A stretch of 64,000 bases of DNA. It comes from an uncultured Acidobacteriaceae bacterium (GTDB lineage Bacteria > Acidobacteriota > Terriglobia > Terriglobales > Acidobacteriaceae). The stretch spans positions 419,949-483,948 of the forward strand of contig CAVYLL010000004.1 in the NCBI GenBank assembly GCA_963769345.1, read 5' to 3'. Positions 1 through 64,000 of this stretch are shown here, piece by piece (the stretch's first letter is position 1; the number at the start of each line of letters is the position of its first letter). The notes beneath the pieces were generated by a model. That model was not told where the DNA came from and did not search any database. It saw only the letters and a program-made list of their open reading frames with translations. The position numbers were made by a program, and so were the translations under genes.

Positions 1-2
1 TG

Positions 3-1518
3 GCGCAAGAGCCGCAACACCTCTTCTTTCGCGTAACTGTAGGGCCGAAGTTCACCACGCCGGTATCAGGCAGGATGCTCATCTTTCTGACCGCCGGAAC
101 CGGAGCCAAGCAGGTCGATGAGAATCCCTTCGCGCCGACCGCCGTGTACGTGGCCGCAAAGGAAGTTTCCGATCTGACCGCCGGGAGGTCTGTTGATGTC
201 GATACCGACGACGTTGCATTCCCCGCAGGCTTCTCATCGCTGAAGCCGGGAGACTACCAGGCACAGGCCGTGCTCGACGTGGATCACACCTACAACTACA
301 GCGGGCGCAGCGCCGGCGATCTGGTCAGCGATGTCGTTCCGCTTGCATCCTTCACGCCGGGGCAGGGCGCCGAGCCGGCGTTTACTCTCAACGACGTTGT
401 TCCCGAGCGTCCTAACCGTGCAGATCCACCGGGATTCGAAAAGAATGCGCACCTCGAGGACTTCGTGAGTCCCGCGCTGACTGCATTTTCCGGCCGGCCC
501 ATTCATGTTCGCGCGTGGGTCATTACGCCGCCTGAATATGATCAGCATCCGAAGAACCGCTACCCCACCGTCTACTGGACGCATGGATTTGGAGGAGATC
601 TGGCAGGGGCGAAGCGCTTCGGGGGATTGCTGCTGGATCTAATGTCGAAGAACAAGTTGCCGCCGATGATCTGGGTCATGCTGGATGAATCGTGCCCAAC
701 CGGAACGCACGAATTCGACGACTCGGTGAATAACGGTCCCTGGGGAACGGCTCTCACCACGGAGTACATTCCCAATCTCGAGAAGAAGTACCGTATGGAT
801 GCGCGGCCAAGCGGCCGGTTTCTGCAGGGCCACTCGTCCGGCGGATGGGCAACCTTGCAGTTGCAGATCGATTACCCCGGCGTCTTCGGCGGAACGTGGT
901 CCACGTCGCCAGATCCAAGCGATTTTCACGATTTCACCGGTGTTGATCTTTACGCGCCGCGCGCCAATGTCTACAAGCGTCCCGATGGAACGCCCTATCC
1001 GCTGATTCGCGATCACGGGAAAGTGATTGGCACGTTTGAAGAATTCGCGAAGAACGAGCGCGTCCTTGGCCCTTATGGTGGGCAGATCGCCTCGTTCGAG
1101 TGGGTCTTCTCGCCGCGTGGGCAGGACGGCAGTCCGGTGCCCATGTTCGATCGCAATACCGGAGATGTTGATCCCGTCGTCATCGCCTACTGGCACGATC
1201 ACTATGATCTTGCGAACATTGTCCAGACAATCATGGGCGCAAAAAGGGCCCCGTCTTGCGCGGCAGGATTCACGTTTTGTGGGTACGGCCGACACCTTCT
1301 ATCTCGACGGAGCAGCGCACAAGATGGAAGCCGTGCTGAATGCGCTGAACGCCGATGCCCACTTCACCTACATACCCGATCGGACCCACTTCGATCTCTA
1401 CACAACGTATCCGTCAGGCGGAGACCCGAAAGGCGATCGTCTTGGGCTATTCACCCAGATCGGGGCCGAGATGTATGCCGTGGCGCGCCCGCACGCCAAC
1501 TGGAAGCCTGCACCGTAA
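3..1518 (+). CDS. Putative esterase / alpha-beta hydrolase, 5' truncated by the window edge, frameshifted near 1230-1280
   Basis: Frame is open from nt 3 (AQEPQHLFFRVTVG...). Nucleophile motif GHSSGG is present. The C-terminus (FVGTADTFYLDGAAHK...RTHFDLY) continues in the ORF 1027..1518 frame. Confidence 0.75.
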
Positions 1519-1526
1519 ATTAAATA

Positions 1527-1566
1527 CAGATTCGCCCGGGCATCCCCAGACACCCGGGCGAATCTG
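1527..1566. terminator. Hairpin between convergent genes, probable bidirectional terminator
   Basis: Perfect 14-bp inverted repeat CAGATTCGCCCGGG...CCCGGGCGAATCTG with a 12-nt loop. Confidence 0.7.
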
Positions 1567-1583
1567 GTTTCGTGCTCTAACGT

Positions 1584-2021
1584 CTAGTGGTGCCCATGTT
1601 CGTGGTCGCCGCCGTGCTCGTGCGCTGCGCCAAGGTTTGAGTGTCCGTGCCCATCGCGCTTCTCGTTGCCGTTGAAGTGCTCGACATGCTCTGGTTGATG
1701 ATGCGCGTCGAAGTGTTCGCCGCGCGCGGGATATTCGCCATGCCAGCCATCGTGGCGATCGTAATGGTTATCCACATGCCCCCAGAAATGAGAAGGGCCA
1801 TGGTACCAGGGTCCCGCACCGATAAAGATGCCGCCTGAGAACCATTCCGGCCCATAGTAGCCGTACGGCGCGCAATCGTATGGCGGATAGTCGAAATAGC
1901 CGTAGGGGCATTCGGGCGCCGACCCAATCTGCACCGCGATTTGTCCGTGTGCCTTTTGGGGCGAAGCCGCGAAACAGAGCGCAGCAACCGCCATTAGCAA
2001 TAAATATTTGAATTTACCCAC
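1584..2021 (-). CDS. Exported hypothetical protein with Tyr/Gly/Pro core and His-rich C-terminal tail
   Basis: GTG start with GGAGG Shine-Dalgarno; signal-peptide-like N-terminus; core CPYGYFDYPPYDCAPYGYYGPEWF; about 19 His in the C-terminal half. Confidence 0.8.
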   Translation of the reverse strand: MGKFKYLLLMAVAALCFAASPQKAHGQIAVQIGSAPECPYGYFDYPPYDCAPYGYYGPEWFSGGIFIGAGPWYHGPSHFWGHVDNHYDRHDGWHGEYPARGEHFDAHHQPEHVEHFNGNEKRDGHGHSNLGAAHEHGGDHEHGHH

Positions 2022-2412
2022 TTATCCTCCTCTTGTTCGGCGGGAATGTCGGCCCCGGTCGCATTGAAACCAGCAAGGGGCAACGCGATCGTCAGTTTCA
2101 CCAACGATCGCGCCGGCGCCCGCCATCTAGACAACTAGGGCTTTGATGAAAGAGGCGTAAGAAGGGTTTTTTAGAGATGTTGCGTTGTGTGCAGATGCAA
2201 CATCGCACGATCCCAATTGCACCCTGATTGGCCCCTGCCTCTTTCTGCACTCGAGGCAAGATGGAATATCCAGGTTGGCGCCCTGTTCGTTGGTTCGCGA
2301 TTCAGACTGGGTTTGTTTGAATGAATGCGCAATCCTGTGGATTCCGTTCTTCATCAAAATTAGCTTTGCGTAATGCGAAAAACATTTCATTATATGGTAA
2401 ACAGGGTCACCC

Positions 2413-2428
2413 TGTGTCACTCATCACA
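2413..2428. promoter_or_regulatory. CRP/FNR- or Rex-like operator upstream of nifJ
   Basis: TGTGT-cactca-TCACA, one mismatch to TGTGA-N6-TCACA, about 75 nt upstream of the nifJ ATG. Confidence 0.55.
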
Positions 2429-2501
2429 GCCCCTAACCTCCTCAAAGCAGAGACTCCTCATAGCGGTTTTTCTCCGCAGGCCGCGTCATGAGGCAAAGCG
2501 A

Positions 2502-6129
<3,628 letters not shown>

Positions 6130-6133
<4 letters not shown>

Positions 6134-7145
6134 TTGATGTATCCACCAAGTACCTGGGCCTGAAACTGAACGGACCCATCGTTGTGTCTTCCACGCCGCT
6201 TTCAGAGTCCATTGAGAACGTGCGTCGTATGGAAGACGCCGGCGCATCGGCAATCGTGCTGACATCGCTCTTCGAGGAGCAGCTTGCTCTCGAGTCGCGT
6301 GCGCTCGACGAAGATCTTTCGCGCGGCACGGAGTCCTTCGCCGAGTCGCTCGGTTATCTGCCCGACCTCAACGACTACCGGATGACCCACGAGGTCTATC
6401 TCGAGCACATCCGGCGCTGCAAGGAAGCGGTAAAAATCCCGATTCTTGCCAGCCTCAACGGCGCAACCACCGGCGGATGGGTGCGTTTCGCCAAGGAGTC
6501 GGAGCAGGCTGGCGCGGATGCCATCGAACTCAACACCTACGCGCTGGCCACCGATCGCAGCCAGACTTCGTACGAACTTGAGGCGCAGTTGCTCGAACTC
6601 GTCGAGAGCGTCTGCAAGGCGGTGAAGGTTCCCGTTGCGGTGAAGCTGTCGCAGTCATTCACGAGCTTGCCGCACATGGCGGCGAAACTCGAAGACGCGG
6701 GCGCTGCCGGGGTAGTTCTCTTCAACCGCTTCTATCAGCCCGACTTCGATATTGAAGCCTCGAGGTGCGGCCCACTCTGCATTTCTCCACGCCGTCCGAA
6801 TTGCTGCCCCGCCTGCACTGGGCCGCAATTCTCTACGGCCACCTCAACATCGACATCGCCATCACCGGCGGCGTGCACTCGGCTGAAGACGTCATCAAGA
6901 GCATCATGGCCGGCGGCAACGTTGCCATGATGTGCTCGGCGCTGCACATCCACGGCATCGAGCACATCGGTCGCGTCCTCTCTGACCTGCAGTACTGGCT
7001 GGAGAAGCGCGAATACTCATCGCTCTCCGAAACGCGCGGCTGTCTCAGCCGCCGCTCGGTGCCCGATGTATCGCCATTCGATCGCGGCAACTACATCAAG
7101 ACGCTCAGCTCGTACAGCCTGCGTCAGACCGTAGCAGCATTTTAG
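6130..7145 (+). CDS. Dihydroorotate-dehydrogenase-like FMN protein coupled to nifJ; frameshift ~6760
   Basis: ATGA overlap with the nifJ stop. MIDVSTKYLGLKLNGPIVVSS...VLFNRFYQPDFDIE...GGVHSAEDVIK. The DHOD catalytic SCPN loop is replaced by ELNTYAL. Confidence 0.85.
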
Positions 7146-7200
7146 GCGCTGCTGCTCGAATTGAATGGAACGCCTTGCGCAAGGCTGACATTGAGAGGTT

Positions 7201-7267
7201 TTTGAAAGGGCACGACTTTAGTCGTGCCGCCAACGCAAAAAATGCGCCGGGGGCTTTATAGCCCCTG
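7201..7267 (+). repeat. Two-hairpin REP-like element, family 1, copy A
   Basis: TTTGAAAGGGCACGACTTTAGTCGTGCCG, a spacer of about 19 nt, then GGGGCTTTATAGCCCCTG. Near-identical to copies at 23593, 54129 and 56165. Confidence 0.9.
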
Positions 7268-7545
7268 CGAGCCTGCATATCAATTCGAGAAGTCTTTTCC
7301 TGGGGCCAACGGCGACCGCACATTACATGCAGCCGCCGTGTGGTGCTTTGCGACCAATTCGATCCGTCAAGCCTCATACTCTCCAAATTTTCCCAACTCA
7401 CTCATTTCATAGCGAAAATTCTCTGCCGGACTTTGCAGGTGATTTGCTTCTGAACGCGCACAATAGATTCAAAGCGAGGACCGTTCCCGAGATCGGAATT
7501 CGCGCTTGCAGTGCAATCGTAAGCTTCAGCTTCATCGCCTCGACG

Positions 7546-7611
7546 CTAACTCCTTTGCAGAGAGGATTTTGCCGCTAAGTCCAATTTCAAGAGGATTTTG
7601 CAGCTAAGGCC
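7546..7611. repeat. 29-bp tandem repeat, about 2.3 copies, intergenic
   Basis: CTAACTCCTTTGCAGAGAGGATTTTGCCG / CTAAGTCCAATTTCAAGAGGATTTTGCAG / CTAAGGCC. Confidence 0.7.
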
Positions 7612-7783
7612 GTGTCGTAACCCTATATGGCAGAGTAATTTATGCCCGGAAGCCTACCAAAAATTCTCTCATTCGGTCGCACAATGGCCGTCGCTCGTGA
7701 GGTGAACAAAAAGTCAGCAGCGAATCAAGGGCAAACAGAAATCGACCGCTTATCATTCGTGTGAAACTCTCACGAGGACGCAA

Positions 7784-9197
7784 ATGGTCCTGAAACCTGT
7801 TGCCGCAATCTTTGCCGCAGTCATCTCGATCGCTGCGCTTTGTTCCGCGCAGGCACCCGTAAAGTACGAACCCACAATCGAATCGCTCGACCAGCATCCG
7901 CTGCCGCAGTGGTATGCCGGCGCAAAGCTCGGCATCTTCATCCACTGGGGTCTCTACTCGGTGCCCGGATGGGCGCCGCTCACCCACCCTGATCACGACT
8001 TTTCGTCGAACGACTACATCAAGTACGACCCCTACGCCGAGTGGTACCTCAACACGATGCGCATTCCCGGCTCGCCCACGCAGGACTACCACAAGCAGCA
8101 CTACGGCGAACCAGGGCTACTACGAATTCGCACCCGTCTTCAATCGCGAATCGAAAAAGTGGAATCCCGACAAGATGGCCGCAGATCTTCCGCGACGCCG
8201 GCGCGCGCTACGTGGTCCTCACCAGCAAGCACCACGAAGGCTTCACGCTCTGGCCCAGCACACGCCCAATCCGAGCCCTCGCCTCAAGCCGAACCAGCTG
8301 CACGCCGAGCGCGACATCGTCGGCGAACTGACCGACCGCGGTTCAGAAGCAGGGAATGAAGATGGGCCTCTACTACTCCGGCGGATACGACTGGACCTTC
8401 AACACCGGCCCCATCCAGGTCAACAGCGACTACGACTCCGTAAAGCCGCAGAGCGATGCCTACGGCAAGTACGCCTTCGCCCAGATTCACGAGCTCATCG
8501 ACCGCTACCATCCCGCGATTCTGTGGAACGATATCGACTGGCCCAAAACCGGCAACGCGCTCCAGGTCGAAGCCGACTACTACAACGCCATTCCCGACGG
8601 CGTCATCGACGACCGCTTCGGCATCAAGCACTCCGACTTCACTTCGCCCGAGTACGAGAAGAAGGATCAGATCAGCGAGAAGAAGTGGGAGGAGTGCCGC
8701 GGCCTCGGCCGCTCCTTTGGCTACAACCGCGCCGAAGGCGAGAAGGAAACCATCGCCCCCGGCGAGCTGATCGCGCTGCTCGTCGACATCGTGAGCAAGA
8801 ACGGCAATCTCCTGCTCGACGTAGGCCCCGAAGCCGACGGCACCATCCCGCCCGTGCAGATGGACCGGCTGCAAGCTCTCGGCGCATGGCTCAAGCAGAA
8901 CGGCGAAGCCATCTACGACACAACGCCATGGACAAAAGCGGTCAGGGAAGTCAGCAGAGGGCGACGATCTTCGCTTCACGCGCAAAGGCGACGATCTCTA
9001 CGTGACCATCCTCGGGAAGCCAAAATCAAATAAGCTCGCCTTCGACATGGGTACACATTCATTCACGTCGATGACGATGCTCGGCGATTCGAAGTTACTA
9101 GGATACGAGCAGTTTGGATCGCACGTGGGGATCATGCTGCCGGAGCTCTACCGGGAGAATACGCATACTCATCAAGCTTGCCGGATATGCGCGTTGA
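7784..9197 (+). CDS. Alpha-L-fucosidase (GH29) with signal peptide; at least 5 frameshifts
   Basis: [85 protein letters not shown]. End coordinate is approximate. Confidence 0.9.
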
Positions 9198-9203
9198 CTC
9201 GAA

Positions 9204-9671
9204 TCAGCTGAGGAGCTGACCCACAGTCAGTTCGAGAAGATCCTCCGCGTCGGGAAGCGCATCGCGGACGGCATGGCTGAGGCCTTCACCCAGCTCGATG
9301 CTCCCGGCGCCGACCGTGAGCAGACAAGCTCTGCGAGGCTGCGTTCCATACAGCTCCTGCGCCACGCTGAGCAGTTCTGCGGCGCCGAGGTGATGCGTAA
9401 CCAGGCCTGGCTTCAGGGAGGCAGAGCTGAGCTCACGCAACTGAATCTGCCCTGGCGCCTGATCCAGCGAACAGTCCACAAAGATTACCGTTTCGGCTGC
9501 GGCGATTTCTTCCGCCATATCCGGCGTCCACTGGTGATCGCAGAGTACGCGCACTCGCGCATCACCGCGCCATCTCTCTTCGGCCCACTGCGCAAGAAAC
9601 GGCCCGACGCCATCATCCTCGCGCAACGTGTTCCCGCAAGCAAGAATCAGACATCGGGCCGTAAAAGTCAT
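9204..9671 (-). CDS. hoxW: Hydrogenase maturation endopeptidase (HoxW-type)
   Basis: LILACGNTLREDDGVG, VIFVDC, HHLG motifs; lies directly downstream of hoxH. Confidence 0.85.
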   Translation of the reverse strand: MTFTARCLILACGNTLREDDGVGPFLAQWAEERWRGDARVRVLCDHQWTPDMAEEIAAAETVIFVDCSLDQAPGQIQLRELSSASLKPGLVTHHLGAAELLSVAQELYGTQPRRACLLTVGAGSIELGEGLSHAVRDALPDAEDLLELTVGQLLS

Positions 9672-9684
9672 GCTGTCATCGTAC

Positions 9685-11106
9685 TCAGCGAATGACTCGA
9701 TCGACAACTTCACCGTCTGCCGACAGAAGTGTCATCGCCAACGGCATCTGCCCAAAGGCATGAGTGGAGCAACTCAGGCACGGGTCAAAAGTGCGGATGA
9801 CAGCTTCGACGCGGTTTAAAGCGCCTTCTGTGAACTTTCCGTCCTTCACGTAGCACTTCGCCGCCTGAAGAACGCCCTTGTTCATTGCATTGTTGTTGTG
9901 TCCGGTGGCGACAACGAGGTTAGCCCAGGTGATAAGTCCGTTCTCATCGACCTTGTAGTGATGGTTGAGCGTACCGCGCGGCGCCTCGATTTGTCCTGCG
10001 CCTTCCAGACGATTGACGCCTGCAGTTGCGCGCACGTGCTTGTCAAGAATCTGCGGATCGGCAAGAATATGCTCGATCTTCTCGATGCCGTAAAGCGCCT
10101 CAACCAGCCGCGCATGGTGATAGAAGAACGAGCTCTCCACCGGTCCGGTGGCCAGTTGCTTGAACTCGGCCAGTTCGAGATCGGCCTTCGGCGTGCCCAT
10201 CGACTTCACGATGTTCAGTCGCGCCAGCGGTCCCACGCGATAGCTGCCTTCTGGATAGCCAAGCGGCTTGTAGTAGACAAACTTGGTGTAGCTGTAATTC
10301 TCCACAGCTTCGCCGATCACCTCCGTAAAGCGCTGTGCCGTGATGCCGTCCTCAATGGTGTCGCCTTTCGGACCGATGAGCCGAAGTGCGCCATCGGTGA
10401 ACTCGATGGTCTCGTCGTCATTGATGAGTCCGAGATAGCTCGACGGGAAGTTGGCGAAGACTGAGATCTCCTGCTGGAAGCGATCTGCGATCTGCTTGTA
10501 AGCTGCCAGCGCCAGGCTGACATTCGCGTAGGCTTCGGGCAGCATGGCAAGCATCTCGTCGCGCTTGGCTGCGGTCAACGGCTCGGTTACGCCGCCGGGT
10601 ATGACCCATCCGGTATGAATGCGCTTCGTGCCCAGCAGTTCGATGATGTGCTGGCCAAAACGGCGCAGTCCTATTCCAGCTCTGCCGAGTTCGGGCCTTG
10701 CAGCCGCGACACCGAAGATGTGCCGCTGCGCCGGGTCCGACTCCATGCCGAGCAGCAGATCGGGCGACGAAAGATGGAAGAAGCTCAGCGCGTGCGATTG
10801 CACCATCTGCGCAAGGTTCAGCATGCGGCGCAGTTGCGCGGCCGTATGCGGAATGCGCACCGACATGATGGCTTCGCAGGCTTTCGCAGACGCCAGCAAA
10901 TGCGAAACTGGGCAGATACCGCAGATGCGCGCCGTCAGGGCTGGCATCTCGTAGAACGGTCGGCCTTGTGAGAACTTCTCGAAACCGCGCACTTGGGTGA
11001 CATGAAACTGCGCGTTTTCCACTTCGCCCTGCGCGTTCAGATAGATCGTGATCTTGCCGTGTCCTTCCAGGCGGGTTACAGGATCGATGGTGATGGTCTG
11101 CGTCAT
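9685..11106 (-). CDS. hoxH: [NiFe]-hydrogenase large subunit, group 3d bidirectional
   Basis: PVTRLEGHG, L1 ARICGICPVSH, L2 FDPCLSCSTH followed by a cleavable C-terminal extension. Confidence 0.95.
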   Translation of the reverse strand: MTQTITIDPVTRLEGHGKITIYLNAQGEVENAQFHVTQVRGFEKFSQGRPFYEMPALTARICGICPVSHLLASAKACEAIMSVRIPHTAAQLRRMLNLAQMVQSHALSFFHLSSPDLLLGMESDPAQRHIFGVAAARPELGRAGIGLRRFGQHIIELLGTKRIHTGWVIPGGVTEPLTAAKRDEMLAMLPEAYANVSLALAAYKQIADRFQQEISVFANFPSSYLGLINDDETIEFTDGALRLIGPKGDTIEDGITAQRFTEVIGEAVENYSYTKFVYYKPLGYPEGSYRVGPLARLNIVKSMGTPKADLELAEFKQLATGPVESSFFYHHARLVEALYGIEKIEHILADPQILDKHVRATAGVNRLEGAGQIEAPRGTLNHHYKVDENGLITWANLVVATGHNNNAMNKGVLQAAKCYVKDGKFTEGALNRVEAVIRTFDPCLSCSTHAFGQMPLAMTLLSADGEVVDRVIR

Positions 11107-11126
11107 AACTCGAACTCCTTAGGGGA

Positions 11127-11660
11127 TCAGGCTCCAAAGCGGGTGAGGGCCGGAATATCCAGCGGCTCGCCGGTGATGAGCGCCGTCAGCGCTGTGTGAA
11201 ATGTGTCGGCGGAAGGCGGGCAGCCGGGCAGGAATACGTCCACCTTCACAAATTCATGGATGGGGCGCACGATCTTGAGCAGCTTGGGCACCACGACGCA
11301 GGGAATCTGCTTCTGTATGGTCGCGTTTTCGAAGTAGGCGCGATCGAGAATCGCTTCCGGCCCAATAGGATTGCGCATCGAAGGTACATTGCCCGTGATG
11401 GCGCAGTCTCCCATCGCGATCAGCATCTTCGAGTGCGCGCGGATCTTCTTGATCTTCTTCTCGTCGTCGACCGACGCCACCGCTCCCTCGACCAGCGCGA
11501 TGTCCACGTTGTCTGGGAACTCCTTGGTGTCCACGATCGGGCTGTAGACCACGTCGACGAGCGCAGCCAATTCGAGGAGCCTTTCATCCATGTCGAGGAA
11601 CGACATGTGGCAGCCGGAGCAGCCGTCCAGCCATGCTGTTGCCAATCTCAGTTTGTTCAT
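11127..11660 (-). CDS. hoxY: [NiFe]-hydrogenase small subunit
   Basis: [41 protein letters not shown]. Confidence 0.95.
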
Positions 11661-12370
11661 TGCGCTTCCCTCATCTGGTTCAGGTAAGGCAGAAAATCCG
11701 GATACTTGGGGTGATCGGAGCCGATTTTGCTCTTGTCGAACAGCGCTCCGGTGGGGCACACCTGCACGCATTTGCCGCAGCGTGTGCAACTCGATTTTCC
11801 CCAGTCCTCGTGCAGGTCGGTGATGACTGAAGAGTTGATGCCGCGGCCCATCACGTCCCATACATGCGCGCCTTCAATTTCGGCGCACACTCGAACGCAG
11901 CGCGTGCACAGAATGCAGCGATTGTGGTCGACAGTGAAGCGCTCGTGCGATGCATCAACTGTGAGTTCCGGGTTGCGATAGGGAAGGCGTACGTGCGTCA
12001 AGCCTTGCTTCTGCGCCATCGATTGCAACTCGCAGTGGCCGTTCGACACGCAAACTGAGCAGATGTGATTGCGTTCGGCAAAGAGCAACTCAAGGATGGT
12101 GCGCCGATGCTTCTTGAGCCGCTCGGTCGCAGTGTTGACTTCCATGCCTTCTTCGACAGTTGCGACGCAGGCCGGCAGCAGCTTGTTGTTGCCCTTGATC
12201 TCGACCAGGCAAAGCCGGCATGCGCCAACATCGCCCAGCCCGTCAAGATGGCACAGGGTGGGGATGTCGATGTTGTTTTCCCGGGCTACTTCAAGGATCG
12301 TCTGCCCCGCGCGCCCGCTTACATCCTTGCCATCGATTACCAGAGTTTTTACGTCAACGGCGGCGCTCAT
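11657..12370 (-). CDS. hoxU: Diaphorase Fe-S subunit
   Basis: [63 protein letters not shown]. Confidence 0.95.
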
Positions 12371-14030
12371 GCCAACACCTCCACAGGAGCTTCTTCGGCT
12401 ACGGTTGCTCCGGCAATGTTGCAGACGCCGGCGGGGCAGCGCTTGTGCACAATGTGCTCCATATATTCATTTTTGAAGTAGCGCAGGGTGCTGAGAACGG
12501 GATTCGGCGCGGTCATGCCGAGACCGCAGAGGCTGGTCTCCTTGATCGTGCCGCAAAGTTCCACCAGAAGATCAAGGTCTTCCATCGTGCCCGTGCCGTC
12601 GCAGATGCGCGACAGCAGGGTAAACATCTGCGCCGTGCCTGCGCGGCAGGGAATGCACTTGCCGCACGATTCGGTCATGCAGAACTCGACGAAGAAGCGT
12701 GCCACGTTGACCATGCACGAGGTATCGTCCATCACGATCATGCCGCCGGAACCCATCATGGATCCGACCTGAATCAGCGATTCGTAGCTGACCTGCAGAT
12801 CAAGATGTTCGTCCGGAATGCAGCCGCCGGAGGGTCCGCCGGTCTGCACTGCCTTGAACTTGTGCCCGTCCGGTACGCCTCCGCCGATGCCTTCGATAAT
12901 CTGCCGAAGGCTCATGCCCATCGGCACTTCAACGAGGCCGGTGTTGGTGATCTTGCCGGTCAGGGCAAAGACCTTGGTTCCTTTGCTCTTTTCCGTGCCG
13001 ATCTGGGCAAACCACTTGCCGCCCTTGCGGATGATCGGCGCGATGTTGGCAAACGTCTCAACATTGTTGATGAGTGTCGGCTTGCCCCACAGTCCGCTTA
13101 CCGCTGGATACGGGGGCCGCGGCTTCGGCGTGCCTCGCTTGCCTTCAATCGATGCAATCAGCGCGGTCTCTTCGCCGCAGACAAAAGCGCCGGCGCCAAG
13201 GCGGATCTCTACGTCGAAGTTGAAGGAAGTGTTGCAGATGTTGTTGCCCAGCAGTCCACGCCGGCGCGCATCGCGCAAGCAATTCTGCAGTCGCGCTACA
13301 GCCAGTGGATACTCTGCGCGCACGTAAACATATCCCTTGCTGGCGCCCACGGCGTATGCTGCAATCGCCATGCCTTCGAGCACGCGTTGCGGATCGCTTT
13401 CGAGAACGCTGCGATCCATGAAGGCTCCAGGGTCTCCCTCGTCGCCGTTGCAGATCACATACTTCATGTCGCCAACGGCCTTGGCCACCGTGCCCCACTT
13501 CAAGCCGGTCGGATAACCGCCGCCGCCGCGCCCGCGCAACCCGCTTTCGGTGAGTCTGCTGGATCACGTCGTTCGGGGTCATCTCGGTGAGTGCCTTCAC
13601 CAGCGCCTGGTAACCATCGCGCGCGATGTAGTCGTCGATCTTTTCGGGATCGATGTGGCCGGAGTTTTCCAGCACCACGTGTACCTGCTGGTCAAAGTGC
13701 TCGCGAAGATCGCATTGCAGTTCTGCTACCGGTTGGCCGCCAAGGCTGCCAACTACGGCTTCAGCATTGTCGGCCTTGACATGCTGGTAGAGCGTCTCTT
13801 CGGGGTCAACGAGAACCAGCGGACCGGCAGCGCAGAGGCCCATGCAACCGGTGCGACGTACCAGGGCTCGCTTTCCGGAGGCTGAAACCGCATTGGTCAG
13901 CGCATCCTTCAGCTTGTCGGAGTGCTGGCTCAGGCAGCCTGTGCCCATGCACACATTGATTTCGTGGTCGAACTTCGCATTTTCCGCGCGAACGGATTCG
14001 ACCGATCTGATCAAGCTCTTCGAGTGTCAT
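12367..14030 (-). CDS. hoxF: Diaphorase flavin/NAD(H) subunit; frameshifts ~14000 and ~13555
   Basis: N-terminal thioredoxin-like 2Fe-2S domain (VCMGTGC...GCMGLC), [56 protein letters not shown]. Confidence 0.95.
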
Positions 14031-14524
14031 TCGACCGCCCACCTTTCCAGTTGTTCGAGCATGTTGTCGCCGCTCATCTGGCCTTGCAATTCGCCGTCGG
14101 TAAGCACCACCGGTGCGCGTCCGCAGGCGCCGACGCAACGCGCAGTCATCAGGCTGATCTTGCCGTCTTTCGTTGTCTGGCCTTGCGGAATGCCCAGGCG
14201 TTTTTCAGCGGCGGCCACCAGCTTGTCTGTGCCCTTGATGTAGCAGGCTGTTCCCGTGCAGATCGTCATGGTGTGTTTGCCGGGCGGCTTCAGGCTGAAG
14301 TAGTGGTAAAAAGTGACCACTCCGTAGGCCTGGCTCAGCGGCACGCGCAGCGACTTTGCGACGAAGGTGATGGCATCGTCGTCGAGATATCCGAATGCGG
14401 ATTGCACAGTGTGGAGTGTTTCGATCAGCGCGTGGCGGGCAAACCCATTCTTGCGCATGGTGCCGTTCACGATTTTCCAGCGTTTGTCGTCGCTTGGCAG
14501 CGGCGGTGGTGTGAATGCGGGCAC
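14027..14524 (-). CDS. hoxE: 2Fe-2S subunit (NuoE-like)
   Basis: ALIETLHTVQ, VVTFYHYFSL, ICTGTACYIKG, ARCVGACGRAP; first gene of the hox operon. Confidence 0.95.
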   Translation of the reverse strand: MPAFTPPPLPSDDKRWKIVNGTMRKNGFARHALIETLHTVQSAFGYLDDDAITFVAKSLRVPLSQAYGVVTFYHYFSLKPPGKHTMTICTGTACYIKGTDKLVAAAEKRLGIPQGQTTKDGKISLMTARCVGACGRAPVVLTDGELQGQMSGDNMLEQLERWAVE

Positions 14525-14615
14525 AAATCCCTCCAGACATTGATGGCGAAGCAGTTACCCTTACGCTCCGCTCTCTGTCTGGTCTTGTTTTACTCCCGCT
14601 AAGTATACGACCCAC

Positions 14616-14631
14616 CGTGACCGCGGTCACG
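14616..14631. promoter_or_regulatory. Perfect palindromic GTGA-N6-TCAC operator upstream of hoxE
   Basis: CGTGACCGCGGTCACG; a TATACT -10 hexamer lies on the minus strand at 14607-14602. Confidence 0.65.
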
Positions 14632-14710
14632 CGGGTCTGAGGCTGTTCCACAGGCCGAAACTTACCGGCGGGAAGCAGTTCCGAATCAGGAATTTGAAAG
14701 GAATTCGCGA

Positions 14711-15480
14711 TCAGCCCAAGGCGGGAAGCTTGTCGGAAATGCCGAAGAGAAAGATCAATCCGATGGCGCAGCTATACACCGCGCCGGTCCACGCAATTAC
14801 GTGATAAAAGTGCGGATGGTGTCCGCCGGCCTTGAAGGCGCCCCCAAGCGATGCCGTCATCAGTGCGTTCATCGCCACCAGCCCAACGGCAAACGCCCCC
14901 AGCCCCAGCATGCCGCGCGAGGTTCCGCCCAGATTCGCCGTCAGAAAGAACAAGGCAAGCTGGCTCGGCGTCTCGGCACCCACTCCGTGCAGAATGCCAA
15001 TCACAAAGACCGATTTGCCGTTGTACATCCACTGAAATCGCTCCGGCTTCGGGGCTGCCCGGATTCCAGAAGCGACGCACGCGCCAAGCCATCCACAGCA
15101 CGCCGTTAATGGCGATGGCTAGTCGGCTCTCAATGCGAGCTGTGCCGGTGTCCATGCGCGTCCTTGCGCAGAATGCCCGCCACCACACCGATTCCCAGCA
15201 CGATCAGCGTCAGGCCGATCAGCCGTTCTGTCCAGTGATCCAGGCCCTCGGGCAACCCCAGGTGCATTTGCAGCACAGCAATACCGAGGGCAACCACCGT
15301 GAACGCGTGGCCCAGCGCGTACGTCATCCCCAGCCGCAGTCCGCTGCGCCAGTTTTTCTGAACGGCTGTGATATCCGAAATTGCGGCCAGATGATCGTAG
15401 TCGAAGCCGTGCTTGAGCCCCAGCAGTAGGCAGGAGCCGAGGGCGGCCATCAGTTTCCAGTCGCTCCAGATCGGTGTCAC
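14711..15480 (-). CDS. High-affinity Ni/Co permease (NiCoT, HoxN/HupN/NixA family); about 2 frameshifts
   Basis: Signature LGLKHGFDYDHLAAISD, GHAFTVV, GILHGVGAETPSQ; adjacent to hox. Confidence 0.85.
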
Positions 15481-15596
15481 AGGTGCTCAGTATAGTGCAG
15501 CATCGGTGAGGCTGGCGCGTTCATTCGTCACCAGGTTTCAGCATCCCTAGCCGTCATGGATGGTTTGCAAGCTCCAGGCGTAGGCTCGAGGCGCGT

Positions 15597-16329
15597 TTAA
15601 GGAGCAGTCACCAGGTCAAGCTGATAATTTGCGTAGTCGATTTTGACCACAGTCTGGCCCAGCAACGAACTGGCAGAGATTGCCTGGGCATGGATCGCCA
15701 TCGGCAGTCCGCTTACTTCGTCGTATTGTCGCGTAACCTCCGCAGCGCTCGCCAGGAAAAAGGCGCTCTTGGAGGCCCTTCCCTTCAGCAGCACAATCGC
15801 GAAGTCTCGTGCGTCCACCCACACCTTTCCTTTGAACAGAAACTGGCTGGTGCGCTTTGGATTGATATCCAGAACAAGGCAGTCCCGCCCATTGAGTTGT
15901 TCCCGCGCATTGGCATCCAGTTTCATCTCGTAGTTGGCGCTGTTGATCAGCGCCGTCTCGACGTTGCCGGGCAGGCTCATGTGCTTTTCGTTGTCAGCAG
16001 GGTGGCCAGACACTTCGTTCCGCCAGAAGGTTGAGCCGCTCTGGGAGACGATCTCGTAGCTTTTGCCGGTCTGCTTGCGGTAAGTGGTCTTCACAAGCAT
16101 TTCCGCCGCCGGGTGCGTTTCATCGTTGCCGCGAAACACCGCGTAATGTTCGGTGACCGTGTAGGCTGCCAGATGATCGATCCGGTTCTTTACCGATGCA
16201 TCAACGCCGTCGAACAATGGTCGTGATGTCCGGCAGCTGCTGTGCAAAGATCAGATTCGATGCAAGGAGAGGAATAATCAGAAAGACCCGCAAATGCTGG
16301 GCGTCAAAAACTCGCCAACGTTCCATCAT
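15597..16329 (-). CDS. Exported hypothetical protein (lipoprotein-sorting / sigma-E regulatory-like fold); frameshift ~16215
   Basis: A signal-like N-terminus MMERWRVFDAQHLRVFLIIPLLASNLIFAQQ joins ORF 15597..16247. The fold assignment is tentative. Confidence 0.6.
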
Positions 16330-16446
16330 GTTCCGATTCTTTCATGCATAAGTGTTTGTCTTGCAATATCGGTTCCCTTCACGGCAGTGCAGCGATTCTG
16401 ATCGCATCGTATTCGAGGGGAAGACTCTGTCATCACCCCTAAACAG

Positions 16447-16480
16447 TGCGAGCACCCGGAAAACATTCCGGATGCTCGCA
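16447..16480 (-). terminator. Probable intrinsic terminator of the SYLF gene
   Basis: TGCGAGCAcCCGGA...TCCGGaTGCTCGCA hairpin followed by CTGTTT on the minus strand. Confidence 0.55.
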
Positions 16481-16503
16481 GTCTTTCGCAACACACTCGA
16501 TCT

Positions 16504-17194
16504 TTAGCGGGAGGCCGCTTGAACACGGGCACCTCGAACAGCAGAAAGAAACGCATGCGCCTGCGGCGGAGGAGGAACAGACCCGGTCAGAACCGTGCGG
16601 AACGTGACGTCCGGTCCGTAAACCGTCCTCATGGAATCATGGTCAGACCGAACATCTGCGCCATTCAACGTAAGCCCTGCGAATACGCCCTTGGCGCGCG
16701 AGTACGTCAGGATCTCCTCATTCATCTTCCAGTCGGTGTCAGCCGACGCATGACGCCCCACTGGTCCCGCCGCGGCCGAGGCATCCGCGCCCAGTTGGAA
16801 TTTGTCGGCCAGCAGGTGCTTCATGCCTTCTTCGTTCTGAATAACCATCACCAGATCCACGCCTTCGACGCCGATCTGCAGGCCCCAGCTACCGCCCGTG
16901 ATCGCGAAGAACGCCGGAGCGCTCCAGCCATTTTCGGTGCGGCAAGTGGCAACACCGCGGCCGCCTTGGGCGCCAAATACAAATCCGCCCTTGATCATGT
17001 GCGGAACAACGGCTACGCACTTTGCATGCTCCATCACTTCTTCGGGAATTCCTTTGTCCGGTGCAGCCATCACTTCGTGCAGGACTGCGGCGGCTTTATC
17101 CAGCCGTTCCGTTGTATCTTGTTTATCCTGGTCAGATGCCCAGCTCATGGCTGCGAGGCTCGCAACAGCAAGTCGTCAACATTATTTTTTTCAT
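16504..17194 (-). CDS. SYLF/Ysc84 lipid-binding domain protein with signal peptide (frameshift in the leader)
   Basis: HAKCVAVVPHMIKGGFVFGAQGGRGVATCR, GGSWGLQIG, AAAGPVGR, LTYSRAKGVFAG. Confidence 0.85.
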
Positions 17195-17448
17195 ATCATC
17201 CACCTTTCGCATTTACCTGCGGGACACCTTCGGATGGCCCTTCGGGTGTAAATAGGAGCTATCTTCAATAATTCTTTGCGCTGCGCAAAGAAGCGGATCG
17301 GTGTTCACCCCACCTATCCGCTACTGAGCTTTGAGCAAACTGCAAAAGTTTTGGTTGCCCTGCGTTGCGATTCCCACTGATTTGCCCGAAGTTTCGGTAG
17401 GGCTTCGATTTGCGCTTTGGGCTATGCTTAGTTCCGAGGCGCAACCTT

Positions 17449-19820
17449 TTGACCTTCTCTGCATCGTCACTCCCGGAATCTGACTCCAGGGTCAAGCGGA
17501 AGGGTATTCGGGTAAGCGGAGTCGTTCAGGGTGTGGGTTTTCGTCCGTTCGTTTACCGTCTCGCGAGCGAAGAGAATCTGGCAGGCTTTATCGGCAACGA
17601 TACAGACGGCGTAACCATTGAGATCGAAGGTCCGGCGGTCCGCATTCAGGCCTTCCTCGCCCGCCTCACCTCGGAAACTCCACCACTGGCGCGCATCGAC
17701 TCGGTCTGCCACCAGCGATCTTGCGCCCAATGGCCGCGCCGGATTCAGCATCGTAGCCAGCGAAGTGCTTGGGCGTGTCAGCACCGGCATCCCCGCCGAC
17801 GCGGCCACCTGCGCCGACTGCCTGCGTGAACTGCTCGATCCCGCCGACCGCCGCTACCGGTATCCCTTCCTGAACTGCACCAACTGCGGACCGCGCTATA
17901 CCATCACGCGCCGCATCCCGTACGACCGCCCGCAAACCTCGATGGCAAAATTCCCGCATGTGTCCCGAGTGCCAGGCAGAATACGACGATCCACTCAATC
18001 GGCGTTTCCACGCCCAGCCGAATGCCTGCTGGCGCTGCGGCCCACGCGTGTGGTTGGAAACACCAGAAGGCGCGCCGATCGAGAGCGCCGACCCAGTCGC
18101 CGAAACGATAGAGCGTCTTCTCCGCGGCGAGATCATGGCCATCAAAGGTATCGGTGGTTTCCACCTCAGTGTGGATGCAACCAGGGAAGAAGCCGTCACA
18201 CGCCTGCGACAGCGCAAACATCGCTACGGCAAACCACTCGCGATCATGGTGCGCGACCTTGCTGCGGCGCGCACCATGTGCGACCTGACTGCGGAAGAAG
18301 AAGCACTGCTGCAGACGCCAGCGCGTCCCATCGTTCTTGGCCATGCGCGCAAACGGAACGGCATCGCCCCCTCAGTAGCGCCCGGCATTCCGTGGCTGGG
18401 CCTCTTTCTGCCCTACGCGCCGCTCCAGCACTTGCTTTTCGCAGATCCGCGCGTGAAAGCATTGGTGATGACGTCGGCCAATCTGAGCGAGGAGCCGATC
18501 GCTATCGATAACGACGAAGCCCGCGCGCGTCTCGCTGCCATCGCCGACGCCTTCCTGATGCACGATCGCGAAATTCTCCAGCGCTGCGATGATTCCGTTG
18601 ACGCTTTGGTTGACGGCAAACCGCAAATCATTCGCCGAGCCCGCGGCTTTGTTCCACTCGCCATTTCGCTGCCGTTCGACGCCCCACCGCTGCTCGCCGT
18701 CGGCGGCCATCTGAAAAACGTACTCGCGCTCGCACGCGGCAAATTTGTGTACCAGAGTCAGCACATTGGCGATCTGGAGAACGCCACAAGTCTTCAGTTC
18801 TTCGAAGAGTGCCTGCGCCACCTGACGAACACCTTTGAGATCGAGCCGAAAATCGTCGTCCATGATCTGCATCCCGGCTATCTGTCTACTAGCTGGGCGA
18901 AGCAGTGGGCCGGCGGTCGTGGTCTGCGCTTGATCGGCGTGCAGCATCATCACGCCCACATTGCAGCCTGCATGGCAGAACACGCCCTCTCTGGGCCGGT
19001 CATCGGCCTCTCACTCGACGGCACCGGCTATGGCACCGACGGCCGTATCTGGGGCGGGGAAGTGCTGATCTGCCGCCTCTCCGGCCACGATCCTGGAAGC
19101 TTTGAACGCTTTGCCCACCTCGACTATGTTCCGATGCCGGGCGGCGAAGCAGCCATCCGCGAACCCTGGCGCATGGCGTTCGGCCATCTCATCGCGGCCG
19201 GCTTCCCCGAGGTTGAGGCAAGGGACCTCGTTGGAGCCACCGAGCAGGAGGCCCGCGTAATGCGCCGCATGATTGAGCGCCAGATCAACGCGCCCTATAC
19301 ATCAAGTCTCGGCCGATTCTTTGATGCTGCTGCCGCCGTGATCCTCAATCGCCGCAAGGTAGATTACGAGGCGCAGGCTGCCATTGAGTTGGAGGGTTGC
19401 GCTGCCGGCCTCCCCAACGAACTTTGCTTTCCGGTCCAATACCAGACCGAATTGCTCGGTGGAGACTGGAGCCAGCGCGAACTATCGAGAATCAGCGTCG
19501 CTCCGCTCTGGCGCGCAATGGTCGCCGACCTTGTGGCGGGCGTAGCCCGATCCGAGATCGCCGCACGGTTCCATGCCGCGATTGCAGACGCTTTTATCCA
19601 GGCTGCATCCAGAGCGCACTCCGCCACCGGGATACAGCAGGTTGCGCTCTCTGGCGGCTGCATGCACAACCGCCGACTGGTTAGTCTCCTGCGCTCCGGC
19701 CTAAAGGCCCAGGGACTCGAAGTTTTCCAGCATCGAAGCGTCAGCCCGGGCGATGGTGGTCTCAGCTTCGGACAGGCTGCAGTGGCCGCGGCGATCCTGT
19801 ACAGTGAATCTACCCGTTGA
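17449..19820 (+). CDS. hypF: Carbamoyltransferase HypF; frameshifts ~17705 and ~17955
   Basis: Acylphosphatase domain [13 protein letters not shown], zinc fingers CADC...CTNCGPR and CPEC...[27 protein letters not shown]. Confidence 0.95.
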
Positions 19821-19841
19821 ACATATCCGAGGATTGAACGC

Positions 19842-20252
19842 ATGACGATTCGCGGAATTATCTGGACGATCCTCTTGGCTCTGGCTGGGATTCTCAGCGC
19901 CGGCGTCACACTTTTTGGAATCGGCAGGTCCTTTGGCGTTGATCTGCGCCAGGACACCCTGCTGAGCTGTCTTTATTGTGGCCTTCCAGTTCTCTGTTTT
20001 CCAGTGTTCCTGCTGGTACGACCGCCGCGGCGCTCCGCCGTGCTTCTTTCACTCATGGCACTCACCTACCTCGGCGCTTACTCGGCGCTCAACTGGCGCA
20101 CGTGTTCCGAACTGGGTTACTGCGAGAGCCTCGTCGAGACAGTCTTTCAGACGTTGAGCACCAACATGGTGCTTGCATTCTTCGCCGTCGTTGTACTCAC
20201 GCTGCTTGCGCAGCTAGCAGACGACCAGTCATCGCTCTGGCGAGGCAGGTAA
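19842..20252 (+). CDS. Small membrane protein, unknown function
   Basis: GAGG Shine-Dalgarno; about four hydrophobic segments. Confidence 0.65.
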   Translation: MTIRGIIWTILLALAGILSAGVTLFGIGRSFGVDLRQDTLLSCLYCGLPVLCFPVFLLVRPPRRSAVLLSLMALTYLGAYSALNWRTCSELGYCESLVETVFQTLSTNMVLAFFAVVVLTLLAQLADDQSSLWRGR

Positions 20253-20774
20253 CTATCCCGAAAGCTTGACGAGTTGTTCGGCTTCGATCTTCGGACCGAG
20301 AATCGAAATACGCGGAATGCGCCCACGCACCATTGCGACCTCGTCGCAGCGGTGCAGCCGCGGACAGTTCTGGCAATCCTTGAAGATCTTGTCGGGCAGC
20401 TCGATCTTGTCCTCTACTGTGCGAAAGCCGTATTTGAAGAAAAAGTCGGGAATGCGCGTGAACAGGCATACAGATTGAATCCCGTGCTCTTCTGCCTCTT
20501 CAATCAGAGCACCAAGAATGCGTCCGCCGGCGCCCTGTCCCTTGGCCTCCGGCTTTACCACGATCGAGCGCACTTCGCAGAGGTGCGGCCCGTAGAAGTG
20601 CAGAGCGCCGCAGCCCAGAAATATGCCGCCATCTGATTCCGAAACCGTAAAGTCGCGCACGTTTTCGCAGATTTCAGCGAACGAGCGTTTCAGCAGCGTG
20701 CCGTCGCCCGAGAGCGAATTCACCAGGTCATAAATATTCGTCGCATCCTTCAAGAGCGCCTTACGCACCAGCAT
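20253..20774 (-). CDS. argA: Short GNAT N-acetylglutamate synthase (ArgA-type)
   Basis: LLKRSFAEICENVRDF, EVRSIVV, KIFKDCQNCPRLHRCDEVAM; last gene of the arg operon. Confidence 0.75.
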   Translation of the reverse strand: MLVRKALLKDATNIYDLVNSLSGDGTLLKRSFAEICENVRDFTVSESDGGIFLGCGALHFYGPHLCEVRSIVVKPEAKGQGAGGRILGALIEEAEEHGIQSVCLFTRIPDFFFKYGFRTVEDKIELPDKIFKDCQNCPRLHRCDEVAMVRGRIPRISILGPKIEAEQLVKLSG

Positions 20775-22206
20775 GAACCACCTCCGATGCGCTCACTTTC
20801 TTTAGCGCTGCCACGCGCTCTGCTGCATCGCGCAATGCGGCTTTCACGCGATTCGTCGCCGTTCCGCCGATGACGTCATGGCAATCGAGCGTCGCCTGCA
20901 ATGTGACTGCTGCGTAAAAGTCCTCACCGAACTCGCTGCCGAATTGGCGCAGTTCGTCCAGGCTCAACTCGTTCAACTCCACGCCTTTTTCCAGCGCATA
21001 GCGAACCGCGTTGCCGATCTTCTCGTGAGCGGTACGGAAGGGAACGCCTTTGTGTACGAGATAGGTCGCCCCCGCCATAGCATTCAGATACCCCGTTTGC
21101 GCCGCATCCCGCATGCGTTCGAAGTTGAACTGCAGGGCCGAGGTGAAACGCGCCACCAGCGTCAGCATGGGCGCGACAAACTCAACCTGAAACGCCGGCT
21201 CCTGGGTCTCCTGCATATCCTTGTTGTAGGCCAGGGGCAATCCCTTCAATTGCAGAGTAACCGCTTCCGCCGCGCCGTGAATCCGACCGACCTTCGCGCG
21301 AATCAATTCAGTCAAGTCGGGATTCTTCTTCTGCGGCATCGCGCTAGATCCCGTGGAAAATGCTTCGGGCAGCACAACAAATCCAAACTCCGCCGTGGCA
21401 AACAACGTAATCTCCTCGGCAAATCGGCTCAGGTGCAACCCGACAAATGTCAGCGCCTGCAGGTACTCGAGAATGAAATCGCGATCGCTGGTCGCATCCA
21501 TCGAGTTCGCAGTCGGCGCCACGAAACCCAACTCCCGCGCGGCAATCGCCCGGTCCAACTTCAGCGTCGCACCCGCTACCGCTCCCGACCCCAGGGGACA
21601 GAAGTTCAGCCGGGCCGCACAATCCCGCAGACGTTCCGCGTCGCGCAGAATCATTTGCACGTATGCAAGCATCCAGTGCGCCAGTAGCACCGGCTCGGCC
21701 CGCTGCATGTGCGTATAGCTTGGCATTACTGCATCACCGGCGTTGCCTGCCTGCTCCAGCAGCGCATCAGCCCACTGGCTGAGAGCGTCAATGACGAATT
21801 CAATCTGCCCGCGCACATACAGCCGCAGGTCAGTCGCGATTTGCTCGTTACGCGATCGACCGGTATGCAACTTCAGCCCGAGAGAACCGACACGTTCGAC
21901 CAGTGACAGCTCGACGAAATGGTGAATATCTTCCGCAACCGGATGGTTTCGCACCAGTGCACTGCCTTCTTCTGAACCGAACTCCGTCGCAATATGATCC
22001 AGCCCAGTACGCAACTGTGCCAGTTCAACCGGAGTAATGACCTCAGCAGCCGCGAGCGCAGACGCATGCGCCTTGCTGGCAGCTACCTCGTGCGCGAGGA
22101 TCCGCCAGTCAAACACAATCGAGCGCTGCCACTGCTCAAATTCCTTATCCAGCGGCTCGCGAAAGCGGCCGGACCACATCTTCCCGGATTGTTGTTCGTT
22201 CGACAT
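20761..22206 (-). CDS. argH: Argininosuccinate lyase
   Basis: KMWSGRF, LHTGRSRNEQIATD, GSSAMPQKKNPD. Confidence 0.97.
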   Translation of the reverse strand: MSNEQQSGKMWSGRFREPLDKEFEQWQRSIVFDWRILAHEVAASKAHASALAAAEVITPVELAQLRTGLDHIATEFGSEEGSALVRNHPVAEDIHHFVELSLVERVGSLGLKLHTGRSRNEQIATDLRLYVRGQIEFVIDALSQWADALLEQAGNAGDAVMPSYTHMQRAEPVLLAHWMLAYVQMILRDAERLRDCAARLNFCPLGSGAVAGATLKLDRAIAARELGFVAPTANSMDATSDRDFILEYLQALTFVGLHLSRFAEEITLFATAEFGFVVLPEAFSTGSSAMPQKKNPDLTELIRAKVGRIHGAAEAVTLQLKGLPLAYNKDMQETQEPAFQVEFVAPMLTLVARFTSALQFNFERMRDAAQTGYLNAMAGATYLVHKGVPFRTAHEKIGNAVRYALEKGVELNELSLDELRQFGSEFGEDFYAAVTLQATLDCHDVIGGTATNRVKAALRDAAERVAALKKVSASEVVHAGA

Positions 22207-22209
22207 TGC

Positions 22210-23565
<1,356 letters not shown>

Positions 23566-23592
23566 TCAGAAACCTTCTAGCTTCTGGCTAGC

Positions 23593-23748
23593 TTTGAAAG
23601 GGCACGACTTTAGTCGTGCCGCAGAAAATTCAAAATCGTGGGCTTTAGCCCCTGCCGGAAGCACTTTCCAAAACCTGCATTCCCTCAGCGGCTGAAGCCG
23701 ACTTCGCCGGTGCCTCATTTGGCACGGCTAGAGCCGTGCCTTTCAAAA
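23593..23748. repeat. Composite (BIME-like) element made of two inverted family-1 units between argF and argG
   Basis: Forward unit TTTGAAAGGGCACGACTTTAGTCGTGCCG...GGGCTTTAGCCCCTG, then reverse unit CTCAGCGGCTGAAGCCG...GGCACGGCTAGAGCCGTGCCTTTCAAAA. Confidence 0.85.
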
Positions 23749-23769
23749 CTACGAACGGTAAACTCACAA

Positions 23770-24810
23770 CTAAGAACTGAGGGCTGAAAACTTCGCCACA
23801 TTCGCCAGCCCGCCGAGCAACAGCAACAAAAGCGCCTTCTGCGCGTGCATGCGGTTCTCGGCCTGGTCAAACACAATCGACTGCGGGCCGTCGAGCACTG
23901 CGTCAGTTACCTCGGCATTGCGTCGTGCAGGCAGGCAATGCATGAATACGGCATTCGGCGCTGTCTTCGACATCAGCGCCTCATTCACCTGGAACGGCCT
24001 GAAGATCGGCGCGCGCTTGCTCGACTCGTGTTCCATGCCCATGCTCACGCAAACATCGGTGTACACCGCATCTGCGTTCTCTGCGGCCGCCTGCGGATCC
24101 TGTGTCAGTTTCACCTCGCAGCCGTTTACCTCGGCAATCTCGCGAGCCTTGGTCACAATCTCAATGTCTGGCGAGTATCCGCGAGGAGTAGCCACGGTGA
24201 CATTCGTTCCCAACTGCGCGCCCGTCAGCATGAGCGAATGGCACACATTATTCCCGTCGCCCACGTACGTAAAGTTCAAGCCAGCCGACAATCCGAAGTG
24301 CTCTTCCAGGGTCATGAAGTCTGCCAGAGCCTGGCACGGATGCTCAAAATCCGACAGCGCGTTGATCACCGGCACCCGTGAATTCGCCGCCATCTCTGTA
24401 ATCGTGTCGTGTGCATAGGTGCGCAGCACAATAACGTCAACCCAGCGCTCTACGTTGCGCGCCACATCGGCAATCGCCTCGCGCTCGCCCAGCGGGGAAC
24501 CCGTCTGATCAACGAAGATGGCGTTCCCGCCCATCGTGTTAATTCCCGTTTCAAAGGCCAGTCGGGTGCGGAGACTCGCTTTTTCAAACATCAGCACCAT
24601 CTGCTTCGCATCCAATGCATGCCGGTATTCACGCGGATTCATCTTTACATCGTGTCCGAGCTTCAGGATCGCGCGAACCTCGCCGCTGGTCAGATCGGCG
24701 ATCGAGCACATATCCTCTCCGCCCAGTCGCGCTGCCGCGGCCAGAATGTCTTCATCCTTTTGCACGGGAACTGCTGGCGCCCGGCGCTCCATGGTTGCTC
24801 TGCTAGCCAC
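23770..24810 (-). CDS. argF: Ornithine carbamoyltransferase
   Basis: FEKASLRTR, HPCQALAD, YVGDGNNV, YTDVCVSMG, FMHCLP. Confidence 0.95.
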   Translation of the reverse strand: MASRATMERRAPAVPVQKDEDILAAAARLGGEDMCSIADLTSGEVRAILKLGHDVKMNPREYRHALDAKQMVLMFEKASLRTRLAFETGINTMGGNAIFVDQTGSPLGEREAIADVARNVERWVDVIVLRTYAHDTITEMAANSRVPVINALSDFEHPCQALADFMTLEEHFGLSAGLNFTYVGDGNNVCHSLMLTGAQLGTNVTVATPRGYSPDIEIVTKAREIAEVNGCEVKLTQDPQAAAENADAVYTDVCVSMGMEHESSKRAPIFRPFQVNEALMSKTAPNAVFMHCLPARRNAEVTDAVLDGPQSIVFDQAENRMHAQKALLLLLLGGLANVAKFSALSS

Positions 24811-26062
24811 GATCGTTTCCTCCTGCGGTCTGAGTCGCGGTGATTACAGCCGCGGCCTTTTCGGTAAAAATCTCGTCCAATGCCTTGATCGCTTCATCTA
24901 CGTGCTTGCGCTCGATGATGTAGGGCGGCAGGAACCGCAACACGGTATCGCTGGTGCGGTTAATTACGATTCGGTGCTTCAGCATCTCGTCAACGGTCAG
25001 TTTTGCAAGATCTGCCGAATCCAGTTCCGCCGCGAGCATCAATCCCTTCCCGCGCACATCCTTGATACATTCGTGTTTCTTCGCAAGCCCGCGTAGCTGC
25101 TGCTGGAAATAGTCGCCTACCTCTGTCGCATGCTTGAGCAGATCTTCGTTTTCGATGGCATCGATTACCGCAATGGCCACCGCACAAGCCAGCGGACCGC
25201 CACCGAACGTTGTCCCATGCATACCGGCATGAATCGCGCGCGCTGCTTCTTCGGTGCAGAGGATCGCACCCAGCGGAAGACCGCCAGCAATCGGCTTTGC
25301 CAACGTCACCACATCCGGCTTGATGTCGTAATGCTGATACGCACACCACTTTCCGGTGCGCCCCATCCCGGCCTGAATCTCATCCACAATCAGAAAAGCG
25401 CCTGTGGAATCCGCGAGATTCCGCGCTTCAGCAAAAAACTCCTGCGTCAGCGGACGAATGCCGCCCTCGCCCTGGATTGCCTCAACGAGAATTGCACAGA
25501 CATCGCTCGAAAACTTTGCGCGTAAATCGGCGACATCGTTGAACTTCACGAACTCTATGCCCGGTACGCCCGGCGCAAACGGCTCACGATATTTTGCCTT
25601 GTACGTGGTCGACATCGATCCGTATGTGCGTCCGTGAAAGCTCTGCTCCAGCGCCAGAAACTTCGTTCCGATCTGCTTGCCCTCGCTGCGCAGCAATCCC
25701 GCATGTGCGCGCGCCAACTTCAGCGCGCCTTCCCACGCCTCGGTGCCGGTGTTTGAGAAGAACACACGATCCATGCCGGTGCGTTCGGTCAGCCGCAGCG
25801 CCAGTTCTGCTTGCCCCTCGTGGTAGAAGAGATTCGACGTATGAATCAGCGCGCGGCTTTGATTCACGATGGCTCGCTCGATCGCCGGGTGTCCATACCC
25901 CAGCGCATTCACGCCGATGCCGCTCAGCAGGTCGAGGTACTTCGCACCACTCTCATCAATCAGGTGCACGCCTTCTCCGCGAACAAAGAGGATCGGATTC
26001 CGTTCGTAGGTTTGGAGCAGCAGTTGGGATTCTGCTGCGCGAATTTGGTCGAGTTTCGTCAA
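24803..26062 (-). CDS. argD: Acetylornithine aminotransferase
   Basis: LSGIGVNALG, FFSNTGTEA, SFHGRT, DEIQAGMGRTG, TLAKPIAGG. Confidence 0.95.
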   Translation of the reverse strand: MTKLDQIRAAESQLLLQTYERNPILFVRGEGVHLIDESGAKYLDLLSGIGVNALGYGHPAIERAIVNQSRALIHTSNLFYHEGQAELALRLTERTGMDRVFFSNTGTEAWEGALKLARAHAGLLRSEGKQIGTKFLALEQSFHGRTYGSMSTTYKAKYREPFAPGVPGIEFVKFNDVADLRAKFSSDVCAILVEAIQGEGGIRPLTQEFFAEARNLADSTGAFLIVDEIQAGMGRTGKWCAYQHYDIKPDVVTLAKPIAGGLPLGAILCTEEAARAIHAGMHGTTFGGGPLACAVAIAVIDAIENEDLLKHATEVGDYFQQQLRGLAKKHECIKDVRGKGLMLAAELDSADLAKLTVDEMLKHRIVINRTSDTVLRFLPPYIIERKHVDEAIKALDEIFTEKAAAVITATQTAGGNDRG

Positions 26063-26074
26063 TTCAATCTCTCC

Positions 26075-26857
26075 TCAGGCCACCATCACTTCAGTGCCGT
26101 GGGCTACGCGGCTGCTGCACAGGTCGGGAAGGGAACCGGCCGCCTCCGCGGGAAGAATTCGTACACGCTTTACGCCGTTGAGCAATGCTTCGCGGCACGC
26201 GCCCAGTTTCGGCAACATGCCGCCGGAGATGATTGCGCTCTTCGCCATCTCCGCAATCTGGTCGATGCTGAGCCAGCGCAATACTTCCCCATCCGCACCC
26301 TTCACTCCGGGTACATCGGTCAGGAACACGAGGGCATCGGCATGGCACGCCACTGCGCACGCTGCAGCCATCTCGTCACCATTCACGTTGTAGTACTCAC
26401 CATCAAATCCCAGTGCAATTGGCGCAATCACAGGCACGCCGTTCAAGTTCCAGATCGCCTCAATCCACCGCGAATCGCTCGCCACAATCTCACCCACAAA
26501 TCCAAGATCCGGCGCGGACCGCTTTTTGCGTGCGCGAAAGAGCAACCCATCGCCTCCCGTCATGCCGACTGCAGGTTGGCCAAGTGCGCCAAGTGAGGCC
26601 ACCAGCCCCTTGTTCACCTTGCCGGCAAAAACCATAAGCGCAATGTTCCGCGTCTCGGCATCGGTCACGCGCAATCCATCTACAAACTCGCTTTTAGCGC
26701 CAAGCCTCTCCATCATGCGCGTCAATTGCACGCCGCCGCCATGCACCACGGCTACCTGGTTCCCATCACGAACCAGATCGGTAATGGCGCGAACGCAGCC
26801 CTGCAGAAGCTCTGGAACTTCGAGGCCGGCCCCGCCGAGTTTTACGACATACTTCAT
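26075..26857 (-). CDS. argB: Acetylglutamate kinase
   Basis: VVKLGG, VHGGG, GLRVTD, YNVNGD, GGMLPKL. Confidence 0.95.
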   Translation of the reverse strand: MKYVVKLGGAGLEVPELLQGCVRAITDLVRDGNQVAVVHGGGVQLTRMMERLGAKSEFVDGLRVTDAETRNIALMVFAGKVNKGLVASLGALGQPAVGMTGGDGLLFRARKKRSAPDLGFVGEIVASDSRWIEAIWNLNGVPVIAPIALGFDGEYYNVNGDEMAAACAVACHADALVFLTDVPGVKGADGEVLRWLSIDQIAEMAKSAIISGGMLPKLGACREALLNGVKRVRILPAEAAGSLPDLCSSRVAHGTEVMVA

Positions 26858-27921
26858 GCCAGCCCCTCCGATTCGTCCCAGCCGAGCATCACGTTCATGT
26901 TCTGCACCGCCTGCCCCGACGCCCCCTTCAGCAAATTGTCAAGACAGCTCACAATCACAGCGCGCCGCCCATCGCTTGAAACCTGAAACCCGATATCCGC
27001 AAAATTGGTGCGCACCGAATATTGAATCTGCGGCAGCGCTTTCTCATAGATGCGCACCATCGGGCTGGATGCAAAAAACTCGCGATAAATCTGCGCGACA
27101 CTTTCACGTGTCTGAGCCGCACGGAACCGCACATAAATCGTCGACATGATCCCGCGCGGAATCGGAAGTAGGTGCGGCGTGAAGACAATGTCACCTGCGC
27201 CAATTCCGATTTGCTCCAGCAACTCGCCCGTGTGCCGATGGCTGAACACTCCATAAGCCGAGAGATTGTCCGCCGCATACATATAGTGTGTCTTCGCTGT
27301 GGGAGCCTTACCCGCGCCGCTCACGCCGCTTTTCGAATCGGCAACAATCCCGTGCGACACGTCCACGATCCCTGCCGCCACCAGCGGACGCAGCGCCAGG
27401 ATCACCGATGTCGCATAGCAGCCGGGATTCGCCACCAACTTTGCCTTGGCGATTTCAGCGCGGTGCAACTCCGGCATTCCGTACACAGCCTCCGTCTGCG
27501 TAGCGACGGCAATGTTCGATCCCTCATCCTCAAACGCGTATACCGCCCGATTCTTCGCATCAGCCAATCGCCACGCACCGCTCAAATCTACCACGCGCAA
27601 TCCATGCTTCAATGCCTGGGGCACCCACTCGCGAGATTGCTCGTGCGGAGTTGCAAGAAACAACAGTTCCACTCCGCGATCCGCAAGTCTCTCCCACGAA
27701 AACGGCTCCACCTTAAGCGACCGGCTCCCGTTGTTATCCGCCAGTTGGGGATGAATCTCCTCAAGGGGAACTCCCCCGCGCGCCGCGTCCTTGTCATCTA
27801 TGCGGCCCGCAAACACCGGAGGCTTGTCTTTCAGCCGTGGATGATGCAGCAGGATTCGCGCCAGTTCTGCACCGGCGTATCCAGTCACACCCATAAGCGC
27901 TGTCTGAACCGACTTCGTCAT
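26854..27921 (-). CDS. argC: N-acetyl-gamma-glutamyl-phosphate reductase
   Basis: GVTGYAG, VVDLSGAWRL, VANPGCYAT, SGVSGAG, DNLLKGASGQAVQ. Confidence 0.95.
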   Translation of the reverse strand: MTKSVQTALMGVTGYAGAELARILLHHPRLKDKPPVFAGRIDDKDAARGGVPLEEIHPQLADNNGSRSLKVEPFSWERLADRGVELLFLATPHEQSREWVPQALKHGLRVVDLSGAWRLADAKNRAVYAFEDEGSNIAVATQTEAVYGMPELHRAEIAKAKLVANPGCYATSVILALRPLVAAGIVDVSHGIVADSKSGVSGAGKAPTAKTHYMYAADNLSAYGVFSHRHTGELLEQIGIGAGDIVFTPHLLPIPRGIMSTIYVRFRAAQTRESVAQIYREFFASSPMVRIYEKALPQIQYSVRTNFADIGFQVSSDGRRAVIVSCLDNLLKGASGQAVQNMNVMLGWDESEGLA

Positions 27922-28385
27922 GACTCCAGCATCTTTCTCAGGCGCGTCTCAGTGTCGTGTGCGCGCTTCAAATCAGGACAAATCACCAGCACTGTATCGT
28001 CGCCCGCAATTGTGCCGAGCACGTCGTTCCAACCTTCGCGATCGAGGGCCGCGGCCAGTGGTTGCGCTCCACCCATCGTGGTGCGCAACACCACCTGGTT
28101 CATCGCATGCCGCACCTCGAGTCCGAAACTCTCCATCATCTCTGCGACCGAAGGCGGTCCATCGTCAGCTGCGTGTGTGCCCGCTCCGTTTCCGTTCCCA
28201 TTTCCATTCGGAAGGGAATAGCCGCCCGGACCCTTTGTAAGCCTCAACTCGTGAATATCGCGTGAAAGGGTTGCCTGCGTGACCTCAAAACCGCGGCGGC
28301 GCAGCTTGCGGCGCAATTCATCCTGGTTGGCCACCAGAACATGCGCTACAAGTTCCCGAATCGCGTTATGCCTTTGAAACTTCAT
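27918..28385 (-). CDS. argR: Arginine repressor
   Basis: NQDELRRKL, VTQATLSRDIHEL, GTIAGDDTVLVI. Confidence 0.95.
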   Translation of the reverse strand: MKFQRHNAIRELVAHVLVANQDELRRKLRRRGFEVTQATLSRDIHELRLTKGPGGYSLPNGNGNGNGAGTHAADDGPPSVAEMMESFGLEVRHAMNQVVLRTTMGGAQPLAAALDREGWNDVLGTIAGDDTVLVICPDLKRAHDTETRLRKMLES

Positions 28386-28435
28386 ATCCTTCTTCCGGAC
28401 AAAGCAAAAACGCGGCCTCGCAGTGGCGGCCGCGC

Positions 28436-28472
28436 TTGCATAAATATACAAAGAAAGTGTATAAGTATGCAA
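28436..28472. promoter_or_regulatory. Tandem ARG boxes (ArgR operator)
   Basis: TGCAT-AAAT-ATACA at 28437 and TGTAT-AAGT-ATGCA at 28458, a 21-bp period (18-bp box plus 3-bp spacer), about 50 nt upstream of argR. Confidence 0.85.
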
Positions 28473-28664
28473 GTCGGCTTTTCCATAGCCGGCAGCCAGA
28501 ATCACCTAAGTAACATCGTTCTTTTGAATTGCGAGCTCGAACCGGATATTGTCGACGCCCAGCGCCAACCCCGGGCTGTCAGACTTTCCTCGCTTGCCCA
28601 GTTGTTCCGGTTCCTTAAGCCGCTTCGCAGCAACATCAAATCCACAAAGGTCGTATAGTTGAAT

Positions 28665-31600
28665 ATGGGCTTCCCCTACCGGCATTCATCCCGTCGTACG
28701 CCCCCCTCACCGGCAATGCCCGCTGGAGAGGGCTCATTCGCGCCACCGCCCTCCTATATTGATGGCAGCCTGATCGACCCGCGTTTCGATTTCGATTCCT
28801 GCGGCGTCGGTTTTGTCGCCCAGCTCTCTGCGGAGCCTTCGCACCAGATTCTCGAGCACGCACTTGGCGCTCTCGCCCGGCTTGAGCATCGCGGCGCCGT
28901 CGCGGCAGACGGCAAATCGAGCGACGGCGTCGGCGTCACAACGGCCATTCCACGCGAGTGGCTCCTGATTCAGAGCGGACTGTCTCTCGACGAGAGCAGC
29001 CCCCTCGGCGTGGCTGTTTTGTTTCTGCCCAGGGATGACAGTGCCCAGCGCGCAGAGATTGAAGCAGCGCTCTTTGAACAAGACATGGAGGTGCTGACTT
29101 GGCGCCCCGTCCCAATCCGGCCTGAAACTCTGGGCGAGATTGCGGCCTCATCACGTCCTGAGATCTGGCACTTGCTCGTCACATCAGACGACACAGAATT
29201 CTTCGATCGCCGCCTATTCCTCGCGCGCAAGCAGTTCGAGCGCTCCGAACTACCCGGCTACTTCGTCAGTATTTCGTCCTCAGTGATGATCTACAAGGCG
29301 CTTTGCGCGGGACGCCTCCTTTCCGAGTTCTACCCCGACCTAGCCGATCCCGAATTCAAATCGCCCTTCGCGCTCTTTCATCAGCGGTACGCCACTAACG
29401 TCCTTCCCTCGTGGGAGCGCGCTCAGCCCTTCCGCACGCTTGCGCATAATGGCGAAATCAACACCATCTGGGGAAATCGCGCGCGCATGGAAGCCCGCGC
29501 CGCAACGCTGCCGCTCGACGTTTACCCGGTGTTAACACAGGGCGGGTCCGACTCAACCTCGCTCGACGAAATCGTGGAACTGCTCGCCCACAACGGCCGC
29601 ACCGTTGGGGAAGCCGTGCGCATGATTGTTCCGCCGGCCAATCCCGGGAACTCGTCCTCGTTCCTTCAGTACAGCGGCGACTGCATCGAGCCGTGGGACG
29701 GCCCCGCTGCGCTTGCGTTCACAGACGGCCATCAAGTTGGCGCCATCCTCGATCGCAACGGCCTTCGCCCCTGTCGCTTCGCGCTCGACGATACCGGCCT
29801 TGTAGTCGCCGGCTCTGAGGCGGGTCTTGTTGACATGGATCCCGACCACATTATTCACAGCGGTCGTCTCGGTCCCGGCCAGATGATCGTCGCCGATCTC
29901 GACTTCCATCGCTTCTTTGAGGACGACGAGATCCTCCGCATCTTCGATGCCAAGCGTCATTACCAGGAACTCATCAGAGAAGATGTTCCCCTGGAAGATT
30001 CAATTGAAGCTCCGCCGGCGCTTATCGCCTCGGAACTCAATCGACTTCAGCATCGCTTTGGCTTTACGCGCGAGGATGTGCGCATGGTCCTACAGCCGAT
30101 GGCCACGGACGGCAAAGACGCAGTCTGGTCAATGGGCGACGACACCTCGATCGCGCCGTTAGCCCACGCTCCGCGCCCGCTTTACGCCTTCTTCCGTCAG
30201 CGATTTGCGCAGGTCACCAATCCGCCCATAGATCCTCTGCGTGAGACGGTTGTGTTGCAAATGCACACACGCCTTGGCCCCTGGCCGCACATCTTCGAAC
30301 TGCGCGAACCCCTTCCTGGGCTTTCGCTGCGGTCGCCTATTCTCTCGCTCGGCCAGATGCACGCTCTCGTACAAGGACAGCATCCACAGGCAGAGAAGAT
30401 GCCGCACGCGGTTCTCCACTGTCTCTACTCTCCCGACACGACCCTTGAAATTGCAGTCGATATCCTGGCGCAGCGGGCTATCCAACTCGTCGCCAACGGC
30501 GCATCGCTGCTCATCCTTACCGATCGCGGTGCAACCCCCGGCGCTCTTCCTGTTCCCATGGCCATGGCGGCCGGCGCTGTGCATCTCGCACTAACCAGGG
30601 CAGGAGTCCGGGCAGAAGTCGGCATCGCCGTGGATGCGGCCGACTGCCGCGAAATTCATCACGTCGCGGTGTTGCTCGGCCTCGGCGTCGGTGCAATCTG
30701 CCCATGGCTTGCGCTTGAAACTGCACGAAACCTCAACCCCGAGAGTGGCGAGGAAAACCTGCTCCATGCACTCGAACTTGGCCTCGCCAAGGTGATGTCA
30801 AAGATGGGTATCAGCGTCGTCGACAGCTATCGTGGCGCACATCTCTTCGACGCGATCGGCATCTCTCAACACGTCGTTGACAAGTGCTTTGCCGGTGTCC
30901 CCGCGCCGATTGGGGGCATAGGCTACACCGAGATCGAAAACTATGTCCGTCAACTCTGGAGCGCCGAACCGGTGATCGAGAAATCAACCGAACAGGGCCC
31001 CGCGGAATTCTCCGCCGCGCCGATTCGTGAACTTCCCGATTACGGCTTCGTGCGCTTCCGCAAAGCCGACGAAGCCGAGTCGCACTCCTGGCAGCCCACT
31101 ACCGTTCGAGCGCTGCAAACCGTAGTCGGATCCACCAAGCAGGGCGCCGCGCTGGCGCTCACGCCATTTGCTACCTTTGCCGCGCAGGCAGTTGAAGCTG
31201 AGCCTTCGCATCTGCGCGACCTGCTCGAAATGCGCCCCATGGGACCCGAGTTGGCTCTTGATCAGATCGCTCCCGCCGACACCATCACGCGCACCTTCGT
31301 TGCCAGCGCGATGTCCTTCGGCTCGCTTTCGCCGGAGGCGCACCAGACGATCACGGAAGCCATGAACTTGATGGGAGCGCGATCTAACACCGGCGAAGGC
31401 GGCGAAGATCCCGCGGTCTATACACCGGTCAATGGTGCGCCTTCGCTGCTAAATAACAAGATCAAACAGGTTGCCAGCGCGCGTTTCGGCGTTACCGCCG
31501 AGTACCTCGTCCACGCTGAAGAACTCGAAATCAAAATCGCCCAGGGGGCCAAGCCCGGCGAAGGCGGGCAGCTTCCCGGCCACAAGGTAACCGAGCTGAT

Positions 31601-33152
31601 CGCGCGCCTGCGTCACGCACAGCCCGGCATGCAGCTCATCTCACCGCCGCCGCACCACGATATCTATTCAATCGAAGATCTCGCGCAGCTCATTTGGGAT
31701 CTCAAGCGCGCCAACCCGCGCGCGGCAGTTGGCGTCAAGCTCGTCTCCGGGTGCGGCATCGGCACGATTGCCGCGGGCGTCGCCAAAGCCTACGCGGACT
31801 ATATCGTCATCGCCGGCCACGCTGGCGGCACTGGCGCAAGTCCGCTTTCGAGCATCAAGTACGCCGGCAACCCCTGGGAACTGGGTCTCGCCGAAGCGCA
31901 GCAGGTCCTCATTCACAATGGCCTTCGCGGCCGCGTCCGTTTGCGCACCGACGGTGGTCTACGCACCGCGCGCGACATCGTCATCGCCGCCATGCTCGGC
32001 GCCGACGAGTTTGCTTTCGGCACCGCCGTTCTCATCGCACTCGGCTGTGATATGGCGCGTCAATGTCATCTCAACACGTGTCCCACGGGCATTGCCACGC
32101 AGCGCCCCGATCTTCGCGCGAAATTCCGTGGAAAGCCTGAGCACGTCATCCGCCTCTTCACCGAACTTGCTGCTGAAGTGCGCCAGCTTCTTGCCAAGCT
32201 CGGTCTGGAATCGCTCTCCACCGCAACTGGACGAACCGATCTGTTGGAGCAGGTCCGGTTCAACTCCGGTCTCGATCTCAAGCCAGTACTCGCGGCCACT
32301 ACCGTCGCTGTTGCAACAGGGAACGCGATCCGCTGGGAAGGGAAGCGCAACGACCGCCCTGAGACGCACCCGCCGATTGACGATGCATGGGTCGAGCCCG
32401 CATTCGCTGCCTGGAAAGCCGGCCTGCCGTACTGCCTCGAAACCCACGTCACCAATGAAGACCGCACCCTCGGCGCGCGTCTGGCCGGAGTGATCGCGCA
32501 ATATCGCACTGACAATCCAGGGTCGACCGGCTCCTGTCTTACTTTCAATTTGAATGGCGTGGCCGGCCAGTCCTTCGGAGCATTCAACACCGACGGCATG
32601 ATTCTCAAGCTCGAGGGTCTCGCGAACGACTTCGTCGGCAAAGGCCTCTGCGGCGGTGAACTCGTGATTCGCGGGCGCGGTCGCGTCGCGCAGCAAAGCG
32701 AGGCCCACACACTTCTCGGCAACGTCGCACTCTATGGAGCAACGAGCGGCTCTCTGTTTGCCGCAGGCCGCGCGGGAGAGCGTTTTGCCGTGCGTAACTC
32801 CGGAGCACGCGCCATCGTGGAAGGCGTCGGGGATCACGCCTGCGAATACATGACTGGAGGCCTTGCAGTTGTCCTGGGTCGCACCGGCATCAACTTCGGC
32901 GCCGGCATGACCGGCGGTCTTGCCTGGGTCTACGACGAAGACGGGGAATTTCTGGGCAAGGGCCGCTATCACAGCGCATTCCTTCAACCAGTTATGTGGG
33001 ATCAGCTTGATGACGACGCCCGCGACTCCATACGCGAACTCGTCGCCTTGCACGCAAGTAAAACCGCAAGCACCCGCGCGCACTGGCTGTTGTCGAACTG
33101 GGGTACCGAGTCGCAGAGATTCGTGCGACTGACGCCGAAGCCGCAAGTCTGA
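28665..33152 (+). CDS. gltB: Glutamate synthase large subunit (GATase, FMN and 3Fe-4S domains), with no adjacent small subunit
   Basis: Propeptide then CGVGFVA, HNGEINT, PWDGPA, QVTNPPID, KIAQGAKPGEGGQLPG, CDMARQCHLNTCPTG, ERFAVRNSG, CEYMTGG. Confidence 0.95.
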   Translation: MGFPYRHSSRRTPPSPAMPAGEGSFAPPPSYIDGSLIDPRFDFDSCGVGFVAQLSAEPSHQILEHALGALARLEHRGAVAADGKSSDGVGVTTAIPREWLLIQSGLSLDESSPLGVAVLFLPRDDSAQRAEIEAALFEQDMEVLTWRPVPIRPETLGEIAASSRPEIWHLLVTSDDTEFFDRRLFLARKQFERSELPGYFVSISSSVMIYKALCAGRLLSEFYPDLADPEFKSPFALFHQRYATNVLPSWERAQPFRTLAHNGEINTIWGNRARMEARAATLPLDVYPVLTQGGSDSTSLDEIVELLAHNGRTVGEAVRMIVPPANPGNSSSFLQYSGDCIEPWDGPAALAFTDGHQVGAILDRNGLRPCRFALDDTGLVVAGSEAGLVDMDPDHIIHSGRLGPGQMIVADLDFHRFFEDDEILRIFDAKRHYQELIREDVPLEDSIEAPPALIASELNRLQHRFGFTREDVRMVLQPMATDGKDAVWSMGDDTSIAPLAHAPRPLYAFFRQRFAQVTNPPIDPLRETVVLQMHTRLGPWPHIFELREPLPGLSLRSPILSLGQMHALVQGQHPQAEKMPHAVLHCLYSPDTTLEIAVDILAQRAIQLVANGASLLILTDRGATPGALPVPMAMAAGAVHLALTRAGVRAEVGIAVDAADCREIHHVAVLLGLGVGAICPWLALETARNLNPESGEENLLHALELGLAKVMSKMGISVVDSYRGAHLFDAIGISQHVVDKCFAGVPAPIGGIGYTEIENYVRQLWSAEPVIEKSTEQGPAEFSAAPIRELPDYGFVRFRKADEAESHSWQPTTVRALQTVVGSTKQGAALALTPFATFAAQAVEAEPSHLRDLLEMRPMGPELALDQIAPADTITRTFVASAMSFGSLSPEAHQTITEAMNLMGARSNTGEGGEDPAVYTPVNGAPSLLNNKIKQVASARFGVTAEYLVHAEELEIKIAQGAKPGEGGQLPGHKVTELIARLRHAQPGMQLISPPPHHDIYSIEDLAQLIWDLKRANPRAAVGVKLVSGCGIGTIAAGVAKAYADYIVIAGHAGGTGASPLSSIKYAGNPWELGLAEAQQVLIHNGLRGRVRLRTDGGLRTARDIVIAAMLGADEFAFGTAVLIALGCDMARQCHLNTCPTGIATQRPDLRAKFRGKPEHVIRLFTELAAEVRQLLAKLGLESLSTATGRTDLLEQVRFNSGLDLKPVLAATTVAVATGNAIRWEGKRNDRPETHPPIDDAWVEPAFAAWKAGLPYCLETHVTNEDRTLGARLAGVIAQYRTDNPGSTGSCLTFNLNGVAGQSFGAFNTDGMILKLEGLANDFVGKGLCGGELVIRGRGRVAQQSEAHTLLGNVALYGATSGSLFAAGRAGERFAVRNSGARAIVEGVGDHACEYMTGGLAVVLGRTGINFGAGMTGGLAWVYDEDGEFLGKGRYHSAFLQPVMWDQLDDDARDSIRELVALHASKTASTRAHWLLSNWGTESQRFVRLTPKPQV

Positions 33153-33213
33153 ATTGATTCTGGCAGTTGGGTCTGAGATGCCGTTTTAGTACTCGATCGG
33201 CAACGGCCGTGCC

Positions 33214-34545
33214 TCAGTTCACCAGCATCTCTTTGAGCATGTTTTCCTGTCGGTTCCTCACCTGGCCCGCACGCTCCAGCAGCTCCCGCAGGTTCTCATC
33301 GAGATCGCCTCCGGCGGTTGTTACGTGTCCCATGCTGAATTGCAGAGCGAGCTGGCTTGCGCTCTTCGCGCCACGCGCGGCCGTCGCGGCTTCCAGGCGC
33401 AACGCCGCAATTGAAATACCGGCACGATCGAATTGCCCCGCCACGGCGAACTGATCTGCGCCGATCCTGCCCTTGATGTCCGACTCACGGAACGTTGCAC
33501 GCAGAATCTGTCCCGCTTCCGCCAACGCCGCCGCCGATGCATTCGGCCCAAGTTGCGAATGGATCTCGGCAAGATTTTCGAGATCGATGTAAAGCACCGA
33601 AAATGGAGCGCCCGACCGTTGCGCCAGTCGCAGCGCATGTTCGGCCAGCATATGAAAGCCCCTGATGTTATAGAGCCGCGTCGCTTCGTCACGCAGAATA
33701 AGATCGTGAATCTCATTTTCCATTCTGCTGATTCGCCATGCAAAGAACAGCAGAATCCCAATGGCCACTGCGACAGCGATCGAAGCGATCAACGCCGCAT
33801 CCAGATGCCCCGCGGGACCAGCGCGATTCATCCACGCGTTGACGGCTTCCAAGGCAAAAGGAAGTAACAACAGGATCGGCGCAAAGGCCCGGGCCAGTCC
33901 GCTTCCGATGCCCACTCCGAGTAAGATCGAGAAAACTCCGCGCTCAGCCTGCCGAAGCGCGACCGCAATCGTCAATGCAACGAGGCAGATCAGCAGCGCG
34001 GCCGTTCCCGTGCTTCCCGCTGTCTTTCCAAACAGCGCAAACCGGCCGAACACCGCGTCCGAAACCAGTAGCACGCACAGCAGGCAAAGGCTGCACACCA
34101 TCACATCCACCACTCGGTTGATCAGCCAGTTCTTCTGGTCTACCAGAATCACAGCGATCGTCAGCGCGTAAAGCCCGAGCACGAATCTCTCCGGCGGAAC
34201 AACGACGTGGGGGTCTGCGACGAAATGTCTACCCAGAATCGAGAGAGTGATCAAGGTGCAAATCGCGAAGAAATTTGCAGCGCGTCGCGCATAACCAATC
34301 GCGACTCCAGTTCGTGCCGGCTCCGACAAGAGCAGGCTGATACCGCACAGCAGCGAGGTAAGCAGAAACGCAGCGGTTGCCGTCGACGCCGAACGGCTGT
34401 CAAACGGAGACTTAAGCAGCTGCAGCAACCCCAGCAGGGCTGCTGTCGCAGCGACTCCCAACGAGAGGCGCTGCATCCAGCGCGCTGCGCGAAAGAGTCG
34501 CGGATCGGGTAACACAGTCAAGGTTTCTGGAACTGTCTCATTCAT
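33214..34545 (-). CDS. Membrane protein with degenerate GGDEF domain (GADQF) and intact RxxD I-site
   Basis: Multiple TM helices; RDEATRLYNIRGF, DLENLAEIHSQLG, RESD-IKGRI-GADQF. Confidence 0.85.
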   Translation of the reverse strand: MNETVPETLTVLPDPRLFRAARWMQRLSLGVAATAALLGLLQLLKSPFDSRSASTATAAFLLTSLLCGISLLLSEPARTGVAIGYARRAANFFAICTLITLSILGRHFVADPHVVVPPERFVLGLYALTIAVILVDQKNWLINRVVDVMVCSLCLLCVLLVSDAVFGRFALFGKTAGSTGTAALLICLVALTIAVALRQAERGVFSILLGVGIGSGLARAFAPILLLLPFALEAVNAWMNRAGPAGHLDAALIASIAVAVAIGILLFFAWRISRMENEIHDLILRDEATRLYNIRGFHMLAEHALRLAQRSGAPFSVLYIDLENLAEIHSQLGPNASAAALAEAGQILRATFRESDIKGRIGADQFAVAGQFDRAGISIAALRLEAATAARGAKSASQLALQFSMGHVTTAGGDLDENLRELLERAGQVRNRQENMLKEMLVN

Positions 34546-34549
34546 GCGT

Positions 34550-35920
34550 TTACGCCCGCGCCACCTTCTTGCTCCGCTTGTCCCGATACATGGCTTCATC
34601 CGCTCGCCGCACCAGTTCTTTCAGGCTCTCATTTGACGGATGGTCAAGCGTCACATAGCCGACACTCAGGCTCAGCGGATACTTCCTCGCAACCGCCGCG
34701 TTGCGCTGTTCCGCCATCGACTTTAGACGCGTTGCCGCCAATTCAATGCCCACCATGCTGAACTGGCCCGCCACCACAAACTCGTCGCCGCCGAATCTGC
34801 CCTTTACGTCAGTCTCTCGAAAGCACGCCATCACGACTTCGCCTGTCTCCGCCAGGTAGGACGAGCCGGTGTTATGGCCCAGGTCGTCGTTGATTTTCTT
34901 AAGTCCATCCAGATCGATGAAGAGAACTGAAAACGGCAGTTCTGCGCGTTGAGCCAGGCGCAGCGTCTGTTCACCCAGCAGGTAAAAACCGCGCATATTG
35001 TAGAGTCCGGTCAACTCATCGCGCAGCGTCAGGTCGTGAATTTCCTTCTCCATCGTGTTGATGCGCCACACCAGCACAAGCAGCAGCACCATGGAGAGCC
35101 CGGCGGCAAGTGACGTCAGAATTGCCGCTCCGTACTGTTCCGGCATCAGGTCACTCGGGATGATCCGCGTTCGTGCGACTTCGACGAGGAAGGGAATCAC
35201 AAGCAACACCGGCGCGAAACCGCGCGCGATCCGGCTTCCGATGCCCGCGCCCACGAAGATAGACCAGATACCGCGTTCGGCTTGCCGCATCGCAACAACA
35301 AACGACAGCAGTACAAGGCACATCAGCAGGATCGGCGAAATCATGTTGTTGGCCGACAGCCGCAAAAGCCCAATTGCCCCGAAGATGTTTTCGCTCAATA
35401 GAACCAGCGTCACCGTGCACATCACCGGAACGAGCCCGTCAGCGATCCGCCGTATCAGCGGCCCCAACATGCTTACGAGCACGATCGACAGGCTTAGCAG
35501 GACAAAGGCCGCAGGAGAGTGAACGGGCAGCCTCCCGGTGTTTCCGGGTGCACGATCCACTTCCAGCAACGTGTCGACCGCCGGGAAAAGCCGAAATGCC
35601 GATTCCAGCAAGATGAGTATCGATAACAATCCAGCCTGCACCGCGACGTACCGGCTCGCCCGTGGTAAAGAAAGATGGTTGCCAGGCTCAGAGATCGCCA
35701 GGCTCAGCGCGCAAAGCAAGACCACCAGCGCCATGGGGATGCTCATGCGTGTAAGTGAGTTGGGTAGATAGGTTGCAATGGGAGGGAATAGCCACGCGGA
35801 AAAGACGATCAGCGCCAGAAGCGCTACCACCAGCAAGCATGCCTGTTGCAAGACCGTAATCTTCTCAAGAAGAGCCGGATCTGGCTCTCCGGGAGGCAGG
35901 GATGCTGTGCGCTCATGCAT
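34550..35920 (-). CDS. Membrane-bound diguanylate cyclase
   Basis: Multiple TM helices; RDELTGLYNMRGF, DLDGLKKINDDLGH, RETD-VKGRF-GGDEF. Confidence 0.9.
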   Translation of the reverse strand: MHERTASLPPGEPDPALLEKITVLQQACLLVVALLALIVFSAWLFPPIATYLPNSLTRMSIPMALVVLLCALSLAISEPGNHLSLPRASRYVAVQAGLLSILILLESAFRLFPAVDTLLEVDRAPGNTGRLPVHSPAAFVLLSLSIVLVSMLGPLIRRIADGLVPVMCTVTLVLLSENIFGAIGLLRLSANNMISPILLMCLVLLSFVVAMRQAERGIWSIFVGAGIGSRIARGFAPVLLVIPFLVEVARTRIIPSDLMPEQYGAAILTSLAAGLSMVLLLVLVWRINTMEKEIHDLTLRDELTGLYNMRGFYLLGEQTLRLAQRAELPFSVLFIDLDGLKKINDDLGHNTGSSYLAETGEVVMACFRETDVKGRFGGDEFVVAGQFSMVGIELAATRLKSMAEQRNAAVARKYPLSLSVGYVTLDHPSNESLKELVRRADEAMYRDKRSKKVARA

Positions 35921-36162
35921 GGCTTGGCGGCGGTCGGTGCTTTCGGCTGGAGTGATCTTAACGCAGAAAGATCGGTTTTCTGCGTGACCAACCTTATACC
36001 CTTGAAACGGAAGTTTGGCCCGCAAAACTTGCAGAACACAGGGGCTTATGCTCTTTCCGCGGGTTGTGCCCGTCCTGGAAAACGCCGTCAGGGCCTGTGC
36101 CCGCGCTGTTACACTCTCCCTTGGCCTTAATTCAACCCGGTCGATCCCATAAATTACCCGAC

Positions 36163-37962
36163 ATGACACCTGCCCCGCTCTCCACGATTAACGACCTGTT
36201 TTGCCGGATGGCTGCAGCCGCCAATCCTCGAGCGATCCTCTGGCAGGACGAATTCGGCAACTGGCAGCCTCTCTCCTCCAACCAGATCTATCATCGCGTC
36301 CACTCCCTCTCTGAGGCGTTCCTGAGCTGGGGTGCAAAAAAAGGCGATTGCATCGCGCTGATCGCCGAGAATCGCTGGGAGTGGGCCGTTTCCGACTTTG
36401 CCATTCTCGCCATTAATGGCGTCAACGTCCCCATCTACCCAACACTCACCGGCGAACAGATTGCCGTTCTTCTCGCCGACGCCGGATGCCGCATTGCCGT
36501 CGTCTCCACCCGCCAGCAGTTCGACAAGCTCAATGCCGTTCGTTCTAAAACCCGGCTCGAGCGAATCCTCATGATGGATGGAAATGCTCCCGAGGGCGCC
36601 ATTGCCTTATCCAAGATACTTGCCGGCGCAGACGATGCTGGCCCCTATCGGGATCCAGTCTTCGATGCCCTGGTACGTTCCGTTGAGCCCGACGACCTTG
36701 CCACTTTGATTTACACCTCCGGCACCACCGGTGAGCCCAAGGGCGTGATGCTCACTCATGGCAACATTGCCACCAACCAGAACCTCGCGGCGGCGGAATT
36801 CACCTTCAACGCTACCGACGCATGCATTTCCTTTCTTCCTCTTTCGCATATCACGGCGCGTGCACTCGACTACGTCATGTACGGCCATGGAGCGCAGGTC
36901 GCCTACTGCTCCCATTTCGACAAGTTGCCGCAGGCCATGAAAGAAATTCGGCCGACTGTCTTTGTGGGCGTCCCTCGCGTGTACGAGAAGATTCGCCAGG
37001 CCGTTGAGCAAAAATCCTCGGCCTCGCCCATCAAGAAGCGCATGCTTGCCTGGGCTCTCAACGTTGGCGTGCAACACCGTAACACGGTCTATGGCGGACG
37101 CCAGCCCTCATCGATCTTCTGGAAAGTCGCCAACAAGCTCGTCTACAGCAAAGTGCGCGAAGCTTTTGGCGGTCGCGTACGCATCTGGGTCTCCGGCGGC
37201 GCACCTCTCGGCATCGACACCGCGAAGTGGTTCGCCTCGGTTGGCATCGCGGTGTGGGAGGGATACGGCCTTACGGAAACCTCGCCCGTGATCGCCCTCA
37301 ATAATCCTGCAGTCCACCGCATGGGCGCCGTGGGCAAGCCCCTTCCCAACATCGATCTCCGATTTGCTGAAGATGGCGAACTCCTTGTCCGCGGCCCATC
37401 GGTCTTCATCGGCTACTGGCAGAAGCCTTCTGCGAATGCTGAATGTTTCGATGCCGATGGTTTCTTCCGCACCGGCGATATCGCCCGATTCGATGACGAC
37501 GGATTTCTCTACATCACCGACCGTAAGAAGGAACTGCTCAAGACGTCAGGCGGAAAACTCGTCGCCCCGCAGCCCATTGAAAACAAGCTGAAGAATTCGG
37601 TAATGGTTGCGCAATGCGCCCTCGTGGGAGACAAGCACAAATTCATCTCCGCACTTATTTCGCCTAACTTCGCCGCACTCGAAGCATGGGCCACGCATGC
37701 CGGACTCGAAGCATCTGACCGCCAGGCCCTGGTCACCGACAGTCGCGTGATCGCGCTCTACGGTGAAGTTGTGCGCGAGGCGAACGCCGGTCTCGCCAAT
37801 TTCGAGACCATCAAGCGCTTCAAGCTGGTTGCCGACGAATGGTCGCAGGACTCCGGCGAACTCACTCCCTCCATGAAGCTCAAGCGCCGCGTTATTTCGG
37901 CAAAGTATGGGTCGGTAATCGACGAACTTTACGCGGACGAAGCAACCTCACGCGCCGAATAG
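36163..37962 (+). CDS. Long-chain fatty acid-CoA ligase (AMP-binding)
   Basis: YTSGTTGEPKGVML, EGYGLTETSP, FRTGDI, ITDRKKELLKTSGGK. Confidence 0.9.
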   Translation: MTPAPLSTINDLFCRMAAAANPRAILWQDEFGNWQPLSSNQIYHRVHSLSEAFLSWGAKKGDCIALIAENRWEWAVSDFAILAINGVNVPIYPTLTGEQIAVLLADAGCRIAVVSTRQQFDKLNAVRSKTRLERILMMDGNAPEGAIALSKILAGADDAGPYRDPVFDALVRSVEPDDLATLIYTSGTTGEPKGVMLTHGNIATNQNLAAAEFTFNATDACISFLPLSHITARALDYVMYGHGAQVAYCSHFDKLPQAMKEIRPTVFVGVPRVYEKIRQAVEQKSSASPIKKRMLAWALNVGVQHRNTVYGGRQPSSIFWKVANKLVYSKVREAFGGRVRIWVSGGAPLGIDTAKWFASVGIAVWEGYGLTETSPVIALNNPAVHRMGAVGKPLPNIDLRFAEDGELLVRGPSVFIGYWQKPSANAECFDADGFFRTGDIARFDDDGFLYITDRKKELLKTSGGKLVAPQPIENKLKNSVMVAQCALVGDKHKFISALISPNFAALEAWATHAGLEASDRQALVTDSRVIALYGEVVREANAGLANFETIKRFKLVADEWSQDSGELTPSMKLKRRVISAKYGSVIDELYADEATSRAE

Positions 37963-38557
37963 GTGACTCGATCCGTCCGATTTCTTTCCGGAAGCTCTTC
38001 CCCTTGGTCCACATCAGTTGCAGTCCGCGGAAAAACGGTGCGCCCCAGGCTCCCACCGCCAGAATTCCGCCGAACAGAATCACCGCGTCGATGCTGATGC
38101 GTCCCTCGCGCGACCAGTAGTCGTTAGGGTCGAGGTTCAGCCACAGCGAAAATTCATCCAGCGTCAGCGCTGCTCCCACGCCGTAACTCACGCTCATCAG
38201 CCTGCTGAAGAAGATCGACAGCGGCGAATGGCTCCGTCCCAGATCAAGCAGCCAGCCATAGCCCACCAGGAGCAGGATCATGATTCCCCATACGAGGTGA
38301 TGGATGTGGTGTCCGCGCACCACCACCCAGTCAAATGGGCCGTGATTATGAATGATCAGGCCAACGATCAAACGCACGCCCGCAAAGGTAATCAGGAACG
38401 AAACCGAAGCAATGAACATCCGCCGCCGTGGTCGGTCCGGAATCGTCGACCGCACCACGAATCCCAGGCGCGTCAGTTGCAGCAGCACCAGGAGCAAGAC
38501 GACGACCAGGCTTGCAAACACAAGCAAGATCAGCGCTCCGCTGCCGGGAATAGACAT
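37892..38557 (-). CDS. Membrane protein of unknown function
   Basis: GGAAGG Shine-Dalgarno; GHHIHHLVWG and ALTLDEFSLWL motifs; its 3' end overlaps the ligase by about 70 nt. Confidence 0.7.
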   Translation of the reverse strand: MSIPGSGALILLVFASLVVVLLLVLLQLTRLGFVVRSTIPDRPRRRMFIASVSFLITFAGVRLIVGLIIHNHGPFDWVVVRGHHIHHLVWGIMILLLVGYGWLLDLGRSHSPLSIFFSRLMSVSYGVGAALTLDEFSLWLNLDPNDYWSREGRISIDAVILFGGILAVGAWGAPFFRGLQLMWTKGKSFRKEIGRIESPIRRVRLLRPRKVRRLPTHTLPK

Positions 38558-38638
38558 ACCTTCCTATTGAATCACCTCGGCGCCAGTTCCACTCATCGAA
38601 TCCGACCCCGATCACAGACGGACCAGATACGTCACCCA

Positions 38639-38654
38639 AGTGAGCACGGTCACG
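38639..38654. promoter_or_regulatory. GTGA-N6-TCAC operator upstream of pfk
   Basis: AGTGAGCACGGTCACG, 13/16 identical to the hoxE site; centred about 30 bp upstream of a TATACT hexamer at 38677. Confidence 0.65.
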
Positions 38655-38793
38655 ATTCTTCTTTACAACCGAGGCTTATACTGTCTAAGGCGTCGAGAGC
38701 GGCGATTTGCCTTCACGCCCGAATGTCCAGGTATTTCCGGCGCGGCCTGCGCGACAGGCGCAGCCGCCCGAGTTCGATCAGGAGAGATTTACG

Positions 38794-39828
38794 ATGCGAG
38801 TTGCACTATTGACCGGCGGCGGCGACTGCCCCGGCTTGAATGCAGTGATCTACGCCGCCGTGCGCAAGGGAATCCAAACCTACGGCGATGAATTCATCGG
38901 CTTCCTCAACGGCTGGCGAGGCGTGCTCGACAACAACTTCATCCCGCTCACCCTTGAGAACACCGACGGCATTCAGCTCAGGGGCGGGACCATCCTCCAC
39001 TCCTCGCGCACCAATGTGAAAAAGATCCCCGGTGGCATTGAGAAGGTGCAGGAAGTTCTCAAGATCAACAAGATCGACGCCCTCATCGCTCTTGGCGGCG
39101 ACGACACCCAATCCGTCACCCTCTTTCTGGCCGAAAACGGCATCAATGCCGTCGGCGTTCCCAAGACCATCGACAACGACATCAACGGCACCGACCAGAC
39201 ATTCGGCTTCGATACCGCAGTCATGATCGCCACCGAGGCCATCGATCGCATCCACACCACCGCCGACTCGCACAACCGCGTCATCGTCGTTGAAGTCATG
39301 GGCCGCGATGCCGGTTGGATCGCTTACGCATCCGGTATTGCGGGTGGCGCACATGTCGTCCTCGTTCCCGAGAAGGAAATCGACATCGACCACGTCTGCG
39401 CTCTGCTCAAGTACAACTACGATCACGGCAAGCATTACGGCGTAGTCGTTGTTGCGGAAGGCTGCCACCTGCCGGAAGTCGGCCAGGTCATCGGTTCCAA
39501 GGAAGTCGACTCCTTCGGCCACGCGCGTCTTTCCGGCATCGGCGAGGCCCTCGCCAGTCTCATCGAGAAGAAGACAGGTTTCGAGACCCGCTCCGTCAAT
39601 CTTGGTCACACCCAACGCGGCGGAGTACCTACCGCCTACGATCGACTTCTCGGCCAGCGTTACGGACTTCACGCCATCGACATGGTGCACGATAAGAAGT
39701 GGGGCCGCATCGCTGTACTCAAAGGCCTCGACGTCACTGATATCACCATCAAGGAAGCCATCGCCACCAACCGCCGCCTCGACCAGCGCTTCTTCGACGT
39801 AATCCGCGACCTTGAAGCAAAAGTTTAA
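38794..39828 (+). CDS. pfk: 6-phosphofructokinase, short form with PPi-dependent signature
   Basis: TGGGDCPGLNAVI, GGDDT, PKTIDND, EVMGRDAGW, LGHTQRGG. Confidence 0.9.
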   Translation: MRVALLTGGGDCPGLNAVIYAAVRKGIQTYGDEFIGFLNGWRGVLDNNFIPLTLENTDGIQLRGGTILHSSRTNVKKIPGGIEKVQEVLKINKIDALIALGGDDTQSVTLFLAENGINAVGVPKTIDNDINGTDQTFGFDTAVMIATEAIDRIHTTADSHNRVIVVEVMGRDAGWIAYASGIAGGAHVVLVPEKEIDIDHVCALLKYNYDHGKHYGVVVVAEGCHLPEVGQVIGSKEVDSFGHARLSGIGEALASLIEKKTGFETRSVNLGHTQRGGVPTAYDRLLGQRYGLHAIDMVHDKKWGRIAVLKGLDVTDITIKEAIATNRRLDQRFFDVIRDLEAKV

Positions 39829-39872
39829 GTATTCACTGCACTGTTATCCTCTGACATACACTAGCAAGAAAT

Positions 39873-39906
39873 CGGGTGCCCCAGGTCTCGCTTTTGAGAC
39901 CTGGGA
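39873..39906 (+). repeat. REP-like hairpin, family 2 (GGTGCCCCA head)
   Basis: CGGGTGC-CCCAGGTCTC-GCTTTT-GAGACCTGGG, a perfect 10-bp stem. Same head and architecture as 44436 and 44731. Confidence 0.75.
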
Positions 39907-39999
39907 TTCTCTACGATATCAGTGGAATGAATTGCGTCGCGATTTGCATCGCGGGGCTCAGAGACGGATGCTGCCTGAACTGATGCAGGACAGCGGCTG

Positions 40000-40461
40000 A
40001 TGCACGAGACATTTATCACGATGACACTCTCGGAAAGAATGAGCACCGCGGCGGGGATATTCCTGCTGGTTTTGGTGGCGGGATTCTTCGGTGCATTCTG
40101 GTGGTCCACCACAATACCGCGCAGGCCAACGAAGGTCGCCCCAAACGCGGTTTTCCTATGGGCGCCCCACGTGGGTCTGCCAGCGCCAAGGAGGGGATGG
40201 TGGCTCTCTTGTCGCTACGAAGCCGGCCATGACTACTGCAGGCTGAGTGATTTGCATGGGGATACTGAATACGACGGGGAGTTCATCACATATCGCACAA
40301 AAACTGCCGTACCGGAAATCCAATTGATCATCGATCCAGAGAAGAGTACCGATCACAAGGTCTGGGTTGGGGACACACTCGTTCCCTTGGTATATCTGAA
40401 AAATGGCAGCATACTGATGCCGGAGAAGAACTATCTCGCCGGTGTTCGAATCTTGGAGTAA
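40000..40461 (+). CDS. Hypothetical protein with one N-terminal TM helix
   Basis: 153-codon ORF; hydrophobic segment AAGIFLLVLVAGFFGAFWW; no recognised family. Confidence 0.6.
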   Translation: MHETFITMTLSERMSTAAGIFLLVLVAGFFGAFWWSTTIPRRPTKVAPNAVFLWAPHVGLPAPRRGWWLSCRYEAGHDYCRLSDLHGDTEYDGEFITYRTKTAVPEIQLIIDPEKSTDHKVWVGDTLVPLVYLKNGSILMPEKNYLAGVRILE

Positions 40462-40479
40462 CCGTGACGGATTAACGAT

Positions 40480-40652
40480 GGCGATGCCTCCCGTTTCCTG
40501 TCCGGATGCTGCTCTTAGGAGAGAAATCGCCAAAGGGCGCTGCCTCCGAAGATGCAACGCCCGGCGTGCCCGTTGAAAAAATTGAAATGCATTGATGATG
40601 GTTCCCGTCGGGGACCCAAGTATCATCGCGTCAAGGAGGGAGACCGCATCTC
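40480..40652. ncRNA. Candidate 6S-like structured RNA (long imperfect hairpin with central bubble); strand unresolved
   Basis: Ends pair (GATGC-CTCCC with GGGAG-acc-GCATC). Inner helix GATGCTGC..TTAGG with CCCAA-GTATCATC. Apical stem GGGCG...CGCCC is closed by a C-UUCG-G loop on the minus strand. Length is about 173 nt. Structure was read by eye only. Confidence 0.45.
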
Positions 40653-40741
40653 TTCTTCAAAGGGAGACGGGCTATGTCGTCAACTCCGCTAACCGGCCGC
40701 ACAGCGGCCGCTAACTCCGCTGGCTCCGCTCTTCCTTCCTC

Positions 40742-41194
40742 ATGACCTATCGCCTCTTCGAGCGCAACGACTTCGACGACCTCTACGCCATCGAAGAGGT
40801 CTGTTTCCAGCCACCGCAACGGTTCAGCCGCCGCTACATGCGCCATCTCGTCGCCTCACCCGATGCCGCGACGTGGATAGCTGAACAGGATGCTCGAATG
40901 GCCGGCTTCGCCATCGTCGAATGGACTCAGCAGGTCACGGGGGTCATTGCCTACATCGCCACCATCGAAGTGCTGCCCCAGCACCGCGGTCGTCGCATCG
41001 GCGCCGAACTCCTCCGCCGCATCGAAGGCTCGGCCAATGCCGAACGCGCAATCCAGGTGTGGCTTCACGTCGACATGGAAAATGGCGCCGCTATCCGCCT
41101 CTATGAGAGCTCCGGCTATCAAAACTCCGGACGAGCTGACCACTATTACGCCCGCAACCGCCCCGCTGCAATCTATGTGAAAAGCCTCGTTTAA
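40742..41194 (+). CDS. GNAT acetyltransferase (RimI-like)
   Basis: YIATIEVLPQHRGRRIG, WLHVDMENGAAIRLYESSGY. Confidence 0.85.
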   Translation: MTYRLFERNDFDDLYAIEEVCFQPPQRFSRRYMRHLVASPDAATWIAEQDARMAGFAIVEWTQQVTGVIAYIATIEVLPQHRGRRIGAELLRRIEGSANAERAIQVWLHVDMENGAAIRLYESSGYQNSGRADHYYARNRPAAIYVKSLV

Positions 41195-41287
41195 CCCTCG
41201 CCCTCGTCTGAGCATTACCGCCGGCTCTACCGTCCCGCAATTCGCCGATCCCCAACTGAAGATCCGCATAAAATAGAGTTAGCAATC

Positions 41288-42964
41288 ATGTCCATCAGCA
41301 ATCCCAATCTGCCCAAGCTGGTCGTGTCTCTGCGCCAGTACAACCGGCAGATGTTCCTGCACGATCTTCTCGCCGGCATCACGGTTGGCCTGGTCGCACT
41401 GCCTCTCGCCATGGCCTTTGGCATTGCCTCTGGTGTGACCCCACAGGCCGGACTCTACACCGCTGTCGTCGCTGGTTTCCTCATCTCCGCCCTCGGCGGT
41501 TCCCGCACCCAGATCGGCGGCCCCACCGGCGCATTCGTTGTTATCGTCGCCGGCATCGTCGTCCGCTTTGGCCTGCCCGGCCTCGCCATGGTCACTCTCA
41601 TGGCCGGAATCATCCTGCTCGCCATGGGACTAACCGGCCTCGGATCAGCGGTGCGCTTCATCCCGCGGCCCGTCGTCATCGGATTCACCAACGGCATCGC
41701 GATCCTTATCGCCTCCACGCAGATCAAGGACTTCTTCGGCCTTCACGTTGGCGCCGTTCCCAGCGAATTCCTGCCCAGAATGAAGCTTCTGATCGGCCAC
41801 ATGCCCAGCCTCAACTGGCAGGCGCTCGCGATCGGCCTGACGACGCTTGCCATCATGCTCATCCTGCCGCGCTTCACCAAACGCGTTCCTGCGTCCATCG
41901 TCGCGTTGCTTGCATGCACCGTGGCATGCGCCCTGTTTCATCTGCCAGTCGAAACCATCGGTACACGCTTCGGCGGAATCCCCCGCGGGCTTCCGCCATT
42001 CGCCATTCCCGACTTCCACGCTGAGCACATTCTGCCGCTCATTCCGTCGGCCTTTACCGTGGCTTTGTTGGCAGCCCTCGAGAGCATGCTCTCCGCTGTC
42101 GTAGCCGATAGCATGACCGGCGATCGCCACAACCCCAACGTCGAATTGGTCGCGCAGGGAATCGCCAACATCACCTCACCGCTATTTGGCGGCATCCCTG
42201 CTACCGGAGCCATCGCCCGCACCGCTACCAACATCCGCTCCGGAGCGCGCTCCCCCGTCTCCGGCATCGTGCACGCGCTCACTCTGCTGCTCATTTTGCT
42301 CGTGGCTGCACCGCTGGCCGGCTACATTCCGCTGGCCACGCTCGCCGCTGTTCTGTTTGTCGTCGCCTACAACATGGGCGAGTGGCGAGAAATCGGCGGA
42401 ATCCTCCAACTCGGGTTTACGGCCATCTCCGTCTGGCTTGTCACGTTCGCACTCACCGTCTTCGCGGATCTCACGGTCGCCGTCAGCGTCGGCATGGCGT
42501 TGGCCGCGCTGGTTTACATCTACCGCATTGCCGAGACCACCACAGTAACCCCCGTGACCGACGAATACATCCGCGACGGTTTGTCTCACTCGCTCCAGGG
42601 ACGCATCATTCCGTCCTACGTCACGCTTCTCCGGATCCACGGGCCGTTCCTGTTCGGCACAACCGAGAAGCTGGTCGAGGCCACCAGCAACGTTGAGGTC
42701 TTTGAGCCGGTCGTCATTCTGCGCCTGCGTAACATGACGGCCATCGATGCCACCGGCATCCACGCCATCGAATCATTCGCAAAGCGCCTCACCGAATCCG
42801 GCCGCACACTCCTGCTCTGCGGAGCGATGGAGCAACCATCGAAACTTCTTCAGCAACCGCGTTTTCTCGATCACGTTGGCCGCGAAAACATCATGCCCAA
42901 CATCCAGATCGCCCTCGATCGCGCTAAAGAAATCCACGAAAGCCGCGCCGTCCTGGCCAGTTGA
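41288..42964 (+). CDS. SulP-family anion permease with STAS domain
   Basis: DLLAGITVGLVALPLAMAF, QIGGPTGAF, GAIARTATN, GPFLFG, IDATG. Confidence 0.93.
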   Translation: MSISNPNLPKLVVSLRQYNRQMFLHDLLAGITVGLVALPLAMAFGIASGVTPQAGLYTAVVAGFLISALGGSRTQIGGPTGAFVVIVAGIVVRFGLPGLAMVTLMAGIILLAMGLTGLGSAVRFIPRPVVIGFTNGIAILIASTQIKDFFGLHVGAVPSEFLPRMKLLIGHMPSLNWQALAIGLTTLAIMLILPRFTKRVPASIVALLACTVACALFHLPVETIGTRFGGIPRGLPPFAIPDFHAEHILPLIPSAFTVALLAALESMLSAVVADSMTGDRHNPNVELVAQGIANITSPLFGGIPATGAIARTATNIRSGARSPVSGIVHALTLLLILLVAAPLAGYIPLATLAAVLFVVAYNMGEWREIGGILQLGFTAISVWLVTFALTVFADLTVAVSVGMALAALVYIYRIAETTTVTPVTDEYIRDGLSHSLQGRIIPSYVTLLRIHGPFLFGTTEKLVEATSNVEVFEPVVILRLRNMTAIDATGIHAIESFAKRLTESGRTLLLCGAMEQPSKLLQQPRFLDHVGRENIMPNIQIALDRAKEIHESRAVLAS

Positions 42965-43115
42965 AACGGCACTATCCAAAAATTGAAAATAGCCGCGGTG
43001 AAGTCTCGAGATCGGGCGTCGAAGAATTGTCGCGGAGGGGTCGGCGGCTTCAGGCCGCTGAAAGATGGCACCATGAACCCGGCCTTTACACTAGTTGGAA
43101 GGGAGGGACCTCGTA

Positions 43116-43244
43116 ATGAGCGACGGACGCGAAGAGCGCGAGGAATGCGAAAAACGCCGCGAGCAGGAAGAGCGGGAAGACAGGGAAGATCGCATCAATC
43201 GCGAACTTCGAGACCAATGGAAGCCCGAGCGCCGCGAGTCCTGA
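43116..43244 (+). CDS. Small 42-aa Glu/Arg-rich protein (not in the ORF track)
   Basis: GGAGGG Shine-Dalgarno about 8 nt upstream of ATG; MSDGREEREECEKRREQEEREDREDRINRELRDQWKPERRES. Confidence 0.55.
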   Translation: MSDGREEREECEKRREQEEREDREDRINRELRDQWKPERRES

Positions 43245-43251
43245 ATCCGAC

Positions 43252-43848
43252 CTACCGCACCGTTTCGAACTTCTCCCACGGGTAATTACACGCCGGGCAG
43301 TTCTCGCCTTCGGCAGTTTGTGCAGCATATCCGCAAAGCGTGCACACAAAGAAGTCGTGCGGTTCATACGCCCAGCCTGACTTGACGGCGGCATTCACCA
43401 GCGGCATAACATCGTCGTACAAGCGCACATGAGACTTGTCGGCTTCAAGAGCCCAGTGAAAACTTCGAGCCGCCGTCGAATCAAACAGCGGAACCGCAGC
43501 TGTAAGAAAAGTGGGATAGAGATAGTCCACTTCGAACTTCTGATCGACGAGAGCCGCGTTCAAATTCTCCAGCGTGCTCTCCACGCGCGGCATTGGCACA
43601 TCGATCATTGTCGAGCCGCCCATATGTCTTAACAGGCGTGCATGATTGCTGGCATGAATCTGTTCGGCCCGTGCCGTCGCGCGAAATAGGCTCGCAATCC
43701 CGCGGTAACCCTCTTCTTCAGCCCTCACAGCGTATGCCTTGTTAGCCGCAATCGTCTTCGTCTCTTCTTCAAAGGCGGTCTCAAGGTTTCGGATCACCGT
43801 AAGATCCTCAACCCCGATCCCGTGAGCGATCATGCGATCCGTTGCCAT
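43252..43848 (-). CDS. Rubrerythrin-family protein with C-terminal rubredoxin domain and atypical diiron ligands
   Basis: NLETAFEEE, AEEEGY, AEQIH, DQKFE, ADKSH, CTLCGY...CPAC. Confidence 0.85.
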   Translation of the reverse strand: MATDRMIAHGIGVEDLTVIRNLETAFEEETKTIAANKAYAVRAEEEGYRGIASLFRATARAEQIHASNHARLLRHMGGSTMIDVPMPRVESTLENLNAALVDQKFEVDYLYPTFLTAAVPLFDSTAARSFHWALEADKSHVRLYDDVMPLVNAAVKSGWAYEPHDFFVCTLCGYAAQTAEGENCPACNYPWEKFETVR

Positions 43849-43894
43849 ATCCCAAAACTTCCCTCACTCCGTTAGATGCACGACGGAGCGTTCA

Positions 43895-43910
43895 GGTGAT
43901 GCCGATCACA
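43895..43910. promoter_or_regulatory. GTGA-N6-TCAC operator upstream of rubrerythrin
   Basis: GGTGA-tgccga-TCACA, about 47 nt upstream of the ATG. Confidence 0.6.
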
Positions 43911-44034
43911 TGTAATTGTCGAAAGTGCTGAAACCAGAATGGCGAAATCGGCTCCCTGAAAGCCGTTATTGAACCTGTTTCTATCTATCGGATACGTTCA
44001 AACCGCTCCCAAAACGAAGTTGCACTCCGGGCAG

Positions 44035-44412
44035 TTACGGCACCATCTCCCCCAGTGCCGATCCGCCCCAAACCGCCGCAAGTCCCAGCACAAGACTTCC
44101 AGCCGCATAGAGAGCCGCAATCCCGAAAGCTCCGGCGCGCAATGTCGACAGCGTCTCCCACTCGTACGTCGAAAACGTGCTGTACGCGCCGATGAACCCA
44201 ACCGGGACCAGGAATCGCCACGCTGGATTCAACTCCGCGCGCCGGCCCAGATAGCTCATGGAGAAGCCGATGATGACGCAAGCCGTCATGTTCACGATCA
44301 GCGTCCCGTATGGGAACCGGACCCCCAACCGCCCCGCGATCGAAGAGCCCACCCAATAACGCGCAATCGATCCCAGCGCGCCGCCAACGGCAATCAGCAG
44401 ATATTTCTGCAA
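44035..44412 (-). CDS. crcB: Fluoride channel Fluc/CrcB
   Basis: TTG start; GGALGSIARY, FPYGTLIVN, GFIGAYSTFSTY. Confidence 0.93.
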   Translation of the reverse strand: MQKYLLIAVGGALGSIARYWVGSSIAGRLGVRFPYGTLIVNMTACVIIGFSMSYLGRRAELNPAWRFLVPVGFIGAYSTFSTYEWETLSTLRAGAFGIAALYAAGSLVLGLAAVWGGSALGEMVP

Positions 44413-44435
44413 TCTGTCCCCCCCGAAGAGATCAG

Positions 44436-44480
44436 TGGTGCCCCATCCATGGCAGCGCCTTTTGCTGTCGTGGGTGGGAG
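44436..44480 (+). repeat. REP-like hairpin, family 2, inside the crcB leader
   Basis: GGTGC-CCCATCCATGGCAGC...GCTGTCGTGGGTGGG, a 15-bp stem with G-T pairs. Confidence 0.7.
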
Positions 44481-44557
44481 CACGAACCCACCGTGGATCT
44501 CTCTTATCCAAATTTCCAGGGATCGCGCCGGGCGTAACTCTCCGACAGGACCACCTG

Positions 44558-44648
44558 TCAGGAGTCATCATCTGTCCGGCCTTGCGGAGAGGACAGCGGT
44601 TAACAGCGAGGCAGAGATTGCCAAGCTGCGCGGCGAACTCCATCGCCG
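44558..44648 (-). ncRNA. Fluoride riboswitch (crcB motif) with a ~30-nt inserted hairpin
   Basis: Minus strand reads GGCGAUGGAGUUCGCC-[insert]-UUAACCGCUGUCC...GGACAG-AUGAUGACUCCU. The pseudoknot GGAGU/ACUCC is intact and the element lies upstream of crcB. Confidence 0.88.
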
Positions 44649-44730
44649 CTACCACTGCATCCATTACACGGGCGACTGCTTTTCGATGTCAAGTAACTTG
44701 CGTTTTCGCTGACCAATCTGAGTAAATTGG

Positions 44731-44775
44731 CCGGTGTCCCATCCATGAAAGGTTCTTTTGCTGTCATGGATGGGG
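44731..44775 (+). repeat. REP-like hairpin, family 2
   Basis: CCGGTGT-CCCATCCATGA...TCATGGATGGG, an 11-bp perfect stem. Confidence 0.7.
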
Positions 44776-44822
44776 CAACCTCACCCCCACATGGCTTCCG
44801 ATCTTCAAATCTGAGCGGTCTG

Positions 44823-45278
44823 TCACCCGACCCGAAGTACCGCGATCAAGAAGCAGACCATTGCGGCCGTAAGCGACGCCACGCGCCAGCGATGCATCGC
44901 ATCCCAACGCCCGTGCTCTTTCAGCGCCGATTCAGGCGCCGCGTCCTCATCAACGCGTGCCAACCGGTTGTTGATCGGCACGAGAAAGAGAATCGTCAGC
45001 ACGATCACCGCAGCCCAGATCGAACTCGCCGCAATTAGCAACAGGTAGCCGGATTCGCGGTGTCTCGACACCGCTTCCGCAATCAACAGCAGAAGCGAGA
45101 TGCAGTACCAGACTGGCATCGCTGCGCCCAACTTTGCTGCGAACAGCCGAATCGCCCGCAGTTCTTCTCGCGCCCCGAGTTTCCGCAGGATGGGATTGAT
45201 GAAGACAGCGACGGCAAACTCCGTACCGATCAGAAGCCCGATGCAGACAGCCGTAAGAACATCCAGTAGAGGTCTCAT
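44823..45278 (-). CDS. DUF1772 / anthrone-oxygenase-like membrane protein
   Basis: GLLIGTEFAVAVFINP, TILFLVPINNRL, WDAMHRWRV; GGAG Shine-Dalgarno; divergent from an HxlR regulator. Confidence 0.75.
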   Translation of the reverse strand: MRPLLDVLTAVCIGLLIGTEFAVAVFINPILRKLGAREELRAIRLFAAKLGAAMPVWYCISLLLLIAEAVSRHRESGYLLLIAASSIWAAVIVLTILFLVPINNRLARVDEDAAPESALKEHGRWDAMHRWRVASLTAAMVCFLIAVLRVG

Positions 45279-45378
45279 ATTCAACTCCTGAGCCTCAGAC
45301 TCTGCACGGCGATAGAATGATTCAGTAAGAGGTGCTGACAAATATGTCAGCGCCGTGTTCCCCGGTCAGGTTTACAAT

Positions 45379-45726
45379 ATGCCGGTTTCAAAAAAGGAGA
45401 TCAGCGAGTGTCCCATCGACGCCATGCTGTCCGTCATCGACGGCCGATGGAAGGGAACCATCCTCTGGCGACTCTCTGAAAGGCCGATGCGCACCAGCGA
45501 ACTGCTGCGCAGCATCCCCGGCCTCACTGAACGCATGCTGATCCGTCACCTCAAAGACCTGGTCGGCGACGGAATCCTAATCCGCCGGCGCGAGCAGGGA
45601 ACTCGCTCACACGTCGTTTACTCAATCTCCGATTACGGAATGACCATGCTGCCGGTGCTCGAGCACATATGCGCATGGGGTCGAAAGCATCTCGATGTGC
45701 GCAGAAGGGACTGCTCGTCGCGCTAG
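45379..45726 (+). CDS. HxlR-family winged-helix regulator
   Basis: CPIDAMLSVIDGRWKGTILW, TERMLIRHLKDL, VVYSISDYG. Confidence 0.9.
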   Translation: MPVSKKEISECPIDAMLSVIDGRWKGTILWRLSERPMRTSELLRSIPGLTERMLIRHLKDLVGDGILIRRREQGTRSHVVYSISDYGMTMLPVLEHICAWGRKHLDVRRRDCSSR

Positions 45727-45791
45727 TCGCGCGCGGGTCTAGGCTGGAGAGGTGTCCGGTGGTGAACCGCCAACCCGAAATCCTTCGACGC

Positions 45792-46667
45792 CTAAAACCA
45801 ACGCTTTATCTTGAAGTAAACCAGAACGGAAATGGTGGATATCGCCATCAATGCAACCGCATAGTCGATGCCATGTGGATTGTCGGCCCACGGCAGATGA
45901 AGATTCATCCCGAAGAACCCCGTGATGATCACCAGGGGAAGAGCCACCGTTCCCCAGATCGTCAGCACTTTCATCACTTCATTGGTGCGATTGGCAACGG
46001 CAGAGAGGTAAATATCGAGCGAGCCGGAGAGAAGGTCCCGGTACGTCTCAATCAGGTCGACCGTGCGAATGATGTGGTCGTAGATGTCGCGAAAGTAGAC
46101 GTCAAGGTCATCGCCCAGTAGACCTTTCTCGCGACGAATCAGGCTGTTCACAACTTCTCTCATTCCCCCAGCCACGCGGCGGAACTCCACCAGCTTGCGT
46201 TTGAGTGAAAAGATCCGGGCCAGCGTCTCGGGATCAGGCCGGTCAAGCACCACGTCTTCAATCTCTGAGATTTCATCTGCAATTTTGTCGAGCACCGGCT
46301 GATAGCCGTCGACGATCTGGTCGACGATCATGTAGAACAGTCGGTCGAGGCGGTCAACCTCTTCCTCGCCGGCCCGTGCGCGCACAGACTCAATCACAGC
46401 AGCATCAGCGCTGCGAACTGATATCAGGAAGTCGTGGCCGAGGAACAGATCGATGTCATCGAATTCGAGCTCGGTTCCTTCATGGATGTGTTTCAGCACA
46501 GCGAAGATGTAGTGATCGTGCTCTTCTGTCTTCGGCCGTTGCGGCCGATGCCGGCAGTCCTCGATCTGCAACTCGTGCAGTCCGAACCGGCTCGCGAGTT
46601 CGTCAAGTTCAGGCGACGCCGGATCGGCGACATCAAACCACGCTAGATGCGAGAGGACTGGATCCAT
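45792..46667 (-). CDS. CorA-family Mg/Co transporter
   Basis: LHELQIED, NEVMKVLT, ITGFFGMN signature, two C-terminal TM helices. Confidence 0.92.
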   Translation of the reverse strand: MDPVLSHLAWFDVADPASPELDELASRFGLHELQIEDCRHRPQRPKTEEHDHYIFAVLKHIHEGTELEFDDIDLFLGHDFLISVRSADAAVIESVRARAGEEEVDRLDRLFYMIVDQIVDGYQPVLDKIADEISEIEDVVLDRPDPETLARIFSLKRKLVEFRRVAGGMREVVNSLIRREKGLLGDDLDVYFRDIYDHIIRTVDLIETYRDLLSGSLDIYLSAVANRTNEVMKVLTIWGTVALPLVIITGFFGMNLHLPWADNPHGIDYAVALMAISTISVLVYFKIKRWF

Positions 46668-46743
46668 GTAGGCCAATTCTAGAGTTTCAAACTGCCGCTT
46701 GGGAACGTTGAGCCATCATCAACACCCCATATCCCCTCGAACA

Positions 46744-48342
46744 CTAGTTGTGCTTCCCCTTCCACTCCGCATACGGCCCCTGGAAGTCTTCAATTCCGTC
46801 CGTCTTGAAGTTCCACAACCGCGTCGCCACTTCATCGATCAAATCGTGATCGTGCGTCACCAGCAGCACCGTTCCCTCGTACCGCTGCAGGGCAATATTC
46901 AACGCGTTGATCGCTTCCAGATCAAGGTGGTTCGTCGGTTCGTCAAAGATCAAAATGTTCGGCTTGGTCAAAATCAGCTTGCAGAACACCAGCCGCGCCT
47001 GCTCACCGCCCGACAGGGCCTTGGTCTGCTTCTCGCCCTCTTCGCCCGAAAAGAGCATCTGCCCGAGAATGCCGCGAATCTCCTCCACGTGTGCCGCTGG
47101 GTTCCAGCGGTGCAGCCACTCCGCTACCGTCAGTCCGTGCTCGATCGTCGATCCAACATCCTGTGGAAAGTATCCGATCTGCGCTTCGTGACCCCAGAAA
47201 ACAGCTCCCGAATCCAGCGTGAAATCCTTGTCCGCAAGCCCGGGATAATTTGCCAGCAGGCTCTTCAACAGTGTGGTCTTGCCCGCACCGTTGCGACCCA
47301 TCAGGCATATCTTTTCTCCGCGCAGCACATTTGCGGTGAATCCATCGATTACCTTTTGGTCGTCATACAGCTTCGTCAGGTGTTTGAACTCGAGCACATG
47401 CTTCCCGCTTGGTCGAATCTGGTCGAAACGAACATACGGCCGTTGAATGTTCGACCGCGCCAGTTCGTTGGTCTGCAACCGTTCCACTTCCTTGCGCCGG
47501 CTTGTCACCTGTGATGAACGCGTGCCCGCGGCAAATCGCGCGATGAATTCATTCAACTGCGCAATCTTCTTATCGCGCTGTGCGTTCTGCGATTCAAGCG
47601 TGGAACGAATCTGCGTCTTCGCCATCACCATCTCATCGTAGCCGCCGCTGTAAATAATGATGGTCTGGTAATCGATGTCCGCCGTATGCGTCGTTACGCT
47701 GTTCAGAAAGTGCCGGTCATGCGATATCGCAATCAGCGTTCCGTCGTACTGGTTCAGAAAATCCTGCAGCCAGTGCACCGACTCGAGATCGAGATAGTTC
47801 GTCGGCTCGTCCAGCAGCAGCGCTTCGGGCTTTCCGAAGAGCGCCTGCGCGAGCAGCACGCGCACCTTCTGGCCACCTTGCAACTCTCCCATCTTGCGTT
47901 CGTGCAGTTCTTCAGTGATGTCCAGGCCATCCAGCAGCACAGCTGCATCAGCTTCCGCCGTGTACCCGTCCTCATCGCCGATCACGCCTTCCAATTCGCC
48001 CAACCGCATGCCGTCGGCATCGCTCAACTCCGCCTTTTCGTAAATCCGATCCCGCTCTTCCAGCGCGCTCCAGAGCGGCTTGTTGCCCATGATGACGGTG
48101 TCGATCACACGATAAGCGTCGAAGGCGAACTGGTCCTGGCGTAACACGCCAAATTTGCGCGGACGCACCACCGTCCCCTTTTGCGCGTCCAGTTCGCCAG
48201 TCAGCACTTTCATGAAAGTGGATTTGCCTGACCCGTTCGGCCCAGTCAACCCATAGCGCCGTCCCTGCGTAAAGTTCACTGACACATCTTCAAACAGCAC
48301 TTTCGCGCCGTAGCGCATCGACACATTACTCACACTCAGCAT
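46744..48342 (-). CDS. ABC-F family ATPase (YbiT-like)
   Basis: Two nucleotide-binding domains (GPNGSGKST, LLDEPTNYLD; GRNGAGKTT, LSGGEQAR, DEPTNHLD); no TM helices. Confidence 0.92.
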   Translation of the reverse strand: MLSVSNVSMRYGAKVLFEDVSVNFTQGRRYGLTGPNGSGKSTFMKVLTGELDAQKGTVVRPRKFGVLRQDQFAFDAYRVIDTVIMGNKPLWSALEERDRIYEKAELSDADGMRLGELEGVIGDEDGYTAEADAAVLLDGLDITEELHERKMGELQGGQKVRVLLAQALFGKPEALLLDEPTNYLDLESVHWLQDFLNQYDGTLIAISHDRHFLNSVTTHTADIDYQTIIIYSGGYDEMVMAKTQIRSTLESQNAQRDKKIAQLNEFIARFAAGTRSSQVTSRRKEVERLQTNELARSNIQRPYVRFDQIRPSGKHVLEFKHLTKLYDDQKVIDGFTANVLRGEKICLMGRNGAGKTTLLKSLLANYPGLADKDFTLDSGAVFWGHEAQIGYFPQDVGSTIEHGLTVAEWLHRWNPAAHVEEIRGILGQMLFSGEEGEKQTKALSGGEQARLVFCKLILTKPNILIFDEPTNHLDLEAINALNIALQRYEGTVLLVTHDHDLIDEVATRLWNFKTDGIEDFQGPYAEWKGKHN

Positions 48343-48504
48343 TTTGTTTCGTTTTCCTATAAGCGAGCTGCGGCGAAGTCTCGGCGCCGCCGGCCCGGGT
48401 TCTGTTTCAAATTTTGCTCAGAGTTTCGGAGCACGCCTATCCGCGCCAGGCTCCGCAAGAACTGCCGCATATCCAGTTTCTCATAGCGGAATAAGAATTA
48501 CACT

Positions 48505-49143
48505 TCACGGAATCCCCACAATCTTGTGCGTCTGCAGACTCAGCCGCCACTTCGGATGTTCCATGCAATACCGCACCGCCATCTCCGTATTGACCGCACG
48601 ATTCGGTCCATCCATCGGCTGCAGGAAAAAATTTCGGAATTCCAACCCCTCGAACTCCGGCGGCTGCGCATTCGCCTGCGGAAACACAAGCTTCAGTTCA
48701 TCGCCTGTCTTCTGCACCAGCCGCGACCCCGCCTTGGGACTTACGCACACCCAGTCAATCCCCGTCGGAGCTTCCACAGTCCCGTTCGTCTCCACCGCAA
48801 TCTCAAAATCGTGTTCGTGCAGCACGTCGATCAGCGTCCGATCCAGTTGCAGCAGGGGCTCGCCCCCGGTGCACACCACAAACCGCCTGCCATCCGTTCC
48901 ACGCCCGGGCCATTTCCCGGTAATCACCGCTGCCAGATCGTCCGCTGTCTCGAATCTGCCTCCACCCTCCCCGTCTACGCCCACAAATTGCGTGTCGCAA
49001 AACCGGCAAATCGCCGACGCCCGATCGCTCTCGCGTCCCGACCACAAATTGCATCCCGCAAATCGGCAGAACACCGCCGCGCGCCCTGCCTGCGCACCTT
49101 CGCCCTGCAGCGTATAGAAAATCTCTTTGACCGCGTAGCTCAT
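48505..49143 (-). CDS. queE: 7-carboxy-7-deazaguanine synthase, Cx14CxxC variant
   Basis: [50 protein letters not shown]. Confidence 0.93.
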
Positions 49144-49865
49144 CGCGTTGCCTTTACATCGGGATAGGGCAGGGGATCGTCAATCCCGTTCTCCCGAAAA
49201 CCCTTTCTTCTCAGGAAACACGAGTCGCATTGCCCGCATGGCTCCCCATCCGGCGCGGGGTCGTAGCAGCTGCTCGTCAGGCTGTAGTCAACGCCCAGTT
49301 CCATCCCTCTCTTGATGATCTGCGCCTTCGTCATTTGCATCAGCGGCGCATGGATCACCAGCTTCTGCCGTCCCTCCACCCCTGCCTTCGTCGCCAGGTT
49401 CGCCATCGTCTCAAATGCACGAATAAACTCCGGCCGGCAATCCGGATACCCGCTGTAATCGAGTGCATTCACGCCGATAAACACATCGCTCGCCCCAAGT
49501 ACCTCGGCCCATGCCAGCGCAAACGAAAGAAAGATCGTATTCCGCGCCGGCACATAGGTCACCGGAATTCCGTGCTCCATCTCAGTGCTGTCTCGCCCCT
49601 TCGGCACATCGATATCATCCGTCAGCGCCGATCCGCCGAACACCCGCAAATCAATCGTCGCGACACGATGCCGTGCCACCCCCAGCGACGCCGCGACCCG
49701 CCGCGCAGCCTCAAGCTCGAAACTATGCCGCTGTCCATACGCAAACGACAGGGCGCACACGTCGAAGCCCGCGCTTAGCGCGATCGCCGCCACTGTCGCC
49801 GAGTCCAATCCGCCGCTCAACAGTACTACCGCCGTTTTTTTCGGTTCAGAAGAAACAATCTCCAT
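49140..49865 (-). CDS. queC: 7-cyano-7-deazaguanine synthase
   Basis: [30 protein letters not shown]...CGQCDSC. Confidence 0.95.
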
Positions 49866-50027
49866 CGATGTTCAAGCGACCCCAGCAATCAGAATAAACA
49901 ACCAGCGGACCATTCTGAGAGCCGCTACCTCGCCGTGCCGCTCTTTGCGATCCCGTCCTCGATCAACCGGGTACAGGCTATGAGCTACCAGCCTCACGCC
50001 TTAGAATGATTCTTCGCGCATCTTGCA

Positions 50028-51017
50028 ATGAAGATCTTCCTTACAGGCGCCACCGGATTTGTCGGACATCACGTGGCCAAAGCCCTGGCCGACCAGGGTG
50101 CGGACCTCCGCCTCCTCGTCCGCAAATCCAGCAAGCTGTCCAACCTCGAAGGAATCGCAGGAGATACCGTCGTGGGCGACCTCGCCCGGCCCGACTCCTA
50201 TGCCCCCGCGCTCCAGGGTTGCGATGCCGTCTTGCATGTTGCTGCCGACTACCGCCTCTGGATTCGCGATCCCGATGCGATGTACCGCGCCAACGTCGAC
50301 GGGACTCGAGATTTGTTAAAGCTCGCCCGCGAAGCGCGCGTCCACCGCGTGGTCTACACCTCCAGCGTTGCCACCATGGCCTTCCGCACCGATGGAATCG
50401 TCGTCAACGAAGACACACCCGTGACGATCGACGACATGGTCGGCCACTACAAGCGCTCCAAGTTTCTCGCCGAGCAGCAGGCCATCGCCGCCGCCCAGGA
50501 TGGCCAGCAGGTCATCATCCTCAACCCCACCACTCCAATAGGCCCTAACGACGCCAAGCCCACGCCCACCGGCCGAATCTTCGTCGACTTTCTCAATCGC
50601 AAATTCCCGGCCTACGTCGACACCGGCCTCAACCTCGTCGACGTCGCAGAGGTTGCGCGTACCCACGTCGCCGCACTTGAAGTAGGCAAGCCCGGTCGCC
50701 GTTACATCCTCGGCGGCGAAAACCTCACCCTCAAGCAGATCCTCGACAAGATGTCGGCCATCACCGGCATCCCCTCGCCGAAAACAGAGATTCCTTTTGC
50801 CATCGCCGCCACCTACGCCTTTTTCGAGGAATGGATTACCGGCCGCATCCGAGGCAAAGAACCCCGCGCAACACTAGAAGAAGTCCGGATGGGTCGCAAG
50901 AAGATGTACGCCTCCAGCGCCCGCGCCCAGCAGGAACTCGGCTTCCGCATCGTCCCCGTCTATCCCGCCATGCGCGCCGCCATAGACTGGTTCCGCGCCA
51001 ACGGCTACGCCCCATGA
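50028..51017 (+). CDS. hpnA: Hopanoid-associated sugar epimerase/reductase
   Basis: TGATGFVG, HVAADYRLW, YKRSK, NPTTPIGPNDAKPTPTG; heads the hpn operon. Confidence 0.9.
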   Translation: MKIFLTGATGFVGHHVAKALADQGADLRLLVRKSSKLSNLEGIAGDTVVGDLARPDSYAPALQGCDAVLHVAADYRLWIRDPDAMYRANVDGTRDLLKLAREARVHRVVYTSSVATMAFRTDGIVVNEDTPVTIDDMVGHYKRSKFLAEQQAIAAAQDGQQVIILNPTTPIGPNDAKPTPTGRIFVDFLNRKFPAYVDTGLNLVDVAEVARTHVAALEVGKPGRRYILGGENLTLKQILDKMSAITGIPSPKTEIPFAIAATYAFFEEWITGRIRGKEPRATLEEVRMGRKKMYASSARAQQELGFRIVPVYPAMRAAIDWFRANGYAP

Positions 51018-51691
51018 CCCGAGTCGCCATCATCGCCGCCATGCCCGGCGAACTCAAACCCCTCGTCCGCAACTGGCCGCACTCCACCCGTGGCACCATT
51101 CACTTCTGGGCCCAGCGCACTGAAGAAGAAGAATGGATCGCCGCCTGCGCCGGAGCCGGCCTCGACGCTGCCACGCGTGCCTTCGCGGGAATCGAAGACG
51201 GCGGCCCCATTGACCTCGTCATCTCCATCGGCTGGGCCGGCGCCCTCACCCCCGACATCGCCGCAGGCAGCGCCCACAACTGCGCCGGCGTGATCGACGC
51301 CCGCACCGGCGAGCGATTCAATTGCGATGCCGGCGCCGGCAAGCTGTGGCTGGCAACCAGCCCCAAAGTCGCCGACGAGCCTGAAAAGCTCCGCCTCGCC
51401 TCCACCTATAAAACCGCCCTCGTCGACATGGAAGCCGCCGCTATCGCCCGGCTAGCCGCCATGCGCAGCATCCCCTTCTACGCAATCAAAGGTGTCAGCG
51501 ACCCACTCGACGCTAAACTGCCCGATTTCAACCGCTTTATCGCCCCAGACGGCCAGTTCCAGACCCCGAAGTTTGTTCTTTTTGCTCTCCTTAGACCCTG
51601 GATATGGCCCACACTCGTCAAAATGGGCGAAAATAGTAGAAAGGCTTCCCAAAGCATTGCGGAGCGGCTCCACGAACTTCTGGATGAGTGA
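51014..51691 (+). CDS. Nucleoside phosphorylase family protein, HpnG-like
   Basis: IIAAMPGEL, SIGWAGAL, VDMEAAA, IKGVSD; ATGA overlap with hpnA. The HpnG label rests on context. Confidence 0.75.
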   Translation: MTRVAIIAAMPGELKPLVRNWPHSTRGTIHFWAQRTEEEEWIAACAGAGLDAATRAFAGIEDGGPIDLVISIGWAGALTPDIAAGSAHNCAGVIDARTGERFNCDAGAGKLWLATSPKVADEPEKLRLASTYKTALVDMEAAAIARLAAMRSIPFYAIKGVSDPLDAKLPDFNRFIAPDGQFQTPKFVLFALLRPWIWPTLVKMGENSRKASQSIAERLHELLDE

Positions 51692-51707
51692 GGTCACATC
51701 GACACGG

Positions 51708-52839
51708 ATGGCTACCCAAACCACCAACGCTCAAAGTCATATCGCCACCCGGATTCCCACCACCATGCGCGCCGTAGTCTATCGCGGCATTAACGACATG
51801 CGGGTCGAGACCGTTCCTGTACCCACCATCGGCCCAGGCGAACTCTTGGTCAAGGTCGCCACTTGCGGTATCTGCGGAACCGACCTGAAAAAGATCCACA
51901 CCGGCTCTCACTCCGCCCCCCGTATCTTCGGACACGAAATGTCCGGCACCATCGTCGGTGTCGGCGAGGGAGTAACTCGCTTCCAGGGCGGCGAACGGGT
52001 CGTCGTTCATCACCACGTCCCCTGCGGCGAGTGCTTCTATTGCCGCAAAGGCACCCCCGCCCAATGCCCCCTCTATAAAAAAGTCGGCGTTACGGCCGGC
52101 TTCGAACCGTCCGGCGGCGGCTTCGCGGAGTATATTCGCGTGATGGACTGGGTCGCCTCGAGTTGTGGTGTCGTTCCCATCCCCGACGGCATCCCATTCG
52201 AGCAGGCCGCATTCCTCGAGCCAGTCAACACCGTGCTCAAGGGTGTGAAGATGCTCAACCTCGCCTCCGACGATACGGTTCTCGTAATCGGTCAGGGCCC
52301 CATTGGCCTCATGCACGCCGTGCTCGCCAGCCGTACGGGCGCCCGCGTGCTCACTTCCGATCTCTATCCCGAGCGCCATGCCATCGCCGCCAAATACGGC
52401 CTCAAAGATCCCATCCACGCGGGCAGCGAAAATGTCGTCGAACGCGTCCTTTCAGAGACCGAGGGCCGCGGAGCCGATGCCGTCATCCTCGCCGTGGGCG
52501 GCAACGCCCTCATCCAGACTGCGATGGATGCTGCGCGCTGCGGTGGCAACGTCATGCTTTTTGCCCAGACCCAGCGCGGCGAAGCAACTTTTGATCCCGG
52601 AGTGGTTTGTATGGACGAGAAGACCCTGATGGGGTCCTATTCGTCTTCGTTCGACCTTCTCGACGAAGTCACAGACCTGGTCTTCAAGCGGGTACCGCAA
52701 CGGATTTGACCTGACTCAACTCATCTCGCATCGTTTTCCGCTCGACCAGGCCGTTGCGGCAATCGATGTAGCTTCGCACCCCAAAGCCGACTCGATGAAG
52801 ATTATGATTGAGCCCGTCTCCGGTGCAGGAGCAAAGTAA
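51708..52839 (+). CDS. Zn-dependent medium-chain dehydrogenase 1; frameshift ~52690
   Basis: CGICGTD, FGHEMSG, structural Zn CGECFYC...C, FLEPV, GQGPIG. The C-terminus GFDLTQLISHRFPL...KIMIEP is in a shifted frame and ends at TAA 52837-52839. Confidence 0.88.
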
Positions 52840-54068
52840 TGCCAAACCCGGTAAAACGCGGCCGCCCGACGGTCGAGGACGTCCTCCAGGTCGGCCGAAG
52901 TACCGTCGGAGATGTGCTTCAGATCGGCCGCAATACCGTCGAGGAAGTCCTCCACGTTGGCAGGAGCACCGTTGAGGAGGTCATTCAGGTCGGCCGCAAT
53001 ACCGTCGAGTCCGCTCGCCAGCTCCGCCAGGGAACCATGCAGGCCGCAGTCCTCCACGGCCGCCAGGATATTCGGATTGAAGATGTCCCGGTCCCCCGGG
53101 CAGGCCACGGCGAGCTGATCGTCCGCGTCGGCGCTGCCCTCACGTGCGGAACAGACCTGAAAGTCTTTCGCCGCGGTTACCATGCCCGCATGATCGTCCC
53201 TCCAGCCCTCTTCGGCCACGAGCTGGCAGGAACCGTCGTTGAGGCAGGCGAGGGCGTTGAAGGCTTCGCTAACGGCAGCCGCGTGGTGGCCCTGAATTCC
53301 GCCCCCTGCGGCCAGTGCTACTTCTGCAAGCGCGGGCAGGAAAATCTCTGCGACGACCTGCTCTTCAACAACGGCGCCTATGCCGAATTCATTCGCATCC
53401 CCGCCCGCATCGTCTCCAAGAACACGCTTATTGTTCCCGACCATGTTCCGCTTGAGAACGCCGCACTCACCGAACCCCTCGCTTGCGCCGTCCATGGCTT
53501 TCTTGATTCCAACCCGCATCCTGAGGACACGATCGCAGTAATCGGGGGTGGCCCTTTGGGCCTGATGATGGTCCACGTCGCCGCTCTTTCCGGTTGCAAC
53601 GTCATTTCAATCGTCAAGCACGACGGCCAGGTGATAGCTGCGAAACAGTTGGGGGCAGCTCACGTGATCAAGTCTTCGTCGATTCAGAAAGCCATCCGCG
53701 AAACTCGCGCTCTCACGCCCAATAATCGCGGCGTCGACATCGCCATCGAAGCCGTCGGCGTTCCCGAGGCTTGGGAAGAAGCCGTCGAGATGGTGCGCAA
53801 AGGCGGCACCGTCAACTTCTTCGGCGGATGCGCCGTCGGCACCCATGTCACGCTCGACACCAATCGCATCCACTACAGCGACATCACCCTGCGCGCAACG
53901 TTTCACCATACGCCTGCAATCTGCCGCAAAGCCCTCGACCTCATTGCCAGCGGCCGATTTCAGGCAGGCGCATTCATCACCGGCCACGCTCACCTCTACG
54001 AACTCAATCGCGTCTTTGAGAAGCTGATGAACCGCAGCAGCGAAATCAAAACCGCCATCGTTCCGTGA
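52839..54068 (+). CDS. Zn-dependent medium-chain dehydrogenase 2 with an N-terminal 11-residue repeat extension
   Basis: TCGTD, FGHELAG, CGQCYFC...C, LTEPLAC, GGGPLG; TAATG coupling to the previous gene. Confidence 0.9.
   Translation: MPNPVKRGRPTVEDVLQVGRSTVGDVLQIGRNTVEEVLHVGRSTVEEVIQVGRNTVESARQLRQGTMQAAVLHGRQDIRIEDVPVPRAGHGELIVRVGAALTCGTDLKVFRRGYHARMIVPPALFGHELAGTVVEAGEGVEGFANGSRVVALNSAPCGQCYFCKRGQENLCDDLLFNNGAYAEFIRIPARIVSKNTLIVPDHVPLENAALTEPLACAVHGFLDSNPHPEDTIAVIGGGPLGLMMVHVAALSGCNVISIVKHDGQVIAAKQLGAAHVIKSSSIQKAIRETRALTPNNRGVDIAIEAVGVPEAWEEAVEMVRKGGTVNFFGGCAVGTHVTLDTNRIHYSDITLRATFHHTPAICRKALDLIASGRFQAGAFITGHAHLYELNRVFEKLMNRSSEIKTAIVP
52860..53024 (+). repeat. Five in-frame 33-bp coding repeats
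   Basis: GRPTVEDVLQV / GRSTVGDVLQI / GRNTVEEVLHV / GRSTVEEVIQV / GRNTVESARQL, with many synonymous differences between units. Confidence 0.92.
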
Positions 54069-54128
54069 AGAAGCCGATGCTGACAAGCGCTCAATCTGCC
54101 CATGCCGAATGCCCCAATTTGTATTGGT

Positions 54129-54201
54129 TTTGAAAGGGCACGACTTTAGTCTTGCCGAAAATGCTGCGATGATAGGAAGGAAGGGCTTTAGCCCTGAGGG
54201 A
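54129..54201 (+). repeat. Family-1 two-hairpin element, copy C, directly before hpnC
   Basis: TTTGAAAGGGCACGACTTTAGTCTTGCCG...GGGCTTTAGCCCTGAGGGA. Confidence 0.88.
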
Positions 54202-54204
54202 ACT

Positions 54205-55201
54205 GTGGCGCAATCACAACAAACAGCCGACGCAGAATCAGAACAACAGGCCCTCCTCGCCCTCGCCTGGTCAGCCCTCCCGGCCAGCTATCGCATTCCC
54301 GACAAGGCTCCCACGCTCCAAGAAGCCCGTGCCTGGTGCAAGCACCTCGCCGAAACTCACTACGAAAACTTCCACGTAGCCTCATGGTTCTTGCCTGAAG
54401 CGCTCCGGCCCCACTTCCACGCCATCTACGCCTACTGCCGCGTTTCCGACGATCTCGGCGACGAAGTCGGCGATGCCGCGCAATCTCTGGCCCTTCTCGA
54501 CCTCTGGGGTCACGAACTCGACGCCTGCTATGAAGGCCGCGCGCGTCATCCCGTATTCGTCGCACTCGCTGAAACTATTCGCGCCTGCAATATTCCCAAA
54601 GAGCCATTCGCCGATCTCCTGACCGCATTCCGTCAGGACCAGGCCGTCACGCGCTACGCGAACATGCAAGACGTTCTCGGCTACTGCCGCTACTCCGCGA
54701 ACCCAGTTGGCCGTCTCGTCCTCTACATCTGTGGGTATCGAGACGAAGAGCGCTTCCGCCTCTCTGACGCAACCTGTTCCGCCCTGCAACTCGCCAACTT
54801 CTGGCAGGACGTCCGCGTCGACTTCGTCAAGGACCGCGTCTACATTCCGCAAGACGACATGCAGCGATTCGGCGTCACCGACTGCAATCATCCAGCAGGG
54901 AATTGCGACCCCGGAGTTCCGCGCACTCCTGAAACATGAAGTCGATTTCGCGCGCGGCCTATTTCTTGAGGGCCTGCCGCTCATCAGCATGGTCAACCGC
55001 GATCTCGCCCTCGATCTTGATCTCTTCAGTCGCGGGGGCCTCGAAATCCTCAATGCCATCGAGCGCGAGGATTATGATGTGCTGCGTGCCCGCCCGGCCA
55101 TCTCAAAACGCACCAAGCTGAGCCTGGCACTGCGCGCGGTGAGCGGAAAGTTCCTTCCGTTTCTGCGTCTCGGGGCGGGATCAAAAGGGCAAGCGGCTTG
55201 A
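54205..55201 (+). CDS. hpnC: Squalene synthase HpnC; frameshift ~54890
   Basis: HYENFHVAS, YAYCRVSDDLGDE, YCRYSANPVGRLVL, LQLANFWQDV, DRVYIP, LDLDLFSRGG. Confidence 0.93.
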
Positions 55202-56109
55202 CGCAATCGATCACACTGGACTCGGCGTACGCAACTTGCAGGGCCATCGCCAAACGGGAAGCCAAGAATTTCTACTACGCCTTCGTCGCTCTTCCTGAGC
55301 CGCGCCGCAACGCCATCTGCGCCATCTACGCCTTCATGCGCAAGGCCGACGACCTCTCCGATGATGAGAGCATTTCGCGCGAACAGCGTCTCCAGAATCT
55401 CGAGCAGTGGCAGACAGCCTGGCGCAGTGCCTCGCAAACCGGCACGACGCAAGATCCCGTCTTCATCGCCGTCCGCGATGCGACGCAGCGCTTCAACATT
55501 CCTCTCAGCCTTCTTGACGAACTCATCGCTGGCACGACATCTGATTTGAAAGCGAAGCCGGGAGACGCTCCCGACACCTACGCAACCTTCGCCGACCTCT
55601 ACCAATATTGTTACCTCGTCGCGTCCGTCGTCGGCCTCGTCTGCATCCGCATCTTCGGCTACACCGATCCCGCCGCCGAAAAGCTCGCCGAAGAAACCGG
55701 CGTAGCCTTCCAATTAACCAACATCCTGCGCGACGTAGCCGAAGACGCCGAGCGCGGCCGGGTTTATCTGCCTCTGGAAGACCTCGCTGCCCATAACGTC
55801 ACGCTCGATTCCATCCTGCATCGCAAGCAAGGGGCACCTCCATCCGCGAACGAGCGCGCCCTGCTAGCTGAGATCGGAGCGCGCGCAGAAGCCTATTACG
55901 CCTCCGCCGGCAAACTGCTGCCACTCATCGATCGCGAGAGCCGGCCCGCGCTCTGGGTATTGGTAAGGATTTACTGCGGATTGCTTAGACGGATTCGCCG
56001 CGCTGACTACGACGTTTTTTCGCATCGCATCAGCGTCCCAACCTTCCAGAAACTCGAAATCCTGGCAGTCGGAATGGTTCGGCTAACCGTCGCACGAATC
56101 TCCCGTTAG
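55198..56109 (+). CDS. hpnD: Presqualene diphosphate synthase HpnD
   Basis: NFYYAF, YAFMRKADDLSD, YCYLVASVVG, FQLTNILRDV, GRVYLP. Confidence 0.93.
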   Translation: MTQSITLDSAYATCRAIAKREAKNFYYAFVALPEPRRNAICAIYAFMRKADDLSDDESISREQRLQNLEQWQTAWRSASQTGTTQDPVFIAVRDATQRFNIPLSLLDELIAGTTSDLKAKPGDAPDTYATFADLYQYCYLVASVVGLVCIRIFGYTDPAAEKLAEETGVAFQLTNILRDVAEDAERGRVYLPLEDLAAHNVTLDSILHRKQGAPPSANERALLAEIGARAEAYYASAGKLLPLIDRESRPALWVLVRIYCGLLRRIRRADYDVFSHRISVPTFQKLEILAVGMVRLTVARISR

Positions 56110-56164
56110 GTCTTGTCGATTAAAAAGTGATAAGCGTGAATTGGCTGACCAGGGTTTCCGGCGT

Positions 56165-56232
56165 TGTGAAAGGGCACGACTTCAGTCGTGCCGAAAAGCG
56201 CCAAATTAGAATTGGGCTTTAGCCCCTGAGGA
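56165..56232 (+). repeat. Family-1 two-hairpin element, copy D, directly before hpnE
   Basis: GTGAAAGGGCACGACTTCAGTCGTGCCG...GGGCTTTAGCCCCTGAGGA. Confidence 0.88.
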
Positions 56233-56237
56233 AATGC

Positions 56238-57661
56238 TTGCCGGAACGATCGCAACAACTCGCACAACGCACCGTCACCGTCATCGGCGGCGGCGTAGCC
56301 GGCATGAGCGCTGCTTGCGCCCTCGCCGAAGCCGGACTACCGCGTGCAACTCGTCGAGCGCCGCGGCTATCTCGGCGGTCGCGCTTCCTCCTATCTGCAT
56401 CCGGGTGTCAACGAAGTCATCGACAACTGCCAGCACGTTCTCTTCGGCTGCTGCACAAATCTCATCGGCTTCTACAATCGCATCGGTGTCGAAAAGAAAA
56501 TTCACTGGACCAGCGAGATGACCATGATCGAGCCCGGCGGCAAGCGCTCGAAACTCGGTCCTTCGCCGCTGCCCGCACCGCTCCATGGTCTCCCGAAACT
56601 TCTTTCCGCCCACGCCTTCACCCGCGCCGACAAGTTCGCCCTCGCGCGCGCCTTTCGCGCCATGATGCGTCCCATCCAGGACGACCAACGAATCGCTCTC
56701 CGCGTGGCTCCGTCGCAATAAGCAGACCCCCGGCGCCATCGAGCGCTTCTGGCGCCTCGTCATCGCCAGCGCCCTCAATGCCGACCTCGACGCCATCGCC
56801 GTTCCGTATGCCGCCAAGGTTATCCGCGAACTCTTCATGAACTCCGCCGAAGCTGGCGCTATGGGCATGAGCTCGGTCCCCCTCAGCGAACTTTACGCGA
56901 TCGGCAAAATCATTCCTCGACGAGACACGGCTCGACCGTCCACCTCAACACCAACGTCGAATCGGCACGAGTGGGACGAGGAGATCTCCCAATGGACCAT
57001 CAGCACGCGCATCGGCACCCTCGTCTCTGAATTCCTCGTCATCGCGTTGCCCTTCGAAGCCACTGCAGAAACTGTTGCCGCATCTCCCGCCTGCCCCGCG
57101 CGGCAGAAGAACTCGCGCGCCAGATCGACCGATTCGAGCACTGGCCCATCTGCAGCGTGCATCTCTGGTTCGATCGCGAAATCACCGATCTCCCGCACGC
57201 CGTCCTTCTCGACCGCGAAATCCACTGGATGTACAACAAGAGCGTTCTGCAGCCATGGCGCAAAACCAAAGGCAGCTACCTCGAACTCGTCCAGTCCGCG
57301 TCGCGCAGCTTCGCAGCCCTCGAACGACGCGAAGCGATCGATCAGGCCCTGAGCGAACTCGCAGAATTCTTTCCCACAATAAGAGAAGCCAAGCTCGAAA
57401 AAGCCGCGCTTATCAAAGAAGTCCGCGCCACCTTCGGCGTCCCACCCGGCATCGACACCCTCAGGCCCCCCTCAGCATCCGCCATGGCCCAACTGCTTCC
57501 TCGCCGGTGACTGGATCTCCACCGGCTGGCCATCGACCATGGAGAGCGCCGCCCGCTCCGGCCATCTCGCTGCCGACGCTCTCTGCGCCAGCAAGATCGA
57601 AGACCGCCGCTTCCTCGAGCCCGACCTGAAGCCCCGGGGGCTTATGCGATGGCTCAAGTAA
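56238..57661 (+). CDS. hpnE: Hydroxysqualene dehydroxylase HpnE; several frameshifts
   Basis: VIGGGVAG, LGGRASS, IDNCQHVLFGCCTN, PICSVHLWFDR, LAGDWISTGWPSTMESAARSG. Confidence 0.9.
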
Positions 57662-57782
57662 CAATCACTTCGACTTAGGAAGTTTTGTTTGGTCTTCGAA
57701 GACATGAGCCCAAGCGAGCAGCCCAAGCATCCGGTGACTGTTCGATGCAATCCGCTTCAGGCTGAACATACGGAGCTAGCAG

Positions 57783-58202
57783 CTAGAAGCTTCTCTTAAT
57801 GCGCCAGAAAATAAACACCCACGCACACCAGCACTGCCGAAGCCCACCGCCGCCCGTCCACATTCTCATGCAGAAAAACTTCCCGGCAATCGCATTCGTT
57901 ACCAGCGTCAGCGAAGCGGAGGCCGGAGCCACCAGGCTAAGATTCAGATGATTCAGCGCAAACAGTAACGCGAAAAACGCCAGCGCCAGAAAGAAAACGC
58001 CCGCGAAAAATAGCGGGCATGTCACCACCGCGCGGATCGCACCCTTCATTCCCGATTTCGCGCGAATATCATCCAGATCGCCAATCGACTTCATCGCCGC
58101 CGCCGTCAGCACCTCGCCTGCAGTCGAAGTCAGCACGATCGTGGCGATCATGCCGGCCGCAGCCCACACCCCCGATGCGGAACCAGGCGCAATCATCGCA
58201 CA
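57783..58202 (-). CDS. Small EamA/DMT-type membrane transporter
   Basis: Four hydrophobic helices; LSLVAPASASLT; paired with the upstream paralogue. Confidence 0.7.
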   Translation of the reverse strand, partial: CAMIAPGSASGVWAAAGMIATIVLTSTAGEVLTAAAMKSIGDLDDIRAKSGMKGAIRAVVTCPLFFAGVFFLALAFFALLFALNHLNLSLVAPASASLTLVTNAIAGKFFCMRMWTGGGGLRQCWCAWVFIFWRIKRSF

Positions 58203-58236
58203 TGCTCCTTCGCATCACGTTCGTGCACTGTTTCAT

Positions 58237-58641
58237 TCACCGCACCGGCCGCTCAGTCAGCGATGGCCCATGCGCCACAAAACCCACGCCCACTGTGATC
58301 AGCACAATCCCTGCCCACCGTTGCAGCGAAATTGGCTCATGCAGCCAGTACTTCGACAGCAGCGCAACAATGACATTCCCGAATGCTGTTGCCGGCAAAA
58401 CATAAGTCAGATCCGCCCACGAAAGCGCCGTCAGGTAGCTGGCAAAGAATCCGATCAGCAGCGCAATCCCCGCCGCAATCCACGGCGTAAATACAGCGCT
58501 GATCAGCGACAGCGGATGCGCCAGCGAAATCGCCGGCAGGGAAGTCATGCCTCGCGAAAGGCACGTGTCGCCCAGCGGCGCGCACAGCGCAACTAGTCCA
58601 AGGATCATGTATTGCCGCGGCGTTGGCCGAATATGCGTCCA
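58237..58641 (-). CDS. Small EamA/DMT-type membrane transporter (start approximate, probable frameshift in the first codons)
   Basis: LGDTCLSRGM, ALSWADLTYVLPATAFG, EPISLQRWAGIVLI. Confidence 0.75.
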   Translation of the reverse strand, partial: WTHIRPTPRQYMILGLVALCAPLGDTCLSRGMTSLPAISLAHPLSLISAVFTPWIAAGIALLIGFFASYLTALSWADLTYVLPATAFGNVIVALLSKYWLHEPISLQRWAGIVLITVGVGFVAHGPSLTERPVR

Positions 58642-58735
58642 TCAGTCTTTCACCAAGCTCAAAGTCGTGAGCCCAAAAGAGAAGGGCGGACATCCGCCGC
58701 CGCGGACCCCGCCCCTGGTTGGATCGTGAACGAAG

Positions 58736-60214
58736 TTACGCGCCTGCGCTCACAGCCGCAGTCGGTTTCGCCGGCTGACTGCGTTTTTGCTTGACCGCCT
58801 TGTTGCGCTCTGCACGAAGCTTCATGAACGCCTTCGCCTCAACGTAAAGCCGCGGCACATCGCGATTCACAATCGCCTTCCACACCACGCGGAACGCCGC
58901 CTTCGGACGGAAATAGTACTCGTCGTAGAAGCGGTGCACCATCTCCATCACGTAGTCGACCGGCAGGCCGGGATACTCGATGTGCGCCATCTGGTGTCCG
59001 CCGCCGTCTTCCATCTTCTCGTTGGTGATGAAGCCGTTGGCCTTGGCGTAATCGTAGAACTCCGTGCCCGGATACGCGTGCGCGATCGAAACCTGGATCG
59101 TCTCGCAGTCCAGCGTCTTGGCAAAGTTGATCGTGTTGCGGATCGATTCCTTCGTCTCGCCCGGCAGCCCCAGAATAAAGTCGCCGTGAATCACGAGGCC
59201 CAGGTCGTGGCAGTCCTTCGCAAAGGCCCGCGCACGCTCAACCGTCGCGCCCTTCTTGATGTTCTTCAGAATCTGCGGATCGCCCGACTCAAATCCCACG
59301 ATCAGCAGCCGGCATCCGGCATCCTTCATCGCCTTCAGCGTGTCGTAGTCCGTTGTCACGCGCGAAGTGCAGCTCCACGTCATCCCCAGCGGCTTCAGCT
59401 TCTCGCAGAGTTCAATCGTCCGCCCCTTCTGAATGTTGAACGTGTCATCGTCGAAGAAGAATTCCTTCACATGCGGGAAGTTCTCATGCGCCCACTTCAA
59501 CTCCGCAGCCACGTCATCGGTCGAGCGCTTGCGCCACGCATGTCCGCTCAGCGTCTGCGGCCACAGGCAGAAGGTGCACTGCGCCGGGCAGCCGCGCGTC
59601 GAGTAGAGCGCGATATACGGATGCAGCAGGAACGGCACGTTGTACTTCGTCACGTCCATGTCGCGCTTGTAGATCTTCGTCGCCCACGGCATCGCGTCCA
59701 GATCTTCCACCTGCGGACGATCGGGATTGTGGAAGATCTTTCCATCCTTCTTGTAGCTGATTCCGAGAATCTCGTTCAGCGGCTTGCCCTGGGCAAACTC
59801 CACAACCGAGAAGTCGAATTCGCGCCGGCAAATGAAATCCAGCACTGCGCACTCATTCAGCGCGCTATCCGGATCAGTCGTCACCGGCGGCCCAACAAAC
59901 GCAATCCGGATCGAAGGATTCGCCGCCTTGATGGCTTCGGCCAGACGCTGGTCGCCCTCCCATCCCACCGTCGAGGTGAACAGGACAAGGAACTCGTAGT
60001 CCTTGCAGATCTTGATCGTCTCGTCGGCCGACACGTGATGTGGCGGCGCATCCAGCACGCGCGATCCTTCCAGCAGACCTGCAGGATAGGTGAGCCAGAC
60101 AGGGTACCAGTACGATTCGATTTCGCGCGTAGCGGGCCAGCGCGAACTTGCGCCACCGTCGAAATTTTCAAACGAAGGCGGGTTCAGAAAGAGTGTTTTC
60201 AAAGGCATAGGCAT
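58736..60214 (-). CDS. hpnJ: Hopanoid biosynthesis-associated radical SAM protein HpnJ
   Basis: LFLNPPSFENFDGGASSRWPATREI, YWYPVWL, RGCPAQCTFCLWPQT, FFDDDTF. Confidence 0.9.
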   Translation of the reverse strand: MPMPLKTLFLNPPSFENFDGGASSRWPATREIESYWYPVWLTYPAGLLEGSRVLDAPPHHVSADETIKICKDYEFLVLFTSTVGWEGDQRLAEAIKAANPSIRIAFVGPPVTTDPDSALNECAVLDFICRREFDFSVVEFAQGKPLNEILGISYKKDGKIFHNPDRPQVEDLDAMPWATKIYKRDMDVTKYNVPFLLHPYIALYSTRGCPAQCTFCLWPQTLSGHAWRKRSTDDVAAELKWAHENFPHVKEFFFDDDTFNIQKGRTIELCEKLKPLGMTWSCTSRVTTDYDTLKAMKDAGCRLLIVGFESGDPQILKNIKKGATVERARAFAKDCHDLGLVIHGDFILGLPGETKESIRNTINFAKTLDCETIQVSIAHAYPGTEFYDYAKANGFITNEKMEDGGGHQMAHIEYPGLPVDYVMEMVHRFYDEYYFRPKAAFRVVWKAIVNRDVPRLYVEAKAFMKLRAERNKAVKQKRSQPAKPTAAVSAGA

Positions 60215-60274
60215 CCCTTCAATTCTACCAGTTAGCGCAGTTTTTACGCGGCTTTCCGGTGTGTATTCCGATGA

Positions 60275-61602
60275 TTACTTCCCGTGCAATTCGTGCAGCC
60301 AGTCGTCCATATGGCCCAGGGCACGCAGCAGGTTGAGGCGCGCCTTTGCAAGCTCAAATCCCGCATCCATCGCATCTTCAGTCTTTTGCCGCTCATCGAT
60401 CCGTGCCTGCTGCTCGGCTTTAGGGCTTGTGGGCGGCACGGATCCTGGTCCGGATCCGGCTCCGTTGCCTAACTCCAACTGTGTCAACACAGTCTTCAAG
60501 CTGCTCATCTGCGATCTGTTGCTTTAGACTCGCAATCTCCGCCTGCGTATCAAGCTCGCGGATACTTCCGCTAAGGTCTGCAATTGCAAGGTCATTCTGA
60601 TTCTCCGCCTGCTCAGCCTCTACCTTGTACCGCAGCGCATCAGCGGCGGACTCCCTGGCCCTCGCGCGTCGGCCCATGTCGAAGAGTGGAAGATTCACCG
60701 AAATCCCCGATGCAAAGTTGTTGGCCGGCAGATCAGTCTTGAAATACTGGTTCACACTGTTCAGAAGGGTGGTGACGCGCAGGTACTCCAGCGAGAACCG
60801 CAATTCAGGTAAGTAGTTGGTCTCCCAATCGCCCTTGGCCTGCAGTGCCTTGGATGTCGCGATCAAATGCGACGCCTTGACTCCATCGATCTCACGGGCA
60901 GCCAGGTCGCCGTGCACCTGGGGAATCTCCGGAATGCTCGAATGATCGACTTTGATCGACCCGGACGGCAGGCCGGTAAGCGCCTCGAGCTGTTTCTCCA
61001 GGTTTGCAGCACGCGTCTCCAGATGCAGACGTTTCAGCTTGATCTGCGCGGCGGTGAGCCTCGCCTGCAACTGCTCGCTCAACGGATCGACTCCCGCCTC
61101 GGTCCTCTGCAGTTCGATCTCCACAAGCCGAGCAGAGAACTGCTCCTGCTGTTGCACATCTGCAAGCTCCTGGTTGACGGTGTCAAGCTCGATGTAGGCC
61201 GTCGAAGCATCCAGCGCCACCTGCTGGCGCGCATCCTGCAACCGCGCCTTTGCTGCCCGAAGCCCGTATCCAGCGGCATCGAAATAGCGCTTTTGGGGAA
61301 TGCTGTAGACCAGCGACTGAACCGTCACGCTCCAGATCGAGGGTGGAGAACCGGTGTAACCCACTTCCGGGAAGACCGGCAATCCGGTCTCGATGTTGAC
61401 GGTGGGAATCACCGTATCCTTGGTCTCCGACAGTTGCGCGTTCGCCTTGTTCACGTCGGCCTGCGCCGCGCGCACCCCAGTGCTGTTGCGCTGCGCCAGA
61501 TCTACCACTGTTTTCAGTGACACCTGGGCATGCAGCGCCGACCGGCATCCCCATCAGCATTGCCGCGAATCCAGCCACAATCCCGATGCTGGACCATCGC
61601 AC
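60275..61602 (-). CDS. TolC-family outer membrane protein; frameshifts ~61530 and ~60450
   Basis: Signal peptide, then VSLKTVVDLAQRNS, coiled-coil helices, ISVNLPLFD. Confidence 0.8.
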
Positions 61603-61641
61603 TCGGCAGTCCCGCGCAATTCGTCGATGGCCGTGAAGGAA

Positions 61642-62605
61642 TCAAAATGTCAGCCCCAGTGCCGGCTTGTAATCGTGCGCGAGTTGAAGTGCCGCCGCTC
61701 GTGCCTGCCACGCGCCATTCTTGTCGCCCAGCTGGGCTTTTAGCCGGGCAAGCCGCGTGTAGCCTTCAAACGCCGGCCCTTCTTCTGTTCGTGGATAATC
61801 TGCAAGATATTCCTCCAGCATCTTCGCCGCCAGAGCGCAGGTTTCGCTTGCTTCGCGCCAGAACCGAGGCGCCGTTATAAAGCGCAACACCCGCGTGCCG
61901 ATCGTGCTGTGCTGCTCTGTATCCGCTTCCACGGCGGCCTCCATATCGTCCCAGCGTTCGCGCTTGCGATAAAAACTGGCCAGCGACATCCAGCCAAACG
62001 CGGGATGTTCGCTGGTCGTCGTCGCCTGTTTCAATTCGCGTTCCGCGGTGCCGTAATCCTTGCGGCTCTCGGCGATGCGCGCCAGCAGAATGTGCGCCCG
62101 CGCCGGATCGACTTTCTCCAGCGAGGCAACCAGTGCCTGCGGCCTTGTCGATGCCTCCGCCCACCACCCCGGGCGCCGAGTAGTAAAACTCTCCCAGATC
62201 GGCCATGGCCTCTCCATTGCGCGGATCAGTACTCACCGCCTGCTCGAATTCCGCGCGCGCCCGCTTCGCCAGGGTATATGCGTGATAAACGATGCGTGGT
62301 CGGCCTTCTCGCCCAGAGCCCGTCCCAGCCACAAGTGATTCATTGTGCTCTGGCCGTCGAGCTTCACCGCCTGTTCGCATTCGTTCGCTGCATCGTCCCA
62401 TCGTTCCAGCATGAAGTAAACCCGGCAGCGCAAATTATGCGTCTCCGCCGAAGAGGGCAATGAGCGTCAAAAGCGTCAAGCGCCCGGTCTGCTTCGCCCG
62501 ATTGCAGAGCGGCATTGGCCTGTGCAAGCCCGTCCTTCGGCACATCGGCCGACCGCAGCAGTGACAAAAGCGGCAAGCAGCATGATCGCGAGTACGCTTC
62601 TTCAC
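61642..62605 (-). CDS. Exported tetratricopeptide-repeat protein; several frameshifts
   Basis: HNLRCRVYF...NECEQAV, NHLWLGRALG, EFEQAV...AMADLGEFY...GGG fragments are collinear across frames. Confidence 0.7.
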
Positions 62606-63842
62606 CGGACTCTCGTGATCGGGATGCCCTCTTGCAGGGGCTAGTCCTGTCGTGGTTCCTGTGGCGACCCAGTCACCGATCCTCAGCCCGGAAAGAATGG
62701 CAACCTGCGTAAGGTTCAGTGCGCCGGTCACGACAAAAGTCTTCTTCAACTCGTCGCCATCGATTTTGTAGACATAGGTCTTGCCGTTCTCCGAGCGCAG
62801 CGCCTCTCGGGGAATGCTCAGCGCGTTTGCCTGACTCGACGTCGTCACCGTAACCGTGACATTGGTATCGGGCAGAAGCTGGCCGTCGGCATCGTCGATG
62901 TGAATCAGAACTTCGCCGACATTGCGCGTTCCATACGTGATCACGGTAATGGGCGTGCGTTCGATGTGACCGTGCCAGACCATTCCCGGCTTGGCATCCC
63001 ACTTGATCAGGATCGGTTGACCCACAGCAAGCATTCCGATCTCCGGTTCGTCGAAGTAGGCGCGCACGCGCTCTTGTCGAAGGTCCGCCATCTGCAGCAG
63101 CAGTTTGCCCTGCTCCGCAAACTCCGTCGCATTCACATTCAGGCTGTAAACGGTCCCCGCTGACGGTGCATGGACCGATGTCTGCGCCAGCACCTGTTGT
63201 GCTGCCTGCCGGCTGGCCTCCGCATCCTCCAGCGCTGCTTGTGCGCGCGCAACTTCAGCAGGGGAGTAGCGGCTTTGCGCGCTCTGTTGCGCCGCATGCA
63301 GATTTGCCTCGGCCGTCGCCAGTCTCTGGCGTGCCGCTGCCACCTCGCTTGGCGCCGCCGCCCCTGTCGAGCTCAGCTTCACCAGCGCATCCAGATCACG
63401 CTGCGCCTGGTCCCGTTCCAGCTTGTCGCGCGCAGTCTCTGCCGCCACACCCTGTCGCTGCTCCAGCGTTCCGTTTTGCGTTGCCGACTCCAGCGATGCC
63501 TGGGCGGACTTTACCGCGCTGTCGGCGCTGGCCAGCTTCGCGCGGGCTTCAATGTCGTCCAGCTGCATCAGCAGCTTGCCCGCCGGAACCACGTCGCCCG
63601 CCTGGACATAAACTGCCTTCACAAGGGCGCCTGATCGGGGCATGCATCTCAATATTGTGAATCGGCTCAACCCTGCCATTCGTGCTGGCGGTGCTTGCCA
63701 GCGGCTCCTGCGAAACCTCGGCCGCGCGCACAGGCAGGCGATCCCGGGTAAGAGATCGAGCGCCAAAATAGACCAGGATAAGAACCACGACCGCGCCAAA
63801 CCAAAGCCATTTGCGGTCCAATTGCTTTCTTTCCGTAACCAT
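62602..63842 (-). CDS. Efflux periplasmic adaptor (membrane fusion protein); frameshifts ~63640 and ~62640
   Basis: N-terminal TM helix, STNGRVEP, lipoyl-like VKAVYVQAGDVVPAGKLL, coiled coil, APSAGTVY, DEPEIG. Confidence 0.85.
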
Positions 63843-63965
63843 GCAGGCGACCTATGCCAGTATATAAGACTCTTCGCAAGCCCTTAAGAAGCAGAAATTT
63901 GCATGAATACGAACTAGAAACTTGCATGACGGGGTGTTCATATTGATCCGCCTTACAATGAAGAT

Positions 63966-64000
63966 ATGTCTCAGCAACCTCGCTATACCGACGATCACGC
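63966..64000 (+). CDS. Start of an unidentified CDS, truncated by the window end
   Basis: ATG at 63966 (MSQQPRYTDDH...) preceded by TACAAT 6 nt upstream. Too short to identify. Confidence 0.4.
   Translation, partial: MSQQPRYTDDH

What the first reader, a model, noticed from the sequence alone, without database searches (positions are those of the whole stretch)
51014..54068. Two coupled Zn-dehydrogenases right after the HpnG-like phosphorylase: candidates for the unassigned hopanoid side-chain redox step
Seen: hpnA-(ATGA)-phosphorylase-dehydrogenase 1-(TAATG)-dehydrogenase 2-hpnC-hpnD-hpnE on one strand. Both enzymes keep the catalytic (CGTD, GHE) and structural (Cx2Cx2Cx7C) Zn ligands and resemble polyol dehydrogenases. 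Known: HpnH makes adenosylhopane and HpnG removes the adenine to give ribosylhopane; to my knowledge the oxidoreductases leading on to bacteriohopanetetrol-type side chains are not assigned, and medium-chain dehydrogenases are not part of the named hpnA-R set. Inference: this pair reduces or epimerises the C5 side chain, or makes a sugar or cyclitol head-group precursor used with HpnJ.
Basis: partly seen in the sequence, partly recalled or inferred. Interest (0 to 1): 0.7.

Follow-up and report, generated by a model that had tools for sequence, protein, structure and literature searches.

The report
Paired zinc dehydrogenases in hopanoid operon
Two related zinc-dependent dehydrogenase genes sit inside the hopanoid-lipid gene cluster of this soil acidobacterium; the pairing was published in 2017 as unknown genes "ug1/ug2", and they remain plausible but unproven candidates for the still unassigned redox step that finishes the hopanoid side chain.

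Summary
The gene order hpnA, HpnG-like phosphorylase, dehydrogenase 1 (DH1), dehydrogenase 2 (DH2), hpnC, hpnD, hpnE is real, and so are all the zinc ligands. Three points were missed. DH1, hpnC and hpnE are frame-broken in this long-read assembly, while near-identical intact copies exist in other soil data. DH2 has a 66-residue N-terminal extension of 11-residue repeats. The pair is already published as ug1/ug2 of acidobacterial hopanoid clusters (Sinninghe Damsté 2017), function "not established".

New here:
- DH1 and DH2 are anciently duplicated sister paralogs inherited together across Acidobacteriota.
- DH1 is NAD-type in 32 of 32 sequences. DH2 is NADP-type in 32 of 37.
- In 301 sampled genomes, 44 of 50 pair-holders have shc or hpnH.
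- Where the cluster splits, DH1 stays with shc-hpnH-hpnA-hpnG and DH2 stays with hpnCDE.

Against the reading:
- Several lineages without shc or hpnH keep hpnA-DH1-DH2.
- 13 hopanoid-positive genomes lack the pair.
- Relatives in other phyla show no hpn linkage.

Verdict: this is a real hopanoid-cluster redox module whose substrate is unproven. Its role as ribosylhopane reductase is possible, at about 0.2. The feature is already known; interest is moderate.

The parts
50028..51017 (+). hpnA (hopanoid-associated SDR 'sugar epimerase')
   Evidence: TIGR03466 462 bits, cut-off 368. Its stop overlaps the next start as ATGA.
51014..51691 (+). HpnG-like nucleoside phosphorylase/nucleosidase
   Evidence: PF01048. 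TIGR03468 88 bits against a cut-off of 187. It is the only HpnG-like hit in the genome, and none of the 20 acidobacterial genomes tested reaches the cut-off.
51711..52709 (+). DH1 (= ug1), first 332 codons, NAD-type Zn-MDR
   Evidence: ADH_N + ADH_zinc_N. All zinc ligands present. Asp at the end of strand beta-2.
52693..52839 (+). DH1 C-terminal ~48 codons, read in the next frame; the frame breaks near 52,690 in this assembly
   Evidence: Three-frame translation. The piece is contiguous and in frame in relatives. Contigs from three soil runs differ by one letter at the break. Its TAA stop shares one base with the DH2 ATG.
52839..53036 (+). DH2 N-terminal extension: five 11-residue repeats (TVEDVLQVGRx), predicted amphipathic helix
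   Evidence: Tandem Repeats Finder: 33-bp unit, 4.2 copies, 52872-53009. In frame in about 57 of 78 related loci. Hydrophobic moment 0.42-0.48 at 98-100 degrees per residue, z = 4-5. AlphaFold2 gives a helix at residues 12-71 with low confidence.
53037..54068 (+). DH2 (= ug2) catalytic core, NADP-type Zn-MDR
   Evidence: ADH_N + ADH_zinc_N. All zinc ligands present. V-K-H at the end of strand beta-2. 85-98% identical in the 80 related loci.
54130..54200 (.). REP-like hairpin element in the gap between DH2 and hpnC
   Evidence: GGCACGACTTTAGTCTTGCC at 54137-54156. Depth spikes and cross-joints to 56214 in metagenome contigs.
54109..55201 (+). hpnC (true start probably after the hairpin); frame break near 54,885
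   Evidence: TIGR03464 278 bits, cut-off 250. The C-terminus reads in another frame. DNA and RNA contigs show a one-letter difference there.
55198..56109 (+). hpnD
   Evidence: TIGR03465 240 bits, cut-off 279.
56238..57661 (+). hpnE, with at least eight frame breaks in this assembly
   Evidence: Three-frame translation. One-letter differences against metagenome contigs.
58736..60214 (-). hpnJ (radical SAM), convergent with the operon
   Evidence: TIGR03471 757 bits, cut-off 578.

Best explanation
DH1 and DH2 are ug1 and ug2. They are an anciently duplicated, co-inherited pair of catalytically intact zinc dehydrogenases of the polyol/threonine-dehydrogenase type, one built for NAD and one for NADP. 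In Terriglobia and some other Acidobacteriota they are operon members of the hopanoid cluster, always with the SDR HpnA.

Most likely (inferred) they form a two-step redox module working at the membrane surface on the ribose-derived C5 polyol side chain of C35 hopanoids. DH2 would use NADPH to reduce a carbonyl: the open-chain ribosylhopane aldehyde, or a keto form, towards bacteriohopanetetrol. DH1 would use NAD+ to oxidise a side-chain hydroxyl, for example ribosylhopane to the lactone 'ribonylhopane', or a C-33/C-34 hydroxyl for epimerisation. In this genus DH2 would be held at the lipid surface by its N-terminal amphipathic 11-mer-repeat helix.

Shown here: gene order, intact active sites, cofactor signatures, co-inheritance, co-occurrence with shc and hpnH, and expression in soil. 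Inferred: the substrate, the direction of each step, and membrane binding. Rough odds: functionally part of the hopanoid/squalene lipid pathway 0.65; acting on the C35 side chain 0.35; being the ribosylhopane-to-BHT reductase 0.2.
For: - The order hpnA-PNP-DH1-DH2-hpnC-D-E is seen in the 80 Terracidiphilus-type loci, in 10 genera of the family, and in families f2, f4, f13 and f44, often with ispH-shc-hpnH directly upstream.
- Where the cluster is split (genus g5), DH1 stays in shc-hpnH-hpnA-PNP-DH1 and DH2 heads DH2-hpnC-D-E.
- The tree shows the DH1 and DH2 clades as sisters with mirrored sub-topology.
- In 301 phylum genomes, 44 have both the pair and shc/hpnH, 6 have the pair only, 13 have shc/hpnH only and 238 have neither. 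The odds ratio is about 134.
- All eight zinc ligands are conserved in 32 of 32 DH1. In DH2, seven are invariant in 37 of 37 and the second Glu is E in 35 and D in 2. DH1 has D/E at the end of strand beta-2 in 32 of 32. DH2 has G/V/A followed by K/R and R/H in 32 of 37.
- ATGA and TAATG overlaps link the genes, and there is no + strand terminator between hpnA and hpnE.
- Metatranscriptome contigs cover the hpnA/PNP junction, DH1, the end of the repeat together with the DH2 core, and hpnC.
- The amphipathic extension is under peptide-level conservation.
- The enzyme for ribosylhopane to BHT is still unassigned (PMC12583986). The lactone 'ribonylhopane' has been reported in R. palustris mutants (PMC4263297).
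Against: - The pair, with hpnA and usually hpnD and the phosphorylase, is retained intact in lineages lacking shc and hpnH. These are genus g180 (three genomes), G311, G063, G210, and also G059, G291 and G143.
- 13 of 57 hopanoid-positive Acidobacteriota lack the pair.
- hpn clusters of Alphaproteobacteria hold no such candidate (PMC12583986).
- DH2-family genes at 44-50% identity in Chloroflexota, a gammaproteobacterial MAG and a rumen MAG have no hpn neighbours, and 3 of 7 of those genomes have no shc.
- The nearest characterised enzymes act on secondary alcohols of small soluble substrates.
- Five DH2 sequences have an NAD-type Asp.
- The co-occurrence counts are not phylogenetically independent.
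- No biochemical data exist.
Confidence: 0.4

Rival explanations
1. The trio HpnA-DH1-DH2 works at the squalene or isoprenoid stage, or on another lipid made with the HpnD-type synthase, and not on the hopanoid C5 side chain. Examples would be redox handling of hydroxysqualene or farnesyl-derived alcohols and aldehydes, or a different squalene-derived product.
For: The tightest conserved unit is hpnA-DH1-DH2(-hpnD). It persists in genomes with no cyclase and no hpnH. When the cluster splits, DH2 stays with hpnC-D-E. The 2017 paper also noted that ug2 is 'somehow associated with hpnC, hpnD, hpnE'.
Against: HpnC, D and E alone suffice for squalene synthesis (Pan et al. 2015, as summarised in PMC5462960). 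In split clusters DH1 follows hpnH-hpnA-hpnG, not the squalene genes. The hpnD family is far more widespread (109 of 301 genomes) than the pair. Families f70 and f26 have the pair and shc but no HpnD-type hit. Polyol-type MDRs are not known to act on such hydrophobic allylic substrates.
Confidence: 0.2
2. The pair acts on a soluble sugar, polyol or amino alcohol and is only co-regulated with hopanoid genes. One possibility is disposal or recycling of ribose or 5-deoxyribose released by the nucleosidase from adenosyl by-products of radical-SAM chemistry. Another is synthesis of a head-group precursor.
For: The best matches are threonine, sorbitol, ketose, xylitol and galactitol-1-phosphate dehydrogenases and IolM. 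The wider DH2 family occurs alone or as a pair in varied non-hpn contexts in several phyla. One ortholog lies beside genes that look, from their N-terminal sequences alone (no family search was run), like methionine-salvage genes. The pair is retained without shc or hpnH.
Against: No recurrent transporter, kinase or catabolic neighbour was found. Co-occurrence with shc/hpnH is strong even where the pair is not syntenic (families f50, f7, f70, f26). The amphipathic N-terminal helix in Terracidiphilus points to a membrane-surface site. Both halves stay hpn-linked after the cluster splits.
Confidence: 0.2
3. In this particular genome DH1, and also hpnC and hpnE, are real pseudogenes, so the local cluster is decaying and the pair is non-functional here.
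For: There are at least 12 one-letter frame-breaking differences in 50000-58000 but only 2 in the control stretch 36000-44000. They are not in long homopolymers.
Against: Every frame-breaking difference, in DH1, hpnC and hpnE, goes the same way (the window has one extra letter); the only opposite ones are two letters put in within the phosphorylase in one run. There are no in-frame stops and no excess of substitutions. Near-identical DNA and RNA contigs from several soils carry the open frames. The genome is a 10-contig long-read-style MAG, and the region shows strain heterogeneity. DH2, hpnA, the phosphorylase, hpnD and hpnJ are intact.
Confidence: 0.1
4. There is no functional link. The paralog pair is a neighbour inherited by descent within Acidobacteriota.
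For: Both traits are clade-restricted, so the co-occurrence is partly phylogenetic. Outside the phylum no hpn linkage was seen.
Against: Same-strand gene order with overlapping or short junctions is preserved across families in more than one class. Each half keeps an hpn partner independently after cluster splits.
Confidence: 0.1

Closest known systems
ug1 and ug2 of acidobacterial hopanoid gene clusters (Sinninghe Damsté et al. 2017, Front Microbiol 8:968, PMC5462960)
   Same: The arrangement is identical: cluster C is hpnA-hpnG-ug1 (Zn-dependent ADH, about 370 aa) and cluster A is ug2 (Zn-binding ADH, about 350 aa)-hpnC-hpnD-hpnE. The two clusters are concatenated, with hpnJ, in Terracidiphilus gabretensis. 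Function is listed as 'Not established'.
   Different: That paper did not relate ug1 to ug2 and proposed HpnA, not the ADHs, for ribosylhopane to BHT. New here: the two are sister paralogs inherited as a pair, they carry NAD-type and NADP-type signatures, the pair is retained in shc-negative lineages, and DH2 has a long form with an amphipathic repeat.
Polyol / L-threonine 3-dehydrogenase branch of the zinc MDR superfamily (e.g. P. horikoshii TDH 2dfv, ketose reductase 1e3j, human sorbitol dehydrogenase 1pl6)
   Same: ADH_N + ADH_zinc_N domains, catalytic Cys-His-Glu(-Glu) ligands, a structural Cx2Cx2Cx7C zinc site, and GxGxxG.
   Different: Alignments are low-scoring (149 bits or less against solved structures). 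All NCBIfam equivalog scores are far below cut-off (175 against 458 for Tdh; 156 against 450 for IolM). The genes are operonic with lipid-pathway genes, and no kbl or sugar-catabolic partner was seen.
Two-enzyme NADPH/NAD+ 'polyol pathway' (aldose reductase plus sorbitol dehydrogenase) and the IolG/IolW-type oxidise-then-reduce epimerisation
   Same: An NADP-type and an NAD-type dehydrogenase are encoded together, so sequential reduction and oxidation of a polyol or sugar moiety is the natural working model.
   Different: This is an analogy only. Here both enzymes are MDRs, whereas aldose reductase is an aldo-keto reductase (own knowledge). The substrate is unknown, and five DH2 orthologs carry an NAD-type Asp.
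11-residue-repeat amphipathic helices of apolipoproteins, alpha-synuclein, perilipins and group-3 LEA proteins (own knowledge)
   Same: The period is 11, and the hydrophobic arc (V8, T1, V5, G9, V2, L6) faces a charged arc with Arg at the interface. A high hydrophobic moment is sustained over 55 or more residues.
   Different: There is no sequence homology. Here the repeat is fused to an enzyme, its copy number varies (0 or 4-6), and lipid binding is untested.

Membership tests
Zinc-dependent medium-chain dehydrogenase/reductase (MDR) superfamily | GroES-like ADH_N domain plus Rossmann ADH_zinc_N domain | tested here: met
   PF08240 and PF00107 lie above the gathering score in both proteins.
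Zinc-dependent medium-chain dehydrogenase/reductase (MDR) superfamily | Catalytic zinc ligands (Cys, His, Glu, second Glu) and four structural-zinc Cys | tested here: met
   Invariant in 32 of 32 DH1. In 37 DH2 seven ligands are invariant and the second Glu is E in 35 and D in 2.
L-threonine 3-dehydrogenase (TIGR00692 / NF003808) | Score at or above the curated equivalog cut-off | tested here: not met
   DH2 scores 175 bits and DH1 144 bits against a cut-off of 458.
scyllo-inosose 3-dehydrogenase IolM (NF041097) | Score at or above the curated cut-off | tested here: not met
   156 and 147 bits against a cut-off of 450.
Sorbitol / L-iditol 2-dehydrogenase (the JGI name for homologs) | Close similarity to characterised sorbitol dehydrogenases, with the same substrate-binding residues | tested here: inconclusive
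   Only 91-97 bits to human and sheep sorbitol dehydrogenase. Substrate-pocket residues were not compared because the AlphaFold2 model was too poor.
ug1/ug2 of acidobacterial hopanoid clusters | Zn-ADH of about 370 aa directly after hpnA-hpnG | tested here: met
   DH1 is about 375 codons when both frames are read, and starts 20 nt after the phosphorylase stop.
ug1/ug2 of acidobacterial hopanoid clusters | Zn-ADH of about 350 aa directly before hpnC-hpnD-hpnE | tested here: met
   The DH2 core is 343 aa (409 aa with the extension) and lies upstream of hpnC.
HpnG (TIGR03468), for the neighbouring phosphorylase | Score at or above the cut-off of 187 bits | tested here: not met
   88 bits. None of the 20 acidobacterial genomes tested reaches the cut-off, and this is the genome's only hit.
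Ribosylhopane reductase (BHT-forming) | NAD(P)H-dependent conversion of ribosylhopane to bacteriohopanetetrol | not testable with these tools
   No gene family is defined. The enzyme is not established (PMC12583986).
Ribosylhopane reductase (BHT-forming) | Present in all organisms that make BHT and absent where hpnH and hpnG are absent | tested here: not met
   13 of 57 hopanoid-positive genomes lack the pair. 6 of 50 pair-holders lack shc and hpnH.

The most novel reading that the evidence does not exclude
DH2 (NADPH type, tethered to the membrane by an amphipathic 11-mer-repeat helix in Terracidiphilus) is the long-sought enzyme that reduces ribosylhopane to bacteriohopanetetrol in Acidobacteriota. 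Its co-inherited paralog DH1 (NAD type) re-oxidises the side chain, to ribonylhopane or to a keto intermediate that is re-reduced to a BHT stereoisomer. Together with HpnA this would form a dedicated three-oxidoreductase side-chain tailoring module.
Probability: 0.2. Interest if true: 0.75.

Novelty: already known. Interest (0 to 1): 0.4.

Why it matters
Bacteriohopanepolyols are major membrane lipids and geological biomarkers, and the step from ribosylhopane to BHT is the last core step with no gene assigned. A lineage-specific, operon-encoded pair of dehydrogenases gives a directly testable candidate. It could also explain side-chain variants such as lactones or stereoisomers that are used as environmental proxies. 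If the pair instead acts on a non-hopanoid substrate, its retention with hpnA and hpnD in cyclase-free genomes would point to an unrecognised isoprenoid-linked pathway. It would also change how 'hopanoid-associated' HpnA is interpreted.

Tried and rejected
- Searching 5.8 billion proteins with DH2 returned only relatives at 86% identity or more, so it gave no distant context.
- AlphaFold2 on the 409-aa DH2 with a shallow 15-row alignment gave a poor model (pLDDT 51). No fold search or pocket analysis was attempted, and only the long N-terminal helix is mentioned, as weak support.
- Clustering the neighbours of the pairs that are not hpn-linked found no recurrent third gene.
- Look-ups of distant cluster representatives mostly hit short contigs.
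- An earlier scan note says the pair lies beside hopanoid or squalene genes in at least five phyla. This was not reproduced in the eight non-acidobacterial contexts sampled, but the sampling was far from exhaustive.
- Threonine dehydrogenase, IolM and sorbitol dehydrogenase identities were rejected on cut-offs.
- The 286-aa minus-strand ORF across the repeat (52716-53576) was dismissed as a high-GC shadow frame.
- The Bodlenner 2015 and Liu 2014 papers are not held in the library. That the cell-free activity depends on NADPH is from my own memory.

Full report
**Observation**

The + strand of 50,028-57,661 carries these genes:
- hpnA, 50028-51017 (TIGR03466, 462 bits, cut-off 368).
- A PNP_UDP_1 phosphorylase, 51014-51691, joined to hpnA by an ATGA overlap.
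- Two ADH_N + ADH_zinc_N proteins, DH1 and DH2.
- hpnC (TIGR03464, 278 bits, cut-off 250), hpnD and hpnE.

hpnJ lies convergent at 58736-60214. Shc, hpnH and ispH are on another contig of the same 5.69-Mb, 10-contig genome.

**Corrections to the observation**

- DH1 is not one open frame here. It reads 51711-52709, and its last ~48 codons continue in the next frame to a TAA that shares one base with the DH2 ATG at 52839. The TAATG coupling therefore exists only across that frame break.
- hpnC has one break, near 54,885. hpnE has at least eight.
- Contigs from four soil metagenomes and one metatranscriptome, 97-99% identical to the window, differ by one letter at these places and keep the frames open. 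In related loci DH1 is a single frame. Every frame-breaking difference goes the same way: the window has one extra letter.
- A control stretch, 36000-44000, has only two indel differences against at least 12 in 50000-58000, and the sites are not in long homopolymers. I read the breaks as consensus errors in a strain-heterogeneous region of a long-read MAG. The local excess is unexplained, and a real pseudogene state keeps about 0.1.
- The phosphorylase scores 88 bits against HpnG (cut-off 187). None of the 20 acidobacterial genomes tested reaches the cut-off either, and this is the genome's only HpnG-like gene.

**Prior art**

Sinninghe Damsté et al. 2017 (PMC5462960) describe cluster C as hpnA-hpnG-ug1 and cluster A as ug2-hpnC-hpnD-hpnE, concatenated with hpnJ in Terracidiphilus gabretensis. 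Their Table S1 lists ug1 as a 'Zn-dependent alcohol dehydrogenase (ca. 370 AA)' and ug2 as a 'Zn-binding alcohol dehydrogenase (ca. 350 AA)', both 'Not established'. They suggested HpnA for the ribosylhopane-to-BHT step. A 2025 review still calls that enzyme not established and found no candidate near alphaproteobacterial hpn clusters (PMC12583986). A 2026 review even draws the step as non-enzymatic (PMC13459092).

**Synteny**

The organism is a Terracidiphilus-type Acidobacteriaceae MAG.
- All 80 best related loci show hpnA-PNP-DH1-DH2-hpnC-hpnD-hpnE wherever the contig reaches that far.
- The order also holds in ten genera of the family and in families f2, f4 (one such locus, L156, is titled Bryobacterales) and f13, often preceded by ispH-shc-hpnH.
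- In family f44 the core is hpnA-DH1-DH2-hpnD, with shc adjacent in many genomes.
- In genus g5 the cluster is split. DH1 ends the operon shc-hpnH-hpnA-PNP-DH1, while DH2 heads DH2-hpnC-hpnD-hpnE hundreds of kilobases away. Each half therefore keeps an hpn partner on its own, which argues against simple hitch-hiking.

**Phylogeny**

DH1-type and DH2-type sequences form two sister clades, 32 and 37 sequences. Both show the same three-part sub-topology: [f62, f57, f70], [f26, f7, f88, f50] and [f44, f42, f2, f13, f4, f1]. The duplication is old, and the two genes have been inherited together as an adjacent pair, including in lineages where no hpn gene lies within about 9 kb.

**Co-occurrence**

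In an even sample of 301 Acidobacteriota genomes:
- 50 hold the pair family, defined as a DH2 score of about 190 bits or more, or membership of the tree clade.
- 57 hold shc or hpnH above cut-off.
- 44 hold both, 6 hold the pair only, 13 hold hopanoid genes only and 238 hold neither. The odds ratio is about 134. These counts are not phylogenetically independent.
- By family, 10 of the 12 pair-holding families contain hopanoid-positive genomes.

**Evidence against a strict hopanoid role**

- Six pair-holders lack shc and hpnH: G059, G291, G143, G280, G063 and G210. A Pfam cyclase search finds only a weak 95-bit hit in G210.
- A scan of 51 f44 genomes shows DH2 in 44 and shc in 44. All three genomes of genus g180, plus G311, G063 and G210, keep hpnA-DH1-DH2 without a cyclase; in g180 the module is followed by hpnD, and in two of its three genomes the contig also shows the nucleosidase. 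Terminal branches in these genomes are short for DH2 (0.07-0.12) and 0.24-0.33 for DH1, against 0.13-0.29 in shc-positive members of the family.
- Outside the phylum the DH2 family is large: 1,534 50%-cluster representatives at E<=1e-30.
- Eight non-acidobacterial contexts were sampled: three Ktedonobacterales, an Anaerolineae MAG, a gammaproteobacterial MAG, a rumen MAG, an unclassified bacterium and one metagenome contig. None has hpn neighbours. Four of the seven of these with a genome to search have shc.

**Enzyme features**

- All catalytic zinc ligands (Cys, His, Glu, Glu) and all four structural Cys are conserved in both clades.
- DH1 has Asp or Glu at the end of strand beta-2 in 32 of 32 sequences, the NAD-type signature.
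- DH2 has Gly, Val or Ala followed by Lys/Arg and Arg/His in 32 of 37, the NADP-type signature. The other five have Asp. Reading these signatures as cofactor preference rests on the established Rossmann-fold rule.
- The closest solved structures are P. horikoshii threonine dehydrogenase, 4ej6, 4cpd, whitefly ketose reductase and sorbitol dehydrogenases, at 90-150 bits.
- No NCBIfam equivalog comes near its cut-off.

**The DH2 extension**

- The 33-bp repeat encodes five copies of TVEDVLQVGRx.
- About 57 of 78 related loci carry 4-6 such units, always in frame with the core and with a conserved MPxxVK start. The rest have only MATT.
- The repeat peptides differ between species (TVETAIEHGRA, TVETVVEAGLN) yet keep the same pattern, so the extension is translated and under selection.
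- On an 11/3 helix the hydrophobic residues fall in one arc. The hydrophobic moment is 0.42-0.48 over 55 or more residues, z = 4-5 against shuffles.
- AlphaFold2 draws residues 12-71 as one helix, at low confidence.
- That this helix binds lipid surfaces is inferred by analogy with other 11-mer amphipathic repeats (own knowledge). If true, it fits a membrane-embedded substrate.

**Expression**

A soil metatranscriptome yields contigs over the hpnA/phosphorylase junction, DH1, the repeat end together with the DH2 core (52980-53449), and hpnC. No + strand terminator-like site lies between hpnA and the end of hpnE. REP-like hairpins do sit in the DH2-hpnC and hpnD-hpnE gaps.

**Reading**

The best-supported statement is that DH1 and DH2, with HpnA, form a redox module recruited into, and selected within, the hopanoid cluster. 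The most economical mechanism is sequential NADPH-dependent reduction and NAD+-dependent oxidation of the ribose-derived side chain: ribosylhopane to BHT, and ribosylhopane to the lactone, or epimerisation of a secondary hydroxyl. Lineage restriction and retention without a cyclase lower the specific 'missing BHT reductase' claim to about 0.2. They also keep alive a squalene-stage or other-lipid role (0.2) and a soluble-substrate role (0.2).

**Novelty and interest**

The feature is already in the literature. Other agents of this scan have reached similar conclusions in other genomes. I treated those notes as leads and re-derived each point here. Added here:
- the frame-break diagnosis;
- the mirrored paralog tree;
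- quantified co-occurrence;
- the split-cluster pattern;
- the f44 lineages without a cyclase;
- the amphipathic character of the DH2 extension.

Interest is moderate: it offers a concrete handle on an open step, but the step is unproven and the pair is clearly not universal.

Noticed in passing
window 50000-58000, against the control 36000-44000: One-letter frame-breaking differences against near-identical metagenome contigs are concentrated in the hpn cluster: DH1 has 1, hpnC 1 and hpnE at least 8, while 8 kb of control sequence has 2. Every frame-breaking one is an extra letter in the window, and the sites are not in long homopolymers. A consensus artefact is likely, but the local excess is unexplained.
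   Followed up: partly
window 52839-53036: The 33-bp tandem repeat encodes an 11-residue-repeat N-terminal extension of DH2. It is present with 4-6 units, or absent, among Terracidiphilus species, is always in frame, and is strongly amphipathic at 98-100 degrees per residue.
   Followed up: yes
window 7209-7228, 23601-23620, 23721-23740, 54137-54156, 56173-56192: A REP-like hairpin family, GGCACGACTTyAGTCGTGCC, often followed by GGGCTTTAGCCC. Two copies flank hpnC-hpnD. They cause large depth spikes and false joints in metagenome contigs, and they make the first ATG of the 'hpnC' ORF (54109) a doubtful start.
   Followed up: partly
window 57783-58196 (-): A 137-aa hydrophobic ORF lies between hpnE and hpnJ. 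It may be the 'ug5 transporter (ca. 140 AA)' of the 2017 paper's Table S1. It was not checked against any family.
   Followed up: no
loci L129, L163, L164 (genus g180), L162 (G311), L145 (G063): Acidobacteriota of family f44 with no squalene-hopene cyclase or hpnH still keep hpnA-DH1-DH2. In genus g180 hpnD follows, and two of its three contigs also show the HpnG-like nucleosidase. What this module makes without a cyclase is unknown.
   Followed up: partly
window 39873-39906: Very high summed contig depth (over 1,300) and many loose ends in metagenome runs. ARAGORN finds no tRNA there. It is probably another widespread short repeat.
   Followed up: partly
window 48505-49865 (-): The ORFs immediately upstream of hpnA on the opposite strand look, from their N-terminal motifs, like queE and queC. 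They are unrelated to the hpn operon and mark its upstream boundary here. Shc and hpnH lie on another contig.
   Followed up: no

What the first reader, a model, noticed from the sequence alone, without database searches (positions are those of the whole stretch)
52860..53024. Five-fold 11-residue repeat fused to the N-terminus of a hopanoid-locus dehydrogenase
Seen: GR(S/N/P)TV(E/G)(E/D)V(L/I)(Q/H)(V/I) repeated about five times before the catalytic domain starts at MQAAVLHG. The 33-bp units differ mostly at synonymous positions (for example GGC CGC, GGC CGA, GGC AGG), which points to selection on the peptide rather than recent slippage. Hydrophobic residues fall at positions 5, 8, 9 and 11, with acidic residues on the other face. 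Known: 11-mer periodicity gives 11/3 amphipathic helices that bind lipid surfaces (alpha-synuclein, perilipins, group 3 LEA proteins). Inference: a membrane-targeting or scaffolding helix that brings a soluble dehydrogenase to a membrane-embedded hopanoid substrate. The paralogue next door lacks it.
Basis: partly seen in the sequence, partly recalled or inferred. Interest (0 to 1): 0.68.

Follow-up and report, generated by a model that had tools for sequence, protein, structure and literature searches.

The report
Repeat-built helical arm on hopanoid-locus dehydrogenase
A zinc dehydrogenase of unknown function in the hopanoid lipid gene cluster of one group of soil acidobacteria has grown a translated, selected N-terminal arm of 11-residue repeats, copied from its own first codons and predicted to form one long two-faced helix, whose role (membrane or partner binding) is untested.

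Summary
Window 52860-53024 holds in-frame 33-bp units at the 5' end of ORF 52839-54068 (409 aa). This is an MDR zinc dehydrogenase, the 'ug2' gene that precedes hpnC in acidobacterial hopanoid clusters.

The extension is translated:
- A conserved ATG with a Shine-Dalgarno-like site occurs in 62 of 74 distinct loci. The internal Met has one in 6 of 74.
- Length changes come only in steps of 11 residues (59, 70 or 81 aa).
- dN/dS is 0.09 in the repeats and 0.06 in the catalytic domain.

The array is young and restricted. It occurs in 87 of 121 genomes of one genus-level clade (records named Terracidiphilus, Occallatibacter, Telmatobacter). It was not found in 141 other genera of the family.

The units most likely arose by tandem duplication of the gene's own first 11 codons. 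They evolve in concert.

AlphaFold2 predicts one continuous helix, residues 12-65, with pLDDT 65-77. The hydrophobic moment peaks at 98-100 degrees.

Membrane targeting is plausible but unproven. The units are weakly hydrophobic and net acidic, and relatives do without them. A coiled-coil or docking role is a serious rival. No known family matches.

The parts
52827..52831 (+). Shine-Dalgarno-like AGGAG, 7 nt before the ATG
   Evidence: Read from the sequence. 62 of 74 distinct orthologous loci have a match of at least 4 nt to the SD core at -17..-4 of this ATG. Only 6 of 74 have one before the internal ATG.
52839..54068 (+). Whole gene: 409-aa MDR zinc dehydrogenase ('ug2' / ADH2) with the N-terminal repeat extension. 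Its ATG overlaps the TAA (52837-52839) of the upstream paralogue's final frame.
   Evidence: ORF list. Pfam ADH_N covers residues 90-194 and ADH_zinc_N covers 239-370. More than 110 full-length orthologues carry the extension.
52839..52868 (+). Leader MPN plus a truncated first unit (PVK-RGRP). Most relatives have the full unit TVKDAIQRGRx; the window lacks 4 residues of it.
   Evidence: Alignments of N-termini.
52869..53000 (+). Four well-formed 33-bp units, read in the T phase: TVEDVLQVGRS, TVGDVLQIGRN, TVEEVLHVGRS, TVEEVIQVGRN.
   Evidence: dN/dS is 0.09 among orthologues.
53001..53033 (+). Degenerate last unit, TVESARQLRQG.
   Evidence: In other lineages this unit is a regular one (TVEDVLQVGRG).
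53034..53066 (+). Native first 11-mer of the enzyme, TMQAAVLHGRQ (strand beta1). It is in phase with the array and is the probable template of the repeat.
   Evidence: It matches the type-B unit consensus TVETAIEHGRA at 5-6 of 11 positions. Among 38,494 background 11-mers, 4e-4 reach 5 matches and none reaches 6. AlphaFold2 places a strand at residues 66-74.
52872..53033 (+). Predicted continuous alpha-helix, residues 12-65.
   Evidence: AlphaFold2 with a 115-sequence alignment gives helix 12-65 at pLDDT 65-77. Whole-model mean pLDDT is 83.9 and pTM is 0.78. The hydrophobic moment is maximal at 98-100 degrees.
53037..54065 (+). Catalytic part, 343 aa. Orthologues without repeats consist of this part plus a 3-5-residue leader.
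   Evidence: The fold matches zinc ADH, threonine dehydrogenase and sorbitol dehydrogenase structures with target-normalised TM about 0.9. None of them covers the N-terminal helix.

Best explanation
The 33-bp repeat encodes a real N-terminal extension of the hopanoid-cluster zinc dehydrogenase 'ug2'.

Origin and evolution:
- It arose in one genus-level acidobacterial clade by serial tandem duplication of the gene's own first 11 codons (T-M-x-A-A-V/I-L-H-G-R-x, strand beta1).
- The copies then diverged to T-V-E-x-h-h-x-x-G-R-x.
- The array now holds 5-7 units counting the leader unit. It keeps an exact 11-residue register, is homogenised within each array, and is under purifying selection.

Structure:
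- It most likely folds as a single helix of about 54 residues with 3.67 residues per turn (a 3-11 helix).
- One straight face is small and hydrophobic (G1, T4, V5, V8, L9, V11), flanked by the conserved R2 and E6. The opposite face is variable and polar.
- The helix runs without a linker into the first strand of the catalytic domain.

Proposed working: a low-affinity, multivalent surface-binding arm that keeps the otherwise soluble enzyme at the cytoplasmic face of the membrane, where hopanoid or squalene-pathway substrates lie.

Status of each step. Shown here: translation, selection, periodicity, clade restriction and origin. Predicted: the helix. Inferred only: membrane binding.

My odds: translated 0.95; amphipathic helix 0.75; membrane as the surface it binds about 0.4.
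For: Translation:
- A conserved ATG with an SD-like site is present in 62 of 74 loci. The internal Met has one in 6 of 74.
- Extension lengths are 59, 66, 69, 70 or 81 aa; the three main classes (59, 70, 81) differ by whole units.
- For pairs with dS 0.5-1.0, dN/dS is 0.092 in the repeats and 0.061 in the catalytic part, with equal dS of about 0.9.

Peptide-level selection and concerted evolution:
- Array L105 has 104 synonymous against 48 non-synonymous codon differences between its units.
- Units within an array are 72% identical. Units at the same ordinal position in arrays of different flavours are 48% identical.

Distribution:
- More than 110 orthologous proteins and 80 genome loci carry the extension, all in the order hpnA-hpnG-ADH1-ADH2-hpnC-hpnD.
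- 87 of 121 genomes of the genus have it.
- None was seen in 141 other genera, whose orthologues match only from about residue 60 onward; the N-termini were read in 28 of those loci.
- Apart from seven repeat-less orthologues from the same genus that fall inside it, repeat-bearers form one clade; MRCA support is 0.72.

Origin: the native 11-mer matches the unit consensus at 5-6 of 11 positions, in phase and adjacent to the array. The background frequency is at most 4e-4.

Helix:
- AlphaFold2 predicts helix 12-65 at pLDDT 65-77.
- The hydrophobic moment is 0.336 at 98 degrees, reached by 2 of 10,000 shuffles.
- In 18-residue windows the mean moment is 0.36-0.39 and mean hydrophobicity is 0.19-0.25.
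- The only weak database echoes are helical 11-mer proteins: Synuclein, Perilipin, Apolipoprotein and designed helical bundles.

Context: the gene lies in a lipid-pathway cluster. The published 'ug2' has unknown function (PMC5462960).
Against: - Every unit has net charge -1 and no aromatic or large hydrophobic residue apart from Leu and Ile. Only the leader unit is basic.
- In perilipin 4, a 66-residue 11-mer helix was cytosolic, and a net negative charge abolished lipid-droplet binding (PMC5889406).
- The extension is dispensable. Nine of ten high-quality repeat-less genomes of the same genus that I checked keep a repeat-less orthologue at 81-87% identity, as do all other genera.
- Identity-level conservation of G1, R2, T4, V5 and E6 fits a specific protein contact, or recent common origin, at least as well as lipid binding.
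- AlphaFold2 confidence for the helix is moderate. The first run, with a shallow alignment, gave pLDDT 31-41.
- There is no experimental datum on localisation, oligomeric state or substrate.
Confidence: 0.4

Rival explanations
1. The helix is a hendecad (11-residue) coiled-coil or docking element. Its hydrophobic stripe pairs with like helices of other subunits or other oligomers, or with a partner protein such as the co-translated paralogue ADH1 ('ug1'). This would build a higher-order enzyme assembly rather than bind lipid.
For: - Hydrophobic residues fall at a, d and e of a hendecad (V5, V8, L9), with a small residue at h (G1). The R2-E6 pair at i/i+4 is conserved.
- The conserved positions lie on one contiguous arc, and their identity is conserved, not only their chemistry.
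- The best PDB profile matches are designed helical repeat and bundle proteins. V-SNARE_C is a sub-threshold hit in 10 of 15 members.
- Net acidic units are no obstacle to protein-protein contacts.
- The genes for ADH1 and ADH2 are translationally coupled (TAATG).
Against: - Glycine in every core 'h' position, and many beta-branched Val and Thr residues, are poor coiled-coil formers.
- From general knowledge of MDR dehydrogenase oligomers (not tested here), the N-termini point away from the subunit interfaces.
- No partner was identified. A flavour-matched change in ADH1 was not tested.
- No oligomer modelling tool was available.
Confidence: 0.27
2. The array is a tolerated by-product of replication slippage at the 5' end. 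It would be a largely disordered tail with no specific function, kept only because it does no harm or gives a generic benefit such as solubility or expression.
For: - It is absent from about a quarter of genomes of the same genus and from all other genera.
- Copy number varies.
- Repeat-less orthologues appear nested among repeat-bearers in the catalytic-domain tree, which suggests easy loss (support values 0.7-0.8).
- The first AlphaFold2 run gave very low confidence.
Against: - dN/dS of 0.09 is as low as in the enzyme itself.
- The exact 11-residue phase is retained in all 80 loci.
- The amphipathic pattern is preserved across three diverged sequence flavours.
- Units with nearly identical peptides differ at synonymous sites.
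Confidence: 0.12
3. The units keep the strand character of their template (beta1). They would form beta structure, for example strand mimicry or domain swapping with the GroES-like domain, or a beta-hairpin stack with G-R-x-T turns.
For: - The units derive from a beta-strand segment.
- They are rich in Val, Thr and Ile, with Gly and Asn at turn-like positions.
- An alternating pattern V5-x-L9-x-V11 exists.
Against: - The hydrophobic moment at 160-180 degrees is 0.03-0.16, against 0.34 at 98 degrees.
- Position 7 on the would-be buried face is Asp or Glu in the window's flavour.
- Both AlphaFold2 runs give a helix.
Confidence: 0.05
4. The repeat is not translated. The protein starts at the downstream Met (MQAAVL), and the repeat is a 5' leader or DNA-level element.
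For: - A few gene callers predicted 343-aa products (P0104, P0108, P0116).
- In the window an AGGGA lies 3 nt upstream of the internal ATG.
Against: - Purifying selection acts in this frame, with dS equal to that of the enzyme.
- Insertions and deletions come only in multiples of 33 bp.
- The upstream ATG and SD-like site are conserved, and an SD-like site before the internal ATG is absent in 68 of 74 loci.
- The DNA units are only 58-79% identical while the peptide pattern is kept.
Confidence: 0.03

Closest known systems
'ug2', the Zn-binding alcohol dehydrogenase gene of unknown function that precedes hpnC-hpnD-hpnE in acidobacterial hopanoid clusters (Sinninghe Damste et al. 2017, PMC5462960)
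   Same: - Same gene position: hpnA-hpnG-ug1-ug2-hpnC-hpnD.
- Same MDR zinc-dehydrogenase fold and ligands.
- Orthologues are found in 146 of 151 genomes of the family.
   Different: The published description is of a protein of about 350 aa. The N-terminal repeat extension of 59-81 residues in the Terracidiphilus/Occallatibacter/Telmatobacter clade is not mentioned there.
11-mer repeat amphipathic '3-11' helices that bind lipid surfaces: perilipins (notably Plin4), apolipoproteins and alpha-synuclein (PMC5889406)
   Same: - Strict 11-residue periodicity without insertions or deletions.
- Val/Thr/Gly-rich, weakly hydrophobic non-polar face.
- Predicted long continuous helix.
- Sub-threshold profile echoes to Synuclein, Perilipin and Apolipoprotein.
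   Different: - No homology: all matches are below the Pfam gathering scores.
- Units are net acidic instead of basic.
- Only about 55-66 residues long.
- Bacterial and fused to an enzyme.
- Lipid binding is untested.
Domain M of CTP:phosphocholine cytidylyltransferase, an enzyme-attached amphipathic helix with 11-mer repeats that senses membrane lipid composition (named in PMC5889406; the mechanism is from my own knowledge)
   Same: An 11-mer amphipathic helix covalently attached to a lipid-pathway enzyme. It offers a model for reversible membrane recruitment or activation.
   Different: - CCT's helix is C-terminal to the catalytic domain, is basic, and is autoinhibitory.
- Here the helix is N-terminal, acidic, joined without a linker to strand beta1, and unrelated in sequence.
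Hendecad (11-residue) coiled coils
   Same: 11-residue period with hydrophobic a/d/e positions, and a straight hydrophobic seam.
   Different: Glycine sits at the fourth core position and beta-branched residues dominate. No evidence of oligomerisation through this segment.
Polyol-type MDR dehydrogenases with solved structures (for example 4ejm, threonine dehydrogenase 2dfv, sorbitol dehydrogenase 1e3j)
   Same: The catalytic part superposes with target-normalised TM about 0.9 and 24-32% identity.
   Different: All are 333-366 residues and none has an N-terminal helical extension. NCBIfam equivalog scores are far below their cut-offs, so the substrate is unknown.

Membership tests
MDR zinc-dependent alcohol/polyol dehydrogenase superfamily | GroES-like ADH_N domain plus Rossmann ADH_zinc_N domain above the Pfam thresholds | tested here: met
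   PF08240 scores 86.4 bits against a cut-off of 23.5. PF00107 scores 81 bits against a cut-off of 31.8. Foldseek gives target-normalised TM about 0.9 to many family members.
MDR zinc-dependent alcohol/polyol dehydrogenase superfamily | Catalytic Zn ligands (Cys, and His-Glu of the GHE motif), structural Zn Cx2Cx2Cx7C, and a GxGxxG nucleotide loop | tested here: met
   C103, H127, E128, C157, C160, C163 and C171 are invariant across 115 ADH2 and ADH1 sequences. G236, G238 and G241 are conserved.
'ug2' orthologous group of acidobacterial hopanoid clusters | Zn-ADH gene directly upstream of hpnC-hpnD(-hpnE) | tested here: met
   HpnC starts at 54109 and HpnD at 55198, downstream of the gene. HpnA and an HpnG-like gene lie upstream. 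The same order is seen in nearly all 80 related loci. Definition taken from PMC5462960.
L-threonine 3-dehydrogenase (TIGR00692 / NF003808) | Score above the equivalog cut-off | tested here: not met
   174.9 bits against a cut-off of 458, and 164.8 bits against a cut-off of 380.
Synuclein (PF01387) | Profile match above the gathering score | tested here: not met
   16.7 bits against 23.3 for the window. 11 of 15 diverse N-termini match only below threshold, with a best E-value of 5.4e-4. PDB alpha-synuclein chains give E-values of 0.3-4.
Perilipin / apolipoprotein 11-mer amphipathic repeat proteins | Profile match (PF03036, PF01442) | tested here: not met
   Perilipin matches 1 of 15 members (E 0.005) and Apolipoprotein matches 2 of 15 (E 0.07). 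All are below threshold.
Perilipin / apolipoprotein 11-mer amphipathic repeat proteins | 11-residue periodic amphipathic helix (3-11 geometry) | tested here: met
   The hydrophobic moment is maximal at 98-100 degrees and 2 of 10,000 shuffles reach it. Length classes are 59, 70 and 81 aa. A continuous helix is predicted.
Perilipin / apolipoprotein 11-mer amphipathic repeat proteins | Lipid-induced folding and binding to lipid surfaces | not testable with these tools
   Needs CD and liposome or droplet binding assays.
Hendecad coiled coil | Hydrophobic a, d, e, h positions and oligomerisation through the segment | tested here: inconclusive
   Positions a, d and e are hydrophobic (V5, V8, L9), but h is Gly. 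Oligomerisation could not be modelled.
Bacterial microcompartment encapsulation peptide | Shell protein genes (PF00936) in the genome | tested here: not met
   No BMC-domain match in the window's own genome. The controls gave matches in E. coli and Synechococcus.

The most novel reading that the evidence does not exclude
The array is a newly evolved lipid-surface sensor. Copies of the enzyme's own beta1 codons were turned into a 3-11 amphipathic helix that reversibly recruits, and perhaps CCT-like switches on, the ug2 dehydrogenase at hopanoid-containing membrane. That would mark ug2 as an interfacial enzyme acting on a membrane-embedded hopanoid intermediate, for example the still unassigned ribosylhopane-to-bacteriohopanetetrol step. 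It would also give a dated natural example of a strand-to-helix change of function by 5' self-duplication.
Probability: 0.15. Interest if true: 0.75.

Novelty: new variant of a known kind. Interest (0 to 1): 0.45.

Why it matters
**Clue to ug2's role.** ug2 and its partner ug1 are conserved but unassigned genes of the acidobacterial hopanoid cluster, and the enzyme that turns ribosylhopane into bacteriohopanetetrol is still unknown (PMC5462960). An extension that tethers ug2 to a membrane would argue for a lipid-embedded substrate. It would also give a simple handle for experiments, comparing the enzyme with and without the arm. Cultured strains are available: Occallatibacter savannae AB23 and Telmatobacter sp. 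DSM 110680.

**A well-resolved case of new protein sequence.** Independently of function, the origin of the new segment can be traced:
- The template 11-mer is still present next to the array.
- The array is restricted to one genus-level clade, with presence/absence and copy-number variation.
- It shows concerted evolution together with strong purifying selection.
- The predicted conformation has changed from strand to helix.

Tried and rejected
- **HMM of the repeat alone.** I searched 1.84 billion representative proteins and found 170 hits. The strong ones are fragments of the same dehydrogenase. The rest are unrelated 11-mer tandem-repeat proteins from many organisms: an RTX protein, Plasmodium-like low-complexity proteins, and a secreted protein with 14 x GKWTVEKAIAA. 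So there is no wider domain family.
- **Family and structure libraries.** Pfam, NCBIfam and PDB sequence searches of the extension gave only sub-threshold, compositional matches. These included helix-hairpin-helix families (Cdd1, RNA_pol_A_CTD, DNA_pol_lambd_f). I do not read these as DNA binding.
- **First AlphaFold2 run.** It used 43 near-identical sequences and gave a poor model (mean pLDDT 62.7). Adding the paralogues fixed the catalytic domain and raised confidence in the helix.
- **Microcompartment targeting peptide.** Rejected, because the genome has no shell genes.
- **Signal peptide or Tat motif.** Rejected by reading the sequence. There is no hydrophobic core.
- **A second copy of the repeat in the genome.** Only a weak match was found, to a DUF883/ElaB-like 109-aa protein.
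- A tree run with treekit returned no answer; I repeated it with FastTree. I therefore could not look at reads for copy-number heterogeneity, transcription, or the neighbouring frameshift.
- That number is indicative only and nothing in the verdict rests on it.
Full report
**What is in the sequence**

- Window 52839-54068 (+) is an intact 409-codon ORF.
- Residues 67-409 are a medium-chain zinc dehydrogenase. Pfam ADH_N covers 90-194 and ADH_zinc_N covers 239-370.
- The best NCBIfam matches are polyol-type enzymes, threonine 3-dehydrogenase and scyllo-inosose 3-dehydrogenase. All are far below their cut-offs.
- The first 66 residues are MPNPVK followed by GRPTVEDVLQV, GRSTVGDVLQI, GRNTVEEVLHV, GRSTVEEVIQV and GRNTVESARQL, then RQGT, and then MQAAVLHG.
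- Tandem Repeats Finder reports the array at 52872-53009, with period 33, 4.2 copies and 70% matches.
One correction applies: units 1-4 differ by 21 synonymous and 21 amino-acid-changing codons. That is not 'mostly synonymous', although it is enriched for synonymous change given how few synonymous sites there are.

**Gene context**

- The order on the + strand is HpnA (50028-51017), an HpnG-like phosphorylase (50831-51691), a paralogous dehydrogenase ADH1 (51492-52709 and on), this gene, HpnC (54109...), HpnD (55198...) and hpnE pieces. HpnJ is on the other strand.
- Sinninghe Damste et al. 2017 described exactly this layout. Their cluster C is hpnA-hpnG-ug1 and cluster A is ug2-hpnC-hpnD-hpnE. 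They describe ug2 as a Zn-binding alcohol dehydrogenase of about 350 residues with unknown function, and note that the enzyme converting ribosylhopane to bacteriohopanetetrol is unknown (PMC5462960).
- Our gene is ug2. The repeat is not mentioned there.

**Is the repeat translated?**

- An AGGAG lies 7 nt before the ATG at 52839, and the ATG overlaps the stop of the upstream paralogue.
- Across 74 distinct related loci, 62 have a Shine-Dalgarno-like match before this ATG. Only 6 have one before the internal Met.
- The extension is 59, 66, 69, 70 or 81 residues long in 80 genome loci. The three main classes (59, 70, 81) differ by whole 11-residue units.
- For orthologue pairs with catalytic dS of 0.5-1.0, dN/dS is 0.092 in the repeat region and 0.061 in the catalytic part, with the same dS of about 0.9.
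- In arrays whose units are almost the same peptide, the units differ mainly at synonymous sites. L105 has 104 synonymous against 48 non-synonymous differences.
- I put translation at about 0.95.

**Distribution**

- More than 110 database proteins carry the extension, and all of them are this dehydrogenase.
- Eighty loci from species-representative genomes carry it, always in the same gene order. Their records are named Terracidiphilus sp., Occallatibacter savannae AB23 or uncultured Acidobacteriaceae. One protein is from Telmatobacter sp. DSM 110680.
- In a sample of 151 genomes from 142 genera of the family, 146 have an orthologue. Outside the window's own genome the alignments begin only at about residue 60.
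- The 28 N-termini I read there start with three to five residues and then M-x-AAVL(H/Y)G.
- Within the genus, 87 of 121 genomes have the array, including 51 of 67 high-quality genomes.
- Nine of ten high-quality genomes without it keep a repeat-less orthologue at 81-87% identity that begins MATTMKAAILHG or MASTMQAAVLHG.
- In a catalytic-domain tree the repeat-bearers form one group on a long branch. Two repeat-less sequences are sister to it, and seven repeat-less sequences fall inside it, with support of only 0.7-0.8.
- The simplest reading is one gain followed by several complete losses. This needs a better tree.

**Origin**

- Read in the phase that starts with Thr, the units are T-V-E-x-h-h-x-x-G-R-x.
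- The array runs in phase into the enzyme's own first 11-mer, T-M-Q/K-A-A-V/I-L-H-G-R-E/Q.
- That native 11-mer, taken from repeat-less relatives, matches the consensus of the commonest unit flavour (TVETAIEHGRA) at 5-6 of 11 positions.
- Among 38,494 background 11-mers from long ORFs of the window, 4e-4 reach five matches and none reaches six.
- The leader unit TVKDAIKRGR is similarly close to the native 11-mer.
- I conclude that the array arose by serial tandem duplication of the gene's own 5' coding end. I reached this before seeing an earlier first-reader note on another genome that says the same. That note is not independent evidence.
- Three flavours now exist: GRNTVEDVLQV (as in the window), GRATVETAIEH, and GRKTVETVVEE alternating with GLNTVETVVEA.
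- Units within one array are more alike (72%) than units at the same ordinal position in arrays of different flavours (48%). The flavours are also mixed in the catalytic-domain tree. The arrays therefore evolve in concert.

**Structure**

- On a wheel with 3.67 residues per turn, G1, V5, L9, V8, T4 and V11 form one face. R2, E6, Q10, S3 and E7 form the other.
- The hydrophobic moment over residues 8-62 is 0.336 at 98 degrees. Shuffles give 0.107 +/- 0.055, and 2 of 10,000 reach the observed value. At strand-like angles the moment is 0.03-0.16.
- The positions conserved across flavours (G1, R2, T4, V5, E6, hydrophobic 8 and 9) lie on one contiguous arc.
- AlphaFold2 with a shallow alignment was uninformative.
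- With 115 sequences, including the paralogues, the model reached mean pLDDT 83.9. It shows one uninterrupted helix, residues 12-65, at pLDDT 65-77, joined directly to strand beta1 at 66-74.
- Solved relatives match only the catalytic part. None has such a helix.

**Is it a known family?**

- No. The profile of the extension finds only the same dehydrogenase at high scores among 1.84 billion representative proteins. The remaining hits are assorted 11-mer repeat proteins.
- Pfam gives only sub-threshold matches: Synuclein in 11 of 15 members, DM9, V-SNARE_C, Dermcidin, a few helix-hairpin-helix families, Perilipin once and Apolipoprotein twice.
- These matches show shared periodicity and composition, not membership.

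**How it probably works**

- The shown facts are a selected, phase-locked, amphipathic, probably helical arm fused rigidly to the enzyme.
- What the hydrophobic stripe touches is inferred, not shown.
- In favour of the membrane:
  - The 3-11 geometry gives a straight stripe suited to a flat surface.
  - The Val/Thr/Gly-rich, weakly hydrophobic face is typical of helices that fold only on lipid, as in perilipins and alpha-synuclein (PMC5889406).
  - The gene sits in a lipid pathway.
- Against the membrane:
  - Each unit is net -1 and the array is short.
  - In Plin4 a 66-residue piece stayed cytosolic, and a switch to net negative charge abolished targeting.
  - Congeners and all other genera manage without the arm.
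- A hendecad coiled-coil or docking role fits the a/d/e pattern, the conserved R2-E6 pair and the identity-level conservation. It is weakened by Gly in the core and by the many beta-branched residues.
- My odds for the role: membrane about 0.4, protein-protein contact about 0.27, no specific function about 0.12, beta structure about 0.05, not translated about 0.03. The remainder is left open.
- A microcompartment targeting role is excluded, because the genome has no shell genes.

**Verdict**

This is a real, translated, lineage-specific structural add-on to a published but unassigned hopanoid-cluster enzyme. Its origin is clear and its function is open. It is a new variant of known kinds (11-mer amphipathic repeats; MDR dehydrogenases). 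I rate it as moderately interesting.

Noticed in passing
window 52680-52700 (ADH1 / 'ug1', ORF 51492-52709): The upstream paralogue is frame-shifted. The window has one extra base near 52688 (ttcaaGcgggtacc) compared with close relatives L034 and L035. The C-terminal ~50 codons continue in another frame to the TAA at 52837-52839. This is either a pseudogene or, more likely, an assembly indel.
   Followed up: partly
window 54109-55198 (hpnC) and 56210-57660 (hpnE): hpnC and hpnE are also split over several frames. The hpnC pieces are 54109-54939 and 54623-55198; hpnE has four or more pieces. Several related long-read MAG loci likewise show truncated copies of the dehydrogenase (L039, 366 aa; L048, 176 aa). 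This points to homopolymer indel errors rather than real decay of the cluster.
   Followed up: partly
window 50831-51691: The HpnG-like phosphorylase scores only 86.5 bits against the TIGR03468 cut-off of 187. Its listed ORF overlaps the end of hpnA by about 190 nt, so the true start is probably further downstream.
   Followed up: no
L002 1414-1743 (-), own genome contig C5:174296-174454: A 109-aa protein with a C-terminal membrane anchor looks like the DUF883/ElaB family by eye. It gives a weak match to the repeat profile (E 3.7e-4). Similar weak second hits appear in at least three other genomes of the genus. This is probably compositional.
   Followed up: partly
P0132 (505 aa, representative library, organism unknown): A protein with a signal-peptide-like N-terminus carries about 14 tandem 11-mers, GKWTVEKAIAA. 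These share G-(K/R)-x-T-V-E-x-A-I with the type-B units of the dehydrogenase (E 5e-33). It has no Pfam domain. Homology versus convergence was not resolved.
   Followed up: partly
genome G062 (same genus, 3.4 Mb, 100% complete): No ug2 orthologue at all at E <= 1e-60 or 1e-80, unlike 146 of 151 family genomes.
   Followed up: no
L033-L112, junction between ADH1 and ADH2: Two junction types exist. In one, the ADH1 stop overlaps the ADH2 start (TAATG), as in the window. In the other, a TAG or TGA stop is followed by a G-rich SD-like site and about 5-8 nt before the ATG. In a third group of loci a longer spacer lies between the two genes.
   Followed up: partly
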